Positions 1 to 64,000 of a stretch of DNA of 64,000 nucleotides are shown here, piece after piece. The notes below the pieces were generated by a model. The model saw only the letters and a list, made by a program, of their open reading frames with translations. It was not told where the DNA came from and searched no databases. The stretch is taken from the NCBI GenBank assembly GCA_965203175.1, contig OZ241867.1, positions 1,952,001 through 2,016,000 on the forward strand, in the 5' to 3' direction. Source of the DNA: Candidatus Latescibacterota bacterium (lineage in GTDB: Bacteria > Latescibacterota > UBA2968 > UBA8231). Both the position numbers and the translations under genes were made by a program. How positions within the stretch are numbered: the stretch's first letter is position 1; every line of letters starts with the position of its first letter.

Positions 1-1779
1 GCCCAAACCCGCTGGGACTGCAATATCCGCGAACGTTCCGTCGCCGTTATTGAGGTATAAAAAAGGTCGATTGGGCTCAATTGCGCGGCCTTCTACCCAG
101 CTATTGAGCACATCCTCGAAAGCGCTCATAGTCGAAGCGAAAAGGTCGAGTTGGCCGTCGTTATTAAAATCAAAGAAAAAGGTTACGTAGCCGCCTTCTA
201 GGGGGAAGATCACCCCAGTTTGGTCCGCTCTGTCCACAAAAGTGCCGTCGGTCCCATTGTGGTAGAGCCGATTGGGCGTGCCAATATTTACGACGTAGAG
301 ATCCAAATACCCATCTCCATCGTAATCGCCAAAGGCCGTGCCGATGGTCTTGCTCGAATCCGCTGTTCCCGATGCTTGGCCAATATCTACAAACGTCCCA
401 TCTCGCTGGTTGTACCATAAATTATTGCGTCCACCATCGCCAATGACCCCATTGGCTACATAGAGGTCCAAATACCCGTCGAGATCTACATCGCCCCAAG
501 CGGCCGTAAAACTGGCTTGGGCCTCGTCTAGGCCCGCTCTTTGCGCCACATCTACAAAGCGATCATCCTCATTGCGATAGAGGGAATTGGCTGCTGCGCC
601 TTCCCAAGCGTCTCGGGTCACAAAAAGATCGGCGTCCCCATCGTTGTCGAAATCCGCGGCCGCCCCTCCCCAACCACCTCGCGAATCGTCCAAGCCCCAA
701 AGAAGGGTTACATCCTCAAACCGGCCCTGCCCTTCGTTGCGGTAGAGGGCGTGGGTACTCTGGATACCGACACTGAAGAGATCCTGATCGCCATCGCCGT
801 CAAAGTCGAGCCAAGCGCTACCCCGACCTCGGTCGCGTTTATCGACGCCGGTCTGGGATCCAATATCGACGAAGGCCACGGCTGAGTTAGCTGACATCTG
901 GACAAAGGGATTGAAGCGGTAGCGCTCGGGCAAATCCGCCGGATAACCGCCCTGCCGCTCCCAAGCTAGTCTGAGCAGCCATAGGCTTTTGAGGCGTTCG
1001 GGATAGTGGTCCAGATTTTGGTCTACCGCCTGTCGCAGCAACGGGATAACGTCCTTATGGCCGCCCCAAAACGCGGCTGTGCCTGCCAACAATCCAACAT
1101 AACCGTCATCGGGGTAGACTTCGAGCAGCGAGCTAGCCACTTCGACCGCCTCATTAAATTCACCTAGTCGTAGTTGCGCTTCGAGCAACATCAAACCCGC
1201 GTCTCTGTGAGTAGGCGCTTGGCGCAGGATCTGGCGGCTCAGATCGCGGGCTTCGCCCAAATCCATGGTAGAGGCCGCTTTCAACGCTAATTCGGCTAAT
1301 AGCAACTGGGCATCCAAAGACTGGGGATGCTCGCGCAAAACCTCGGTGGCTATGGTTTGAGCTTCCAAAGCCCGGCCTTCAAAGGCCATCAGCCGCGCCT
1401 GGAGGACTCGCGCCTCGGGCCGCCCACGCAAATCGGGCGGAAGCTGTAGAAGAGTCAGACGGATGGGATCGGCTTGGCTTAGATCGCGGCTTGCACTTGG
1501 GCTACACAGCTCCCACAGGATGTTCTGAGCCCGACTCTTGCGCCCCTGCTTGAGGCTGATTTCACTCAAGCGAACTAACGCCACAGTGCTGTCGGGGGCC
1601 AGTTGCAATACTTTCTGGAAGCGCTCGCCGGCTTGGTCAAGGTGGTCGGTGTAGAAGTAGCGCAGCCCTTCCTCGTAGAGCCGATCGCTCTCTGGCTTGG
1701 ATATTTTGGACTCGGAACAGCTTAAAAATGCAGAAAAAAAAGCGAGGATGCCGATGAGACTAACAAATCGATTTGACAT
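1..1779 (-). CDS. TPR + FG-GAP/VCBS-repeat lipoprotein (CRTAC1/ASPIC-UnbV-like), 3' end runs off the window
   Basis: Absent from the ORF track because it has no stop in the window. Manual translation from ATG 1779 gives MSNRFVSLIGILAFFSAFLSC (lipobox-like), a helical TPR-like region, then repeated DFDGDGDQDLF / DFDNDGDADLFV / DVDLDGYLDLYV / DYDGDGYLDLYV / DFNNDGQLDLF motifs with LYxNxG. Confidence 0.85.
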   Translation of the reverse strand, partial: MSNRFVSLIGILAFFSAFLSCSESKISKPESDRLYEEGLRYFYTDHLDQAGERFQKVLQLAPDSTVALVRLSEISLKQGRKSRAQNILWELCSPSASRDLSQADPIRLTLLQLPPDLRGRPEARVLQARLMAFEGRALEAQTIATEVLREHPQSLDAQLLLAELALKAASTMDLGEARDLSRQILRQAPTHRDAGLMLLEAQLRLGEFNEAVEVASSLLEVYPDDGYVGLLAGTAAFWGGHKDVIPLLRQAVDQNLDHYPERLKSLWLLRLAWERQGGYPADLPERYRFNPFVQMSANSAVAFVDIGSQTGVDKRDRGRGSAWLDFDGDGDQDLFSVGIQSTHALYRNEGQGRFEDVTLLWGLDDSRGGWGGAAADFDNDGDADLFVTRDAWEGAAANSLYRNEDDRFVDVAQRAGLDEAQASFTAAWGDVDLDGYLDLYVANGVIGDGGRNNLWYNQRDGTFVDIGQASGTADSSKTIGTAFGDYDGDGYLDLYVVNIGTPNRLYHNGTDGTFVDRADQTGVIFPLEGGYVTFFFDFNNDGQLDLFASTMSAFEDVLNSWVEGRAIEPNRPFLYLNNGDGTFADIAVPAGLG

Positions 1780-1782
1780 TGC

Positions 1783-3174
1783 TCAGAAAGATGCTTCCAA
1801 CCAAGCCAGTTTGGTCTCGGCTTGGGGATAGTCGGGATTCAGTTCCAGGACCTTCTTGAGTAATGTTTTGGCTTCCTCGTAATTTTTGCGCTGAATTTGG
1901 GTTAGGGCCAAAGCATAGTGGGCCTCAACGTAAACGGGAAGATGCGTCGGGGCCCACTCTAGGGTCCGGCGCAGCGCGACATCGGCTTTCTGGTACTCTT
2001 TGCTCAATAATGAGGAACGGCCTAGGCCAAAGGCGGCACGCACCGAAGTAGAGTCGAGAGCAATAGCCTCTGCAAAAGATTTCTGAGCCGCGGCAAAATC
2101 CCGCGCGAGGAGATGAGTTTCCCCCAATAGCGAATGGGCTTCGACATGTTCGGGCTCTAAACTGAGGATTCGTTCCAAAAGGTGGCGAGCACTTTGCGGG
2201 TCATTTGCCTGTAAATGCACAATACACAAGCTGAGGTACGCGTCGACAAAAGCAGAATCGATCTCTATAGCTTGGGAGAAAGAAGTAATTGCCTGCTCTC
2301 GTTTACCTTTGAGCAGGTAGATTTGCCCCTGATCATAGTGGCGCTTGGCCGCACTCAGGCGCTGGTAAATTTGCAGTGCTTTGGCCGCTTCGTCGGCTCT
2401 TTCCATCCGGTTGAGGACTTGGTGATGCAAATAGTGGGCTTGGGCGTGGCGCGGTTCTTGGGCGATGGCTTGTGCTAGGGCAGACATGGCTTCTCCATGT
2501 CTGCCCGCTTGGGTTTGCAAGGTGGCCAAGGCAACGAGGGCGGCTACGTGCTGGGGTGCCAGCACCAACAGTTTCTCGTATCCAGCCTCGGCTTCGGCGG
2601 GTCTGCCGCTGCGCCCGAGCAATTCGCTGCGGTGGTAGAGGGCATCTACAAAATCAGGTTCTAAATCCAGTGCTGCTTCAAAAGCGGCAATGGCCCCATT
2701 GAAATCTGCCGTAGCTCTCAGAGATTTGCCGAGCTGATAGCGATAGAGCGCTTTTTCTGGTTCCAACTTAATGGCGCGCTGATACTGAAATATAGCCTCG
2801 GGGTAGCGGTGTTCGGCACTAAGAGCATCCCCCAAGACAAAGCGAAAAGAACCATTGAGCGAATCGAGTTCCACAGCCCGTTGAAGCGGGAGAATAGCCA
2901 GCCCGTATTCACCTAGGCGAACGTGAGCTAGCCCCCAGTTAAAGTGGACTGATGGGAGTTTGGGCACCCGTTTTGCGGCTTGGTGCAGAATGGTCAGCGC
3001 TTTGCGCGGCTGGCCCTGTTTTAAAAAGAAAGCCCCTCGGTTGACCAACCGTACACCTTCTGGATCCTGCGCTATAGGGCGAGGGCGAGTCTCTTCGGGA
3101 GGGGGGGTATCAGTGCTGCAAGCATACAAGAGTAGGACACCCCAAAAGGCGCGGCAGCAGCGGTGCATAGACAT
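1783..3174 (-). CDS. Tetratricopeptide-repeat lipoprotein
   Basis: LLLYAC lipobox-like N-terminus. Many 34-aa TPR-type repeats (e.g. YRYQLGKSLRATADFNGAIAAFEAALDLEP). Confidence 0.9.
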   Translation of the reverse strand: MSMHRCCRAFWGVLLLYACSTDTPPPEETRPRPIAQDPEGVRLVNRGAFFLKQGQPRKALTILHQAAKRVPKLPSVHFNWGLAHVRLGEYGLAILPLQRAVELDSLNGSFRFVLGDALSAEHRYPEAIFQYQRAIKLEPEKALYRYQLGKSLRATADFNGAIAAFEAALDLEPDFVDALYHRSELLGRSGRPAEAEAGYEKLLVLAPQHVAALVALATLQTQAGRHGEAMSALAQAIAQEPRHAQAHYLHHQVLNRMERADEAAKALQIYQRLSAAKRHYDQGQIYLLKGKREQAITSFSQAIEIDSAFVDAYLSLCIVHLQANDPQSARHLLERILSLEPEHVEAHSLLGETHLLARDFAAAQKSFAEAIALDSTSVRAAFGLGRSSLLSKEYQKADVALRRTLEWAPTHLPVYVEAHYALALTQIQRKNYEEAKTLLKKVLELNPDYPQAETKLAWLEASF

Positions 3175-3290
3175 CGCGGACTCATTCCAATTGTCGCGGG
3201 CCCTTTTTTCTTTTTACCATACATAGGCGTTACGGCAATATAATCCCCGATCTGAAAAGCAGCAATGTACTTACTACAGGCACCCATATC

Positions 3291-6080
3291 GTGCAGCTTC
3301 TGATTGCGCTCATCTGCTTTTTCCTTTCCGGCTTTGCGGGCCTAGTATACGAGGTGGTCTGGATTCGCCAAGCTTCATTGCTGTTCGGCTCCACTACCTT
3401 TGCCCTCAGCACAGTTCTAGCGGTTTTCTTCCTAGGCCTAGCCTGCGGTTCGTACCTCTTCGGCCGCTACGGTCAGCGGACCGGCCATCCTCTACTCGTT
3501 TTTGCTCTGGTTGAAATCGGCTTGGGGCTTTCGGCGCTAGCCAGTCCATATGCCTTCGAATTGGCAGACATCCTCTACGGCGCAGTTTACCGGTCCCTAG
3601 CCGGGCACGCCATTTTGCACTTCCTGACTCGGATTGTTCTAGTGGGATTCGCGGTCTTGCCGCCGACTGTTCTCATGGGTGCCACCCTCCCTCTCTTCTG
3701 TCGTCAGTTTGTGCGCAGCGATGCTAAAATTGTCCGTTCCGTCGGCTTGCTCTACGGCATCAACACTTTGGGCGCAGCCTTGGGTTGTGTCTGCGCCGGA
3801 TTTGTCCTTTTGCCTGAGCTAGGCTTTCTGAGCACAGTGCGACTTGGCGCCGTTCTGAACATACTCGTAGGCATCGTCGCAGGAGCTCTGCCAATCGCCA
3901 GAAGCGGACTGGCTCGACCTCGGCTTCTAAGGACTGAAGAGAGAGGTCATTGGGGTGTATTTGCGCTGTTTTTTGCCGTTGGCTTTGTAGCGTTGGGAAG
4001 CGAGGTGCTGTGGACGCGCTATTTGGGACTTTTGATCGCCAATACAGTGTACACCTACACGCTGACCTTGGCCGTAGTGCTAGTGGGTTTAGTGCTGGGG
4101 AGCGTACTAGCCTCTCTGTTCTTTGATAGGACAATACATAGAGCGCGGTATTTTGGCATTCTCCAGGTGCTTTTAGGGCTGGTGGTACTCCTCCTAATGA
4201 TGCTCCCAGCGGACATCTGGCGACGTCTAGGGGAGGAGTGGTGGGTTTATGCAGTTTTACTGCTGCCTCCCGCTGTTTTAGGAGGTGCATCTTTTCCGCT
4301 GGCGGTGAGAATGGTGGTCGAGGACGCATCCGCAGCGAGTGGTGGCACGGGAAAAATCGCCGCAGTCAACACATTGGGGGGAATCGCGGGGGCGTTGGCG
4401 ATCGGTTTTGTGGGCCTGCCATTCTTCGGTCTGGAGAGCAGTCTCCTCTTCGTCACGGGCACGAGCTTGGCTGTCGGGTTCGCTGCGTGGATCTGGCTCG
4501 ACCGCACATCTACCCCAGCCGTTAAATCGGCATTCATAGGGCTCTTCTCGTGCGTATGGCTCGGAGTTCCCTACCTGCTGCCCACCCGTATTCCCGCCGA
4601 CTTTCTGGGCGAGCGGGAAGAGCTTGTCGGCTTCCGCGAGGGCTACGGCTCCAACTTGGCGGTCATCCGCCAAGATCGTGGACTTCAACTCGAGATCAAC
4701 CGCTGGTGGCAAGGCCGGGATCGCAAAACACACCAAGTAATGGCGGCCCATGTCCCCATGTTGTTGCATCCCGATCCCAAGCGAGTCCTCTTGGTGGGCG
4801 TCGGCACCGGCCAGACCGCAGCTCGCTTCCTGCTCTACTCGATTGACCGCCTAGAGTGCGTCGATATCGAACCCACCATCTTCAGTTTTATCCGCCCCCA
4901 TTTCGACTCCCGGTGGATGGAAGATCCCAGAGTCGAACTGATCGGTGCCGACGGCCGCAACTATCTGCGCCATACCCCTTCAACGTACGATGTGATCTCC
5001 CTCGAATTGGGCCAGCTTTCCCGTCCCGGCGTGGCATCTTTCTATACGGTCGACTTCTATCGCCAAGTGAAAAAACGGCTGCGCTCTGGCGGTTTTCTGG
5101 TCCAATTTGTCCCCTTATCCCTTTTGACCACCAACCATTTTCGCAGCACTGTGCAGAGCTTTCTCAAGGCTTTCCCCCACAGCCTATTGTGGTACAATAC
5201 TTCAGAACTGCTGCTCATCGGCAGTGGACGGGATTTCGCCATTGATCGGACCATTGTCGAAGGACGTCTATCCAGCGAAAAAATTCGCCGCGATCTGGAG
5301 TACAGCCACTGGGGAGGCCCCCTCTACTGGCTCAACCGGCCACAGGTCTTTTTGGGCAGTTATCTGATGGGATCTGGTGGTTTAGCCGAACTGGCGAATG
5401 AGGCTCCGGTCTACGAGGACGATCAGCCCGTTCTCGACTATGCGGTCGCTCGCGCTTTTGTACATCGGACAAACGCACTCCCGACGCTCGATCTTTTGCA
5501 CCAGCATTTAGAACCCCTCGCCGCCTTGATGCCTATTGGGTCCGATGAAAAGAGGACCATTGAGGAAATACGGACCAAAAACCTGCGGGAAATTGCCGCT
5601 AGCGCCGCCCTCCGGCAAGCCAAAGTCCTAATCGCCGTCCGCAACTATCAGGGAGCCTCAAAGCTATTGGCAGGTGCCCTGCACCAACTCCCCGAGCACT
5701 TAGTGGTTAGGCGCACACTAGCGGATGTACTGATGCGCTTGGGCCACTTCGCAGAAGCGAGGGCTCACTACACCCAAGTCGTAGAAATCTCCCCTCGAGA
5801 TGTACAGGCCTTGGACGGCTTGGCTCTGGCATTCCACCAGTTGGGGCACCTCGACGAGGCGATCCACCACTACAAGGCGGCCCTACGGCTACAGCCCGAC
5901 CGGGCGGAAACCTGCAGCAATCTCGGAGGAGCGCTAGCCCGGCGAGGAAAGCTAAAAGAAGCCCAGTTTTATCTCGAAAAAGCACTCAAAATCAAAGCTG
6001 ACTTCGCCGATGCCAAACGCAACCTCGCCCAAGTACAAGCAGCCTTACAGCGAAGGGAAAAGTCGCGCACTGTACCGTGA
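3291..6080 (+). CDS. Fused multi-TM membrane / spermidine-synthase-like SAM-dependent domain protein with C-terminal TPRs
   Basis: N-terminus FLSGFAGLVYEVVWIR and LYGINTLGAALG motifs of the fused MFS/spermidine synthase family. VLLVGVGTGQT..CVDIEP..ADGRNYL SAM-binding motifs. About 4 TPRs at the C-terminus. Confidence 0.88.
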   Translation: MQLLIALICFFLSGFAGLVYEVVWIRQASLLFGSTTFALSTVLAVFFLGLACGSYLFGRYGQRTGHPLLVFALVEIGLGLSALASPYAFELADILYGAVYRSLAGHAILHFLTRIVLVGFAVLPPTVLMGATLPLFCRQFVRSDAKIVRSVGLLYGINTLGAALGCVCAGFVLLPELGFLSTVRLGAVLNILVGIVAGALPIARSGLARPRLLRTEERGHWGVFALFFAVGFVALGSEVLWTRYLGLLIANTVYTYTLTLAVVLVGLVLGSVLASLFFDRTIHRARYFGILQVLLGLVVLLLMMLPADIWRRLGEEWWVYAVLLLPPAVLGGASFPLAVRMVVEDASAASGGTGKIAAVNTLGGIAGALAIGFVGLPFFGLESSLLFVTGTSLAVGFAAWIWLDRTSTPAVKSAFIGLFSCVWLGVPYLLPTRIPADFLGEREELVGFREGYGSNLAVIRQDRGLQLEINRWWQGRDRKTHQVMAAHVPMLLHPDPKRVLLVGVGTGQTAARFLLYSIDRLECVDIEPTIFSFIRPHFDSRWMEDPRVELIGADGRNYLRHTPSTYDVISLELGQLSRPGVASFYTVDFYRQVKKRLRSGGFLVQFVPLSLLTTNHFRSTVQSFLKAFPHSLLWYNTSELLLIGSGRDFAIDRTIVEGRLSSEKIRRDLEYSHWGGPLYWLNRPQVFLGSYLMGSGGLAELANEAPVYEDDQPVLDYAVARAFVHRTNALPTLDLLHQHLEPLAALMPIGSDEKRTIEEIRTKNLREIAASAALRQAKVLIAVRNYQGASKLLAGALHQLPEHLVVRRTLADVLMRLGHFAEARAHYTQVVEISPRDVQALDGLALAFHQLGHLDEAIHHYKAALRLQPDRAETCSNLGGALARRGKLKEAQFYLEKALKIKADFADAKRNLAQVQAALQRREKSRTVP

Positions 6081-6095
6081 ATCTGGACTCGCTTT

Positions 6096-6992
6096 TTACC
6101 GCACGAGCGTCATCTTGCGGCTCTCTGTTCTATTCCCACTGCGCAAACGGTAAAAGTAAATGCCGGAGGGTACTAGCTGTCCTCCGGCGTCCCGCCCCTC
6201 CCAGTTTACCCTATAACGACCGGTCTGCAACCGCCCAACTACCAGATTGACCACAGGCCGTCCCAAGACGTCGAAAACCTGCAAATGCACTTCTGTTTCA
6301 CTAGACACGCTAAAAGGGATGACCGTGCCGCTGTTAAAGGGATTGGGGTAATTCCTCTCCAACTCAAAATTCCCCGGTTGACTATCCGACATCTCCAGCT
6401 CTGCGGTCGCCTCTAGCTGCTCCAGTTCCTTATCTCCAGCCACAAGCGTCGCACCCAAATTATCCAGCGCCCACCCAATGTGCTGGCGGATAACCTGTTC
6501 GTTGAACCGACGGGCAACAGCGCCCATCGAACGATAGCGCAAAATCCCCTCGTGGTCGATCACCGCGTAGTTATGCTGGGAAAAACCATAGAGGGCCCCT
6601 ACTGCACTGGCCTGGAGAAGAAGAGGGTAGGTCGTCCCTGTTCTCTGGCGAAAACTCAAGTCCACCTGTTGGCTGATGCCATCCGCTACATCCATGCCAA
6701 CCAAGACGAATTCCTCCCCTTTAAAATCCTGCCAAATCCGCTCTATCTTCGCGGCCTCCGCGAGACAGTGACTTCAGATAAAACCAAAAAAATTGATGAA
6801 GACCACCTTGCCGCGGAAGTCGTTCAGAGACACATAGTCGCCCTCTAGCTGCTGCAAAGTGAAGTCCGGCGCTAGATCGCCCACCTCGGGCACTTGCCCC
6901 ATCGTCCCTTGGACGCTTAACAGCAGAGCGATCAGCGGTCCCCCAAAAACACCGCTCCTCACCCTTATACAGTAGTTTCTCACCTTGACCAT
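6096..6992 (-). CDS. Probable selenoprotein: exported AhpC/TSA-TlpA-like redoxin (UxxC) with C-terminal FlgD-Ig/T9SS-type sorting domain
   Basis: ORFs 6774..6992 and 6096..6704 are in one frame, separated only by TGA 6774-6776. Read-through gives VGDLAPDFTL...GKVVFINFFGFI-U-SHCLAEA. The C-terminus is NYPNPFN...VFDVLGRPV...WEGRD...SGIYFYRL...RKMTLVR. Confidence 0.82.
6743..6768 (-). promoter_or_regulatory. Putative bacterial SECIS hairpin
   Basis: Minus-strand CUGUCUCGCGG-AGG-CCGCG(A)AGAUAG starts 5 nt after the UGA. The G-containing apical loop begins 16 nt downstream of the UGA. Confidence 0.7.
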
Positions 6993-7061
6993 TTTAGTAT
7001 ATTTTGTCTGTTTTATTTGACCCGTAATTTATGTTGGTTCCCGCAAACAGAAGAAGATTCA

Positions 7062-8708
7062 ATGAAACACCTCCTACTGGCCTGCTTGGTTTTTTCGACT
7101 AGCTGCAGCCCTCCCGAAGAATCTCTCGTGGCGGAAGTTGGCCCGCAGCAGATCAGCGCACGCCTGTTGCGCCTCTATGTGGAAGAACTGCCCGACGGGC
7201 TACGGACCCAAAAGACGGGCGATGAGGCCCGCCAGTACTACCTCCAAGCCCTGATAGACCGCCGACTTTTGCTGCTCGAAACCCGTTCCCGAGGACTCGA
7301 TACCACTACCACTTTTCAAAATTCAGTCCAAGACGCCGTCAATGCCCGGGTCAGGTCGATATATAAATCACAGGAAATAGCTTCTAAAGTCAAAATATCA
7401 AGTGAGACAGTACGTCGCCATTTCGAAAGGGAGGGCTACGGTCGAGAGCGCCTCCTCAACGCCATCAAAGTAGGGAGCCGGGCTGCCATCGACACCGTTC
7501 TTCAGGAGCTGAGGGCAGGCCGCCCCTTTGAGGAGGTCGCCCGGGCTCGCTCTCTGGACGAGCGCTCGGCCGAACGGGGTGGCGAGTTGGGCTTTATCGG
7601 TCGGGACCAGCTCGAGTCGCTTCACATCCCACCGCCGGTCTTCAAGAACCTACCTCAAGATCAACTCTCAGAGCCCCTGCCCGCCGGTTCTGCGTGGCAT
7701 ATTCTGCGCTTTAGTGAAGACCGGCCGGCCTCTTATGAGAAATACCAAGGGAGGATTGCCAGTCTGCTTTACCAAAAGCGCCTTGCCCAAGCAGAGGCCG
7801 AACACTTGGAGCAACTGCGCGATTCCTTCAACGTCCTCTTAAACTCGTCTGCCCTGCGCGAGTTAGTCAACGCCTATCAGGCAAAGCAACCCGCGCTCAT
7901 AGCGGGAAATTCAACGCCTTTATACACCTATAAAGGCGGCGAAATAACCCTGGGGCAGGTCCAGGAATTTTTGCGTCAGAGGAATATCAGTTTTGGCCTT
8001 GCAGACAGCGCTCAAGCTGCGGTTGCCCTGAACCGGTATTTTTTGGAGGCCCATCTGATCCAGGAAGCAGCCCGCAAAGACGGTTTTTACCAAACGCCTG
8101 AGATGCAGAAGTTTGTCGAGCGCACCGCGAATGCCAACCTTCTTGAAATCGTGAGAAAGAGCGTCATAGCCGACCTAATTGACCTCTCTGAAGAAGACGT
8201 GCGCCACTATTACGACACCCATTTGGAGACCTTCCGCCACAGCGAGGCCGTTTGGATTGAGGAGGTGCTGCTCCCCACCCAAGCCGACGCCCTACAGGTC
8301 AAAGCCCAAATAGAAGCAGGCGCATCCTTTGATCAATTTGTCGATAAGAGCTTGAGGGCCGACGCACAAAAATACAATGGGCGATATCATTTCCACATGC
8401 TGGGAAAAGCTCGCTATCCCGTGCTTGTACCCGCTGTTTTCCAATCCCAACAGGGCCAACTCGAAGGTCCTTTGCAAGTAGAGGGAGGCTACTCTGTATT
8501 CCGCGTCCTAGAACGGGAAGAAAGCAGCATCGAACCTTTTGAAACTGTTCAACAGCGGGCTCGAGCACTGGTCCGTCTAGAGCGGGAGACCCAAGCGCTA
8601 AATGCCTTTTTGGTGCAACTGAGGGAGAAATATGCTGACCAAGTCAAAATCTACCCCGACCGCCTCAAGGAAGCAGTGCCCGACTCCCTATTGCTAGTCC
8701 AAAACTAA
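7062..8708 (+). CDS. Peptidyl-prolyl cis-trans isomerase lipoprotein (two PpiC/parvulin domains; PrsA/SurA-like foldase)
   Basis: MKHLLLACLVFSTSC lipobox. First parvulin: FEEVARARSLD..SAERGGELGFI. Second parvulin: GASFDQFV...GPLQVEGGYSVFRV. Start placed at ATG 7062. Confidence 0.85.
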   Translation: MKHLLLACLVFSTSCSPPEESLVAEVGPQQISARLLRLYVEELPDGLRTQKTGDEARQYYLQALIDRRLLLLETRSRGLDTTTTFQNSVQDAVNARVRSIYKSQEIASKVKISSETVRRHFEREGYGRERLLNAIKVGSRAAIDTVLQELRAGRPFEEVARARSLDERSAERGGELGFIGRDQLESLHIPPPVFKNLPQDQLSEPLPAGSAWHILRFSEDRPASYEKYQGRIASLLYQKRLAQAEAEHLEQLRDSFNVLLNSSALRELVNAYQAKQPALIAGNSTPLYTYKGGEITLGQVQEFLRQRNISFGLADSAQAAVALNRYFLEAHLIQEAARKDGFYQTPEMQKFVERTANANLLEIVRKSVIADLIDLSEEDVRHYYDTHLETFRHSEAVWIEEVLLPTQADALQVKAQIEAGASFDQFVDKSLRADAQKYNGRYHFHMLGKARYPVLVPAVFQSQQGQLEGPLQVEGGYSVFRVLEREESSIEPFETVQQRARALVRLERETQALNAFLVQLREKYADQVKIYPDRLKEAVPDSLLLVQN

Positions 8709-8816
8709 ATTCAGCGCTATTTTGTGGATTCGCGTCGGCGTGCAACCGTCTCAAGCGAGCAACTCACGCTGTGAGCACCTATCCTCGATAACCGCCATTA
8801 AACGATTTTAAAAAAA

Positions 8817-8846
8817 TTGTCTATAATGACCTGTATTTCTTAGAAT
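8817..8846 (+). promoter_or_regulatory. Possible sigma-70 promoter
   Basis: TTGTCT-18 nt-TAGAAT with an AT-rich upstream tract, ahead of the AGGAGG-ATG at 8888. Confidence 0.4.
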
Positions 8847-8887
8847 AATACTGTACGATGCGATTGATATGCGCACAGGAGGCCCCT

Positions 8888-11800
8888 ATGAGACGCCCTA
8901 GTTACTCCTCTCGCTGCCCTGCCCTGATTCTCATCTTCTTGCTCGGCCTGAACCTCGTGCCAGCCCAGCCCGCTGAAGCTCAGAAGCGGGGATACCGGAT
9001 CGCCGGCAACCAAATCGTCGTCAACTCCCCAGCCCATTGGGAGCGTTGGAGCATGCCCATACATGCCGTAAACATACTCCCCTCCGGCGGCGTCCAGCCC
9101 CACTCCTCCCGCTCCCGATTCAATATCTTAGACGACTTGGAGACCTATGCGCGTCGCTTGCCGGAACTCAGGCGCAAGAAAGGTCAGACCGCCGTCTCAA
9201 ATATCGACAGCACTGAAACGCTGGATGTCTTCGGCAACGTTATACGCGATCGCAAAAAAAATCCCCTCTACACCCATCTGTCCCGCATAGGTATCAGCCG
9301 CGTTGGATCCAATCCCAAGGCCGCAGCCAATATTCTGGACGGCGACCCCAATACCTTCTGGGAGCCCGACTTCAACGATCCCATAGAGGAGTGGTGGGTT
9401 GAGGTGGACCTCGGCCGGAGCCTGCCCGTCGATGAGTTAGTCTTAAACTTTGTCGATGAGTCGTTGGGCGATCCCTTCCGCCAGTTCAGAATATTGAGTG
9501 CCCCTTTCCAAAAAATTCTCAACCACGAGGCGAACGAAATCCCCTTTCGCCGCGAAGGCGGCACCAAAGGCTCCAACGAGGACCAACGGGTGTTCTCTTT
9601 CCCCCTAGAGCAATTCAAGGCTGACCCCAATTGGACTGGGGAAACCGTCCAGGTAATCCGCATTGTAGTAACCGATTCCAGATTCGGCCGGCGCAAGTTG
9701 ATTTCAGAGGAGGAATGGTCTGCTCTGAATCCGGCGGACCGAGGAGATGTTGTCTACTATATTAAGAACCAACGGGGATTCGAAGAACCGGTTGAAAAAT
9801 CTGTTTACGACGATCTGTCGCCCGAACGCCAAGGCAAAATAGAGCACTACATCCGCGAGCGGCCTCGGCTGGCCGACATCCAAGTCTGGGGATTTGGGGA
9901 CAATCTCAGCCCGAGGCTCGTAGAGGGGGGCGGCTCGGCCGGTTTCTATGGGTCCAACGATTCCTTTTCTCCGGCCCCGGCATTTGACGGGGATGGAGGC
10001 TCCAATTTTATCCACCTAGTCTGGTCTCCGACGGTGGACCGGGGAGTTTTATTCGTGGATATGGGAGCTACTTTCTGGTTGGACACCTTTCGCATGTCCT
10101 CCTCCCTGCCTCGGCTTCAGATCGATGGCTATATTCTGCGCGGCTCGGACGGGTCGCGGGATTCTAGCGGCCGGATCAAATGGCGGCGCATAAGTGATCG
10201 GGCCCGGGAACACAACCTAGCAGATCTGTTCGAGCACATAATGGATATATACCAGCCCCCTCCCAAAGTACGCTTCCTGGAAATAACCATCGTCTCCGAT
10301 GACCCCAGGCGCCGGGGCGGTTATGCCGCCGGTCCGAACGTCTCCGAATACCAACTCTTCTCAAATGGCTATCCGGCTGTAGTAGAGTTGGTCTCGGATC
10401 TGATAGAACTGCCAGGAACGAAGAATCTAGGCGGCATCACTTGGGAAGGCGAGACTCCACCAGGGACCACGCTGGAGGTGCGCACCCGCACTGGCGATCT
10501 GCTGGCCAAGGAGATTCGCTATTACGACAAAGGTGGTACGGAAATTACCGCCGACGCTTGGAAGAATCTCATCGGCAGTTTTAAAGGTCCGGCGGACACC
10601 ACCTTTATCCCGACGAGAGGCTGGAGCCCCTGGAGTCGGGCCTACCAGAACCCGGGAGATCCGGTGACCTCCCCTGGGTTGCGGAAGTTCATGCAGGTCC
10701 AAGTCAAAATGATCACGACCGACCGAAATGTCTCCGCCTCCATACAATCTATCGGCATTGAAATGGCCACCCCTGTGGCCGAACTCATTTTGGCCGAAAT
10801 GTGGCCCATTGATATTCCCACTCCGGGCATCGTCGATACCTTCGAAGTATTCATCCAACCCAATTTTACCGAAAGTCCCTTTAGCGCGCGCAGTGCTGGG
10901 TTCGATGAAATCCTGCTGACCATGCCTGCCTCCCAAAGCATGGAACTCCTCGAGGTGGGCCTAGACACCGATCCCTTGACCGATGGGGAAGATCAAGTTT
11001 TTCTTCCCACTGGAGAGGGAGGTTTCGTCGCCGGAAACGGTGAGGCGCTCCAGTTCTCGGGTCCCACCACTGGCTCCGATTCTATCTGGGTACAACTACC
11101 CACCTCACTCCATAGCCTCTCCGATTTGCCCAAAATCTATAACAAGATTACCGCAGAAGGCGATCAAGTACCAGTAACAGGAGACGGCCTGCTGCTCTCG
11201 GGGGATTCTTACGGCCTGCTCCATGGCAAGGAAAAGGGAGATATCCTCTATTTCGATGCAGAGGGCAACTCTATCGATCAGGCCGCCTACCTGGCCCTCA
11301 ACGAGGAAGAGCAAGGCTTCATGCGCTTCTTTAGGCTGCTGAACGGAGACGGGGCTCAGTTTCCCTTCGACGAGGTGGGGGATTCCCTCGATGTTACCTC
11401 CTACAACCGCCTCTCCAGAAAGGAAAAAGGCAATATAGTCGGCCGAGGTCCGCTGGTACGGCTGCGCTATAGGGCACCGGTCTTTCTCAATGGCACTACG
11501 CTGCGCCTAGCGGTACGCAATACCAGCAGCGGCAGTGATGCTCCATGGCAGATCATCGCTGCCGGCGATGCGACTCCTTTGGTGGCGAGCAATTCCCTTA
11601 CTATCAATGTACCGTTGGAGAGCAAACCCATCGATAAATTTAGTCTAGCCCCCAATCCCTTCACCCCCAATGGGGACGGCATCAACGACGAGATTGTGAT
11701 TCGCTTCTCCATCTTTAAAATAACGGCCAACCGCCAAGTGAAGGTGAAGATTTTCACTCTAGATGGCCGCTCGGTATGGGAGGCGACGCAGATGCTCGAC

Positions 11801-11947
11801 AGCGGCCACGTTTCAATCCGCTGGTCCGGCGAAGACCGCAACGGCCAAAGAGTGGCACCCGGGCTCTACCTCTGTCAGCTAGAACTGGATGTAGACAACC
11901 AAACAGGCGGGTCCACCCAAACCCGTCTGCTTTCCGTCGCCTACTAG
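8888..11947 (+). CDS. Large secreted protein with discoidin/F5-8-like domains and C-terminal FlgD-Ig/CHU_C-like domain
   Basis: AGGAGG SD before ATG 8888. Signal peptide ending AEA. ILDGDPNTFW..WWVEVDLG (discoidin-like). C-terminal NPFTPNGDGIND...WSGED...PGLYL. Confidence 0.8.
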   Translation: MRRPSYSSRCPALILIFLLGLNLVPAQPAEAQKRGYRIAGNQIVVNSPAHWERWSMPIHAVNILPSGGVQPHSSRSRFNILDDLETYARRLPELRRKKGQTAVSNIDSTETLDVFGNVIRDRKKNPLYTHLSRIGISRVGSNPKAAANILDGDPNTFWEPDFNDPIEEWWVEVDLGRSLPVDELVLNFVDESLGDPFRQFRILSAPFQKILNHEANEIPFRREGGTKGSNEDQRVFSFPLEQFKADPNWTGETVQVIRIVVTDSRFGRRKLISEEEWSALNPADRGDVVYYIKNQRGFEEPVEKSVYDDLSPERQGKIEHYIRERPRLADIQVWGFGDNLSPRLVEGGGSAGFYGSNDSFSPAPAFDGDGGSNFIHLVWSPTVDRGVLFVDMGATFWLDTFRMSSSLPRLQIDGYILRGSDGSRDSSGRIKWRRISDRAREHNLADLFEHIMDIYQPPPKVRFLEITIVSDDPRRRGGYAAGPNVSEYQLFSNGYPAVVELVSDLIELPGTKNLGGITWEGETPPGTTLEVRTRTGDLLAKEIRYYDKGGTEITADAWKNLIGSFKGPADTTFIPTRGWSPWSRAYQNPGDPVTSPGLRKFMQVQVKMITTDRNVSASIQSIGIEMATPVAELILAEMWPIDIPTPGIVDTFEVFIQPNFTESPFSARSAGFDEILLTMPASQSMELLEVGLDTDPLTDGEDQVFLPTGEGGFVAGNGEALQFSGPTTGSDSIWVQLPTSLHSLSDLPKIYNKITAEGDQVPVTGDGLLLSGDSYGLLHGKEKGDILYFDAEGNSIDQAAYLALNEEEQGFMRFFRLLNGDGAQFPFDEVGDSLDVTSYNRLSRKEKGNIVGRGPLVRLRYRAPVFLNGTTLRLAVRNTSSGSDAPWQIIAAGDATPLVASNSLTINVPLESKPIDKFSLAPNPFTPNGDGINDEIVIRFSIFKITANRQVKVKIFTLDGRSVWEATQMLDSGHVSIRWSGEDRNGQRVAPGLYLCQLELDVDNQTGGSTQTRLLSVAY

Positions 11948-12097
11948 CGGGAAGGCTCAAGGCTCATAGTCCGCTACCAATGTATTGGAAAGAGCTTGAC
12001 AAGCTGTCCAACTTAGTATATCTCTACGCGCGAATAACTTATAAGTATAGGATCAGATCACGATCCCGCTGAAGTTAAGACAACGCAAAGGAGGCAG

Positions 12098-14785
12098 TTG
12101 GTGATTACACGAAGATCAGCTTTTTGCCTCGTTTGGGGCGCAATCTATCTGAGTTTGATTCCATTTCACGCCCTAGCTCAACAGTACGGAAACCGTCTCG
12201 GCACGGTCCAGCGAGGGGGAGAAGTATCCTTCCAACCCAGGGGCCCAGGGGTGCTCTTTGGTGCCCTAGACCCGGCCCAGAGGAAATGGTATGTACCCCA
12301 AGAACTCTTTAATGAGTACCAGTGGCGCCAGTGGGAGTACTCCAACTATGCCCGGGAACATTTTCAGAGGTATGTCAATATCGTCAATGAAGGCGATTCT
12401 TTCTACGACCTCTACGGCAACTATATCACCCGGGGTTGGGTTATCTTCAATAATTCCCAAACCCAGCCGCAACAGTTTGGCTCTTCCATCCTCAAAGCCA
12501 ACAGGTTTGATCAATGGTTCAGCGGTGCCCTTATCTCGGCCGATGCCAAGGGCCAAAACTACTATGCCCTGACCATAGGCGCCGCCCTCCGCACTACCCT
12601 CACCCCCATGACCTTTTCCAAACCTCGCTGGGACGGAATCCAATTCGACTACGCCGCCGACAAGTACCAGGGGACTATAATCTACTCGCGCATCAGTCAG
12701 CCCGGCGGCACTACTACGAACGATATTGAGACTCTAGCGACCAACACCACGTCCCTCATTGGCGGGCGCTTTACCACCCAAGTCGGCGATTTTGCTACCA
12801 TTGGTCTCACCAGCGTCAATAGTCACCAGTCCAATACCATCATCGATGGATTCGCCGGCAATCCCATCACCGGCGAACTGACTCTGGACCAGAACAACAC
12901 CATTTCTGCCATTGAAATTGTCCTGCGCGATGACTCGCCTGAAGACGGAGTGGGAGGTGCCGCCTTCTTCCCGGCCGGTTCCGATATTATCATCACCTAC
13001 CTAGACGGTACGGTGGACCGGGGCAAACAAATTCGCTTTGAGCCCGTCATCGAAGGGGGTTTTGTCCGCGAAGGCTTTCTCTCAGCAGATGGCACCGAGG
13101 AAATTCGCCTGCGTTACGACTTTGACAGCCCGGCTTTTATCAGCCGCGCCAGTTCCTCCAAGGAAGATATCAAAAAGGTGAAATTCCGTCTGGTTCTGGG
13201 CAACGATTACCAGGTGTGGGTGACCTCGGATCGGCAATTGAACCAATCGGACGTTTCGGTTTTGATTTTGCAGGCCCAAGCCGAGGGCAATGTCCAAGAC
13301 AATACCAACCTGCAGGTAGTCAGCTTCGAGTATGGTCTGCCCACGGCTACCCAGATCTGGGGCGGCACCTTGGAGTTGAATGAGGTTTTGGGCTTCGATT
13401 TCTACGGCGAATACGACCTGAGCTATTCCTATACTAAGTACCCCAACGTCACCATCGATGCCACTGAGAAAGACCACTCCACTTGGTCGGGCATCGATGG
13501 AGACCGAGCGGCTCCGGCTTGGATGATCAACCTGTCGCGCGCCGATTACCCTTGGTTCGTCTTTGCTGAAGCCTACAGCATGGATCCGCGCTACAACACG
13601 AGGACCTTCACCACCCTCAGTTCCGGCTTTATCGATTATGAGGACGAACGCGCCCATGTACTAGAATTGGTGGAGGACAACGACGATCAGGACCAATTCC
13701 CCGATACGGTCCGCAAAGACTGGAGATCAGGCGACCAGCAGGTCTATCCGGGTTGGGATGAAAACGGCGACTTCATATCTGACTTCAACCAAAACGACAA
13801 CCGCTCGTTGACCAACTCCATTCCCGACTACGATGAGCCTTTTCTGCGCCACAACGTGGATCGTCCCGAGTTTCTCTTTGGGGTCGATATGAACAACAAC
13901 GGCTGGATCGACCGCTTTGAAAACGACGAATTGCCGGATTATCCCTACAAGAAGGATCACCGAGGCTACAACATCTATTTTGGCACCCATCTGAGCCCAG
14001 AGATGCGCATCACCCTTGGTGCCCTGCGCGAGGATCTGATTTCCTCGGACCAAAAGAACCAGGCGAGGTACGCTCTCTTCACCTTGGACCGCGATACGGC
14101 CACATGGGGGCATTGGCGTCTTTTCAATATGCTCAAGTCAGTGGAAGACGATATTGCCGACGATTTACTGCAGTGGCTGCCCAACGCCAATATTCGCACC
14201 GGCGAATCCACCAAAATCGAGGATCCTCTCATCGGGCGCGACGCTTGGATCAATTCCCTATGGCTAGGCAATGACTACAAACTCAGCGGATTTAAGGTCA
14301 GCAACTACCTAAAGTACGATTTCTACCACCAGCGGCTCAGCCAGAATGAGCGCGCTCCTCTGGGCTTGCGCGAACAAGATTTCTTCTTTGGCCTTATCAA
14401 TAAAGCCAGCTACCGCTTCGACTTGGGCAACCTGTGGCTCGAACCGCGCTGGAAAAGCGAATTCCGCTACCAGAGCATCGATCTAACCTCCACCGATAAA
14501 CGCCGAGAGCTCATGGAACTAGGCGGCCTTATTTTGGGATTTCCCCTGCTGGCCCATACGAGTGTTCAAGCTGGTCTGGAGTTCTCCCGCTTCGACGATT
14601 TCGAAAACGACATCAATGACTTCAATGGCGTGGTGAGTGCGGTGCAATTTAGCAATGATTCGGCCTACCTAGGGTACCAGTTGACCACTCGGATGGGCTT
14701 GCAAATAGATCGCCGCAAAGCCAAAGGGAAAAGCGCGAGCATCATCACCCAAAGTTTCCTCACCGTCTATGCTGGTATACAGTAA
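12098..14785 (+). CDS. Large secreted hypothetical protein, probable outer-membrane beta-barrel with Asp-rich Ca-binding-like loops
   Basis: Signal peptide ending ALA. Aromatic-rich alternating beta-strand patterns, especially in the last ~250 aa. DNDDQDQFPD, DENGDFISD and DMNNNGWID loops. Ends FLTVYAGIQ. Confidence 0.6.
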   Translation: MVITRRSAFCLVWGAIYLSLIPFHALAQQYGNRLGTVQRGGEVSFQPRGPGVLFGALDPAQRKWYVPQELFNEYQWRQWEYSNYAREHFQRYVNIVNEGDSFYDLYGNYITRGWVIFNNSQTQPQQFGSSILKANRFDQWFSGALISADAKGQNYYALTIGAALRTTLTPMTFSKPRWDGIQFDYAADKYQGTIIYSRISQPGGTTTNDIETLATNTTSLIGGRFTTQVGDFATIGLTSVNSHQSNTIIDGFAGNPITGELTLDQNNTISAIEIVLRDDSPEDGVGGAAFFPAGSDIIITYLDGTVDRGKQIRFEPVIEGGFVREGFLSADGTEEIRLRYDFDSPAFISRASSSKEDIKKVKFRLVLGNDYQVWVTSDRQLNQSDVSVLILQAQAEGNVQDNTNLQVVSFEYGLPTATQIWGGTLELNEVLGFDFYGEYDLSYSYTKYPNVTIDATEKDHSTWSGIDGDRAAPAWMINLSRADYPWFVFAEAYSMDPRYNTRTFTTLSSGFIDYEDERAHVLELVEDNDDQDQFPDTVRKDWRSGDQQVYPGWDENGDFISDFNQNDNRSLTNSIPDYDEPFLRHNVDRPEFLFGVDMNNNGWIDRFENDELPDYPYKKDHRGYNIYFGTHLSPEMRITLGALREDLISSDQKNQARYALFTLDRDTATWGHWRLFNMLKSVEDDIADDLLQWLPNANIRTGESTKIEDPLIGRDAWINSLWLGNDYKLSGFKVSNYLKYDFYHQRLSQNERAPLGLREQDFFFGLINKASYRFDLGNLWLEPRWKSEFRYQSIDLTSTDKRRELMELGGLILGFPLLAHTSVQAGLEFSRFDDFENDINDFNGVVSAVQFSNDSAYLGYQLTTRMGLQIDRRKAKGKSASIITQSFLTVYAGIQ

Positions 14786-14797
14786 TTTCTCCCAGGC

Positions 14798-17077
14798 ATG
14801 ACTGCACCTTTTGCCCCAGGCGACTGGCACCGCCTGGGGCTTGCCCTTTTGTTGGGCCTGTTGGCGCTAATCCTCCGCCTTATCTACTTGGAGCAAATTC
14901 GGGATAGCTTATTCTTTAATATCCCCATCGTAGATGCCAAAACCTATGCGGAGGATGGACTCTATCTAAGCAGTCAGTCCTGGGCCGGCCGACCGATGCC
15001 CTTCTGGCAGCCGCCGCTGTACCCTTATCTCTTGAGCCTCTTTTTCTGGTTTTCCGACCAAAACCTCTACCTGCCGCGCCTGTTCCAAGCTCTGCTCGGA
15101 GCGGGTATATGCGTCTTTACCTACATTCTCGGCCTCCGCGTTTTCTCCTTTCCCGTAGCTTTTGGGGCCGGGTTGGTCGCTGCTTTTTACGGTCCGCTGA
15201 TCTACTTTGGCGGTGAGTTGCTGCCCACTATTCCGGCCATTTTCCTCAACCTGCTGTTGCTGTTACATCTGAGCCGCCAGCCCAGTCCAGATCGCTGGCC
15301 CTATCTGGTCTCCGGCCTCTTGCTAGGTATATGTGCCTTGGCCGTAGCCAATATTCTCTTGTTCCTTCCCTTCCTGCTTTTCTGGTTGTGGTCCACTGGT
15401 AAAAGGGCACATATTGCCCTCTCTCGCATCTTGCAACAGGGCGTCCTCCTTCTTTTGGGATGTGGCCTTGTTATCGCTCCCGTTGCGCTGCGTAATTATC
15501 TCGTTGGCGGCGACCTAGTGCTGATTTCCCATAATGCCGGGATCAATTTCTACATCGGCAATAACCCCGACTACGATCACACGGTCAATATCCGCCCGGG
15601 GCAAGACTGGCTTCACCTAATTGAAAGCCCCGAAAGAGAAGCAGGTATTGAACGCCCCTCGTCAAAGTCCCGCTTTTTCTTTGCGCGCTCATGGGCCTAT
15701 ATCGCTGATGCTCCCTTGGATTACCTGAAACTTTTGGGGCGCAAACTCTATCTTTTTTGGCACGGTGACGAAATCCGGCGGAATCTCGATCCCTATTTCG
15801 CCCGCGGCGATTCGACCTTGCTCCAAGTTTTACTGTGGAAGTTTGGTCTGGCTTTTCCCTTTGGGCTAGTGGGGCCTTTCGCCCTGCTCGGGCTGGCGTT
15901 CTTCGGGTGGAGCAAAGAAGGCCGTACCCCCCAAGGACGTCTGCTGTTATTTTTTCTTCTCGCCTACATGCTCTCGGTGATTCTCTTCTTCGTGACTACT
16001 CGCTATCGCCTACCTGCCGTGCCTATTTTGTTGCTCTTTGCCGCTTTTGGCCTGTACAGGCTCTGGTACACATCTCATCGCCTCTGGGTCTTGGCCGGCG
16101 TAATCGGGGCCGTAGTGCTGACCAACTTGGGCACCGGTCGAATGGATATGGCAGGGGACACTCAGCAGCGCTTCTGGATGGGCTATGCCTATGAGCAGAA
16201 GGGCATGATCGCCAACGCCATGCGGGAATACCGCGCCGTGATTGAGGACCGTCCCGATCACCGGAATGCCTTGTTGAGCCTGGCCAACCTCTACAACGCA
16301 AAAGCACAACACGCCGATGCCCTAGAAATCTACCATCAATATTTGCGCTTTTATCCCGAGACCGTTCCCGCTCGTTTTCTGCTGGGCAATGCCTATCTGG
16401 GTGCCCAGTTGTATCAGGAGGCCATCGCCATCTACTCCGATCTGGTTCCTCTGCGACCCCAATGGGCCGCCCTCCACGGCCGCCTAGGCTACGCCTATGT
16501 AATGGCTGGCCAGCCCCAGCGCGCCATCCAAACCTATCGCCAAACCCTTGACCTCCAGCCGGATTCGAGCCTAGTGCGCTACCAGTTGACCCGGCTCTAC
16601 GAAGAGACCGGCGACATAGATACAGCCGAAAAAGAGTGTCGCATCCTGCTGAGCCAAGAACCGGAAAATCCCCAGTACCATACCCTTTTGGCCAATCTTT
16701 TGCTCAAACGCGAAGGAGTTGCAAAAGGGGCAAACTCGCTAGGTCGGTCCCCCCGATTGCTAGCGGCAGAAGACCATCTGCTTCAGGCTATCGGCTTGGA
16801 TGCCAATTCCGTCCAGACCCGCTGGAGTTTGGGTCTGCTCCTAGCCCGACAAAAGCGCTACACTGAAGCAATTGAGCACTTCGAGAAAATCCTGCTCTTA
16901 AGGCCCACAGAGTTTGAGGCCCACAGGCACCTAGGCAATCTCTACAAGCGCGCCGGAGACCTCAAAAAGGCCGACGAACACTACGGTCTTTATAGCCTTG
17001 CCGATCAGCAACAAAAAATGCGGCAACGAGCCGAAACCTCAATAAAAGAACAATTGACAAAAATCTTGGGGAAATGA
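14798..17077 (+). CDS. GT-C fold glycosyltransferase (PMT_2/ArnT-like, GT39-like) with C-terminal TPRs
   Basis: Multi-TM N-terminus with DAKTY, PPLYPY, NFYIGNNP and RYRLP motifs, followed by a TPR array. Confidence 0.82.
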   Translation: MTAPFAPGDWHRLGLALLLGLLALILRLIYLEQIRDSLFFNIPIVDAKTYAEDGLYLSSQSWAGRPMPFWQPPLYPYLLSLFFWFSDQNLYLPRLFQALLGAGICVFTYILGLRVFSFPVAFGAGLVAAFYGPLIYFGGELLPTIPAIFLNLLLLLHLSRQPSPDRWPYLVSGLLLGICALAVANILLFLPFLLFWLWSTGKRAHIALSRILQQGVLLLLGCGLVIAPVALRNYLVGGDLVLISHNAGINFYIGNNPDYDHTVNIRPGQDWLHLIESPEREAGIERPSSKSRFFFARSWAYIADAPLDYLKLLGRKLYLFWHGDEIRRNLDPYFARGDSTLLQVLLWKFGLAFPFGLVGPFALLGLAFFGWSKEGRTPQGRLLLFFLLAYMLSVILFFVTTRYRLPAVPILLLFAAFGLYRLWYTSHRLWVLAGVIGAVVLTNLGTGRMDMAGDTQQRFWMGYAYEQKGMIANAMREYRAVIEDRPDHRNALLSLANLYNAKAQHADALEIYHQYLRFYPETVPARFLLGNAYLGAQLYQEAIAIYSDLVPLRPQWAALHGRLGYAYVMAGQPQRAIQTYRQTLDLQPDSSLVRYQLTRLYEETGDIDTAEKECRILLSQEPENPQYHTLLANLLLKREGVAKGANSLGRSPRLLAAEDHLLQAIGLDANSVQTRWSLGLLLARQKRYTEAIEHFEKILLLRPTEFEAHRHLGNLYKRAGDLKKADEHYGLYSLADQQQKMRQRAETSIKEQLTKILGK

Positions 17078-17081
17078 CCCA

Positions 17082-17110
17082 TTGACATGCAAAACTATTT
17101 CGCGCATAGT
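17082..17110 (+). promoter_or_regulatory. Putative sigma-70 promoter
   Basis: TTGACA-17 nt-CATAGT upstream of GAGGAG-ATG 17155. Confidence 0.55.
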
Positions 17111-17154
17111 TCAACATTAGGCCACTCAGTTCCAACCTTTGCTGAGGAGATGCC

Positions 17155-19272
17155 ATGCTTAAGAATACAGTATCCTCAAGACAGGTCATCTTAATTTGGA
17201 TTGGAGTCCTGTCCCTCTGCCGTTGGGCAGTCGCGCTGGAGACGGTGAGTCTTGGAGAGAACGGCTCCCTCAACTGGCGCGGTGAAGGTTCGTCCTCGGT
17301 GGAGACTATCGAGCCTCAGTACCGATCCCTTTTCCAAGACGACGATGTGCCGGGCGTGGAACTGGAGGTGGGCAACTCACCCGGCAGTTTGATCGAGTTT
17401 GAGAGCGACCAATTCCCCGGTAGTATCCATCCTCTGCGCATTCCAGATGGCGAGAATATCGCCAATACCGCCCTAGGACGCGGGGGTGGTATAGAAGCAC
17501 CCAATGTCTTGGACTTGGGTGGCTTCACCTCCGGCATTTTTGACAAAAAGGACCTGGAGATCACCTTGGAGGAACTCATCAAAACGGATGACGGCGGTGA
17601 ACTAAAAGCGTTCGAACGCAAGAATTACAATGCCTTGGGGACCCTAATATTCGTCGAGTTGGGGGGACTCTTTGGGGTGAATCGCGTTCGCTTCTATCCC
17701 CGCAATACGGTTTTCCCATCGCCTACCACCCCATTCCACAACGATTTTTTGCGGGCCTTTGAACTGTTCACCAACGACGGCAGCCAGACCGAAGGAGGCA
17801 ATCTCATCTGGGAGCCACTGCTCCTAGAACCCGATAACGAGAATCCAGTTGTCGATGTAATTATTGATCCACCGCGTTCTGTCAAAGCCCTGCGCTTGCG
17901 GGCGACGACCACGGTCAACTACGAGATCGACGAGTTTGAGGTATTCGGTACGGGCTTTTTGTCCAACGCCGAGTATATTTCACCTATTTTCGATGCGGGC
18001 CAACCTGCGGTGTGGAACGTACTCCGCTGGCAGGAAGAAGCAATTGGCGATCCTTCCTTTTCCAATATCCAGATTCGCACCCGCACAGGTAGGGATACTA
18101 ACCCACTTGTCTTTACTCGTCTGCTCTACGGCCAGCGCAATCCCACAGAAATTTCGCTCTCGGTAAATAACCTGGAACAGGAAATGGATTTGGCAGAGTA
18201 CAAATCGCTGCCGCTCGACGACGAATTGGGGCGCCGATGGGAGCACGGACCGGTTCGGGAAGATCTAGTCAACTGGAGTCCGTTCAGCACGCCGCTTCCC
18301 GCCAGTGCAGCCAACGATACGGCGGGCACACCCATTACCTCACCCGGGCCGCGGCGCTATTTTCAGTTTCGAGTAATTTTCAACAGTAGCGATCTGGATG
18401 CAGGGCGGGTGCTCAAGAGCTTGAGTTTTGATGTGCTGGCACCCCCTCTAGCCGATGCCGTTATCGGCGAAATTTTTCCCCGGGATGTGCCAGTTTCCCA
18501 GAGTACGTCCTTCACCTATGCCCTGCGCACCGAGGCTCAGTCCGACGGCTTGCTCGGTTTTGACACAGTGAAGATTTCCACAGTCAGCCAAGTGGAAAGC
18601 ATCGACAGTATAGAAATGAGGGATTCCAGCGGCCAAATCATCGCTGAGCGGACTTTTGCTGGTCTAGATGATTCGTCTATTGAGGAGGGGTTCCAGATCG
18701 TCTCGGTATCCCCTGCCAGTTTTTCGGTGCGTCTGCCGCCGGTGAGCGAAGATAATATCGTGATTCTCCTCCGCTTTCAGACCGGAGTCTTGATATATAG
18801 TACAAACTTCACTGGTTCGGTCCTGCTCTCCACCGAACTAGGGGCTTCGCAGGCCATTATTCCGGGCGATGCAGTTTTGTTGGGTGAAGGGGACGAGGCC
18901 GATTTATCCGGTACCACAGTGCTTAGTCCCTCGGTACTCGAAAAGACCCAACTGCTCGACCAAATACTTATCGAACCCAGTATCTTTAGCCCCAACGGAG
19001 ACGGAGCTAATGATGTGATGGGGATGAGCTACAATCTGCTATCCTTGAGTATCGTCCGACCTGTGGCAATTGGGGTGTACGATTTAAGCGGACGCCAGAT
19101 CCGGGTCATCCACGACGGACCCGAGACCAATGGGCAGTACGCGGACAAGACCTGGGACGGCCGCAATGAGCATGGGCAGCTAGTGCCGCCGGGACTTTAC
19201 CTCGTGCACATCAAAGTCAAGGGAGACGCCAAGGTCGAGGAAAGGGCCCACATTGTGGGAGTGGTCTACTAA
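17155..19272 (+). CDS. Secreted protein with C-terminal FlgD-Ig/CHU_C-like domain (paralog family)
   Basis: Signal peptide. Shared motifs EIDEFEVFG, IRTRTG, WSPFS, SPGPRRY, GEIFP, FSPNGDGAND...WDGRN...PGLY, ending VVY. Confidence 0.8.
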   Translation: MLKNTVSSRQVILIWIGVLSLCRWAVALETVSLGENGSLNWRGEGSSSVETIEPQYRSLFQDDDVPGVELEVGNSPGSLIEFESDQFPGSIHPLRIPDGENIANTALGRGGGIEAPNVLDLGGFTSGIFDKKDLEITLEELIKTDDGGELKAFERKNYNALGTLIFVELGGLFGVNRVRFYPRNTVFPSPTTPFHNDFLRAFELFTNDGSQTEGGNLIWEPLLLEPDNENPVVDVIIDPPRSVKALRLRATTTVNYEIDEFEVFGTGFLSNAEYISPIFDAGQPAVWNVLRWQEEAIGDPSFSNIQIRTRTGRDTNPLVFTRLLYGQRNPTEISLSVNNLEQEMDLAEYKSLPLDDELGRRWEHGPVREDLVNWSPFSTPLPASAANDTAGTPITSPGPRRYFQFRVIFNSSDLDAGRVLKSLSFDVLAPPLADAVIGEIFPRDVPVSQSTSFTYALRTEAQSDGLLGFDTVKISTVSQVESIDSIEMRDSSGQIIAERTFAGLDDSSIEEGFQIVSVSPASFSVRLPPVSEDNIVILLRFQTGVLIYSTNFTGSVLLSTELGASQAIIPGDAVLLGEGDEADLSGTTVLSPSVLEKTQLLDQILIEPSIFSPNGDGANDVMGMSYNLLSLSIVRPVAIGVYDLSGRQIRVIHDGPETNGQYADKTWDGRNEHGQLVPPGLYLVHIKVKGDAKVEERAHIVGVVY

Positions 19273-19356
19273 TCGCTCCGCAGCCAAAACGGCTTAAGAT
19301 CCTGATCGTCGGTCTTGCTCATTAATTGTCTACTCCGCACCAGCAAGGAGCGAGTT

Positions 19357-21522
19357 ATGACAGGCATCGTGTTGCTCTGTTTTTGCGGCGTCTTGCTGGG
19401 TGCTGCGCCCGTGTTGGGGGGGACGGAATACCGCTTAGGTGGGACCGATGGCAACCCTTGGCAGGCCATCCTGACCGGAGAAAGCATGTACCAGGCCTTT
19501 GCTGCCGACGGCCAAGTCGAGCGCCAAGTGTCCGTGGGAATCTCGCCCTTTGGTGTGGGGGCCGATACCTTGATCGACTTTTCCAGCACCTCAATCCAAC
19601 CTCGGCTTATTGACCCATCCGTCAATATCGCCCGGGCCGATGTCAATGCCGGCAGAACCACCATCCCTTTGCCCTATATCCCCGGCTCTAGGGTCCTCAG
19701 CACGGATCACTGTATTGCCTGGGGCAATTTTCAGCCTTCGATCAAGCTGATGCTGGATGGCGATCCGACCACGGCTGCCTTCCGCACCTTTGTCCAAAAG
19801 GAGGGGGCTCCGCCGGGCGTAGGATCTACCTGGACCAATTCCGTAGTATTCGATTTCGGCGCGGGTGTGCCCATCAATCGCATCCGCTTCTTCCCCCGTC
19901 TGAGTCGGAGGGAGGATCACCAGTTGATCCAGACTATGGACGCGCCCACGCCGGAGGTGGATATCTTCGGCGAAGACAGCTTCTTGGCCAACTTCCTCGC
20001 TTGGTATGAAATCCGCACCGGCGACAACTCCATCGTCTTTGCCCCGGACCCCTGTAGCGGTAGCGGCAGCCTCACCTGCAGCGTGTGTAAAGCGGGAATT
20101 TCCAGCGATGTAGCGACGAGCAAGCGGCGCACCGTTTTGGGCGACTTGCGGTGGGTGCGCAATGGCGATCCCCTGCTGACGGTGCTCGAATCCACCCGTG
20201 AAAACCTCGATCCCATCGTCGATATGCACTTTCCCACGCGCTCGACCCGCTGGCTCACCCTGCGCACTTTTCCCCTGCGCGACTATGAAATCGCCGAATT
20301 CGAAATCTACGGCGACGGCTACGTCCACGAGACGACCTACCTAACGCCCATCCTCGACTTCGGACAAGCCGTCACCTGGGGCAAAATACGCTGGGAAGGC
20401 GACATGCCCGACGGCACCCGCATTCAGATTCGCACCCGCACTGGCCACACCCCCGATCCCCAACTTTACTTCGCACCCAATATCAACGACGAACTCATAC
20501 TCATCACCCGCGCCCAATACGACAAAATCGACAAAGCCGCTCAACTGCTGCCCACCTACGATGCCGACAACTGGAGCTTCTGGTCGCCACCCTACGACTT
20601 TGCCGCTGGCCTGCGCAACCCCAACCAGCCGGCCAGCGCCTGGCAGGACGGCATGCTGCTTTTGTCGCCCGGTCCCAGCCGATACATCCAAATCGCCATC
20701 AAGCTCTTCGCCGACTTCCATGTGGCCCCGCGCCTGGACCAACTCACCTTGCAGTTGAGCGAAACCCTGTCGGCGCAAGCGCTCGTCGGCGAGATCTGGC
20801 CTATCGAGGTTTCCTCGTTTGAACCCACGCCTTTTACCTATGTGGTCTTGCCCACCCTCAGCGACGACAACGCCGGCTTTGACCGCCTGGAAATCCTCAC
20901 CCATGTCCAAGCCCACGCCGTACGCGCCGTGCGCATCGATGGCCAGCCGGTAGACTTAGACCAGTTCGTCCCGGATCTGCTCGATGATCGCCTGATTGTG
21001 TCCTTCCCACCGCTGGCGGGCAGCGCCGACAACTTCAAGCAGATCGAGGTCGACTTCGACGTGCCAGTGCTGCGCTTTGGCACCGAGTTCAGCGGCTGGG
21101 TGTTCAACAGCACAGATCCCGATCAGATCCGCCAGCGGATCGATCCGGGCAATGCCACCTTCCGCTTTGCCGGCGACTTGCTGGCGGTCAACACGCCGGT
21201 GGGAGGCGATCTGCTGGTGGATGTGCAGGTGCCCGAGGTGTTCACCCCCAACGGCGATGGGATCAACGAGACGTTGACCATCACCTACAAGCTGCGCGAG
21301 GTCACTGCCGAGCGGCCGGTGCAGGTGCGCATCTACGACTTGGCGGGTCGGCTGGTGGCGCATTTGCCCGTGCTCAAGGTGCGCAGCGGGGTCTTCATCC
21401 AGGAGTGGAATGGCCGCGACGAACAGGACGCGTTGGTGCAGCCCGGCACCTATATCTACGAATTGACGCTCGATTCCGAGGAGCAATACACCCAACGAGG
21501 CGTCTTTGCCATCGCCTATTGA
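19357..21522 (+). CDS. Secreted FlgD-Ig/CHU_C-domain protein, tandem copy 1
   Basis: AAGGAG-ATG 19357, 721 aa. Motifs LDGDPTT, EIAEFEIYG, IRTRTG, WSFWS, SPGPSRY, GEIWP, FTPNGDGINE. Confidence 0.85.
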   Translation: MTGIVLLCFCGVLLGAAPVLGGTEYRLGGTDGNPWQAILTGESMYQAFAADGQVERQVSVGISPFGVGADTLIDFSSTSIQPRLIDPSVNIARADVNAGRTTIPLPYIPGSRVLSTDHCIAWGNFQPSIKLMLDGDPTTAAFRTFVQKEGAPPGVGSTWTNSVVFDFGAGVPINRIRFFPRLSRREDHQLIQTMDAPTPEVDIFGEDSFLANFLAWYEIRTGDNSIVFAPDPCSGSGSLTCSVCKAGISSDVATSKRRTVLGDLRWVRNGDPLLTVLESTRENLDPIVDMHFPTRSTRWLTLRTFPLRDYEIAEFEIYGDGYVHETTYLTPILDFGQAVTWGKIRWEGDMPDGTRIQIRTRTGHTPDPQLYFAPNINDELILITRAQYDKIDKAAQLLPTYDADNWSFWSPPYDFAAGLRNPNQPASAWQDGMLLLSPGPSRYIQIAIKLFADFHVAPRLDQLTLQLSETLSAQALVGEIWPIEVSSFEPTPFTYVVLPTLSDDNAGFDRLEILTHVQAHAVRAVRIDGQPVDLDQFVPDLLDDRLIVSFPPLAGSADNFKQIEVDFDVPVLRFGTEFSGWVFNSTDPDQIRQRIDPGNATFRFAGDLLAVNTPVGGDLLVDVQVPEVFTPNGDGINETLTITYKLREVTAERPVQVRIYDLAGRLVAHLPVLKVRSGVFIQEWNGRDEQDALVQPGTYIYELTLDSEEQYTQRGVFAIAY

Positions 21523-21630
21523 AAGAAGCATAGAAGAGATTTTGTTTCAAAACGCTGAGCTTGAGTGTATACTTAAATTTCGCAACCTTTGAACTGCACA
21601 CTGTATTGATGAAGCAGCAAGGAGGAAGTT

Positions 21631-23796
21631 ATGGCAGGCATCGTGTTGCTCTGTCTTTGCAGCGTCTTACTCGGTGCTGCGCCCGTGTTAGGGGGGACGG
21701 AATACCGCTTAGGTGGGACCGATGGCAATCCCTGGCAGGCTATCCTGGCCGGGGAAAGCATCTACCAAGCCTTTGCTGCCGACGGTCAAGTCGAGCGCCA
21801 AGTGTCCGTGGGCGTTTCGCCCTTTGGCGTGGGCGCTGATACCTTGATCGACTTTTCCGGCACCTCGATTCAGCCCCGGTTCATTGACCCATCCGTCAAT
21901 ATCGCCCGGGCCGATGTCAATGCCGGGAAGACTATCATTCCCCTGCCCTATATTCCCGGTTCCAGAGTCCTCAGCACAGATCACTGTATTTTCTGGGGCA
22001 ATTTTCAACCTTCGATCAAGCTAATGCTGGATGGCGATCCGACCACGGCCACCTTCCGCACGTTTGTCCAAAAGGAGGGGGCTCCGCCGGGCGTAGGATC
22101 TACCTGGACCAATTCCGTGGTATTCGATTTTGGCGCGGGTGTGCCCATCAATCGCATTCGCTTCTTCCCCCGCCTGAGTCGCAGAGAGGATCACCAGTTG
22201 ATCCAGACTATGGAGACACCTACGCCGGAGGTGGAGATCTTTGGCGAAGACAGCTTCTTGGCCAACTTCCTCGCTTGGTATGAAATCCGCACCGGCGACA
22301 ACTCCATCGTCTTTGCCCCGGACCCCTGTAGCGGTAGCGGTAGTCTCACCTGCGCCGAGTGTAGAGCGGGGGCTTCCGGCACTGTAGCGACGAGCAAGCG
22401 GCGCACCGTTTTGGGCGACTTGCGGTGGGTGCGCAATAGCGATCCCCTGCTGACCGTACTCGAATCTACCCGCGAAAACCTCAATCCCGTCGTCGATATG
22501 CGCTTCCCCACGCGCTCGACCCGTTGGCTCACCTTGCGCACCTTCCCCCTGCGCGACTATGAAATCGCCGAATTCGAAATCTACGGCGACGGCTACGTCC
22601 ACGAGACAACCTACCTAACGCCCATCCTCGACTTCGGACAACCCGTCACTTGGGGCAAAATACGCTGGGAAGGGGACATGCCCGACGGCACCCGCGTCGA
22701 GATTCGCACCCGCACCGGCCACACCCCCGATCCCCAACTTTACTTCGCACCCAATATCAACGACGAGCTTATACCCATCACCCGCACCCAATACGACAAA
22801 ATCGACAAAGCCGCTCAACTGCTGCCCATCTACGATGCCGACAACTGGAGCTTCTGGTCGCCGCCCTACGACTTTGCCGCTGGCCTGCGCAACCCCAACC
22901 AGCCGGCCAGCGCCTGGCAGGACGGCATGCTGCTTTTGTCGCCCGGTCCCAGCCAATACATCCAAATCGCCATCAAGCTCTTCGCCGACTTCAATGCGGC
23001 CCCTCGCCTGGACCAACTCACTCTGCAGTTGAGCGAAACCCTGTCGGCACAGGCGCTCGTCGGCGAGATCTGGCCTATTGAGGTCAACTCCTTTGACCCC
23101 ACGCCCTTTACCTATGTGGTCTTGCCCACCCTCAACGACGACAACGCCGGCTTTGACCGCTTGGAAATCCTCACCCACGTCCGGGTGCATGCGGTGCGTG
23201 CGGTGCGTCTGGATGGGCAGCCGGTGGATCTGGATGCGTTCGTCCCCGACCTGCTCGATGATCGCCTGATTGTGTCCTTCCCGCCGCTGACGGGCAGCGC
23301 CGACAACTTCAAGCAGGTCGAGGTCGACTTTGACGTGCCCGTGCTGCGCTTTGGCACCGAGTTCAGCGGCTGGGTGTTCAACAGCACAGATCCCGATCAG
23401 ATCCGCCAGCGCATTGATCCAGGCAACGCCACGTTCCGCTTTGAGGGCGACTTGCTAGCGGTCAACACGCCGGTAGGGGGCGATCTGTTGGTGGATGTGC
23501 AGGTACCCGAGGTGTTCACCCCCAACGGCGATGGGATCAACGAGACGTTGACCATCACCTACAAGCTGCGCGAGGTCACTGCCGAGCGGCCGGTGCAGGT
23601 GCGCATCTACGACTTGGCGGGTCGGCTGGTGGCGCATTTGCCCGTGCTCAAGGTGCGCAGCGGGGTTTTCATCCAAGAGTGGACCGGCCGCGACGGAGAA
23701 GATGCCTTGGTTCAGCCCGGCACCTATATCTACGAATTGACGCTCGATTCCGAGGAGCAATACACTCAACGAGGCGTCTTTGCCATCGCCTATTGA
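21631..23796 (+). CDS. Secreted FlgD-Ig/CHU_C-domain protein, tandem copy 2
   Basis: Same length (721 aa) as copy 1 and near-identical to it. Confidence 0.85.
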   Translation: MAGIVLLCLCSVLLGAAPVLGGTEYRLGGTDGNPWQAILAGESIYQAFAADGQVERQVSVGVSPFGVGADTLIDFSGTSIQPRFIDPSVNIARADVNAGKTIIPLPYIPGSRVLSTDHCIFWGNFQPSIKLMLDGDPTTATFRTFVQKEGAPPGVGSTWTNSVVFDFGAGVPINRIRFFPRLSRREDHQLIQTMETPTPEVEIFGEDSFLANFLAWYEIRTGDNSIVFAPDPCSGSGSLTCAECRAGASGTVATSKRRTVLGDLRWVRNSDPLLTVLESTRENLNPVVDMRFPTRSTRWLTLRTFPLRDYEIAEFEIYGDGYVHETTYLTPILDFGQPVTWGKIRWEGDMPDGTRVEIRTRTGHTPDPQLYFAPNINDELIPITRTQYDKIDKAAQLLPIYDADNWSFWSPPYDFAAGLRNPNQPASAWQDGMLLLSPGPSQYIQIAIKLFADFNAAPRLDQLTLQLSETLSAQALVGEIWPIEVNSFDPTPFTYVVLPTLNDDNAGFDRLEILTHVRVHAVRAVRLDGQPVDLDAFVPDLLDDRLIVSFPPLTGSADNFKQVEVDFDVPVLRFGTEFSGWVFNSTDPDQIRQRIDPGNATFRFEGDLLAVNTPVGGDLLVDVQVPEVFTPNGDGINETLTITYKLREVTAERPVQVRIYDLAGRLVAHLPVLKVRSGVFIQEWTGRDGEDALVQPGTYIYELTLDSEEQYTQRGVFAIAY

Positions 23797-23810
23797 AATC
23801 GGAATCTTTC

Positions 23811-23838
23811 TTGACACCCTATTCCTTTAGCATTTAAT
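23811..23838 (+). promoter_or_regulatory. Putative sigma-70 promoter
   Basis: TTGACA-16 nt-TTTAAT in the intergenic region before 23978. Confidence 0.45.
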
Positions 23839-23977
23839 TAGGGCATCTTTCCAGTGGTCCTTTGAATAGAAAGGAGGGGATTTAGGATAAGGATCGGGCT
23901 CGAATCGAGTTGATAGGGGTTTTTTCTCTCCTATCGTCAAGAATCCTTCTCTCTCTAACTGAAAGGTTCATGATAAG

Positions 23978-24880
23978 ATGAAAAGGAAGATAGCTATTTT
24001 GTGCAGTGTCTTTCTCGTCTTTGGGACCATTTCGGTGGCAAATGCACATTTGCCGCCGGGCGAGTTGTTTTTTGCTGCACAATTTCCAGATAACCTAGTT
24101 CCCACTATAGATGGGGACCACAGCGATTGGGACATTCTTCCCGAATCGCCTTATTCGATCTTCAATGATCGGCTTTTCGATCCCGCCCAGTTCCAGCAGG
24201 CGGCTCGTGGTGAGGTCGATATCTCCGATGCCAATATCCGGCACCGGTTTGGCTGGAATGAGAATTCCAACATGATCTACCTCGCCAGCCAAATTTACGA
24301 CAATATCCACAACATCGACCGCCCCTTTGGGAAATGTCACTGCCACGATGACAACTGGGAAATAGAAATCAACCCAGATCATTCTGCCAGTGAAGAGCAA
24401 AACCTCGAAGGGAATCCCGTCAACAACATCAGCTACAAGTGGGTCGTACCACCACTAGATGGGGTTTATCAGTCGATTGAGCCCATCGGCGATCTAGCTT
24501 GGTTGTCGGACGATACCGAGTTCGTCGACATGAGCTGGTCTTTCACCGGTGAACAATTCGGCGAATCGACGTACTTTTACGAGATCCGCCTCATTCCGAT
24601 CGATGCCCTCCCCCGGGAAGGCGCGACCCCGGACAATTCGTCTATCCACGACTTGGAAGAGGAAGAAATCATCCATATGTCGGTAACCATGGGTGATATC
24701 GACGTCGAAGAGGCAAACCACGCCTACAATGGCTTCTGGTCTTTGTCGCCGGAGAGCTGCTGTAAAGGCGTCAACGACTTCGTGATGGCACCTGTCGAGC
24801 CCGCACTGGAAGAACTGTCTGCCGCTACTGCTGTTGAAGAGACCAGTTGGGGGCATATCAAGGCCGGTTTCGACCGCTAG
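23978..24880 (+). CDS. Secreted acidic protein, CBM9/DOMON-like, with short C-terminal 'TAVEETSWGHIK' motif
   Basis: Signal peptide (ANA). PTIDGDHSDW...FGWNE...IYL...DDNWEIEINPDH...YFYEIR pattern typical of CBM9-like domains. Confidence 0.65.
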   Translation: MKRKIAILCSVFLVFGTISVANAHLPPGELFFAAQFPDNLVPTIDGDHSDWDILPESPYSIFNDRLFDPAQFQQAARGEVDISDANIRHRFGWNENSNMIYLASQIYDNIHNIDRPFGKCHCHDDNWEIEINPDHSASEEQNLEGNPVNNISYKWVVPPLDGVYQSIEPIGDLAWLSDDTEFVDMSWSFTGEQFGESTYFYEIRLIPIDALPREGATPDNSSIHDLEEEEIIHMSVTMGDIDVEEANHAYNGFWSLSPESCCKGVNDFVMAPVEPALEELSAATAVEETSWGHIKAGFDR

Positions 24881-25033
24881 AGGTCCCGATTTAAGCCGTT
24901 ACAATGTCTCCTGGGCAGGATGCCCGGGTTTTAAAGCTCCTGTTTCGCGCCATTTACGGGTGGGAAACAGGAGCTTTTTTATGCGTCGACCAGCCCTCGT
25001 TGTCTACTGTCCAGATTGATTTCCCTTGGCGTT

Positions 25034-27091
25034 ATGCTCCAAACCATCATTCACTCCACCAAATTTCAGATTCTATCCATTTTCTTGCTAGCGTTGGTAC
25101 TGCGTCTATTCTACCTAGCGGCCATACGCGACGCCCCCTATTTCCACACGCTTGTCATAGACGCCTTTGAATACGACCACTTAGCCACCCAAATCCTGCG
25201 GGGAAACTGGCTCCTCGACCCAGCCGTGGACATGTACGTGCATGGCCCCCTCTACCCGTACCTACTCGCCCTGCTCAAAGTAATCGGCTTCGACCATTTA
25301 GGCATTCTCCTGTTTCAAGCCGTGCTGGGCGCGCTGATCTGCGTCCTGATCCACCGCGTGGCCAGCTACCTTTTTCCCCATCCCATCCCCTTAGTCGCCG
25401 GTCTGCTAGCAGCCGGGTACTGGCCCTTCGTCTTTTACAACGGCCAACTCCTAGCCACAACATTAGTCATTCTCGTCGGATTGGGCTTGGCGGTCCTGCT
25501 CCTGCACTATGCGCCCAATCTGACCTACGGCAGCGCAGTCGGTGCCGGAATTCTGCTGGGCCTGCTGGTCATGGGACGCAGCAACACCCTGCTGCTGTTG
25601 CCCTTGCTCTTGGGATGGATCTACCAGAGCGCCGGTGGTCTTCCCAAGCGCCGGGTCACTTTAGTCTTAGCCTTTGCCCTGACCTTCTTCCTCATTCTGC
25701 TTCCCTTTTTCCTGCGCAACTATCAGGTCCAAGGCACGCCCATACCCTTCCAGGGCGGCTTCAGCTTCTATTTAGGCACCAATCCCGAAGCCGACGGCAC
25801 CCCTTATGTGCGCCAAGGAGCCCATTTCCAACGTCTCGAACTCATGCCTCTCCAACAGGGGTTTGACACTCCAGCGGCAAAGGGGGCCTTTTACACTGCC
25901 GAAGGCCTGCGATTTATTTACCGCGAGCCTCTGGCCTATTTCCATCTGCTCTATTGCAAATTTCGGCTCTTCTGGAACGCTTTTGAGATCCCAGTAAGTG
26001 CGGACCTGCGCTATTACGAGACGCACTTTCCGCTCTACCGGCTTTTCTTACTCAACTTTGGCCTAGTGGTGCCTTTTGCCCTAGTAGGCGTATTGTGGCA
26101 TTGGCGATGGACCTCCGCCTATACCCTGCCGCTCCTTTTCGTTCTGGCCTATCTATCCACCGGGCTCTTATTCGCGGTGTGCGCTCGCTACCGCTTGCCC
26201 GCCCTGCCCTTTTTACTGGTCTTTGCTGCCGCTGGAATTTGGCGTCTGAAGGAACTGCTGACCACCCGGGCCGTTCCACGCCTCGGCGTTTTTCTGCTGC
26301 TGCTGGCAGCGGCCTTCGCCCTAGTGCACACTGGGGTGGAGCCCCGGCAGGTGGACCATTTGCGCTCTCCTTGGCTGCTGGGCCATACTCAATTGCGCAA
26401 CAAGCAGTACGACCAAGCCGTACAGACCTTTACGCGCGGCCTAGAGCAATTTCCCGATGACTCCGACATCTACAACAGCTTGGGCGTGGCCTACCAGTAC
26501 TTGGGCAAGTCTGACGAAGCCGAAGCGGCCTTCCTACGCGCAGTAGAGCTAGTCCCCGATCACGCCAAACCCTGGTTCAATTTGGGCAAACTCTACCTGA
26601 GTCAGCGACGTTTGGAGCAAGCGCGGCACGCTTTTGCGCAAAGCCTAAAACGCGATCCCCGACCAGCCAATGCCCATCCGGCGTACCACAACTTGGGCTA
26701 TGTCTTCTTCTTCCAAAAAGACTTTCAACAAGCTCGCCAAGCCTTTGAACGGGCGCTGCACAACAGAGAGACTGCCCAAACCTATTACAGTCTCTCCCAC
26801 GTCTTTGCCAATCTGAATCTGATAGCCGAACAAATCCACGCCCTCGAACAAGCCGTCCGGCTCAAACCCGACTTTGTCCCTGCCCATCGGAACTTAGGTG
26901 CACTCCATATGCAACGGGGCTCCTACGAGGCAGCGGAAAGCTTCCTGCTCCAAGTCATCAAATACGATGCCCAATCGATCACAGCCCATCGCAATTTAGG
27001 CGTCCTCTACGAGAAAATGGAGCGAACGGAACACGCCCGCCTAGCTCGTGCTCGGGCAGACCAATTGCAGCGCTCAGGTGCTGGCCATTAA
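25034..27091 (+). CDS. GT-C fold glycosyltransferase (PMT_2-like) with C-terminal TPRs
   Basis: DAFEY, GPLYPY, SFYLGTNP and RYRLP motifs plus TPRs. Paralog of 14798..17077. Confidence 0.82.
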   Translation: MLQTIIHSTKFQILSIFLLALVLRLFYLAAIRDAPYFHTLVIDAFEYDHLATQILRGNWLLDPAVDMYVHGPLYPYLLALLKVIGFDHLGILLFQAVLGALICVLIHRVASYLFPHPIPLVAGLLAAGYWPFVFYNGQLLATTLVILVGLGLAVLLLHYAPNLTYGSAVGAGILLGLLVMGRSNTLLLLPLLLGWIYQSAGGLPKRRVTLVLAFALTFFLILLPFFLRNYQVQGTPIPFQGGFSFYLGTNPEADGTPYVRQGAHFQRLELMPLQQGFDTPAAKGAFYTAEGLRFIYREPLAYFHLLYCKFRLFWNAFEIPVSADLRYYETHFPLYRLFLLNFGLVVPFALVGVLWHWRWTSAYTLPLLFVLAYLSTGLLFAVCARYRLPALPFLLVFAAAGIWRLKELLTTRAVPRLGVFLLLLAAAFALVHTGVEPRQVDHLRSPWLLGHTQLRNKQYDQAVQTFTRGLEQFPDDSDIYNSLGVAYQYLGKSDEAEAAFLRAVELVPDHAKPWFNLGKLYLSQRRLEQARHAFAQSLKRDPRPANAHPAYHNLGYVFFFQKDFQQARQAFERALHNRETAQTYYSLSHVFANLNLIAEQIHALEQAVRLKPDFVPAHRNLGALHMQRGSYEAAESFLLQVIKYDAQSITAHRNLGVLYEKMERTEHARLARARADQLQRSGAGH

Positions 27092-27100
27092 CTGGGCTTT

Positions 27101-28402
27101 TCAAAAGCGGATGGTAAAACGGGTCGGCTCGTCTGGAGGGCTTTCGAGGGAAAAGGCAAAACCGTGCCGGCTCAAAATCTCCTGCACCAACGTCAGGCCG
27201 AGGCCGCGCCGGTTTTCCTTGGTGCTGAAAAACGGCGTGAACAGGCTCTCAGCCGCTTCCGGGTCGATACCCGCGCCCGTATCCTCGACCACGGCAAAGG
27301 CCCGGTCTTGGAGCTTGCCTAGACGAATGGTTATCCTGCCGCCTTCGCCAATGGCCTCCACTGCATTTTTCAGGATATTGACAAACGCCTGCTCCATCTG
27401 GTTTTCGTCCATGGCGATGGGTTTCAGGTCCGCCTGAATATCCCAGTCCCACTCGATGTTGCGGCGCTCGCACTCGGCGCGCATCAGCACGGCGATGTCG
27501 CGCAACAGGGCTTCCAAGTCCACGGGCTGCAAGTGCGGTGCCGGCAGTTTGACCACCTCGGCAAAGCTGCGCATGAAGGCGCTGAGATGATCGATGCGGT
27601 CGCTGGCCACTTGCAGGGCGTTTTCAAAATCGCCGCGGTCGGCCTCCCGCAATTGTTCCTTGTAGTTGAGGCACGAGTGCAGCAGGGAATTGACTGCTCC
27701 CGTTGAATTGTTCACCTCGTGTGCCAACAGGCGGATGACTTTCTCGTAGGCCGCCTTCTCCGACAGGCGCAATTCCTCGGTCAATTCCTCCATCAGGATA
27801 AAGCTGCGCGGAAATCCCTGGTCCAAAAACTGCGCCTTGTGACAACGCACTCGCTGCCCTTGCACCGGCAGCACCTGCGACTCACCGACGGCCAAAGCGT
27901 GCAAGGCACAGGCAAATGCCGTGCCCAACTCGTCCAATGACTGGCCGACCACCGCGCTTTCGGCTAGCCCCAGCAGGCGGCTAGCGCTGGGATTGACTAG
28001 AGCGACCTTGCCATCGAAGTCGAGGGTGATAATGCCCGACGGTGAGGCCGTCAGGATCTTGTCCATGAAGTAGTGCTGTTCCTGTAGCCGCGTGCGCTCT
28101 TCGCGCAATTGGTCGATCATGCGGTTGTACACGCGCACGAGCTGATCCATTTCCGGCTGGCCCACTTCGACGAACTTGCTGGTAAAATCGCGCTCGCCGA
28201 TGAGTTCGGCACCCGTGCGGATCAGATCGAGCGGCACCCAAAAATGCTGGATCAAGCGCACGCCGACGGCAAAAGACAGGATGAAGAATGCCTCGATCCC
28301 CAACAGCCAAAACTTTTCTTCGCGCAGCAAGTACCCAGCAAGCCCCGCGAAGACGAGGTGGATCCCGATCAGGTAGAGGATGAGTTTGGTGCGCAGGCTC
28401 AA
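27101..28402 (-). CDS. NtrY-like sensor histidine kinase (TM, HAMP-like, PAS, HATPase)
   Basis: H-box AHEVNN, N-box NILKNAVEA, DTGAGI, FTPFFSTK, GLGL. Confidence 0.92.
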   Translation of the reverse strand: MSLRTKLILYLIGIHLVFAGLAGYLLREEKFWLLGIEAFFILSFAVGVRLIQHFWVPLDLIRTGAELIGERDFTSKFVEVGQPEMDQLVRVYNRMIDQLREERTRLQEQHYFMDKILTASPSGIITLDFDGKVALVNPSASRLLGLAESAVVGQSLDELGTAFACALHALAVGESQVLPVQGQRVRCHKAQFLDQGFPRSFILMEELTEELRLSEKAAYEKVIRLLAHEVNNSTGAVNSLLHSCLNYKEQLREADRGDFENALQVASDRIDHLSAFMRSFAEVVKLPAPHLQPVDLEALLRDIAVLMRAECERRNIEWDWDIQADLKPIAMDENQMEQAFVNILKNAVEAIGEGGRITIRLGKLQDRAFAVVEDTGAGIDPEAAESLFTPFFSTKENRRGLGLTLVQEILSRHGFAFSLESPPDEPTRFTIRF

Positions 28403-29769
28403 GGGTCGATCCCGTATTTCTCAAAGCGGCGGTACAGCGCCGCCCGGCTCAAACCCAACGCCTGAGCCACCCGGCTGATGTTGCCTTGGTAGCGCTCCAT
28501 GCAGCGGACGATCATCGACCGTTCCAACTCGTCGAGGGTCATGGTGCCCGGAGCGGGCAGGTCGCCCGATCCGCTCTGACCTTCCTCAGGCTGCATCGAC
28601 AGGGCCGCGGAGAAGTCGTCGGCCCCCAACACACGGCCGGGACTCATCAGCGCGGTCCGTTCGACCAGTTGCTTCAACTGGCGGATGTTGCCCGGCCACG
28701 GCAGGGTTTGCAACCAACTCAAGGCCGCGGCGTCGATTTCCAAGTCGCGGCGGTAGGCTTGGGCCGCGCCCAGCGCAAAGTGGCGCGCTAGCAGCGGGAT
28801 GTCCTCTGGCCGTTGGCGCAGGGGCGGCAGGTGCAGGACGATGAGGTTGAGGCGGTAGAGCAAGTCCTCGCGGAAGGTGCCCGACTCGACCAATTCCAGC
28901 AGGTTCTGATTGGTCGCCGAGATCACCCGCACGTCCACCGAACGGGTCTTGCTCGACCCCAGCACTTCATAGGTCCGATCCTGTAAAACGCGCAGGAGCT
29001 TGACTTGGCAACTCGGAGCCAAGTCGCCAATCTCGTCGAGGAAGATGGTGCCGCCATCGGCCAACTCAAAGCGGCCGGTGCGATCCTGCCGCGCGTCGGT
29101 GAAGGCCCCTTTCACGTGCCCGAACATCTCGCTGTCGAACAGGGTCGAGGAAATGCCGCCGAGGTTCACTTTGACGAAGGGCTGCTCGCGCCGGCTGCTA
29201 TTGCGGAAGAGGGCTTGGGCGATTTCGTCTTTGCCGGTGCCGCTCTCGCCGGTGATCAGCACCGAGGCGTCGGTGGGTGCGACGCGGCTGACGACTTCGA
29301 GCACCTTGAGCAGTTGGGGGTCCGCGCCGATGATGTTGGCGAAATCGCCTTGGCGATCTAGTTCCTCTCGCGTGATGGTGCGCTCGGTGGCGGGCGTTGC
29401 CGCGGCCAAGCCCAGCGCTGTTTTCACGGCCTGAAGGATCTGTTTGTTGGTCCAGGGTTTGGTGACAAAATCCGCGGCACCGGCCTTGATACCCTGCACG
29501 GCGAGTTCAATGGATCCCCAAGCCGTCATCAAAATGACCGGTACACTGGCCCATCGCTGCTTGATCTCTTGCAACAATTCCATGCCCTCCTCGCCGCTGG
29601 TCTGGCGCGAGAAGTTCATGTCTTGCAAGACCAGTTCGCACCCGCCGCGCTCCAGCCATTCGAGGGCTTCCGCCGGAGACGCGGCAGTCGCGGTCTGGTA
29701 CCCAGCCTGCTTGAGCAGCAGGGACAGCGACGTGGTCACGGAAATATCGTCATCGACGACTAGGATCAT
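28399..29769 (-). CDS. Sigma-54-dependent response regulator (NtrC/AtoC family)
   Basis: MILVVDDD receiver domain, GESGTGKD Walker A, GAFTDA loop, FLDEIG Walker B, WPGNIRQL, Fis-type HTH. Confidence 0.95.
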   Translation of the reverse strand: MILVVDDDISVTTSLSLLLKQAGYQTATAASPAEALEWLERGGCELVLQDMNFSRQTSGEEGMELLQEIKQRWASVPVILMTAWGSIELAVQGIKAGAADFVTKPWTNKQILQAVKTALGLAAATPATERTITREELDRQGDFANIIGADPQLLKVLEVVSRVAPTDASVLITGESGTGKDEIAQALFRNSSRREQPFVKVNLGGISSTLFDSEMFGHVKGAFTDARQDRTGRFELADGGTIFLDEIGDLAPSCQVKLLRVLQDRTYEVLGSSKTRSVDVRVISATNQNLLELVESGTFREDLLYRLNLIVLHLPPLRQRPEDIPLLARHFALGAAQAYRRDLEIDAAALSWLQTLPWPGNIRQLKQLVERTALMSPGRVLGADDFSAALSMQPEEGQSGSGDLPAPGTMTLDELERSMIVRCMERYQGNISRVAQALGLSRAALYRRFEKYGIDP

Positions 29770-29779
29770 TGCCCAGTCC

Positions 29780-30934
29780 TCATCTGCGGCGGCGGCGACG
29801 TTCGGGTTGGGTTCCCAACTGTACCATCTTCTCCATTTGGACACCATTGCGCACTAGTTCGAACGCAACCTCGGTGCCGGGTTTCATACGCCTCAGTAGG
29901 AAGTTTAGTTGGGATGGGGAAGTTATGGGTTTTTCTGCTAGGGTGAGCACGACATCGCCCTGTTCAAAACCGGCCCCTTGCGCGGGGCTATCGTCCTCTA
30001 CTCGGCGGACGACCGCACCACTCTCGCCCTCGATCAACCATGCTCCAAACCAACCCGCCTCATCCGGGGAAAGATATTTCATACCACTCAAATCCAGCAG
30101 ACGGAAAGTACTGGTTTGCTCGTCGTGAGCCACTCTGAAGGTCATCGTAACCTGATTATCCCTGTCGAATTCGCTAGTGGCCTGTTTTGCCCATTCCTTC
30201 CCATCGAAATACTGGACAAATAACTCTGGCCATTCGCCCGCACTCATATTTCTGAAGGCCAAGCGGTGAGTGGCTCTTTCCCTCGGAGGCTCAGACTCCC
30301 GGGGTGTCAGATAGTTAAGATAATCGTCCCCCGGGTACACTTTAATCCCGAACTCGTCGAACAACTCTGTGAACCACTGTAGCTCTTGGTGAGTTGAATC
30401 CGGGCCAAGTTCGAGTTCTGGGGGATAGCGCCCGTCCACCATATTTCTGCCTATAAGTTCGAGCTGATCTAGCAGGGTCGCTTGGAGCCTGTCGTGCTCA
30501 GCCGAGCGCTCGGCCACGACGATGGTCCCCTCAATGACATTATTGGTCTCGTCCGTCTCGGGCAGATTGTCTTCCTTGTCCAAGACCCAGCGATACGTGT
30601 ACGTCCCCGGTTCGGTCGGCTTGAAGTGATAATAGCCTTCGGACATTGAGTAGGTACTAGTCCCGCCCGGCTCCAAACCTCCCGTGCCGTAATCGAAGCT
30701 GACGCGCTTGTCGTCAACGTACAAATCGACCCGATAGGTGCGGCCGGGAATGGCGTCGGTACCTCGGTTGGCCTGATGTTGGACGAATACGACTCCATCG
30801 CCGACCACTACTTCCTCGGGTACATGGACGACTTCGACGGCCACCAAATCGTAATTGCCCTCAGGTGCTTCTTCGAGTGGCGCGGCATACGCCGACGGCG
30901 CAAACAGAAAAACGGCTAACACGAGATAACGCAT
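29780..30934 (-). CDS. Secreted CARDB + PDZ domain protein (copy A)
   Basis: Signal peptide (SAYA). CARDB-like D..L.ETDETNN. C-terminal PDZ (SPAQGAGFEQGDVV...PGTEV). Confidence 0.8.
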   Translation of the reverse strand: MRYLVLAVFLFAPSAYAAPLEEAPEGNYDLVAVEVVHVPEEVVVGDGVVFVQHQANRGTDAIPGRTYRVDLYVDDKRVSFDYGTGGLEPGGTSTYSMSEGYYHFKPTEPGTYTYRWVLDKEDNLPETDETNNVIEGTIVVAERSAEHDRLQATLLDQLELIGRNMVDGRYPPELELGPDSTHQELQWFTELFDEFGIKVYPGDDYLNYLTPRESEPPRERATHRLAFRNMSAGEWPELFVQYFDGKEWAKQATSEFDRDNQVTMTFRVAHDEQTSTFRLLDLSGMKYLSPDEAGWFGAWLIEGESGAVVRRVEDDSPAQGAGFEQGDVVLTLAEKPITSPSQLNFLLRRMKPGTEVAFELVRNGVQMEKMVQLGTQPERRRRRR

Positions 30935-30948
30935 GGTCGATTCCTTCC

Positions 30949-31068
30949 TCATTCGTGATACGGGGCATCGGCCGGAGACGCGGCTGTCGCGGTCTGGTAG
31001 CCGGCCTGCTTGAGCAGCAGGGACAGCGACGTGGTCACGGAAATATCGTCATCTACTACCAAGATCAT
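30949..31068 (-). pseudogene. Duplicated 5' fragment of the sigma-54 response regulator, ending in a permease-like tail
   Basis: MILVVDDDISVTTSLSLLLKQAGYQTATAASPA is identical in protein to the regulator N-terminus, then DAPYHE*. Confidence 0.85.
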
Positions 31069-31078
31069 CGCCCAGTCC

Positions 31079-32251
31079 TCATTCGATTCGCGGGCCTGGT
31101 CGGCGGCGTTCGGGTTGAGTTCCCAACTGTACCGTCTTCTCCATTTGGACACCATTGCGCACGAGTCCGAACGCAACCTCGGTGCCGGGTTTCATACGCC
31201 CCAGTAGGAAGTTTAGTTGGGATGAGGAAGCCATGGGTTTCCCTGCTAGGCTGAGCAAGAGGTCGCCTTGTTCAAAGCCGGCCTCTTGCGCGGGACTGCC
31301 GTCCTCTACTTGGTGGACGACCGCGCCACCCCCGCCCTCGTTCTCGATCAACCATACGCCGAGCCAACCCCTCTCATTTAGGGAACGATAACTCACCCTG
31401 CTCGATTCCAGCAGACGGAAAGTACCTGTTTGCTCGTCGTGAGCCATTCTGAAGGTCATTGTTGTAGCCTGATTATCCCTGTCGAGTTCGCTGGTGGCCT
31501 GTTTTGCCCATTCCTGCCCGTCGAAATACTGGACGAATAACTCTGGCCATTCGCGCGTACTCGTATTTCTGAAATCCAAGCGGTGAGTGGCCTTTTCCTC
31601 CGGAGGAGCGAACTCCTGAGACGTCAGATAGTTATAATAATGGTCCCCCGAGTACGCTAAAATCCCGATGTCGTCGAACAACTCTGTAAACCACTGTAGC
31701 TCTTGATGGGTTGAATCCGGGCCAAGTTCGAGTTCGGGGGGATAGCGCCCATCCACCATATTTTTGCCGATGAGTTCAAGCTGATCTAGCAGGGCCGCTT
31801 GGCGTCTGTCGTGCTCGGCCGAGCGCTCGGCCACGACAATGGTGCCCTCAATGACATTATTGGTCTCGTCCGTCTCGGGCAGATTGTCTTCCTTGTCCAA
31901 GACCCAGCGGTATGTGTACGTCCCCGGTTCGGTCGGCATGAAGTGATAGTAGCCTTCGGACATTGAGTAGGTACTAGTCCTGCCCGGCTGCAAACCTCCC
32001 GTGCCGTAATCGAAGCTGACGCGCTCGTCGTCAACGTACAAATCGACCCGATAGGTGCGGGGAGGAATGGCGTCAGTGCCTCGGTTGGCCTGGTGTCGGA
32101 CGAACACAACTTTATCGCCGACCACTACTTCCTCGGGTATATGGACGACTTCGACGGCCACCAAATCGTAATTGCCCTCAGGGGCTTCTTCGAGTGGCGC
32201 GGCATACGCCGACGGCGCAAACAGAAAAACTGCTAACATGAGATGACGCAT
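31079..32251 (-). CDS. Secreted CARDB + PDZ domain protein (copy B)
   Basis: Close paralog of 29780..30934. Confidence 0.8.
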   Translation of the reverse strand: MRHLMLAVFLFAPSAYAAPLEEAPEGNYDLVAVEVVHIPEEVVVGDKVVFVRHQANRGTDAIPPRTYRVDLYVDDERVSFDYGTGGLQPGRTSTYSMSEGYYHFMPTEPGTYTYRWVLDKEDNLPETDETNNVIEGTIVVAERSAEHDRRQAALLDQLELIGKNMVDGRYPPELELGPDSTHQELQWFTELFDDIGILAYSGDHYYNYLTSQEFAPPEEKATHRLDFRNTSTREWPELFVQYFDGQEWAKQATSELDRDNQATTMTFRMAHDEQTGTFRLLESSRVSYRSLNERGWLGVWLIENEGGGGAVVHQVEDGSPAQEAGFEQGDLLLSLAGKPMASSSQLNFLLGRMKPGTEVAFGLVRNGVQMEKTVQLGTQPERRRPGPRIE

Positions 32252-32360
32252 GGTTGATTCCTTCCTTATTCGCGGTGAAGGGCCTTGGCTAGCCTAAGCG
32301 TCCGGTGAAATTCGTCCGAAACATCGTCAGCGGCAACATGTTGTCCGTCAACATCAAGGA

Positions 32361-34826
32361 TTACATCCTTACATTAACAGTACCCCCAAAGTCAAAGCGC
32401 ACCAAACTCACCCCCACGCCCCAGCCGGGCCGATCCAAACGCCGGGTAAAATCGAGGCGCAACAGGTGATACAGCATGAGCGAGACCCCCACCTCATGGT
32501 GGAAACTCTCCGCATAACGCGGATTGTGTCCCAGTTTGGCTCGCCGCTCTAGGTCAATCCACGTCCGCCCCGAAGCCCCGTGCACCACCAGCCCCGCACC
32601 CCGCATGGCCCAATCCCACAGTCCCAATAGCTCAAAGGGCGTGGTCTTGAAGTTATGCTCCCAATACAGGGCCGCATAGTGCTCCCCCTCATAGGGATGG
32701 CCGCGCACCGTGCGGAAAGCGCCAAACGGAGAGAAAAAGCCCATGCTGGCCTCCAAGCATCCAAAGCGCTGCATTGGCACATCGCCGATTGAGTATCCCG
32801 CTACCAGCCGCACATCGAGCGCGTTGGGCGTGACGCGGCGCTTGAGGAAGGTTTTGAAATGGCCGTCCAAGGCTAGGCGCAAACGGGTGAAGGAAAAGTC
32901 GCTGCCCAGTCCAGCACTGCTGTGCTCCACTCCCACTGCGACCCGCCGATTGGCCGTCAATCCAAAAGGCTGATACGGTCCGCCCCATTCGAGACCCGCC
33001 TCCACTGAGCGCAGCCGACCTTCCTCAATCGCCGGATTGGGTCGCGGCCTCCAGTCCCGATTTAACAGACTGAAAGCGGTCGTCTCCTGTAGCGAAGAAT
33101 GCTCCTCGTGGTTAAAGCCCACCGCCAAGCCGACCTGACTCGGCAGGGCAAGATGAAGCCGTGCTCGCAACCTTTCATTCCAGTAATAATCGAAATAGTC
33201 GTCCAGGCCCAGCAGAAACTGGCCACTGTTGAGCAACGGGAAATAGCTGTCCGAAGGAACGCGCGGCACCGGTCCTTTCCCGTACTCCAGAGCGACCCTA
33301 CCTGCTGTCCGCTGCCAGCCGACCCGGCCCCGGTAAGACCAGCGCTTCAGACCGACGTTGTATCCGGTAGCAACACCGGTCTCCAGTCCGCCGCCCAGAC
33401 CCCGGTTTCCCTCCAGCCCCAGATGCGCTCCACCCACCCGGTCGTACCGCAAAGCGGGCTTCAGATTGACTGCTCCCCAGCGCGACGATTCCACTCGCTC
33501 CGCAGTCTTTTTCTTTCCCTGTTCCGTCCGCTCCTCCGTCTCTTCCGTTTGCTCCTTTATCAACAAACGGGCGAGGAATCCCGTCGGCTGGAAGGCCTTT
33601 TCGAACTGCATAGTGCTGTCGATGGTGGCATAAGCGGCTTGTTCCCGCGCCGACAGGGGTACCTTATCGGTCAACCGGACAAAGGAAGTGTCCTGGGCCA
33701 CGGCCAGCGAATCGACCCGCAGAACTTCCTCGCTGGCGTAGAGCGAGTCGGGCATATCGACATTGACTTGGCAATCGCTCAGCCGCGTTATCACGTTGTA
33801 CTTGATCGCGGGAAAGTGCAGCCCCACCGTGCTGATTTTTACTGCCATAGAAGCTCGGTAGTCGACCGGCAGCCACACCCCTCCGGCAAAGCCGCGGAAC
33901 TGTTGTTGGTAGGCAAAATCCATGTGCTCGATCAGGGGCAGGGGAACGGCTGAGGTCGTGGTCGCCCGGTTAGGTGCCAGCTCTACTTCGAGCAAGGCAA
34001 AATCCTCGTCCAACACCGCGACGCGGCCGACAAAAGCGGCTTGCAATTTATTCTTTGGCTCAACCGAGATGTCGAATACCACCTTATCGTCCAAATAGCG
34101 CTGGCCGATCAAGTCGAAGCGGTAGTGCTTGAGGGCATCGGGATGGGTCGGCCCGATCAGGGTGTGGCCGATAAAGGGGATATCATCGTCGTAGAAATTC
34201 GCAAACCCCGCAAAGGCCGAGATGTATGCTTCTTGGGCATCCAAATTTTGGGTCACGCGTCTCGACTTGACCACTTCGCGCAGCCCCCGCTCCCGCTCCC
34301 AATAAATCTCCGAGGCCAATTCGCCGATCGAGACAATGCCTTCTTCGTTTTCCAAAACGCGCCGGGCATAGGCTTGTGCCTGATAGCTGGCCAAGCTGGG
34401 CCGCCATTCTTGTTTGCGGCGAATGACTTGGCGCATGATACCCTCGGCTGAGGTTTCGGCAGTCACCACGATGGGATCGAGCAGAAAGGGCACTGGCGTC
34501 AAGGCGAAATCGATCCGTTCCGCAGGGGCCGTCATCTCGCGCTCTTGGGAGACGTAGCCGATGTAACTCACTGTCAACGTCGCCGGAAGCTGCTGCACCT
34601 TGAGCGAGTACTCGCCCTCGTCGTTGGCTATGGTCCCGCGATAGGTGCCGGCTAGCTGTACGGTAGCCGCTGGCAGGGGCTGCCCGGTGGACGCGTCGGT
34701 AACGGTGCCACGCACCAGCCACGGTTGGGCATGGACTGGGGGGACGATCCATAAGGCGGCCAAGATGGCCATTGTTAAAAGCAACGTCGCGTTAATTTTT
34801 TTGTAGTCCATAATATCCCAAATCAT
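32361..34826 (-). CDS. Carboxypeptidase-regulatory-like domain + DUF5686-type outer-membrane protein
   Basis: VRGTVTDASTGQPLPAATV...GT.ANDEGEYSL...VSYIGY, followed by a long beta-rich C-terminus. Confidence 0.75.
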   Translation of the reverse strand: MIWDIMDYKKINATLLLTMAILAALWIVPPVHAQPWLVRGTVTDASTGQPLPAATVQLAGTYRGTIANDEGEYSLKVQQLPATLTVSYIGYVSQEREMTAPAERIDFALTPVPFLLDPIVVTAETSAEGIMRQVIRRKQEWRPSLASYQAQAYARRVLENEEGIVSIGELASEIYWERERGLREVVKSRRVTQNLDAQEAYISAFAGFANFYDDDIPFIGHTLIGPTHPDALKHYRFDLIGQRYLDDKVVFDISVEPKNKLQAAFVGRVAVLDEDFALLEVELAPNRATTTSAVPLPLIEHMDFAYQQQFRGFAGGVWLPVDYRASMAVKISTVGLHFPAIKYNVITRLSDCQVNVDMPDSLYASEEVLRVDSLAVAQDTSFVRLTDKVPLSAREQAAYATIDSTMQFEKAFQPTGFLARLLIKEQTEETEERTEQGKKKTAERVESSRWGAVNLKPALRYDRVGGAHLGLEGNRGLGGGLETGVATGYNVGLKRWSYRGRVGWQRTAGRVALEYGKGPVPRVPSDSYFPLLNSGQFLLGLDDYFDYYWNERLRARLHLALPSQVGLAVGFNHEEHSSLQETTAFSLLNRDWRPRPNPAIEEGRLRSVEAGLEWGGPYQPFGLTANRRVAVGVEHSSAGLGSDFSFTRLRLALDGHFKTFLKRRVTPNALDVRLVAGYSIGDVPMQRFGCLEASMGFFSPFGAFRTVRGHPYEGEHYAALYWEHNFKTTPFELLGLWDWAMRGAGLVVHGASGRTWIDLERRAKLGHNPRYAESFHHEVGVSLMLYHLLRLDFTRRLDRPGWGVGVSLVRFDFGGTVNVRM

Positions 34827-34871
34827 TCGTGGTGAAGCACTGAATGCTCTACATCAAAGGCAAGGGAATGC

Positions 34872-36044
34872 TCAAAGTTCGCTCAACAGCGAGCCGATAA
34901 CCGCATCGATCCTGTCGGTGCTATCAGAACCGAAACCATGGACATCGTAGATGACCTTGCCGTCGCTGTCGAGGATCACATTGCGCGGGTAACCCCGGCC
35001 GAAAATGCGCACGGCCTCGTCGTTCCCCAAAGCGATGTCATAGGCAAACGGATGCTCCTCTAAGAACTGCTTCAACTCCGGCCCTTCGTTGTCGGCGATG
35101 GCGAGGAATTCGATGTCGCGGTCTGCGTACTTCTCAACCAATTCGTTGAGTTCGGGAATCTCAGCAGCGCAAGGCGGACAGAAGGTTTGCCACCAGTTGA
35201 TGACCACGGGCTTGCCGCGCAGCGCCTTCAACTCTATAGCACTGCTGTCGAGCCGAGTAACAGTGACGTTCGGCATCTCGAATCCCACGGCGAGAGCGAC
35301 CGTTTGATCGCTGCGCTCGATCACTAGCTGATCTCCCGTCGCCGACACATGGGATAGCTTGTAGGCCTGACCGTCGATCAAGAAGGGTTCGTTGACCCAG
35401 AAAGCCTCGTCCTCCAGCTTCTCGGTTTGGCCGTACAGACTGGTCAGGAATACGCCGTCCCCGTCGCGGTCAATCACGAGCTGATGTAAAGTAAGCCCCT
35501 GTGAGTCGTCGGGTAGGGTGTAGGTCAAGAAACCTGGAGCCCTCAGCAGTGCCAAAGCATAGCGTCTTCCTCCGATGGTTGCCTGGCCCAAACGCAGTCC
35601 GAATGGGCGGTGCAACACGTCATTCCGTTCGCGGCGGATAAAGAGTTCGATCTTGGACTCAGGCGCTTGGCCAGCCGGGGGCACGGTCAACTCGGCTCTC
35701 AGGGCGTCATCACCTGGAACGTATTTAAAAGAACCTTTTGTCAACTGGAGTTGATGCGGCTGTGCAGTAGAATCGGCAACGACGAAGGCAATGTCCTGTC
35801 CGTCGTTATCCAGTCCCACTAAGACGAGCGGCTCAGCCGGCGAATCCCGGAACGATAGGCGGGCGTGTAGGGGCTCATGGATATCCAATTCGGCAACCGA
35901 TGAGATCTCGGGTAGTCCTTCCGTCAGATATGGGCCAGTCAGGGCGCGACTCATATACGGCTGAAAGAGATGCTCTACGGAATCCTCGCGCACAGATTTC
36001 ATGGCCACCGCGATACTCTCTGCTTTGATCGCTCTCACTGCCAT
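34872..36044 (-). CDS. TlpA-family thiol-disulfide reductase with N-terminal extension (CPPC)
   Basis: LRGKPVVINWWQTFCPPCAAEIPELN. No clear signal peptide. Confidence 0.85.
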   Translation of the reverse strand: MAVRAIKAESIAVAMKSVREDSVEHLFQPYMSRALTGPYLTEGLPEISSVAELDIHEPLHARLSFRDSPAEPLVLVGLDNDGQDIAFVVADSTAQPHQLQLTKGSFKYVPGDDALRAELTVPPAGQAPESKIELFIRRERNDVLHRPFGLRLGQATIGGRRYALALLRAPGFLTYTLPDDSQGLTLHQLVIDRDGDGVFLTSLYGQTEKLEDEAFWVNEPFLIDGQAYKLSHVSATGDQLVIERSDQTVALAVGFEMPNVTVTRLDSSAIELKALRGKPVVINWWQTFCPPCAAEIPELNELVEKYADRDIEFLAIADNEGPELKQFLEEHPFAYDIALGNDEAVRIFGRGYPRNVILDSDGKVIYDVHGFGSDSTDRIDAVIGSLLSEL

Positions 36045-36112
36045 CCCCCTTGTGGATGTGTAGAGTGTGTTTGGGTTTGTTCAGGCAAATGCTCGTACAT
36101 ATAATGAAACGC

Positions 36113-37333
36113 TCAAAGTTCGCTCAACAGCGAGCCGATAACCGTGTCGATTTGGTCAACGGTATTAGAACTGAGGCCCGTGATATCCAAGACGACTTTG
36201 CCTTCGCCGTTGACAATTACATGACGCGGATAAGCTGTGCCGAGAATGCGCATAGCCTCGTCATTCGCCACGGCGATGTCATAGATGAACGGATGCTTCT
36301 CCAGAAACGGCGGCAACTCCGCCATTTCGTTGTCGGCGATAGCGAGGAATTCGACATCGCGACCCTCGTACTTCTCAACCAATTCGTTGAGTTCGGGGAT
36401 CTCCGCGATGCAGGGCGAGCAGGCGGTATGCCACCAGTTGATGACCACGGACTTGCCGCGCAGCGCTGTCAGGTCGATAGCACTGCTGTCGAGCCGAGTA
36501 ACGGTGACATTCGGCATCTCAAAGCCCATGGCGAGCGCGACCGTTTGATCGCTGGGCTCGATTACTAACCGATCTCCTGTCGCCGACACATCGGCCAATT
36601 TGTAAACTTGATCGTCGATTATGAAGGGGTTGGTGATTTCGAACGCCTCGTCCTCCAACTCCTCGGTTCCTAGCATATAAGTCAGGAATACACCGTCTCC
36701 ATCGCGGTCAATCATGAACTGATGTAAAGTCCTCCCCAGTGAGTCAACAGGTAGGGTATAGGCCAAGAAACCCGGAGACCTCATCATTGCTAAGGCATAG
36801 CGCCTGTCTCCGATAGCTGCTTCGCCCAAACGCAGTCCGAAGGGACGGTGCATCACGGAGCTACGTTCGCGGCTGATAAAGAGTTCGATCTTGGACTCTG
36901 GCGCTTGGCCAGCCGGGAGCACGGTCAACTCAGCTCGCAGGGCCTCATCGTCCGGAACGTATTCAAAAGGACCGCTTGTCAACTCGAGTTGCTGCGGCTG
37001 CGCGGTGGAATCGACAACAGCGAAGGCGATGTCCTGTCCGTCGTCATCCAATCCTAGTACGACAAGTGGCTCAGCCGGCGAATCTTTGAACGACAATCGA
37101 GCGTGCAGGGGCTTATCGATTTCTAGTTCGGCAATCGCTTGAATATCAGGCAGTCCTTCCGTTAGCTGCGAGCTAGTCAGGCCGCGCATAAGAAAAGGCT
37201 GGAAGAGATGCTCTACGGAATCCTCGCGCACGGATTCCATTTTCACCGTGATATTCTCTGCGCCGGCCGCTCCATAAATGAACGCCGTGGCGACGGTGGC
37301 GATGATGGTGATGGCAGATTTGATCGATTTCAT
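36113..37333 (-). CDS. TlpA-family thiol-disulfide reductase with N-terminal extension (CSPC)
   Basis: Signal peptide and LRGKSVVINWWHTACSPCIAEIPELN. Paralog of the adjacent gene. Confidence 0.87.
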   Translation of the reverse strand: MKSIKSAITIIATVATAFIYGAAGAENITVKMESVREDSVEHLFQPFLMRGLTSSQLTEGLPDIQAIAELEIDKPLHARLSFKDSPAEPLVVLGLDDDGQDIAFAVVDSTAQPQQLELTSGPFEYVPDDEALRAELTVLPAGQAPESKIELFISRERSSVMHRPFGLRLGEAAIGDRRYALAMMRSPGFLAYTLPVDSLGRTLHQFMIDRDGDGVFLTYMLGTEELEDEAFEITNPFIIDDQVYKLADVSATGDRLVIEPSDQTVALAMGFEMPNVTVTRLDSSAIDLTALRGKSVVINWWHTACSPCIAEIPELNELVEKYEGRDVEFLAIADNEMAELPPFLEKHPFIYDIAVANDEAMRILGTAYPRHVIVNGEGKVVLDITGLSSNTVDQIDTVIGSLLSEL

Positions 37334-37415
37334 GGCATCCTCCTATGGGATGTGTGTGAAGTACGTTTGGGTTTATTCGACCTTCAGACTGCTTTTCGAA
37401 CAGTCACCTTCCGAC

Positions 37416-38591
37416 TCATTCGTGGTGCAGTGCCTCGACTGGCCGTATCCGGCAGGCTAGCCGACCCGGATACAGGCTGCACACGATCACGAGGCCGTAA
37501 ATTATTAGGGCTGCAAGGGCTATACTGAGTGCGTAGATTCCGCCGGTGTAATCGAGCAGTTCCAGTAGCGGGAGTTGCAAGACGAGCAGCAGACCGGCGA
37601 TTACGCCGATGCTGGCGACTACGAGTATCTCGCCCGTCAATTGCGCGTAGATACTGGCCGCCGACCCGCCCAAGGCCCTTCTCAGGCCAATCTCCTCGGT
37701 TCTTAGCGTAGTCCGCTGCCACAGCACGCCGCTCAACGACAGCGCCACCATACCCAACATCAACACCGAGACAACCCCGGCGGCGAACAGATACGTCAAG
37801 GTCAACTTGAACGACGAGGCGCGATCTTCCTCTAAGGTCGTAATATCTACTATGTACCACGGGGCCATGGCCTTGAGCCGCTTGAAAATTTGCTCTTGGG
37901 CCGCCAACGGGGTGTCAGGACGCACTTTGACCACAAAATGGACACGATGAGAGTAATCGTCTTCCAAGCGAGCTAACATGAAGAACCCAGTATCGGATAA
38001 TTCCCCTCTGCGACGATAGGCGGAGACCACCCCGATGACCCGTCCGTCACCGTCATCCCCCCCCCACTCTTCGATCTGCTGGCCAATGGGATCTTCATGG
38101 CCAAAGAGTTCCTCGCTAAGTGGCTGGGTTATCACGAGTGGCTCCCAATCTAGAGCCGCGTCCTCTTCACCAAACCACCGCCCGCTGACCAACTCGAGAT
38201 CGAACACTTCGTGGAACTCATCCGAAACATAACCGTGATCAACCCTTTGTCCGCCTATGTCGCCACTGTACTGAGAGAAACCATAGGGGATTGCTGCCCT
38301 ATCCACCGCGGCTACCGACTCGACCCAGTCGAATTCCTCTAGGGCCTGATAGATCTGTCTGCGGCTGGGCACTTCCGCCTCGCTAGGCGCTGGCCGCGCT
38401 CGATCCTGCCTGAATTCCACAGCCCATCGATCTTCGTAGGAAAATCCGAGAGGCTGCCGGTAAGTGTTGACTTTGTCCACGGCGAGAGAGGCCGTGATAA
38501 AGACGATTAGAAAAGAGATGAATATCTGGAAGGCGGTTAGCGCGTTCGCCCTTTTGCGGTTCCAAACTAGCTTGCAGAGATGGAGTATCAT
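37416..38591 (-). CDS. MacB/FtsX-type ABC transporter permease
   Basis: PLGF..E N-terminal motif, EIGLRRALG, ends PVEALHHE. ATG overlaps the upstream stop. Confidence 0.9.
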   Translation of the reverse strand: MILHLCKLVWNRKRANALTAFQIFISFLIVFITASLAVDKVNTYRQPLGFSYEDRWAVEFRQDRARPAPSEAEVPSRRQIYQALEEFDWVESVAAVDRAAIPYGFSQYSGDIGGQRVDHGYVSDEFHEVFDLELVSGRWFGEEDAALDWEPLVITQPLSEELFGHEDPIGQQIEEWGGDDGDGRVIGVVSAYRRRGELSDTGFFMLARLEDDYSHRVHFVVKVRPDTPLAAQEQIFKRLKAMAPWYIVDITTLEEDRASSFKLTLTYLFAAGVVSVLMLGMVALSLSGVLWQRTTLRTEEIGLRRALGGSAASIYAQLTGEILVVASIGVIAGLLLVLQLPLLELLDYTGGIYALSIALAALIIYGLVIVCSLYPGRLACRIRPVEALHHE

Positions 38592-39847
38592 TGCTTCCTC
38601 CTTCTGAGGGCCTCTACGATATGCAGGCGCGACATTCTCCAAGCCGGATAGATACCGGAAAGCAGACCGAAGACTAAGGTTATCACCAAGCCGTAGAAAA
38701 AGATGCGATGGTTCAGGTGGAATTCGGCGTATTGCACAATGTTGCTGGCACCGAGTGCTTGTAGGACGAGAAACGTAAGCACCAGCCCTAAAGCACCGCC
38801 CAAGAGCGTGAGAATCGCGTTCTCCACCATGAATTGCCCCACTAAGGTGCGCGAAGACCCGCCGAATGCTTTGCGTACCCCAATCTCAGAAGCGCGCTCC
38901 AAGATGCGAGTGCTGTTGATATTGACCAAACTGACCACCGGCAGGAGCATGAAGAGCAACCCCAGACCGCCAAGCATCAAGAACACCATATCGGTAGTCC
39001 TGTCGTCGAAGCTCCTAGTAATGGATATGCTACGCGTAGTCTCTTCTAACAGCGTTGCAGGACCGCCGATGAGGCGGTTGAGGTGGTCGGAATCGGGATA
39101 TTCGATCCGGGTCAGCACATCGGCGAATTCCTCTTTGATAAGCGGTACTTCTGCCGCATTGCGCGCCAAGATCAGCGCCTGAGAGTTGCCGAATATCGAA
39201 TCATAACGCAGGTACTCGTCCGTTTCGCGGGTGCTGATGGGCACCCAGATATCGGCAAAGGACGCCACGCGGAATACCGGTACATTGGGTACAACCCCTA
39301 CCACGCGAAAAGAACGCCCTTTGACTTCGATGTACTTCCCCACGGCCTGCTCTCCCCCGAAAAACACCCGGCGCGTCTCCTCATTGATCACAGCCACTCG
39401 TTGGGCCTCCTCTACTTCCTTTGTGGTATAGGGACGGCCTTCGAGGAAGTCGAATTCGAGTATCTCCCAGAACGCTCCGTCCGTGTACTTGAGGTCGGAT
39501 TCGATCTTCACGCCCTTGCGATACGTTACTTCCGGGGACCAGAAGCTTGTGGAAATGGACACCTTTTCCGCATGATCTAGCGAGGACACGTACCGTTCCA
39601 AAAAGGCGTAGCTAGGTGCCTGGATATACCTGCCTGGGCGGTCTGTGTGCTCTCCTGTGAGAATCTTCATGCCGAGCGTCCGATCCGCCCGCGTCTCTGG
39701 CGGGAAGGAGCCAAAGACGTGGTCGAGCAAGGCCGTCGCCACCATCAGCACCATGAGCGTGAAGCTGATGGTAACGAGGCTGATGCAGGTAAAGACCTTG
39801 CGCCGCAACAGGACCTTGAGCGCCATTTTGATGTAGTTCTTCAGCAT
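38588..39847 (-). CDS. MacB/FtsX-type ABC transporter permease
   Basis: MLKNYIKMALKVL, ERASEIGVRKAFG, SGIYPAWRMSR. Confidence 0.92.
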   Translation of the reverse strand: MLKNYIKMALKVLLRRKVFTCISLVTISFTLMVLMVATALLDHVFGSFPPETRADRTLGMKILTGEHTDRPGRYIQAPSYAFLERYVSSLDHAEKVSISTSFWSPEVTYRKGVKIESDLKYTDGAFWEILEFDFLEGRPYTTKEVEEAQRVAVINEETRRVFFGGEQAVGKYIEVKGRSFRVVGVVPNVPVFRVASFADIWVPISTRETDEYLRYDSIFGNSQALILARNAAEVPLIKEEFADVLTRIEYPDSDHLNRLIGGPATLLEETTRSISITRSFDDRTTDMVFLMLGGLGLLFMLLPVVSLVNINSTRILERASEIGVRKAFGGSSRTLVGQFMVENAILTLLGGALGLVLTFLVLQALGASNIVQYAEFHLNHRIFFYGLVITLVFGLLSGIYPAWRMSRLHIVEALRRRKQ

Positions 39848-39868
39848 GATCGCCTCCCGTAGATAGAA

Positions 39869-41071
39869 TTAGTCGTGGTGTAGGGCCTCGACCGGCCGCA
39901 CCTTGGTAGCCAGCCAACTCGGATAAAGACCGCACAGCAACACCAGCAGATAGAACGCAAGTGCCGCCGTCATCAGCCCCAAGGCCATCACATAAGGCGG
40001 CACTAGGGTTTCCCACAGCAGGTCCAATAGCTGGAACTGGACAAACGGCACACAGCCGAGGACAACCGCTATCGTCACCAGCACCGCCAATTCGCCCAAA
40101 AATTGTCCGTAGACCCAGCCGCCCGGAGCCCCCACAGCCCGCCGTATTCCGATCTCTCGGGTGCGGCGACGCACGTTCTGCCACATCAGACCGATCAGCC
40201 CCGAGACCACCATGAGCATTATCAGACCGCTGAGCATGGCCAGTCGCTGTAGATTACCGAGCTTTCGCTGACGACTAGCTTCCAAGCGATCCATCACCGA
40301 CGCAACTATGAGCCGTGCGTCATACTCATCAGGGACGAGTGCGTGGACCCTAGCTTTGAGGGTTTCTTCAAAAGCTGGCCCAGCACCCGGATGGGACTTT
40401 ACGAGGAAGTTAAATTCCGAGACAGACCTCTGAGACGGATTATTGGAAAGCTGACTGAACATGAGGCCCGGCACCTCGACGTCCTCGTAGCCCCTGTAAA
40501 GACAAGTCTCCACGACCCCGACCACGCGAGTATGGGTGAGACCATCAACTCTTGGTGAGTCGCCAAGTGCTTTGCCCAAGGGATCTTCGTCGCCGAAAAG
40601 ACTGCGGCTCAACTCTTGGTCAATGACTACTGTCCACCAGTTTAAGGCGGCGTCTTCGGGTTGGAACCAACGCCCGCTGAGTAGCCGCAGCCCCAAAACC
40701 TCTATACCCTCGTCCGAAATAGAAACGGAACCGATCCCGTTTACCGAAAAGACCGAGAACGGCGGTGAGGAAACTTGGGCCACTCCCTGAACTCCGTCGA
40801 GTGCCCGAAGCTCCATCCCCGTGAGCTCGATGCTGCGCCGGATCATTGCCTTGGCGTTATCATCTTGGTTCCGTCCAAAATCCCGGTCCTGTACCGAGAC
40901 GATCCACAAGTCTTCAGCCTCGAATCCCAATGGCTTCGAATTCTCTATGGTGAATAGCACCCAACCAGCGACCAAGAGGGTAAACACCAGAAACGACAGG
41001 AAGAGTTCGCCAACGAGCAGCAGATAGGTCCGCCGCCGGTTCCACGCCAAGCGGCACAAATGGGCAAGCAT
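39869..41071 (-). CDS. MacB/FtsX-type ABC transporter permease
   Basis: MLAHLCRLAWNRRR, REIGIRRAVG, ends PVEALHHD. TGATG coupling at 41069-41073. Confidence 0.9.
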   Translation of the reverse strand: MLAHLCRLAWNRRRTYLLLVGELFLSFLVFTLLVAGWVLFTIENSKPLGFEAEDLWIVSVQDRDFGRNQDDNAKAMIRRSIELTGMELRALDGVQGVAQVSSPPFSVFSVNGIGSVSISDEGIEVLGLRLLSGRWFQPEDAALNWWTVVIDQELSRSLFGDEDPLGKALGDSPRVDGLTHTRVVGVVETCLYRGYEDVEVPGLMFSQLSNNPSQRSVSEFNFLVKSHPGAGPAFEETLKARVHALVPDEYDARLIVASVMDRLEASRQRKLGNLQRLAMLSGLIMLMVVSGLIGLMWQNVRRRTREIGIRRAVGAPGGWVYGQFLGELAVLVTIAVVLGCVPFVQFQLLDLLWETLVPPYVMALGLMTAALAFYLLVLLCGLYPSWLATKVRPVEALHHD

Positions 41072-42357
41072 CAGTTTTCCCTCCCGGTCAAAGCTTGGAC
41101 GGGGTTCAGGCGCGCCATTTTCCAAGCGGGATAGGCTCCAGAGATTGCCCCGAAGACCACGGCCATCAATAGCCCATAGAAAAAGGTGCGGAGCAATACC
41201 CCAGTATCTAGGTACACATGGAAAGAGAGAGCCATTACTCCCCAGACGCATGGCAGGCTCAACGCCCCGCCTATTAGAGTGAGCAGCACGTTTTCCATGA
41301 CGAACTGCCCCATCAAGGTGCGGACTGAGCCGCCAAATGCCCTGCGCACACCGATCTCGGCCGCTCGCTCCTCAATACGACCGATGTTGAGATTGACGTG
41401 GTGGAGTGCCGGCAGAAGCATGATCAGCAGCAAGCAAATTCCCACTACGATCATATTCTGCCAGACATGGATAGTAACGAGTTGCTGTTTGTTCCCGCTT
41501 GTTACAAAGTCTCGGGCAGACAAACCGCCGGCCACGCCGAGTATCCATCCCTCAAATTTTGTCAGCAGTGGAGCGGCTACCTCAACGCGGGCCGAGCGGG
41601 CATCGGGCGGCGGCTCCACTTGCTCCAGCACCGTGACGAATTCGGTCTGTATCAGCTCTATATCTGCCGACTGACGCGCCAGCACGGCCGCGGCAAAGTT
41701 TCCAACGATCGCGTAAGAACGCCATTTCTTGGGAGGATCGGTGGTCACCGGCACCCAAACATCGGAGTACGTGTTGCCGCCGATAGGATCGGCCACCACG
41801 CCGACGACGCGATAATTCTCGCCATCAATGGGCACACTCTTGCCTACAACGGCCTCTGAGCCGAAGAAGCGCTTGCTAAAGCTGGCCTTGATTACAGCGA
41901 CAAAATCGCCGGACTCCACCTCATCGTCGGTATAGGGCCGGCCTTGGCGAAAATCGAAGCGAAAAACCTGCCAATAGGCCCCATCAGTCAGCCTCACCTC
42001 CACAGAGGCATCCTCGCCACCGTCGCGCAAGTTCCGGTAACTGGGACTTCTGGAAAACACCGTCGCGTTTTCCGCAGTTTCCAGCCGACGCACATAGCGG
42101 TCCAGAAACGCATAACTGGCCCCGCTGCTACTAGCGCTAGATCCCTGCTCCGACGTCTGTAGCACGTATATGCTACGGAGGTACAGGGTGCGGTCGGCGT
42201 GGACTTCGGGTGGTATCGGCCCCACTTCTTGGTCGAAAATGATCACCGCGAACATCAGCACCACGAGGGTGATACATATCCCGAACAAGTTGACGGCAGT
42301 GAAAAACTTGTGCCGCCAAAAGACCTTGAGGGCGATTTTGATGTAGTTCTTCAGCAT
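41071..42357 (-). CDS. MacB/FtsX-type ABC transporter permease
   Basis: MLKNYIKIALKV, EIGVRRAFG, SGAYPAWKMAR. Confidence 0.92.
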   Translation of the reverse strand: MLKNYIKIALKVFWRHKFFTAVNLFGICITLVVLMFAVIIFDQEVGPIPPEVHADRTLYLRSIYVLQTSEQGSSASSSGASYAFLDRYVRRLETAENATVFSRSPSYRNLRDGGEDASVEVRLTDGAYWQVFRFDFRQGRPYTDDEVESGDFVAVIKASFSKRFFGSEAVVGKSVPIDGENYRVVGVVADPIGGNTYSDVWVPVTTDPPKKWRSYAIVGNFAAAVLARQSADIELIQTEFVTVLEQVEPPPDARSARVEVAAPLLTKFEGWILGVAGGLSARDFVTSGNKQQLVTIHVWQNMIVVGICLLLIMLLPALHHVNLNIGRIEERAAEIGVRRAFGGSVRTLMGQFVMENVLLTLIGGALSLPCVWGVMALSFHVYLDTGVLLRTFFYGLLMAVVFGAISGAYPAWKMARLNPVQALTGREN

Positions 42358-42364
42358 CTCGTCC

Positions 42365-43030
<666 letters not shown>

Positions 43031-43041
43031 GGCAGTCTCCT

Positions 43042-44310
43042 TTATTTGATCTGGACTTCGTCCAAGTGCAGGTAGTCTTTCACATCCGAGATGATCACCT
43101 CGTCGCCTTCGATTAACCCTTCTTCCACCTCGTAGTACTCGAAATTGGCAATGCCGATGCGCACCTCGGTCTTCACGGCGGTTTGGCCGCGCACTACAAA
43201 GACCTCGTGCAGGCCCGCCCGCCCGCTGATGAACGGCCCCCGCTTGAGGCGCAGGGCTCGGGCCTTGCGCGCGGTGACGATATAGGCGTCCACCCGCTGG
43301 TTGGGTCGCAGCAGCGCGTGCGCTGAATCTTCTAATTCGACTTCAAGCTGGATGATCCCACCTTCAACCGTGGGCAGGATGCGGGCGATGTGGCCCTTTA
43401 CGTATTCTTCTTCATTAATGCGCGAGCGCACCCACAGCCCGGTCTGGAGCCGGCGGGCGTGGATATCGGAAACAGTGACATCCACGCGGAACGAGCTGAG
43501 GTCGGCGATGCGGGCGATTTCTTGGCCCTGGCTGATGGAAGCGCCGACTTCCGGCGCAATCGCGGTGAGCACGCCGTCTCTGTCGGCCCGGATGTGGGCG
43601 CGCTCCAAGCGGCGGCGGGCCTCCTCGACCTCGCGTTCGAGGATATTCATCTCCAATTGCAGGGCTTCCAACTGGGCCTGGGTGGATTCGACGAGGTTGC
43701 GGCGGTCTTCTTCAAGCTGCTGCAATTCTATCTCAGCGCGCTGTTCTTGCAGGTGCGCTTGGCTCAGCTCTTCCTCGGAAACCGCGCCAAAACCCTGTAA
43801 TTCGCGGAGCTGCGCAGTGCGGGTCTTAAAACGCTGAAATTCCAAGTTCTTCAGCTTCCAGCGCGTGTCCAGATCGCTCAGCCTTTTGCGTTCGTCCAAT
43901 TCTAGTTGGGTGCGGCGGTTCTGCTTGAGGGCCAACTCTTCGGCCCGCTTCTCGACGTCGAGCCGCGCGGCGTTCAAGTCCAGTTCGACGATGGGCTGTC
44001 CCTGCTGCAACATGGCCCCCGGCTTTTGCAGGATGCGCACCAGCCGCGTATTGATGGGGCTGAAGATGATCTGCTCGAACTGGGGTACCACCGTGCCCGA
44101 AGCAGTAATCGTCTCTTCCACTGCGCCCCATTGCACCTGCGCGGTGCGAATGCGGTCGGGGTCCAGCGCCGGTCTGATCCAACTGGGCAACCAAACAGAG
44201 AGCCAGAGGAGCGCAGCCACTCCCACCACTGCATAGGCGATGCGCTTGCCGCGCTGGCGTCGCAGGAAGGTGGGATCTATTGGGCGGTCCATTGTGTCCA
44301 TGAGGTTCAT
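43042..44310 (-). CDS. Efflux periplasmic adaptor (membrane fusion protein, MacA/HlyD-like)
   Basis: N-terminal TM, ITASGTVVP, long coiled coil, GLIEGDEVII. Confidence 0.9.
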   Translation of the reverse strand: MNLMDTMDRPIDPTFLRRQRGKRIAYAVVGVAALLWLSVWLPSWIRPALDPDRIRTAQVQWGAVEETITASGTVVPQFEQIIFSPINTRLVRILQKPGAMLQQGQPIVELDLNAARLDVEKRAEELALKQNRRTQLELDERKRLSDLDTRWKLKNLEFQRFKTRTAQLRELQGFGAVSEEELSQAHLQEQRAEIELQQLEEDRRNLVESTQAQLEALQLEMNILEREVEEARRRLERAHIRADRDGVLTAIAPEVGASISQGQEIARIADLSSFRVDVTVSDIHARRLQTGLWVRSRINEEEYVKGHIARILPTVEGGIIQLEVELEDSAHALLRPNQRVDAYIVTARKARALRLKRGPFISGRAGLHEVFVVRGQTAVKTEVRIGIANFEYYEVEEGLIEGDEVIISDVKDYLHLDEVQIK

Positions 44311-44331
44311 ACCTCCGCTTGTCTTTTGTAT

Positions 44332-44348
44332 AACAAATTCCGTGCCAA
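44332..44348 (-). promoter_or_regulatory. Sigma-54 (-24/-12) promoter
   Basis: Minus-strand TTGGCACGGAATTTGTT matches TGGCAC-N5-TTG(C) with a -12 variant, about 20 nt before the GGAGG-ATG 44310. Confidence 0.7.
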
Positions 44349-44401
44349 AGAGACAAATGATTGTTTTTACTCAAGTTATATTTTTCGAGACAGGGCGTTT
44401 T

Positions 44402-44438
44402 TGTCCGCTTTTGAACAATCACTGTTCATTTTCGGACA
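44402..44438. promoter_or_regulatory. Tandem palindromic enhancer-binding-protein sites (UAS)
   Basis: TGTCCG-CTTT-TGAACA (44402-44417) and TGTTCA-TTTT-CGGACA (44423-44438). Both are TGT-N10-ACA, offset by 21 bp, upstream of the sigma-54 promoter. Confidence 0.65.
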
Positions 44439-44461
44439 GTCGTTCGGAATCGGGAGGGCAC

Positions 44462-44489
44462 AAAAAAGGGCACCCACGAGGGGTGCCCT
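44462..44489 (-). terminator. Rho-independent terminator after the PhyH gene
   Basis: Minus-strand AGGGCACCC-CTCGT-GGGTGCCCT followed by a T run. Confidence 0.8.
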
Positions 44490-44511
44490 ACGAACGCAAT
44501 CGGCGCGGAAT

Positions 44512-45324
44512 CTATTCGACCCAGTGGCGGAACAAGGGCTGGACTGGGGCGGGCAGTTCGGCGAAAACGGCGGCGGGCAGCGACGGCACGGCGTTTTCCT
44601 TGCGGCCGGTTTCATCGGACAGGCGGCGGCGCTCGTCCGAGCCGGGGCGCAAGACCTCGACATTGAGCCACCAAGGGGCGTAGCGCACGACTACCGAGGT
44701 GCGGGGTTGGTGCGAGCGGTTGGGCGCGGTCGCGTGCCACAGGCGGCTGTCGAGCACGAGCACGCTGCCGGCTGGGCCGCAGGCGTTTACTTCCGTGGGA
44801 TACGGGGCCAGCGGATCGACGCCATTGTCGCCGGTGGGGTTGTTCGGGGAGCGGTGGCTGCCGGGGACGAGGAGAGTGCCGCCGTTTTCCTCGGTAAAAG
44901 GGGCCAGCATCCACAAGGTGGTCAAGTGGACCGTCGCGTCGGGATACGGCGCGGGGATATGGCCGGCGTTGTTCTGGTTGAAGGGCCAGTCGGCGTGCCA
45001 GCCGCCGCGCTCGTTGCCTGGGTAGTTGATCGTGCCGGTGGTGAAGGAGATGCGCGGATGATGGCCTAACATCGCGCCAACCAAGGCGAGGAGATTTTCA
45101 TCGGCGAGAAAAGGCGCAAAGGACTGGTCGAAGTTGATCATGCCCGGCAGGTGGCCAATGCCGGATGGGGCTGCGGGATTGCGGTGTTCTGCGACCGCGG
45201 CCTCGACGCTCTGGCGCACGTGCTCGATTTGGTCGGCTGGGATGACGTCTTCGACCACGCACCAGCCGTCTAGTTTTAGGTGCAGAAGCAGTCGGTCTAA
45301 TTGCATGAGCTCGCTCCCTGTCAT
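44512..45324 (-). CDS. Phytanoyl-CoA dioxygenase (PhyH) family 2OG-Fe(II) oxygenase
   Basis: DGWCVVEDVI, WHAD (HxD), FTEENGGTLLVPGSH, LWH..APN.S..PR. Confidence 0.92.
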   Translation of the reverse strand: MTGSELMQLDRLLLHLKLDGWCVVEDVIPADQIEHVRQSVEAAVAEHRNPAAPSGIGHLPGMINFDQSFAPFLADENLLALVGAMLGHHPRISFTTGTINYPGNERGGWHADWPFNQNNAGHIPAPYPDATVHLTTLWMLAPFTEENGGTLLVPGSHRSPNNPTGDNGVDPLAPYPTEVNACGPAGSVLVLDSRLWHATAPNRSHQPRTSVVVRYAPWWLNVEVLRPGSDERRRLSDETGRKENAVPSLPAAVFAELPAPVQPLFRHWVE

Positions 45325-45436
45325 CGGCTACATAATAGAATAGACTTTTGTTGGGGTGGCAATGGACGGATGGCTTGACAGCGATAGGATGGTCGTGGAG
45401 TTTGGAGCGCATGTCAATTTTGGGGGAGACCAGCGG

Positions 45437-46300
45437 ATGAGCATGGAAGGGGCACCGCCCCTCTGGTTGGTGCTGCCGCTGCTGATGGAATTCGGCTTTG
45501 GGCAGGTGTTCAAATGGGCCTCGCAGCACCGGTGCTACGCTCCGACCGTGGTATCGACCAACTATTGGGTGCTAGCTTCCATTCTGCTGCTCTATCTGGG
45601 ATTCACAGGGCAATTGCAAGTACCGGCCGGCGCAGTGAAGGTCGGCGCGATTACTGGCACGGTCTTCATTAGCTCCATGCTGTTGATGACGCGCTTGTTG
45701 CGGACCTTTCGGGTGGCCTCGGTGTTGACTGCTTTCCGCCTTGCCATCGTCGTGCCGGTAGGGTTGGGCGTGCTGTTGTGGAACGAGCCGTTGGGCAGCC
45801 TGCAACTGTTGGGCTTGGGCTTGGCGTTGGTGGCCGTTTTGTTGATGTCGCGGCACGCTGGGCACCAGACTAATGTTTCGCGCTGGGTCGCCACCGGGCT
45901 GCTGATATTGGTTTTCAGTATCCAAGGGATGAGCACTTCCTGTCTGCGCTGGGTGCATTACGCCGGCTTGGACGATGCCTATTTACAAGTGCTCATGGTC
46001 ATCGGCTTTACCGCTGGGACTATTGGGGGCACTGTGTTGCTGTGGGAGGCGCGGCAGCGCGTTCGGCGCTTTGATTTGGCGGTGGGAGCTGGTATTGGGG
46101 TGTACAATCTGCTGGCCTTAATGGCCGTGCTGATCGCGCTCAAGCACGTGCCGGGCACGGTATTTTTCCCATTGGTGGGCTGCGGCGTTGTCATTTTGGA
46201 CAATGTGACGGCACCGCTGTTGTGGAAAGAGCCGATCAGTCGGGCGGCCGTTTTGGGCGTGGGCATGGGGGTGCTAGCCGTAATCTTGGTAGTTCAATGA
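45437..46300 (+). CDS. DMT/EamA-family transporter
   Basis: About 10 hydrophobic segments in two repeats with LLWNEPL / LLWKEPI motifs. Confidence 0.8.
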   Translation: MSMEGAPPLWLVLPLLMEFGFGQVFKWASQHRCYAPTVVSTNYWVLASILLLYLGFTGQLQVPAGAVKVGAITGTVFISSMLLMTRLLRTFRVASVLTAFRLAIVVPVGLGVLLWNEPLGSLQLLGLGLALVAVLLMSRHAGHQTNVSRWVATGLLILVFSIQGMSTSCLRWVHYAGLDDAYLQVLMVIGFTAGTIGGTVLLWEARQRVRRFDLAVGAGIGVYNLLALMAVLIALKHVPGTVFFPLVGCGVVILDNVTAPLLWKEPISRAAVLGVGMGVLAVILVVQ

Positions 46301-46325
46301 AACTAAACGACGAGGAGTGTGAATT

Positions 46326-47465
46326 ATGAGTAAGCGCTACAAAGTCGGAGTCATCGGGCGCACGGGTGCCGGCGACTACGGCCACGGACTGGAAACCGTT
46401 TACCGGGACTTGGAGCAAGTGGATTTGGTCGCTGTGGCCGACTCCGATCCCGAGGGCTGCGCCGCAGCCGGCGAGCGCACGGGTGCCCAGCGGCTCTACG
46501 CCGATTACCGCCAGATGCTCGCCGACGAGGATTTGGACATAGTCAGCGTCTGTCCGCGGATGCCCGACTGCCACGCCGACATGGTCATCGCCTGTGCCGA
46601 GGCCGGGGTGCGCGGCGTGTTTATCGAGAAGCCGCTGACGCCCACTCTGCGCGAGGCCGACGCCCTGTTGGCGGCCTGTCAGGAGCACGGCGTCAAGACT
46701 GCGGTGGCGCACCGGCGCGCCAATCCCTACGAGGAGTACGGCAAAAAGCTGGTTGACGAGGGCGAGATCGGCCAGCTACAAGTGCTGCGCAGCCACGGCA
46801 AGTCCGACCGCCGGGCTGGGTCTCAGGATCTGATGGTCTTGGGCACGCACATGATGGACAGTATGCGCTACTTTGCCGGGGCTGAGGTGGTTTGGGCCCA
46901 CGGGCACGTCACGCAGGATGGGCGCGAGGTGACGTTGGACGATGTGCGGGAAGGGGACGAGCGCATCGGCTTGATCGCCGGCAATGGGGTGGCGGCGTAC
47001 TACGTTTTTGCGAATGGGGTGACCGCGCATTTTGAATCGCAACCGGGCTATCCAAAAGGGGCCAACAGCCGTTGGTTCGGTTTTGAGGCGCACGGCAGTG
47101 AGGGCATCATAGCCCTGCGCAATTCGCCCAACGGCGAGATGTACATCTATCGCCAGGGCATGTGGATCCCCGGGGAGGAAAACGGCACTTGGGAACGGGT
47201 GCTGTTGGACGAGTGGGAACAGTACTCAGCGGGCGAGCGCACGCATCAGAGCAATTTGATCATTGTGCGGGAATTGATCCAAGCCATTGAGGAGGATCGC
47301 CCGGTGAGGGTCTGTTCCAGCGGCGAGGACGGGCGAGCGGCGCTGGAAATGATCATGGCGGTACACGAGTCGCAGCGGTTGGGGACGCGGATGTCGTTGC
47401 CGTTGGCGAATCGGGAGAATCCGTATGAGACTTGGCGGCGGGAGGATGGGGAGAAGGCGATATAA
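46326..47465 (+). CDS. Gfo/Idh/MocA family oxidoreductase
   Basis: KVGVIG...AVADSD...YADYRQML..DIVSV, FIEKPL, GTHMMD. Confidence 0.93.
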   Translation: MSKRYKVGVIGRTGAGDYGHGLETVYRDLEQVDLVAVADSDPEGCAAAGERTGAQRLYADYRQMLADEDLDIVSVCPRMPDCHADMVIACAEAGVRGVFIEKPLTPTLREADALLAACQEHGVKTAVAHRRANPYEEYGKKLVDEGEIGQLQVLRSHGKSDRRAGSQDLMVLGTHMMDSMRYFAGAEVVWAHGHVTQDGREVTLDDVREGDERIGLIAGNGVAAYYVFANGVTAHFESQPGYPKGANSRWFGFEAHGSEGIIALRNSPNGEMYIYRQGMWIPGEENGTWERVLLDEWEQYSAGERTHQSNLIIVRELIQAIEEDRPVRVCSSGEDGRAALEMIMAVHESQRLGTRMSLPLANRENPYETWRREDGEKAI

Positions 47466-47707
47466 AGTACTACGATCCTTGCCAGAAAATACATGCTAGA
47501 CGCATTGTACCCTCATAAAAAAATCGTGCTATCTCAATTTATAACAAGGAGTTATGCAGAATCCCAGTCCCGCAATATGGGTTGCGACTTTTGCACTTGT
47601 ACCTTAGTGTCAGGTAAGGGCATTACCCGAACCAATTGTTCGATTGCTTTGCTGTGGGATAATAGACCACTGGGGGCTACTATTATTGAAGAGGAAGCCG
47701 TCAACAG

Positions 47708-47980
47708 ATGGAATTTGAATGGGATCCAGAAAAAGCCAAAGCAAACGAGCAAAAACACAATCTTACTTTTCACGAAGGGGCCACTGTTTTTGGGGATCCA
47801 CTGGCAAAAACTTTTTCCGATCCCGACCACTCAGAGGATGAAGAACGCTATCTTACTTTTGGCCTGTCGAGATTGAATCGATTGGTAGTCATCTCGCATA
47901 CCCAACGAGCCGGAAAGACGAGAATAATCAGTGCACGTTTAATGACGCGTCGGGAAAGGAAGATCTATGAAGAAGACTGA
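47708..47980 (+). CDS. brnT: BrnT-family type II toxin (DUF497)
   Basis: MEFEWDPEKAKANEQKH...F.DP....DPDHSEDEERY...RIISAR.MTRRERKIYE. Confidence 0.92.
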   Translation: MEFEWDPEKAKANEQKHNLTFHEGATVFGDPLAKTFSDPDHSEDEERYLTFGLSRLNRLVVISHTQRAGKTRIISARLMTRRERKIYEED

Positions 47981-50357
47981 TCCAGACGATCTGCGTCCAG
48001 AATATCGCCGTGAAGATCTCGGCCCTGGTGTCCGGGGTAAGTATTTGGAATCCTATCGGTCGGGGACAAATTGGGCTCTACTCCATCCAGACGTTGCGAA
48101 ATCACTTCCCGCAGACGAGGCCGCTCCAAGCCTGAATGTCTCTGAGACTGGTGGCTTACTCTTCGAGCAGTATGGACGCCATATGCGTATCAGCAATACA
48201 AAGGACGCCAATGATCACAAGCAGTTTGCACTAGAATTGAAGGCTTGGGCTGAGAAGTACCACGAGGAGAGTGCAAGGGTCATTGCCGAATTGGAGGAAT
48301 TTTTACACCAATTTAACACATTCGACATACTAGCCAACGTAAGCCTTGCCAACCTATTCATTGTTCCAGACAAGTTTGAGGAGCCCAGCCATAAAGGGTT
48401 CTCTGCATATGTAGAGTTCGTCGCACTTGTGGCACTGAAAGGGAGCTTTGTCGAAGCCCAAGCTCGAGATCCGAGGTCTGAAGATTTAAAGAAGATCCAA
48501 GATCTCGTTGACCAGATTTTCTCAATGCACTTCCAGTACACTCTAGCTCAGTCCATAGAAGAAGAGCCTACGGGTCCACCATCACCCCTTGAAACTCTTC
48601 AGTTCGCCGTTCGACAGAACGAATTGATGGTCCGTGGACCCGCTTATCCGATCCACTTGTTCGAAGTTTTAGAGGGTCTCTTTAGCCCGTTCGACACGGA
48701 ACTCCTAAGACTTGGCGGCTTCTCTAGTGCCACCGCGCTTGGAGTGAGCGAAGCGATGAATGCCTTGGTCTCAAATCGGCTCGCCGAGAAGGGGAAGTCA
48801 GCTAGGGTACAGACGAGTGATCTTCTCCGGAAGATTCGTGCCCGCAAGCGTGACACGAGCGTGGACATAGGTCTCCCGGAGAAACAGGTCAAAGCCCTAA
48901 TCCAGTTACCTGATCGTGAGATTCGTCGAAGGCTCGACGGATTCGCAGCAGCTTGTATATCTCATGGGATTGGCCAGACTGTTTCGTTTACAGCGGATGA
49001 ACTGGCTAATCAGCAGGAAACTCCAGTTGATCAGATGGAAGCGCTTCTTCGGCACCTGTCGGCTGAGTTTGGCTCGGTCGACAGTAGGTTCTTCGCTCCG
49101 ACACCTGATCATCTTCTTAAGAATAAGCCGCTCCTTCACCACGAAGGACGATATCTGTGTCCTACGCGGGTATTGCTCAACGGGGCTCTGCTGCCAACCA
49201 TGGAGGGGCTGCTAACCACTTCAAGGCCTCGGCTAGCCGAGCGCTATAGAAAACATCGCCACGATCTGCTTCTGCAGACGGCCGTAGAGCGCCTTCTGAA
49301 AATATTACCTGGGGCCACTAGCGACATGAAGCTTCACTATCAGTTCGAAGGCGAGCAGCCCGAGCTAGATGCTCTTATCCAGTACGACTCAGTACTCTTA
49401 TTACTTGAAGCCAAGGGTGCCCCACTGACTCCTCCAGCGCGTCGGGGAGCCCCAGATCGTCTCAAGCGGGATCTCCGGAGAGTAGTTGCCGATGCCCACA
49501 AGCAAGGCCATCGAGCGTTCCGCTTCCTCAGTGAGGGATCAGGAAGGTTCGCCAAGAAGGATGGGACCTCGTTAGAAGTTGATTTGAGGAGCTTTGAAGA
49601 GGTCTTCGTCGTCTCGCTACACCTTGAGCCGATTGGACACCTGACCGCGTTGAGCCATGCCATTGATGTGTTAGACCTGACTACACAAGAAGATGAGCAA
49701 TCATGGATGGTAAGCCTATACGATCTGATGGTTCTTGCAGATATTATAGACATACCATCTATGCTTCCACACTACATCAAGAGACGATTGCGTGTAGCAA
49801 AGCAGGGGTTTGTTAATGCCCATGATGAGCTAGATCTCTTCTGTTACTACTTGCAGGATGGCCTCTTCTTTGATAGTAAGAACGACCTCGGAGAAGCCGA
49901 CTCTCTTACTGTCTTAAGCCACACGGTCCCTCTAGATGATTACTATTTCTACATACAGGGAGAGCGGAGGCAGCGCGCCGAGAAGCCAAAGCAGAAGATG
50001 CGGCCTGTCTTTGAGTCTCTTGTTAAAGCAATTGAGGCTTCGCAACTGCCCTCACGTACAAGTGTCAACATGGCTCTTCTTGATCAGAGCGGCGAATCGC
50101 GAAGGGCTTTCTGTGATCTAGTTGGGACGGTGAGAAAGCGTTTCGCAAAGGACGGCAAGCTTCATGACGGATCGGTGTACTTCAAGGAAGAAGGTGGATG
50201 GGGAGTGACATTCATGTGCGGACCTAAAGAGAGGATGGAGATCTTGCATCAATACTGTAACAGGAAGAGAGATGAAATGGACGCTAGGGAGTGGTACGGT
50301 ATCGCGGATTGTGGACGGAGATCGCCTCAGATATGCGGACTAGTCTGTGAAACCTAA
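47967..50357 (+). CDS. BrnA-like antitoxin N-terminus fused in frame to a large NERD/PD-(D/E)xK-like nuclease-domain protein
   Basis: The first ~53 aa (DDLRPEY....GVRGKY...L.PDVAK) resemble antitoxins encoded after brnT and overlap the brnT stop. ELDALIQYDSVLLLLEAKG is a D..ExK nuclease-like motif. Confidence 0.65.
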   Translation: MKKTDPDDLRPEYRREDLGPGVRGKYLESYRSGTNWALLHPDVAKSLPADEAAPSLNVSETGGLLFEQYGRHMRISNTKDANDHKQFALELKAWAEKYHEESARVIAELEEFLHQFNTFDILANVSLANLFIVPDKFEEPSHKGFSAYVEFVALVALKGSFVEAQARDPRSEDLKKIQDLVDQIFSMHFQYTLAQSIEEEPTGPPSPLETLQFAVRQNELMVRGPAYPIHLFEVLEGLFSPFDTELLRLGGFSSATALGVSEAMNALVSNRLAEKGKSARVQTSDLLRKIRARKRDTSVDIGLPEKQVKALIQLPDREIRRRLDGFAAACISHGIGQTVSFTADELANQQETPVDQMEALLRHLSAEFGSVDSRFFAPTPDHLLKNKPLLHHEGRYLCPTRVLLNGALLPTMEGLLTTSRPRLAERYRKHRHDLLLQTAVERLLKILPGATSDMKLHYQFEGEQPELDALIQYDSVLLLLEAKGAPLTPPARRGAPDRLKRDLRRVVADAHKQGHRAFRFLSEGSGRFAKKDGTSLEVDLRSFEEVFVVSLHLEPIGHLTALSHAIDVLDLTTQEDEQSWMVSLYDLMVLADIIDIPSMLPHYIKRRLRVAKQGFVNAHDELDLFCYYLQDGLFFDSKNDLGEADSLTVLSHTVPLDDYYFYIQGERRQRAEKPKQKMRPVFESLVKAIEASQLPSRTSVNMALLDQSGESRRAFCDLVGTVRKRFAKDGKLHDGSVYFKEEGGWGVTFMCGPKERMEILHQYCNRKRDEMDAREWYGIADCGRRSPQICGLVCET

Positions 50358-50379
50358 CCACCCCCAGACTGGCGCTGCA

Positions 50380-50468
50380 CCATAACACGTCCACTTGTTT
50401 TGCGGCGCATTCGCGCTTTGGTCTTCGGCAACCTGTTGCGCGGATTCGCAAACCAGCAGAAGTTACGC
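50380..50468 (+). repeat. attC-like imperfect palindrome 1
   Basis: CCATAAC ... GTTACGC ends. Internal arms CTTGTTTTGCG/CGCAAACCAG and TTCGCGC/GCGCGGA. Confidence 0.5.
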
Positions 50469-50532
50469 GAAAATGAAAATCTACCAATTCAATGGCGATA
50501 CAACCTTATAACTCATTACCGCAATATTAATA

Positions 50533-52317
50533 ATGCTTGAGCACAAGACGACTATTACAAGAGTCGATTTCAGAGACTATAAGGCCTTTTCCCAAATGAC
50601 TGTGCGCCTTCAGCACATGAACATACTGGTAGGGCCAAACAATTGTGGAAAATCCACTATTTTAGATGCATTTCGCACGCTGGATACAGCAATGCGGCGT
50701 GCTCGGAATAAATCTCCTGAACGAATCATTGGCCCCGAAGGTAGGACCCTTGGTTATCCTTTGGTAAGTGAATCACTGCCTATGTCAATCGAGAATGTCC
50801 ACACTGATTATGAGGAGATACCCAGTTTAGTAAACTTTCGATTCTCTAATTCTAGCCTATTGACGCTTTACTTCCCTGAAGACGGTGGGGCATATCTCAT
50901 ACCAGAGGGCAATGAAGGTGCAATCATTTCTGCGAGGGATTTTAATAGAGCCTTTCCAACTCGAATTTCTGTCGTACCAGTTCTTGGCCCTGTTGAACAT
51001 GAAGAGAGGGTTAGAACTCCTGATACTGTGCGTAATGGTTTAGCTACTCATAGAGCATCTAGACATTTTAGAAATTATTGGCGGTATTTTAACGAAGATT
51101 TCGATCAATTCGCTGCACTTATAAAGCGGACATGGCCAGGAATGGAGATTCTTCCTCCAGAAGAAACAGACATTAGCTCTCAAACCCTTCAGATGTTCTG
51201 CTTAGAAAATCGTATAACTCGCGAACTCTATTGGTCGGGTTTTAGGTTTCAAATATGGTGTCAGCTTTTAACACATATATCTCGATGTAGAAAAGATAAC
51301 CTTCTTATAGTAGATGAACCTGAAATCTATTTGCACCCTGATATACAACGTCAACTCCTCGGAATCCTACGAGATGCAGGACCAGATATTCTCCTTGCCA
51401 CTCACTCAAGTGAAATTATGGGCGAAGCAGATCCAAGCGAAATCCTACTTGTTGATAAACACAAAAAAACTGTAGATCGCCTGCGTGATATCGACAGCGT
51501 ACAAGCAGCTTTGAATACCATAGGATCTATCCAAAATATAACCCTCGCTCAGTTAGCTCGTAATCGCCGAGTACTCTTCGTAGAAGCATTTGATGACTTT
51601 CGCATCTTACGCAGGTTCGCTAAACGAATTGGCTTGAATGAGTTAGCTGCTGGAGTCGACTTTACTCCTGTCGAGTCAGGTGGCTTTTCAAACTGGGAAC
51701 GTGTTCGATCGTTGGGTTGGGGGATGGAAAAAACTATTGGTAAAGCCTTAAAACTTGGTGCCGTTTTTGACCGGGACTTCTGGCCAGATGAACAGATCAA
51801 TGAAATCTTAAAGGAGCTATGTGAACATCTCAATTTCGCTTCAATACATCAAAGAAAAGAAATAGAGAACTATCTTCTAGTTCCGTCTGTACTCCAGCGG
51901 GCTCTTGAACGTGCAGTCGAAGACCGCTCTAAACGACAAGACTCGACCCCACCTGCTGTTTGGGCTGTAAGCGATGTTCTTGCAGAGATTACTGAGCCTA
52001 GGCACATCTCAATTCAGGGACAGTATATTGCGAAAAGAAGTTCATATCTCAAATCGACAAAGGAAGACCCTGCCAATATTGCAGCAACTGCCATTGAACA
52101 ACTAAACCAAAAGTGGGCTAATATAGAGACACGCATGGAAGTTATTCCTGGGAAAGAAATACTTGCGGCTCTGAGGCAACGCATACAAGCAGATTTCTCT
52201 GTCACTCTGACTGATAATAGAATAATTGATGCCTTCCGCAAAGATGAGATTCCAGAAGATATGATATCATTGCTAAATGCACTTGAAAAATTTAGATCTG
52301 AACCTAGTCCGACATAG
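50533..52317 (+). CDS. OLD-family-like ATP-dependent nuclease (ABC ATPase + TOPRIM)
   Basis: GPNNCGKS, LIVDEPEIYLHP, LATHS, TOPRIM-like VLFVE..DD...FDRD, KEIENYLL. Lower GC than the flanking core genes. Confidence 0.85.
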   Translation: MLEHKTTITRVDFRDYKAFSQMTVRLQHMNILVGPNNCGKSTILDAFRTLDTAMRRARNKSPERIIGPEGRTLGYPLVSESLPMSIENVHTDYEEIPSLVNFRFSNSSLLTLYFPEDGGAYLIPEGNEGAIISARDFNRAFPTRISVVPVLGPVEHEERVRTPDTVRNGLATHRASRHFRNYWRYFNEDFDQFAALIKRTWPGMEILPPEETDISSQTLQMFCLENRITRELYWSGFRFQIWCQLLTHISRCRKDNLLIVDEPEIYLHPDIQRQLLGILRDAGPDILLATHSSEIMGEADPSEILLVDKHKKTVDRLRDIDSVQAALNTIGSIQNITLAQLARNRRVLFVEAFDDFRILRRFAKRIGLNELAAGVDFTPVESGGFSNWERVRSLGWGMEKTIGKALKLGAVFDRDFWPDEQINEILKELCEHLNFASIHQRKEIENYLLVPSVLQRALERAVEDRSKRQDSTPPAVWAVSDVLAEITEPRHISIQGQYIAKRSSYLKSTKEDPANIAATAIEQLNQKWANIETRMEVIPGKEILAALRQRIQADFSVTLTDNRIIDAFRKDEIPEDMISLLNALEKFRSEPSPT

Positions 52318-52347
52318 ACCCCAAGAGGTAGCCTGATTTTCATCGTC

Positions 52348-52444
52348 GCTTAACACCCCACCCATGGCTACGGCCCACTCGGCCTGAGTCCAACTCGCTT
52401 CGCGAGTTCGTAGGCGGTCAATACGTTACAAGAATGCGTTAAAC
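52348..52444 (+). repeat. attC-like imperfect palindrome 2
   Basis: GCTTAAC (RYYYAAC) ... GTTAAAC (GTTRRRY). Inner CTACG/CGTAG arms and a perfect AACTCGC-TTC-GCGAGTT hairpin. Confidence 0.55.
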
Positions 52445-52460
52445 CGAGGCAATCAATTCC

Positions 52461-52938
52461 GTGACGGTTAGAATTGAGAATCTACAGCGTCATACAGGTT
52501 CTATTGAGGATCTTTCGGTGACGCATTTTGACCTGTGGGGGCCACTGCCAGCCGGAACACCCTGGAAGAGTATCAAAATCTACTCGAACACGCTGTCGCC
52601 GCTGATGGACTTCCAAGCACGCTAGTTGCGGAGGAAAATGGGGCGATCCTCGGATCAGTAAACGTCCTGGATAGCGATTTGCCAATCCGGTCCGATCTAA
52701 CGCCTTGGTTGGCTCAACTGTTCGTGTTTCCAGAGTATCGACACCAAGGGTCGGCTCACTATTGGTCGATGCTGCCATCTCAGAGGCGCGAAGGCTTAGT
52801 CATTCGGCAATCTATCTGTACACTTCTGGGTCCCTTCCAAAGTACTACGAGGGACTCGGCTGGTCTCGGCTAGATGCAGTTGAATATCTTGACAAGCTCC
52901 GTGTGATCATGGCCTATAATATTGAAATCGCGGTTTGA
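52461..52938 (+). pseudogene. GNAT acetyltransferase with two apparent frameshifts
   Basis: Three frames join into one GNAT: VTVRIENL..FDLWGP / SRNTLEEY...PWLAQLFVFPEYRHQG / VGSLLVDAA...LYT...YYEGLGW. Breaks fall near 52545 and 52750. Confidence 0.7.
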
Positions 52939-52963
52939 GGCTTAGGCCCAATCACACATCTTG

Positions 52964-53070
52964 AGACAACCTGTTGTCGCTGCTTGTCGCTGCTTGTCGC
53001 AGCGCCGCGTTCGCGCCTTGGCCTTCGGCAACTCGCTTGGCGAGTTCGGCTACCGGCAAAATTTATACGC
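52964..53070 (+). repeat. Degenerate attC-like palindrome 3 with a 10-nt triple repeat
   Basis: Shares TTCGCGCYTTGGYCTTCGGCAAC with element 1 and AACTCGCTTSGCGAGTTCG with element 2. Ends TTTATACGC. Contains TTGTCGCTGC x2 plus TTGTCGCAGC at 52974-53003. Confidence 0.5.
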
Positions 53071-53139
53071 CAGCCATTAGTTTCGTAGACTCATAAACCA
53101 TCTGTGAAGGTATTAGGCAAAGCGGTCAGGAGATGCCAA

Positions 53140-53547
53140 GTGAAAGATCAGCTAGATAGCGTGAGATGTTTTCACGAGGTGTTCCAGGCATACATGGAGC
53201 GCACGCCTACGGCAAGGGTGCCTGTGGAGATAAGCCAAGGGCGTATCCAGATGTTTTTGGAGGAGCTAGAAGAGTATCGAGCGGCCGTGAATAACCACGA
53301 CATCGTCGAGATCGCAGACGCCCTTACCGACATGCTTTACGTACTGCTGGGTACGTTCATCACGCATGGCCTGCAGGACATTGCCGAAGAGCTCTTTGCT
53401 GAAGTCCACCGCAGCAACATGAGTAAGCTAGATGAGCAGGGTAAGCCGATATTCAGGAAGGATGGCAAAGTGTTGAAGTCCAATCAGTTTTCAGAACCGG
53501 ATTTACGCTCGATCATAGCGAAAATTGGTCCAGTTGAGCCAAGATAA
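53140..53547 (+). CDS. MazG-like nucleoside triphosphate pyrophosphohydrolase family protein
   Basis: EELEEY...EIADALTDMLYVLLG...EVHRSNMSK...DGKVLK. AGGAG SD before GTG 53140. Confidence 0.88.
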   Translation: MKDQLDSVRCFHEVFQAYMERTPTARVPVEISQGRIQMFLEELEEYRAAVNNHDIVEIADALTDMLYVLLGTFITHGLQDIAEELFAEVHRSNMSKLDEQGKPIFRKDGKVLKSNQFSEPDLRSIIAKIGPVEPR

Positions 53548-53575
53548 ATGAACGAATCTAGGCATACCGAAACCT

Positions 53576-54367
53576 ATGACGACAGCACTTGATTCAACGA
53601 ACAATTCAGAGCTTGTAGCAACGCTGGAAGAGGCGGCGCTGAACGGGCTACCCGCGCTGCAAACAGAGTTCTACGACGGCTGGATCGTTCGGATGTCTGA
53701 GGGATACAGTCGCCGTGCCAACTGTGTAGTCCCGCTGTATGAATCCACAACCCCGCTCCAAGAGAAGCTGGTTCATTGTGAAGCGGCATACGCGCGGGCA
53801 TCGCTACCTTGCCTTTTCAAGATTTTTCCTGCCTGTCAACCTATGAATTTGGACGGGACCTTGGCGCAGCTTCAGTACGCTAGAGACGCCGATACACTGG
53901 TTCAAACCATGCGGCTTGAGGCCCGTCCCGCTAGTTCCCCTGCCATATCGCTATACGAAGGGGCAACAGATGAGTGGCTCGAAACCTGGAGCCGTCTGTC
54001 CGGTCGCAATCAGCACGCTGACATATTGCGCACCTTGCTCAACGCGATCTCCACTCCTTCGGCCTATGTTATCGCCCGGACTGCTGGCCAATCCGTAGGC
54101 TGCGCCCGCGCCGTTGTTTCGGGCTCAATCTTGGGACTCTTTGATTTGATGGTTGATCCCAAGCATCGGGGTCAGGGCTTCGGTCGTGGGCTCCTTGAGG
54201 CACGCCTCAACTGGGGATTTGAGCAGGGGGCGCGTCTGGCATACCTACAGGTGATGGCGAACAACGAGCCAGCTCTGGCTCTGCAACGCAAGTATGGTTT
54301 CAGCGAGTCGTACCGGTATTGGTATCGAGTGCAACCCTCCTCTGATCTGGAGGACGGAAACTGTTGA
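53576..54367 (+). CDS. GNAT family N-acetyltransferase
   Basis: DGW.VR...GYSRRAN, VDPKHRGQGFGRGL, AYLQV..NNEPA..L..K.GF. Confidence 0.9.
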   Translation: MTTALDSTNNSELVATLEEAALNGLPALQTEFYDGWIVRMSEGYSRRANCVVPLYESTTPLQEKLVHCEAAYARASLPCLFKIFPACQPMNLDGTLAQLQYARDADTLVQTMRLEARPASSPAISLYEGATDEWLETWSRLSGRNQHADILRTLLNAISTPSAYVIARTAGQSVGCARAVVSGSILGLFDLMVDPKHRGQGFGRGLLEARLNWGFEQGARLAYLQVMANNEPALALQRKYGFSESYRYWYRVQPSSDLEDGNC

Positions 54368-54432
54368 GATTGCAAGGGGTTACGTAGAATAATCCAGCCT
54401 CGCGGTATAGGTTCCGACTGTTTACACGGATA

Positions 54433-55592
54433 GGCGTTGTTGCATGAATCATATCTGGGGCATCATTGTCGAATGTTGTTTTTTGTTCAGTTGATTTTTT
54501 CTACTCGATACGACTGGGGTTTGCCCACATGGATCATTCGATTGAGGAGGGCACAGCCGAGGCGACTTTCGACCTGTTGGTTGATCCAGCTACGCGCCTT
54601 CAGCTTGTCGCCGATGAGGTGCTTATAGCGATAGATTTGCGTTTCGGCCAACGAGCGTCGATGATAGCCACTGGCCTGTTTCCACTCCTTGCGTCCCTTT
54701 CGTCGTATGGCCCGCAGGATTTCATCGCGCGCCAACGGGGGGACCTTACAATTACCATGCTGATGGATTGTAGCGTCTTTGCGCAGTGCGATGATCGGCC
54801 GAATCGAGGGATCACTCCGCGTGGCCAAGGCGTCGAACACCTTCTGTTTGTCATAGGCCCCATCGCCGCCTACCGCCTCCACCGCCTCGTCGACTTGGGT
54901 CAACAGAGGGGCCACCTGCGAGGCATCATCGATCCGATGGGACGTCAACGTCTGCGCGACCACCTCGCCGGTGGCCTCGTTGACCCCCACATGCAGTTTG
55001 CGCCACGTGCGCCGTTTGGTCCAGCCGTGTTGACGGACTTTCCTCTCGCCCTCGCCATAGACTTTCAAACCCGTCGAATCCACTACCAAGTGCATCGGGC
55101 TAGCCGGGCTATCGGGCTGCTTTTTCGGCAACTCCACCGCCAAGGCCCCTTGGCGACGCGACAAGGTCGAGTAGTCCGGCACGGCCAAGGCCAACCCCAT
55201 CAAGTCCAACAGCGATTGGATAAACCCCTGCGTCTGGCGCAACGGCAACCCAAGCAACACCCGCATCGTCAACATCCATTCAATCGCTGGATCCGAATAG
55301 ACAAACTGAGCACCCCGTTGCGATGGCCCCTGAGCATACCATTGCTTCCACAGACCATCGTCCAGCCACACCGTCAGGCTACCACGAGCCACCAACGCCC
55401 GATTATACGACGACCAATTCTTAACCCGATACACCGGTTGCGACTTGACCGAGGGCGAACTGCCAGATACTTTGCTCATCACAGGCTCTTTGGGAAGAAA
55501 GGAACGTGTTTCTTGCTGGAAACCACGAACCAATCTAACCGAAGAGCCTGACTCATTTCAAGACCCGAACACAGCTTTCATGCAACAACGCC
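54433..55592 (-). mobile_element. IS5-family (IS903 group) insertion sequence
   Basis: Perfect 16-bp terminal inverted repeats GGCGTTGTTGCATGAA (54433-54448) and TTCATGCAACAACGCC (55577-55592) around a transposase. Confidence 0.92.
54487..55479 (-). CDS. IS5-family DDE transposase
   Basis: YRVKNWSSYNRALVARGSLTVW, LPLRQTQG, VPDYSTLSRR, DSTGLKVYGEGE, RTWRKLH, DGAYD, GYHRRSLAET. Confidence 0.95.
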   Translation of the reverse strand: MSKVSGSSPSVKSQPVYRVKNWSSYNRALVARGSLTVWLDDGLWKQWYAQGPSQRGAQFVYSDPAIEWMLTMRVLLGLPLRQTQGFIQSLLDLMGLALAVPDYSTLSRRQGALAVELPKKQPDSPASPMHLVVDSTGLKVYGEGERKVRQHGWTKRRTWRKLHVGVNEATGEVVAQTLTSHRIDDASQVAPLLTQVDEAVEAVGGDGAYDKQKVFDALATRSDPSIRPIIALRKDATIHQHGNCKVPPLARDEILRAIRRKGRKEWKQASGYHRRSLAETQIYRYKHLIGDKLKARSWINQQVESRLGCALLNRMIHVGKPQSYRVEKIN

Positions 55593-55681
55593 GTTAATAT
55601 TTGTGGATTGGGTGGGCTGTTTTGATTATTATTCATTCAATTGAATAAATAGCCACAAACAGCAAACAGAGGCGTTTTTAT

Positions 55682-56083
55682 ATGGATATTATCATTCCCA
55701 TTATCGCGGATATTGTAGCGTCCCCATTCTTCTTGGTCTGCCTTGGGATTTTGGCGGCTTGGGCGATACTACTCTATGGGAGCTGGCAATGGCGACAGCG
55801 GCACAAGAGAATCCAAGCCTTGGTCGAGCGCATAAGAGCCATACACGCCCAAGCGGGAACGCGCCCTCGACACCTGCCCTCGTTGGCTAGCAGCTATCAT
55901 CTTTTTTCCGAAAGCATCAACTGGGTGTTCAGGCTCGACCGGGAACTTAACGCCCTAGAGCGCCAGCGCGGAATGCGCGTTCCCTATAGTCGACGGGGGT
56001 TGTCCTTGTCCTCTGGTGAGGGTGAGGAAGTACTCAACGGCTTCAGCCGACGGGTCGAAGCGTTGGAGGGTTCTCAGCGCTAG
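55682..56083 (+). CDS. Hypothetical membrane-anchored protein
   Basis: GAGG upstream of the ATG, N-terminal hydrophobic segment, 133 aa. Confidence 0.55.
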   Translation: MDIIIPIIADIVASPFFLVCLGILAAWAILLYGSWQWRQRHKRIQALVERIRAIHAQAGTRPRHLPSLASSYHLFSESINWVFRLDRELNALERQRGMRVPYSRRGLSLSSGEGEEVLNGFSRRVEALEGSQR

Positions 56084-56104
56084 TAGCGCTAATCTCGTTA
56101 TCCC

Positions 56105-57364
56105 TCACGGTCCGTAGTTGACCCGCCACTTGCTCAAATCCGGCTGATGCGCCCGTTTCCGTTCCAACTCGTACGCATAGATAACTCGGCCTAGTTCGGC
56201 CAAAAACGGCAGCCCCACCTCGTCGTACTCGTAGGCCCCGTCGTTAAAAATGCCGTTCTCGTTTACCAGTACCACGGCTGTTAGCAAAAACTCGACCCCG
56301 CGCTCGAAATCGACGACGTAGGCGTTGTCTGTCACATACCCATAAGCCAATCCGACCTTGTTAAAGATCCGCACCGAGTCGGGCATGGGTGCCTTGCTGT
56401 CGCCGAACAGGAAGAATTTTACATAACTGTCATAGTATTTTTCTGGATCGTATCGGGGATGGGGGCACTCGCGGGGCAACATGGACATGGCGCGGTAGAG
56501 AAAGCGGTAGTCGTCGGTCCGCAGGTCGAAGTGTCGTTCGGCGGGCAGTTCCTCGGGGAAAAACACCGCCACCAGTAGGTCTTGTAACACTTCCACTGAC
56601 ATGTAGTTCGATCCGGCGAAATCCTTGGGCGCGGCTACCAACTCCCCGTTTTGGATGTGTCCCTCGCCCTTGGGAATCGGCGCGGGTGCGCGCCACGTAT
56701 GCGGATTGACCAACATCGGCTGCTGGTAGAGTACTTGGTTTCCTCGGTAGAACGCCAGCGGATTTGTATGCCGGTTTTCCTCGGGCGAGCGCGCGATGGC
56801 GAGCCGGTGCGTCAGGCGCACATCCCGGTACCCCTTCTCCCACAGCCCTTCGTTCAACCGCTGCTGCCCCACAAACTCGTAGAGCCGGTTGTACGCGTCG
56901 TTGTCGCTGACGGCGAAGAGCTTGCGGATGTAGTGGGCAATTGTGGGCAGTCCATCCGGTGCGGTCGGATCTTCGCGCACTGCGGTCTGGCCGCTGAACG
57001 CGCTGTCGATGCGGACGGGCGTATGTCGATCCACGCCCGCAATGCCCAGTTGATTGAGCTTCTCCAGCGCCAGCAGGGCACCCGCCAGCTTGATTGCACT
57101 GGCCGGATAGAAATAGTCCTGCGAATTGACGCGGTACTCGTGTCGGGTAAAATGCGGTCGGTTGTCTGAGTCGCGATCGATTTGCGTATAGAGAATTTGC
57201 ACTTCGCGCTTGGCCGCGGCCGCGAGCACGGGCGCGCAGATGGGATTGGAGTTCAATAGGGCTTCAAGCAAGGTTCCTCTGTCTCCGCGGACCGCAGCGG
57301 GATAGATGCAGGTTGCGACCACCGCGACCACCGCGACCACCGGACTGATTCCATGTTTAGGCAT
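56105..57364 (-). CDS. Serine hydrolase, class A beta-lactamase-like (Beta-lactamase2) family
   Basis: Signal peptide, YPASAIK (SxxK), SDN, KVG triad. Confidence 0.85.
   Translation of the reverse strand: MPKHGISPVVAVVAVVATCIYPAAVRGDRGTLLEALLNSNPICAPVLAAAAKREVQILYTQIDRDSDNRPHFTRHEYRVNSQDYFYPASAIKLAGALLALEKLNQLGIAGVDRHTPVRIDSAFSGQTAVREDPTAPDGLPTIAHYIRKLFAVSDNDAYNRLYEFVGQQRLNEGLWEKGYRDVRLTHRLAIARSPEENRHTNPLAFYRGNQVLYQQPMLVNPHTWRAPAPIPKGEGHIQNGELVAAPKDFAGSNYMSVEVLQDLLVAVFFPEELPAERHFDLRTDDYRFLYRAMSMLPRECPHPRYDPEKYYDSYVKFFLFGDSKAPMPDSVRIFNKVGLAYGYVTDNAYVVDFERGVEFLLTAVVLVNENGIFNDGAYEYDEVGLPFLAELGRVIYAYELERKRAHQPDLSKWRVNYGP
57315..57341. repeat. 9-bp tandem repeat x3 in a signal peptide
   Basis: GCGACCACC x3, encoding VVA-VVA-VVA on the minus strand. 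Confidence 0.8.
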
Positions 57365-57416
57365 GTGCGATCCTGTGTAAAAACGCTTAGGACCGGTGCA
57401 AGGTAGGGTGCTGCGT

Positions 57417-58130
57417 TTATTCAGGGGGTGGCGGAGGCGCGCTTTGGATGATGGTCTCGATGAAGACTCCGCCGAATATCCAGATTAGCCACAAAAGCCC
57501 AAGCGTGAGGGTCGCCTTCCGCGCGGGCGCGTCGGCCAGCACGCTCAATCCGACGCCCATGATCCCAATTTGCCAAAGATCAAAGGGGTTGAGGGCCGTA
57601 AGGATCCGGCCGCCAAACGTGGCTGCGGCCTCCTCGGACAAAAAGAGGCCCAGCCCCAGATGCGCCCCGATGTCGCCCATCGCCAGCACCAGCACCGCCC
57701 GCACCGCCCACTCGACGGCCACCACTAACATCGCATACGCTTTGACTACCAGCATTTGCCGATAGCTGACCTCGGCTTGGAAAACGGAGCGCGCCAGCAT
57801 CAAAAGCACGCCTCCGACCACGACTAAGGAGAAAAAAAGCCCCACCGGGATCACCATCCAGCCATGCGCTTGGAACGCCTCCGCCTGCTGCCGCTCGGCC
57901 TCGTCCAAGCTCTCTAGCTGCTCTTGGACGGCCGGTGTCCCTACGTCGAGGGTCAGGTTATGGGCACCGATCCCCACCGCGCAGACGAGGAGGACTGGCA
58001 GCAACCAGTCGTGTGCGCTCTCTTGGTCGCGCACCGCTGCAAAAGCCGTGCGCGGCGCGTAAAACACGCGCTGTATCCGCTCGAAGAGGCTCAGATCTTC
58101 GGCGGCAAATCCCGGTCCGGTTGCGCTCAT
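57417..58130 (-). CDS. Yip1-family membrane protein
   Basis: VFYAPRTAF...WLLP, NPFDLW, about 5 TM segments. Confidence 0.8.
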   Translation of the reverse strand: MSATGPGFAAEDLSLFERIQRVFYAPRTAFAAVRDQESAHDWLLPVLLVCAVGIGAHNLTLDVGTPAVQEQLESLDEAERQQAEAFQAHGWMVIPVGLFFSLVVVGGVLLMLARSVFQAEVSYRQMLVVKAYAMLVVAVEWAVRAVLVLAMGDIGAHLGLGLFLSEEAAATFGGRILTALNPFDLWQIGIMGVGLSVLADAPARKATLTLGLLWLIWIFGGVFIETIIQSAPPPPPE

Positions 58131-58521
58131 TAGTCGTGTGTTTCCGTTTGTGCAAGTGAATGGACGGACAAACGGATTGGGCCGTCTATCCGGTTGTGAA
58201 TTCCTTTAATATAGAGGCCGCAGTGCCAATTCCAAACCAAGGAGTGGAGGGGATGAGATGGGTTTGAGCAGGTTGGACGGCCCGGAATAGGCAAATTAGT
58301 CGCTTGTGCTGCGGCTGAGATTGACTATATTAAGCCCGTCACTTGTCTCTGCAATAGTTGTAGGGGCGTTAATGCACCATGTTGGCAGTCGTTCGGATCC
58401 GCGTAGATTCCTACCCCCGGGCCTGATGTAGTTTTCCTACCGAAAAGCCTGAAGCAGTAGATTCCTACTCAAAGTTATTCGCACGTTCTGCTCTAACCGC
58501 ACATTGCAAAGGATTTTACCC

Positions 58522-58731
58522 ATGGCAGATCGCGAGAAGGGAACCGTAAAGTGGTTCAACGACGCGAAGGGCTTCGGATTTATCGAGCGCGAGAACGGCG
58601 AAGACGTCTTCGTCCACCACAGCGCGATCCGGGCCGAGGGTTTCCGCACCTTGTCCGACGGGCAGCAAGTGGAGTTTGAGGTCGTTCAGGGCAAGAAAGG
58701 CCCGGCGGCTGAGAGCGTCGTAGCACTTTAG
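58522..58731 (+). CDS. cspA: Cold-shock protein (CspA family)
   Basis: [15 protein letters not shown]...DVFVHHSAI...GFRTL. Confidence 0.95.
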
Positions 58732-58750
58732 GCTTGTCCTGATATAGTGC

Positions 58751-58791
58751 AAAAGGGGGTGATGTGCACTGCATCACTCCCTTTTATTTTT
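58751..58791 (+). terminator. Rho-independent terminator
   Basis: AAAAGGGGGTGATG-TGCACTG-CATCACTCCCTTTT followed by ATTTTT. Confidence 0.7.
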
Positions 58792-58800
58792 GGAGTTTGA

Positions 58801-59070
58801 ATGAAAATTCGAATCGATAATCTATCTTCTGATACCACCGAGGACGACCTCCGCACGCTGTTTGAGCTGTTTGGGGCCGTCGCCGCTGTTACCATTGATC
58901 CGCGCCGCCGCTGGGGCCAAATCGACATGCCCAGCAAGGCCGCGGCCCGCGAGGCCATCGACATGCTCAACGGGCAACATCTCAAGGGCCTTGACCTGGT
59001 CGTCCAAGAAATGGTCGACCGCCCCTCCGCGCGCCCGCGCGGTAGGCCACGCAGGGGCCGAAGGCGCTAG
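58801..59070 (+). CDS. RRM-domain RNA-binding protein
   Basis: IDNLSSDTTEDDLRTLFELFGAV...AREAIDMLNG, Arg-rich tail. Confidence 0.85.
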   Translation: MKIRIDNLSSDTTEDDLRTLFELFGAVAAVTIDPRRRWGQIDMPSKAAAREAIDMLNGQHLKGLDLVVQEMVDRPSARPRGRPRRGRRR

Positions 59071-59073
59071 CCC

Positions 59074-60849
59074 CTATTCGTACCACTGAGCTTGTAGGCT
59101 GAACAAGCGGCTGTACTCTCCGCCTTGCCGCATCAGGGCCTCGTGCGTCCCTTGCTCGACTATTTGTCCGCCTTTGAGCACGAGGATCCGGTCGGCGGCG
59201 CGGGCTGCGCCCAGCCGGTGTGAGATCATCACCGAAGCCTTGCCCTTGGTCATTTCTCCGAAGCGCCGATAGACCTCGGCCTCGGCTTTGGGGTCGAGCG
59301 CAGCCGTCGGCTCATCCAGCACCACGAACTCGGCCGCTCGTACCAGCGCCCGAGCCGTGGCTAGCTTCTGCCACTCACCCGTAGATAAGTCAGCACCTCC
59401 TAGTTCCTTGCCCAGCAGGGCCTCGTACTGACCGGGCAACTCGGCGATAAACGGTGCTGCACCAGCTAGCTCGGCCGCCCGCTCGACAGAGGCTTCTTGA
59501 CCCAGCGTCCCAAAGGCGATGTTGTCTCGCACGGGAAATTGGAAGCGCACAAAGTCTTGGAAGACCGCGGCAAAAAGCTGCCGGACCCGATCTTGAGGAT
59601 AGGCCAAAAGCGGTTTGTCTCCGAGCAAAACCCGTCCTCCTGTCGGCTGGTACAGCCCCATCATCAGCTTGACCAAGGTCGTCTTGCCGGCCCCGTTTTC
59701 GCCGACTAGCGCGATGCGCTCCCCCGGCCGGATCTCTAGGTCGATGCCGGCGAGCACGAGGTCGCCGTCTGGATAGTGGAAGGACACCTGCTCAAAGCGC
59801 AGCGTCAGGTTTCTTAGGTCTTGGCCTGCGTCCGCAGCCCCTGGGGACGCTTGGGGTGCCGTCAGGTCGAGGAATTCGTAGAGATCCCCTAGATACAGAG
59901 ACTCCTCGTGCAGGGTGTTCAAGGAGCGCATGATCCCGCCGAGCTGCCAAGAAAACTGCTGCACGGCCCGCGCCAACATGCCGTACTGGCCGATAGTTAG
60001 CTGCGCTCCGGCGACCAACCAGACGAGGATCGTCAGGCAGCCGACGTATCCCCAGCCTCCGATGCTGGAGGTCAGCCCGCCGAGCCAAGCCCGCTTGGCC
60101 TCTAGCCCGCGTCGCTCCGTGGCCAGCGCGACGGCTTTCTCGCGCCAGGTGTCGAGCAAGTGGTCGCGCAGCGTGAAGAGCCGCACCTCCATGGCTTGTT
60201 CGCGCTCGGTCAGCAGTTCGCGGAAATAGGATGTCTCGCGGTATTGAGGAGTGCGTTCGCGATAGACGTAGTGCGTCTTTTTGCTGATCCACATCATCAC
60301 CCACACCCCTGGGACGGAGCCGATCAAGGTCAGCGGCCCCAAGGCCCAATGCCCGGTCAGCAGCACGCCTACGACCGCAGCCATCCCCCCCAAGGTGCCG
60401 ACCGTGTCCAGCGCCACGTTGAGCAGGCTGAGGAGCCGGCCGCTCAGGTCTTCGTTGGCCCGCTTGAGCGCGTCGTAGAACGCGGGATGCTCGAAGTGGA
60501 CTAATTCGACCTTCTGCACCTTGTCCACGACTTGCCGCTGTAAGCGCACGCTGACTCGGTCTTGGACATCTGTCTGCAAGACCGCCCGCACCATATCGAG
60601 CAGCATGTGGGTGAAGAGCGTGGCGAAAAAGCCGCCGACCCAAGGCAAGGTCTGTAAAAAAGCCGCTCGGCCACCGCCCAGCGCGGCGGCGAGTTGATCG
60701 ACGATTCGCCCGGTGAGCCACAGTTCCACGGCCGGCAGCAGCGAGCCGATCAGCACGATGATGGCCAGCCCACCCGTTCCCCAGGGATGGACGCGGAGCA
60801 CCTCCTTGAGGAGCGTGGGCAAGAGGCGTATCGCGCTCAGTCGCTTCAC
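59074..60849 (-). CDS. ABC exporter, fused TM + ATP-binding subunit
   Basis: GENGAGKTT, LSTGEWQK, LDEPTAALDP, ISHR. The GTG start overlaps the upstream stop. Confidence 0.92.
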   Translation of the reverse strand: MKRLSAIRLLPTLLKEVLRVHPWGTGGLAIIVLIGSLLPAVELWLTGRIVDQLAAALGGGRAAFLQTLPWVGGFFATLFTHMLLDMVRAVLQTDVQDRVSVRLQRQVVDKVQKVELVHFEHPAFYDALKRANEDLSGRLLSLLNVALDTVGTLGGMAAVVGVLLTGHWALGPLTLIGSVPGVWVMMWISKKTHYVYRERTPQYRETSYFRELLTEREQAMEVRLFTLRDHLLDTWREKAVALATERRGLEAKRAWLGGLTSSIGGWGYVGCLTILVWLVAGAQLTIGQYGMLARAVQQFSWQLGGIMRSLNTLHEESLYLGDLYEFLDLTAPQASPGAADAGQDLRNLTLRFEQVSFHYPDGDLVLAGIDLEIRPGERIALVGENGAGKTTLVKLMMGLYQPTGGRVLLGDKPLLAYPQDRVRQLFAAVFQDFVRFQFPVRDNIAFGTLGQEASVERAAELAGAAPFIAELPGQYEALLGKELGGADLSTGEWQKLATARALVRAAEFVVLDEPTAALDPKAEAEVYRRFGEMTKGKASVMISHRLGAARAADRILVLKGGQIVEQGTHEALMRQGGEYSRLFSLQAQWYE

Positions 60850-62654
60850 GACGCCTCCTGCTGGTACCACTGCGCCTGCAGGGAAAACATGCGCGCGTAT
60901 TCTCCACGGCGCTGCATCAGCTCGGCGTGCGTCCCCTCCTCCAGCACCCGGCCCTGGCTCAGGACCAAGATCCGGTCGGCCACCCGCGCCGAGGCCATGC
61001 GGTGCGAGACGAAGACCGCGGACTTGCCCTCGCTTAGGGCCAAAAATTGGCGAAAGACCTCCAACTCGGCGCGCGGGTCGAGGGCCGCGGTCGGCTCGTC
61101 AAACACGAGGACTTGGGCGTCGCGGAAGTACGCGCGCGACAGGGCCAGCTTTTGCCACTGGCCGCGCGATAGATCCTGCCCGCCCTCGAAGTAGCGGCCT
61201 AGCGTGGTGTCGTAGCGCTCGGCTAGGGACTCGATTAGCAGTACACTGCCGCCCGCAGTTGCGGCCCGCTCTACCCGAGCCTGATTGGCGAGGGCTTCGG
61301 CCTGGCCATAGCCGATGTTTTCGCGCGCGGTGCGCTGGTATTGCACGAAATCTTGGAAGACTGCGGCGCAGCGCTGGCGCAAGACCTGTGGGTCGATTTC
61401 ACGACCATCCACTCCATTGTAGAGGACGCGCCCCGCGCTCGGCTGATATAGCCCTAAGAGCAGCTTGATTAGGGTTGTCTTGCCGGCCCCGTTTTCGCCC
61501 ACTAGCGCGAGTTTTTCCCCTGGCCTAAGCCGCAAATTGACCCTGCTGAGCACGGGTGGCCCGTCGCCATAGGCAAACTCCGCGTCTTCAATTGCGATGT
61601 CCAGCGGTGCGCTCGGCAGGACTGTTTGGCCCTCCGGTTCGGGGGGCGATTCGACGAAGTCGCGCAAATCGCGGATGTGGAGCGTTTGCTCAAAGACGTC
61701 GCCCATCTGGCGCAGCAGTTGGAAGAGCGTGCCTTGGAAGCGCGTGATGGCCTCGGCAAGGGCGAAAAAGCCCCCCAAGGTCAGGGTGCCATAGGTGGCT
61801 TGGTAGAGCAAGATGACCAGCGATAAGAGCGCCGAAATGATGCCGCTCAGCCGCCCGCCGAACATGTAGCGCTGCTGGCGCAGGGTCAGTCGCAGGCGCT
61901 GCTGGCGGAGCGTTTGCGCCACCGCCTCCCAGGTGCGGACGAGGAGATCGCCCAGCCCGTAGAGCCGGACTTCCTTGGCTGCATCGCGGTCGGTCATCAG
62001 CTCGACCAAATACTCGGCGCGGCGTTGTTCGGGCGTCTGCTGGTAAAAGAGCGCGTAGATTTCGCGGCCCCGCCGAATTTGGGTGTAGAAAACCGGGGCC
62101 GTGCCCAAAAAGAGCACTAGCGGGATCGACCAGTGCCCAGTGGCAAACAGCGCGATTAGGGAGCACAGGACGACAAAACCTTCGAGCACGGCTGTGGCAT
62201 CGCGGAAGATGCCGTAGGCGCGGTAGTACGCGGCCTGCCGCGCCCGCTGCATGCGGTCGAAAAATTCTCGGCGCTCAAAGGCGTCCAAGCCCACGCCGGC
62301 CGCTCGGTCGAGGACTCGCTCTTGTAGCTTCCAGCTAGTCTGTTCCCGTATGGCCGCGCCCGCGTGTTCCTGCACCGCATTCAGCACGGCTTCCAACATT
62401 TGCAAGCCCGCCAAGCCGGCCAGCAGGGGGACCACGGTGACGAACTGGTCCTGGCCTTGGCCGAAGGCGGCGTGGACGGCATCGACGAGTTCCTTGATCA
62501 ACAGAATGCGCCCGGCTGGCAACAGGGCTGATAGGAACCGCCCGCTGGCGTTTAGGAGCATGGCCCAAGGTGCGCCGCGCCACAGGATGCCGGCGAACCA
62601 CATGAGGATCTGGCGCACTTCGCGGGGATGGATGTTGGGGGCGTTTTGATTCAC
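60846..62654 (-). CDS. ABC exporter, fused TM + ATP-binding subunit
   Basis: GENGAGKTT, LSRGQWQK, FDEPTAALDP, VSHR. Confidence 0.92.
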   Translation of the reverse strand: MNQNAPNIHPREVRQILMWFAGILWRGAPWAMLLNASGRFLSALLPAGRILLIKELVDAVHAAFGQGQDQFVTVVPLLAGLAGLQMLEAVLNAVQEHAGAAIREQTSWKLQERVLDRAAGVGLDAFERREFFDRMQRARQAAYYRAYGIFRDATAVLEGFVVLCSLIALFATGHWSIPLVLFLGTAPVFYTQIRRGREIYALFYQQTPEQRRAEYLVELMTDRDAAKEVRLYGLGDLLVRTWEAVAQTLRQQRLRLTLRQQRYMFGGRLSGIISALLSLVILLYQATYGTLTLGGFFALAEAITRFQGTLFQLLRQMGDVFEQTLHIRDLRDFVESPPEPEGQTVLPSAPLDIAIEDAEFAYGDGPPVLSRVNLRLRPGEKLALVGENGAGKTTLIKLLLGLYQPSAGRVLYNGVDGREIDPQVLRQRCAAVFQDFVQYQRTARENIGYGQAEALANQARVERAATAGGSVLLIESLAERYDTTLGRYFEGGQDLSRGQWQKLALSRAYFRDAQVLVFDEPTAALDPRAELEVFRQFLALSEGKSAVFVSHRMASARVADRILVLSQGRVLEEGTHAELMQRRGEYARMFSLQAQWYQQEAS

Positions 62655-62789
62655 GTCTAAGTCACCGCTATTTCAATTAACGCACGAATGTGCACAATCA
62701 CCACCCTGAGTCTCTCAAGTGCGGTAGTATTCTTTTTTTTTTACTCTTGTATTATCAATTAAAGCAGTCACCACCCCGAGACGCCGCTC

Positions 62790-64000
62790 ATGCACAATGT
62801 AGCGCTCGATTTACTCATCTTGCTCGCCGGGATTTGGCTAGTGGCCGTGACCTTGCGGCCGCTGGGTCTGCCGACGGTGATGGGCGAATTGATCGTCGGG
62901 GTGTTGGTGGGGCCGGCGGTTTTCGGCTGGATTGAGCCGGACGAGGCCATTCAGTTGTTGGCCGAGATCGGCATCTTCTTTCTGATGTTCCACGCCGGGG
63001 TGGAGACCCAACCCAACGAATTTTTCGCCGCGCTCAAGCGCTCGCTAGGGGTGGCGATAGCAGGGGCCGCAGTGCCCTTTGCCGTCAGCTTTGCCGTTGC
63101 CCAATTCTTCGGGTTGGATCTTGTCGCCTCCGTCTTCGTGGGGCTGATCATCGGAACCGCTACCGCAGTCGTAATCACCCTAAAAAGCTTCAAGGACTTG
63201 GGGTTGACCGATACTCGCATTGCGCGAGTCGTCGTCGCTAGTTGCATCATCAACGACCTTTTGACCTTGATCTTTTTTAGTCTCGTGATCGGCGCACTCT
63301 CCGGCGGCACCTTTGCCCCTTTGGACCTGGTAGTCAACTTGGGCAAGGTGGTGGGCTTTTTCGCGGTCGCGCTGCTTTTGGGCACCTTTGTCTATCCCCG
63401 GCTCACCTTGCCCTTCCGCGCCGAAGGCGGCAAAGGCTTCACCTTCGTGCTGCTGGCCGCCATTGCCGCCGGCCTTTTTGCCGAGGCCATTGGGCTGCAC
63501 ATGATCCTGGGTGCCTATTTGGCGGGTCTTTTCTTTGAGGAACGCGTCGCCCACCCCAATTTAGTCAAGGTGGTAAACGACCGCGCATACGGCATTGCCT
63601 ATTCATTCTTAGGGCCGATCTTCTTCATCTCGCTGGGCTTTTCCATTTCGTTTGACATTAGCGCGTCGAGCGTGGCGTTTATCGCGCTTCTGGCAGTGAC
63701 GGTCATCGCCGGGCAGGTGCTTAGTGCCGGTAGCATGGCGCTGCGCATTGGCATGCCTTGGCGAGAGGCACTGACGGTGGGCGTGGGCATGTGCGGTCGC
63801 GCCGAGATGGCGTTTATCTTGGCCGCGCTGGCCTTGGCGCAAGGGGTGATCGGTCAGGAGACCTTTACCATTTTGATCTTCACCGCGTTCCTGTTAAATC
63901 TCTTCACGCCGTTGGCGCTCAAGGGCTGCTCAGTCCTCCTAGAAGGCCGGGTGGCGCATGGAGGAGACACTCAGCTCGGGGTTTTTCAGAGCGACAAGTT
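62790..64000 (+). CDS. Cation:proton antiporter (CPA2/Kef-type), runs off the window
   Basis: Not in the ORF track. ATG 62790 gives MHNVALDLLILL...LGLPTVMGELIVGVLVGP...LAEIGIFFLMFHAGVE...GMCGRAEMA. Confidence 0.88.
   Translation, partial: MHNVALDLLILLAGIWLVAVTLRPLGLPTVMGELIVGVLVGPAVFGWIEPDEAIQLLAEIGIFFLMFHAGVETQPNEFFAALKRSLGVAIAGAAVPFAVSFAVAQFFGLDLVASVFVGLIIGTATAVVITLKSFKDLGLTDTRIARVVVASCIINDLLTLIFFSLVIGALSGGTFAPLDLVVNLGKVVGFFAVALLLGTFVYPRLTLPFRAEGGKGFTFVLLAAIAAGLFAEAIGLHMILGAYLAGLFFEERVAHPNLVKVVNDRAYGIAYSFLGPIFFISLGFSISFDISASSVAFIALLAVTVIAGQVLSAGSMALRIGMPWREALTVGVGMCGRAEMAFILAALALAQGVIGQETFTILIFTAFLLNLFTPLALKGCSVLLEGRVAHGGDTQLGVFQSDK

Follow-up and report, generated by a model that had tools for sequence, protein, structure and literature searches.

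A predicted selenocysteine redoxin with a T9SS sorting domain, from a family encoded beside TlpA and DUF6029 in Latescibacterota

An in-frame TGA at a redoxin active site

Does the TGA that parts two open reading frames at this locus end a broken gene, or is it read as selenocysteine (Sec)? In the window, by which we mean the whole 64,000-nucleotide stretch of DNA analyzed, positions 6096..6992 of the minus strand translate as a single 298-codon frame followed by TAA, with a sole in-frame TGA at 6776-6774. This TGA is codon 73 and falls in VVFINFFGFI-U-SH-C-LAE, where translation and the ortholog alignment support reading it as Sec73 at the first position of U-S-H-C (6774..6776); Cys76, the second position of the UxxC motif (6765..6767), is invariant in alignments of the redoxin family. 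An earlier, sequence-only reading had placed both fragments in one frame, divided by one TGA at the first Cys position of a CxxC, and both points hold: the frame translates throughout, and the TGA aligns with TGC or TGT Cys codons in homologs. That reading also expected gene callers to split the gene, and public calls indeed consist of a truncated ‘T9SS type A sorting domain-containing protein’ of 199-202 aa. Its comparison with two TlpA genes of the window was less useful. These genes do carry Cys at the equivalent position (WWQTFCPPC at 34872-36044 and WWHTACSPC at 36113-37333), but they are distant relatives (for one of them, 21% identity, E 9e-5) and not the comparison that informs.

The full gene would encode a 298-aa Sec redoxin with a T9SS type A tail (P0001), an assignment based on translation, domain matches and orthologs. 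Residues 1-32 (6897..6992, on the minus strand like the other features of this gene) form a probable signal peptide, read by eye from a basic start, a hydrophobic core and a TMG/Q cleavage site. Its start codon is uncertain; the upstream ATG is GTG in one ortholog and out of frame in one, and the hydrophobic core and the Q are kept in 13/13 orthologs. A thioredoxin-fold domain spans residues 37-161 (6510..6884), where the Pfam AhpC-TSA and Redoxin models both score above their cut-offs and a His stands at the cis-Pro position. Por_Secre_tail, FlgD_ig and TIGR04183 each score above cut-off over residues 215-294, and the type A C-terminal sorting domain (6099..6350; YPNPFN ... GIYFYRL ... KMTLVR) scores 30.7 bits with PF18962 (cut-off 27) and 44.2 bits with TIGR04183 (cut-off 23). 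A scan for promoters and terminators returned 0 promoter-like sites and terminators at chance level.

The same two genes flank the redoxin in 12/12 ortholog loci. A PPIC-type PPIase gene diverges from it, 69 nt from the redoxin start (7062..8708, plus strand), and a membrane/spermidine-synthase-like/TPR gene converges on it (3291..6080, plus strand). Also encoded in the cassette to which the PPIase gene belongs (7062-24880) are several large proteins whose tails are of CHU_C/FlgD type, a protein of 895 aa that no Pfam model matches and one of 300 aa in which KCHCH and SCC motifs occur. Two stretches of the cassette, 19315-21522 and 21631-23796, repeat each other in tandem and are almost identical. 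Further along the window, tandem duplicates occupy 29780-37333 and comprise two 390-aa PDZ-like proteins (29780-30952 and 31079-32251) and the TlpA-like pair, which has long N-terminal extensions. A transposase-like ORF (54487-55533, minus strand), presumably IS5-type, is inserted among unrelated genes.

Evidence for selenocysteine

The source genome (G000), a single contig of 6.58 Mb, holds selA, selB and selD above cut-off and a tRNA-Sec with anticodon TCA, and its selD itself contains a TGA; the search for Sec machinery that had been proposed as a check thus yields a complete set. Full-length orthologs with 86-90% identity and one TGA each occur in 12 of 30 genomes of the same genus, and the TGA is kept in 13/13 orthologs, counts in which genomes of one genus are not independent. 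pN/pS is 0.09 before the TGA and 0.22 after it, and both halves are therefore under selection as protein. More broadly, a profile of the redoxin family finds 66 matches in 48/151 genomes of the phylum. All but 2 of these (64/66) carry a TGA, whose conservation extends over at least four families within the phylum; each of the 2 Cys copies (L041 and L142) stands in tandem beside a Sec copy. With nine metagenome loci, these two account for the Cys codons (TGC or TGT) in the Sec column, and homologs at this column thus show either a conserved TGA or Cys. P0002 and P0010 were left out of the Cys homologs because their DNA was not seen and both nest among Sec sequences. In the sequencing data, a contig of run X2 that is near-identical to the window gene, and possibly the source DNA, spans the gene with two changes, neither of them at the TGA. 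RNA-library contigs X15 and X17 span the TGA region in relatives, and such contigs cannot show transcription.

The sequence-only reading had further pointed to a hairpin just 3′ of the UGA with a G-containing loop beginning after 16 nt, and folding agrees. The predicted bacterial SECIS-type hairpin (6743..6768, minus strand) has an apical loop AGG at 6757-6755 that starts 16 nt after the UGA, a 5-bp upper stem and an energy of -14.8 kcal/mol (z -3.06); as good a fold is reached by 4/200 shuffles and by 1% of 200 shuffles that keep the encoded protein by synonymous codons. The bSECIS model, as set out in the excerpted text of PMC13188914, calls for a 3-9 nt loop with G in its first two positions, a 4-16 bp stem, a distance of 16-37 nt from the UGA and an energy of at most -7.5 kcal/mol, and the window hairpin lies within all four of these limits. 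By itself the hairpin is weak evidence for Sec, because 172 of the 806 coding-like TGA sites in the genome pass a looser filter that combines coding score and hairpin; as a genome-wide selenoprotein hunt this search was too unspecific for a selenoproteome count, and among the sites listed those that passed were mostly gene ends and antisense frames. Under our own filter, a hairpin at the right spacing is present in 41/44 distinct Sec sequences versus 2/11 Cys sequences, 9/11 of the latter being AT-rich, a confounder; the stems differ between subfamilies. Third positions vary in 2/11 codons within the hairpin versus 60/135, too few sites to stand alone. Another in-frame TGA of this genome (G000:C1:4126800, minus strand), in CSRA-U-HAPTV, has a hairpin and the UHxP motif of formate dehydrogenase alpha subunits, and reads as another selenoprotein.

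Machinery, homologs and sequencing data thus all came out in favor of the hidden selenoprotein that had been proposed, and we regard it as nearly certain that the window gene encodes one, with SelB bound to the hairpin delivering Sec at UGA73. A reading of the TGA as a genuine stop, as the lesion of a pseudogene or as an error in sequencing can appeal to the splitting of the gene by gene callers and to evidence that is so far genomic. A broken gene is, however, refuted by conservation of the TGA at the depth of several families, and purifying selection on both halves, the occurrence of Sec/Cys pairs even in tandem and the full Sec machinery also stand against this reading, which we consider extremely improbable.

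The redoxin family and its TlpA-DUF6029 neighbors

Members of the redoxin family carry FG[YF]x[UC]xxC in place of WATWC. A cis-Pro opposite the active site is a feature of TlpA, ResA and DsbE and is used by canonical disulfide reductases. As read by pattern, it is present in 0/68 family members; the site, whose position was confirmed against 3KCM, is mostly Asp and otherwise Glu, Gln, Asn or His. Set against curated NCBIfam models, the window protein reaches no cut-off as a redoxin, and the best NCBIfam E-values of family members are weak. We rejected assignment to ResA, TlpA or DsbE (53.6 of 170, 26.5 of 230 and 25.4 of 123 bits, all below cut-off), as well as to the deiodinase-related (NF038285) and peroxiredoxin models (27.4 of 250 and 24.2 of 140 bits), the motif being UxxC and not TxxU/TxxC.

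The Cys form of the redoxin with a T9SS tail is widespread in other FCB bacteria. Among 149 representatives listed, 73 are 235-300 aa long, and 57 of these 73 end in a PNP-type tail by our own pattern; 2 of 10 clusters looked up have a taxon in their name, Calditrichota and Marinimicrobia. Whereas the sequence-only reading had called the domain combination unusual, redoxin plus T9SS tail is common in the Cys form; what is unusual, and new, is therefore only the presence of Sec in this combination of domains. The C-terminal tails of 56 distinct family domains comprise 39 of T9SS type, 9 that are dockerin-like (calls that rest on sub-cut-off matches), 3 of a short SWG type and 5 unassigned; the anchor appears to have been exchanged within the family but kept. 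The short tail, A-V-x-x-x-S-W-G-x-x-K in place of a T9SS domain, occurs at L114, L116 and L119 and in P0002 and P0010. It also terminates the 300-aa protein of the window cassette (23978-24880) and is possibly a separate sorting signal.

Only two family members are present in the source genome. The paralog (G000 C1:5973440-5974468) has FFLGYS-U-PVC, an acidic linker and a T9SS tail, and lies in a cluster (G000:C1:5973440-5976524; L063:2440-5524) with a convergent DUF6029 barrel gene and a divergent TlpA gene encoding WATWCKPC; an NHL-repeat gene is found upstream. The genome has one DUF6029 gene and one DsbD-family gene. This TlpA-DUF6029 link was absent from the sequence-only reading. Redoxin and DUF6029 genes lie within 4 kb of one another in 38 of the 41 genomes that hold both, and the same spacing is found in G116, G131 and G137, whose barrels had escaped the Pfam search. 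At Cys-form metagenome loci, which represent one subfamily, are partly redundant and exclude L154 (a weak unrelated match, E 1e-4), the end of a DUF6029 gene lies directly upstream in 9/10, the remaining locus offering too little DNA, and TlpA precedes the barrel in 3/3 loci that are long enough.

Other occupants and other settings of this neighborhood were also observed. In G071, a protein with an Omp28 domain and a T9SS tail fills the redoxin slot beside TlpA-DUF6029; Omp28 (PF11551) was matched in only 3/151 genomes, and we rejected Omp28 membership for the redoxin family, whose profile aligned with the G071 Omp28 domain over 22 columns at 23% probability. A narrow family profile (E 1e-30) has no match in 44/85 genomes with DUF6029, among which G057 and G158 hold distant Sec members. 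Conversely, no DUF6029 was found in the family of genomes to which G038 and G042 belong (L041:2054-3124 and L067:8351-9259); there, the next protein after the dockerin-tailed Sec/Cys redoxins is a different one, with a Cys-Cys pair (CCRIQ) at its end; it has a PF13557 barrel match in L041 and is possibly a second barrel type for the same job. In G015 and G016, the TlpA-DUF6029 cluster is flanked by genes that we take, from their motifs, to be SelO/YdiU-like and MsrA-like (L064:4099-5670 and 11578-12003; L065:547-1092 and 6880-8427).

The DUF6029 barrels share a C-terminal CxxxxC, present in 29/30 of those chosen by Pfam, and in 39/44 the last 495 residues contain no Cys other than this pair. 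Invariance of these Cys residues in our barrel alignment A2 was discarded as circular, that motif having been the criterion for choosing the rows; the independent count is 29/30. A structural model of the barrel (pLDDT 84, pTM 0.80) has ~24 long strands, and its Cys pair sits in a short hairpin (pLDDT about 63) that precedes the last strand. We assume that the C-terminal Phe rule puts this loop on the extracellular side. A fold search with the model returned only generic large barrels (ushers, TonB receptors, AlgE and Wzi) at 8-14% identity, and a search of plasmids gave no DUF6029 match. The only paper found that names DUF6029 proposes, in its excerpted text, a possible polysaccharide porin or export function (PMC9603273).

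The window gene itself is not adjacent to DUF6029 or TlpA and lies 4 Mb from the DUF6029 cluster, where its paralog resides. The row nearest to its clade in the tree, which is also its nearest non-ortholog, is a G115 protein (support 92/69, not starred) encoded between TlpA and DUF6029, which makes a relocated, diverged second copy the best reading of the window gene. Clade-specific changes occur near its active site, and in its clade Ala stands at a position where Trp is near-invariant in the family.

Export, function and relation to known systems

The window protein is likely to be exported. The source genome encodes SprA, a PorU adjoining a PorV and several more PorV proteins, and contains 103 type A tail matches; selA lies ~4.6 kb from sprA (G000:C1:2481570-2493947). 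Profile searches did not find GldL, GldM or GldN in this genome, gave only sub-cut-off FGE-type matches for GldK and found GldM_1st in 0/81 phylum genomes, all without a positive-control genome, and the absence of motor genes is therefore not established. SprA, PorU and PorV together with ~100 type A tails, while GldL/M/N go undetected, could possibly mean a T9SS that is motor-less or differently powered. According to a passage of PMC11285876 that leaves Latescibacterota unnamed, T9SS may occur in other FCB phyla. We consider it probable that the signal peptide carries the redoxin to the periplasm, that the type A tail takes it through the SprA/PorV translocon, and that PorU cleaves the tail off and probably attaches the enzyme to the cell surface. 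The earlier claim of cell-surface routing thus stands as far as the tail and the translocon and sortase genes go, but the GldL/M/N motor was undetected and the route is one that we infer.

Several known systems resemble parts of this protein. It shares Pfam domains, the UxxC motif and a hairpin just 3′ of the UGA with the bacterial UxxC selenoproteins of PMC13188914, whose excerpted catalog includes a ‘Prx-like thiol:disulfide oxidoreductase’ (PF00578), a ‘Redoxin family protein’ (PF08534) and a ‘Thiol-disulfide isomerase-like protein’. The words ‘secretion’, ‘signal peptide’ and ‘Latescibacter’ are absent from that portion of the review, and its broad Pfam-level entries could still cover the window protein. 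GOS_C (NF045500, Omp28_seleno), as excerpted from PMC2398784, is likewise a marine UxxC thioredoxin-fold selenoprotein, and it is the Omp28 fold that takes the redoxin’s place in G071; membership in this family was rejected, with 0/21 genomes over the cut-off and no match in the source genome. HBP35 of Porphyromonas gingivalis combines a thioredoxin motif with a C-terminal sorting domain at the cell surface and has thioredoxin activity in vitro (PMC2907840, in the excerpt available), and an excerpt of PMC11285876 counts it as T9SS cargo. In contrast to the window protein, HBP35 uses Cys, binds haemin and belongs to Bacteroidota with a full T9SS; its structure is absent from the best 60 of the 63 matches that the family profile has in the PDB. 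The best sequence matches to the family are periplasmic reductases of the TlpA/ResA/DsbE type (PDB 2LS5 and 3KCM), at no more than roughly a third of the ResA cut-off. They share a CxxC-type site in a redoxin fold, here UxxC, whereas the window family has FG[YF]x[UC]xxC, a surface-sorting tail and no cis-Pro; 2LS5 also lacks cis-Pro in the alignment. Finally, Paraprevotella clara 00502 is a surface-anchored T9SS cargo with a thioredoxin-like Omp28 name that acts on an extracellular host protein, but it belongs to a different family, and the excerpt of PMC9477747 mentions neither thioredoxin nor disulfide.

What might such an enzyme do? With its UxxC site it could be a thiol/disulfide reductase whose substrates are extracellular or at the surface. 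Conserved gene order appears to tie the family to an unstudied three-gene outer-membrane module, of which it would normally form the outer end. In this module, DsbD would feed TlpA in the periplasm, the DUF6029 barrel in the outer membrane would bear a single Cys pair on its last loop, and the third component would be a thioredoxin-fold protein held by an anchor. Judging from gene neighborhood and anatomy, electrons would pass from DsbD to TlpA, then to the barrel Cys pair and on to the surface redoxin, and the window copy would use the single genomic DUF6029 in trans. For the whole chain, a surface-sorted Sec redoxin recycled by a DsbD-TlpA-DUF6029 relay, we see the case as evenly balanced. 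The window gene may have left the relay, given the 4 Mb between it and the DUF6029 cluster and its Ala in place of the near-invariant Trp, and the missing cis-Pro counts against the relay reading. Still more tentative is the broader proposal of an undescribed FCB trans-outer-membrane thiol conduit, built from DsbD, TlpA and the DUF6029 Cys hairpin, that would keep surface enzymes reduced, with a Latescibacterota version consisting of selenoenzymes, a T9SS-like translocon without a canonical PorL/M motor, and extra copies acting on extracellular or host disulfides.

A real selenoprotein could serve other ends. Its conserved head-to-head arrangement with the PPIase gene, the changes near the active site of its clade and the failure to find T9SS motor genes would all suit recruitment as a folding or redox helper for the PPIase/T9SS-cargo/large-barrel cassette, working in the periplasm or at the translocon independently of DUF6029. 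The 12 orthologs are one clade, however; seven dispersed redoxin copies in G100 and G120 have varied neighbors, a homolog of the cassette barrel is nearby in only 1/10 loci checked, and the source genome has just its two family members despite many T9SS-cargo genes. We judge this alternative unlikely.

The lack of cis-Pro also leaves room for a surface antioxidant, dehalogenating or metal-binding selenoprotein, peroxidase- or deiodinase-like, that a relay, if any, would only recycle. Several runs containing this DNA are labeled sponge metagenome, and weak matches link the family to BCP peroxidase (33/36 members) and deiodinase-related models (26/36), but these matches are all far below cut-off, ResA is the best model for 36/36 members, and the motif is UxxC rather than the TxxU/UxxT of peroxidases given in the excerpt of PMC13188914; such a function seems to us quite unlikely. 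More doubtful again is a module that is reversed or sensing, in which the redoxin reports or imports oxidizing equivalents or the Cys pair gates the DUF6029 pore. The modeled barrel would be as large as usher and polysaccharide-export barrels, in keeping with the porin role proposed for DUF6029. Against this, the fixed neighbor is a ResA/TlpA-type reductase with WATWCKPC. Sec at the first CxxC position also fits a reducing nucleophile.

On this evidence the window gene appears to encode a genuine selenoprotein that had been hidden, from a family for which no curated model exists, and a variant of two known themes, UxxC redoxins and T9SS-exported thioredoxins. In the literature searched, mostly main texts of open-access papers, no description was found of a T9SS-tailed selenoprotein, of this family or of a DUF6029 relay; members with a Prx-like label may be present in the GOS Datasets S1/S2 and in later papers on selenoprotein prediction. 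The finding adds a selenoprotein family that is spread over about a third of the Latescibacterota genomes sampled (48/151) and is truncated in public calls. It also raises the question of how SprA, PorU and PorV work where a PorL/M motor is undetectable. Other FCB lineages have the Cys form, and these may be open to genetics. Once sorted across the outer membrane, a Sec enzyme would need re-reduction outside the cell, and the conserved TlpA-DUF6029 pair offers a testable answer, in which the DUF6029 barrel may carry reducing power out of the cell.
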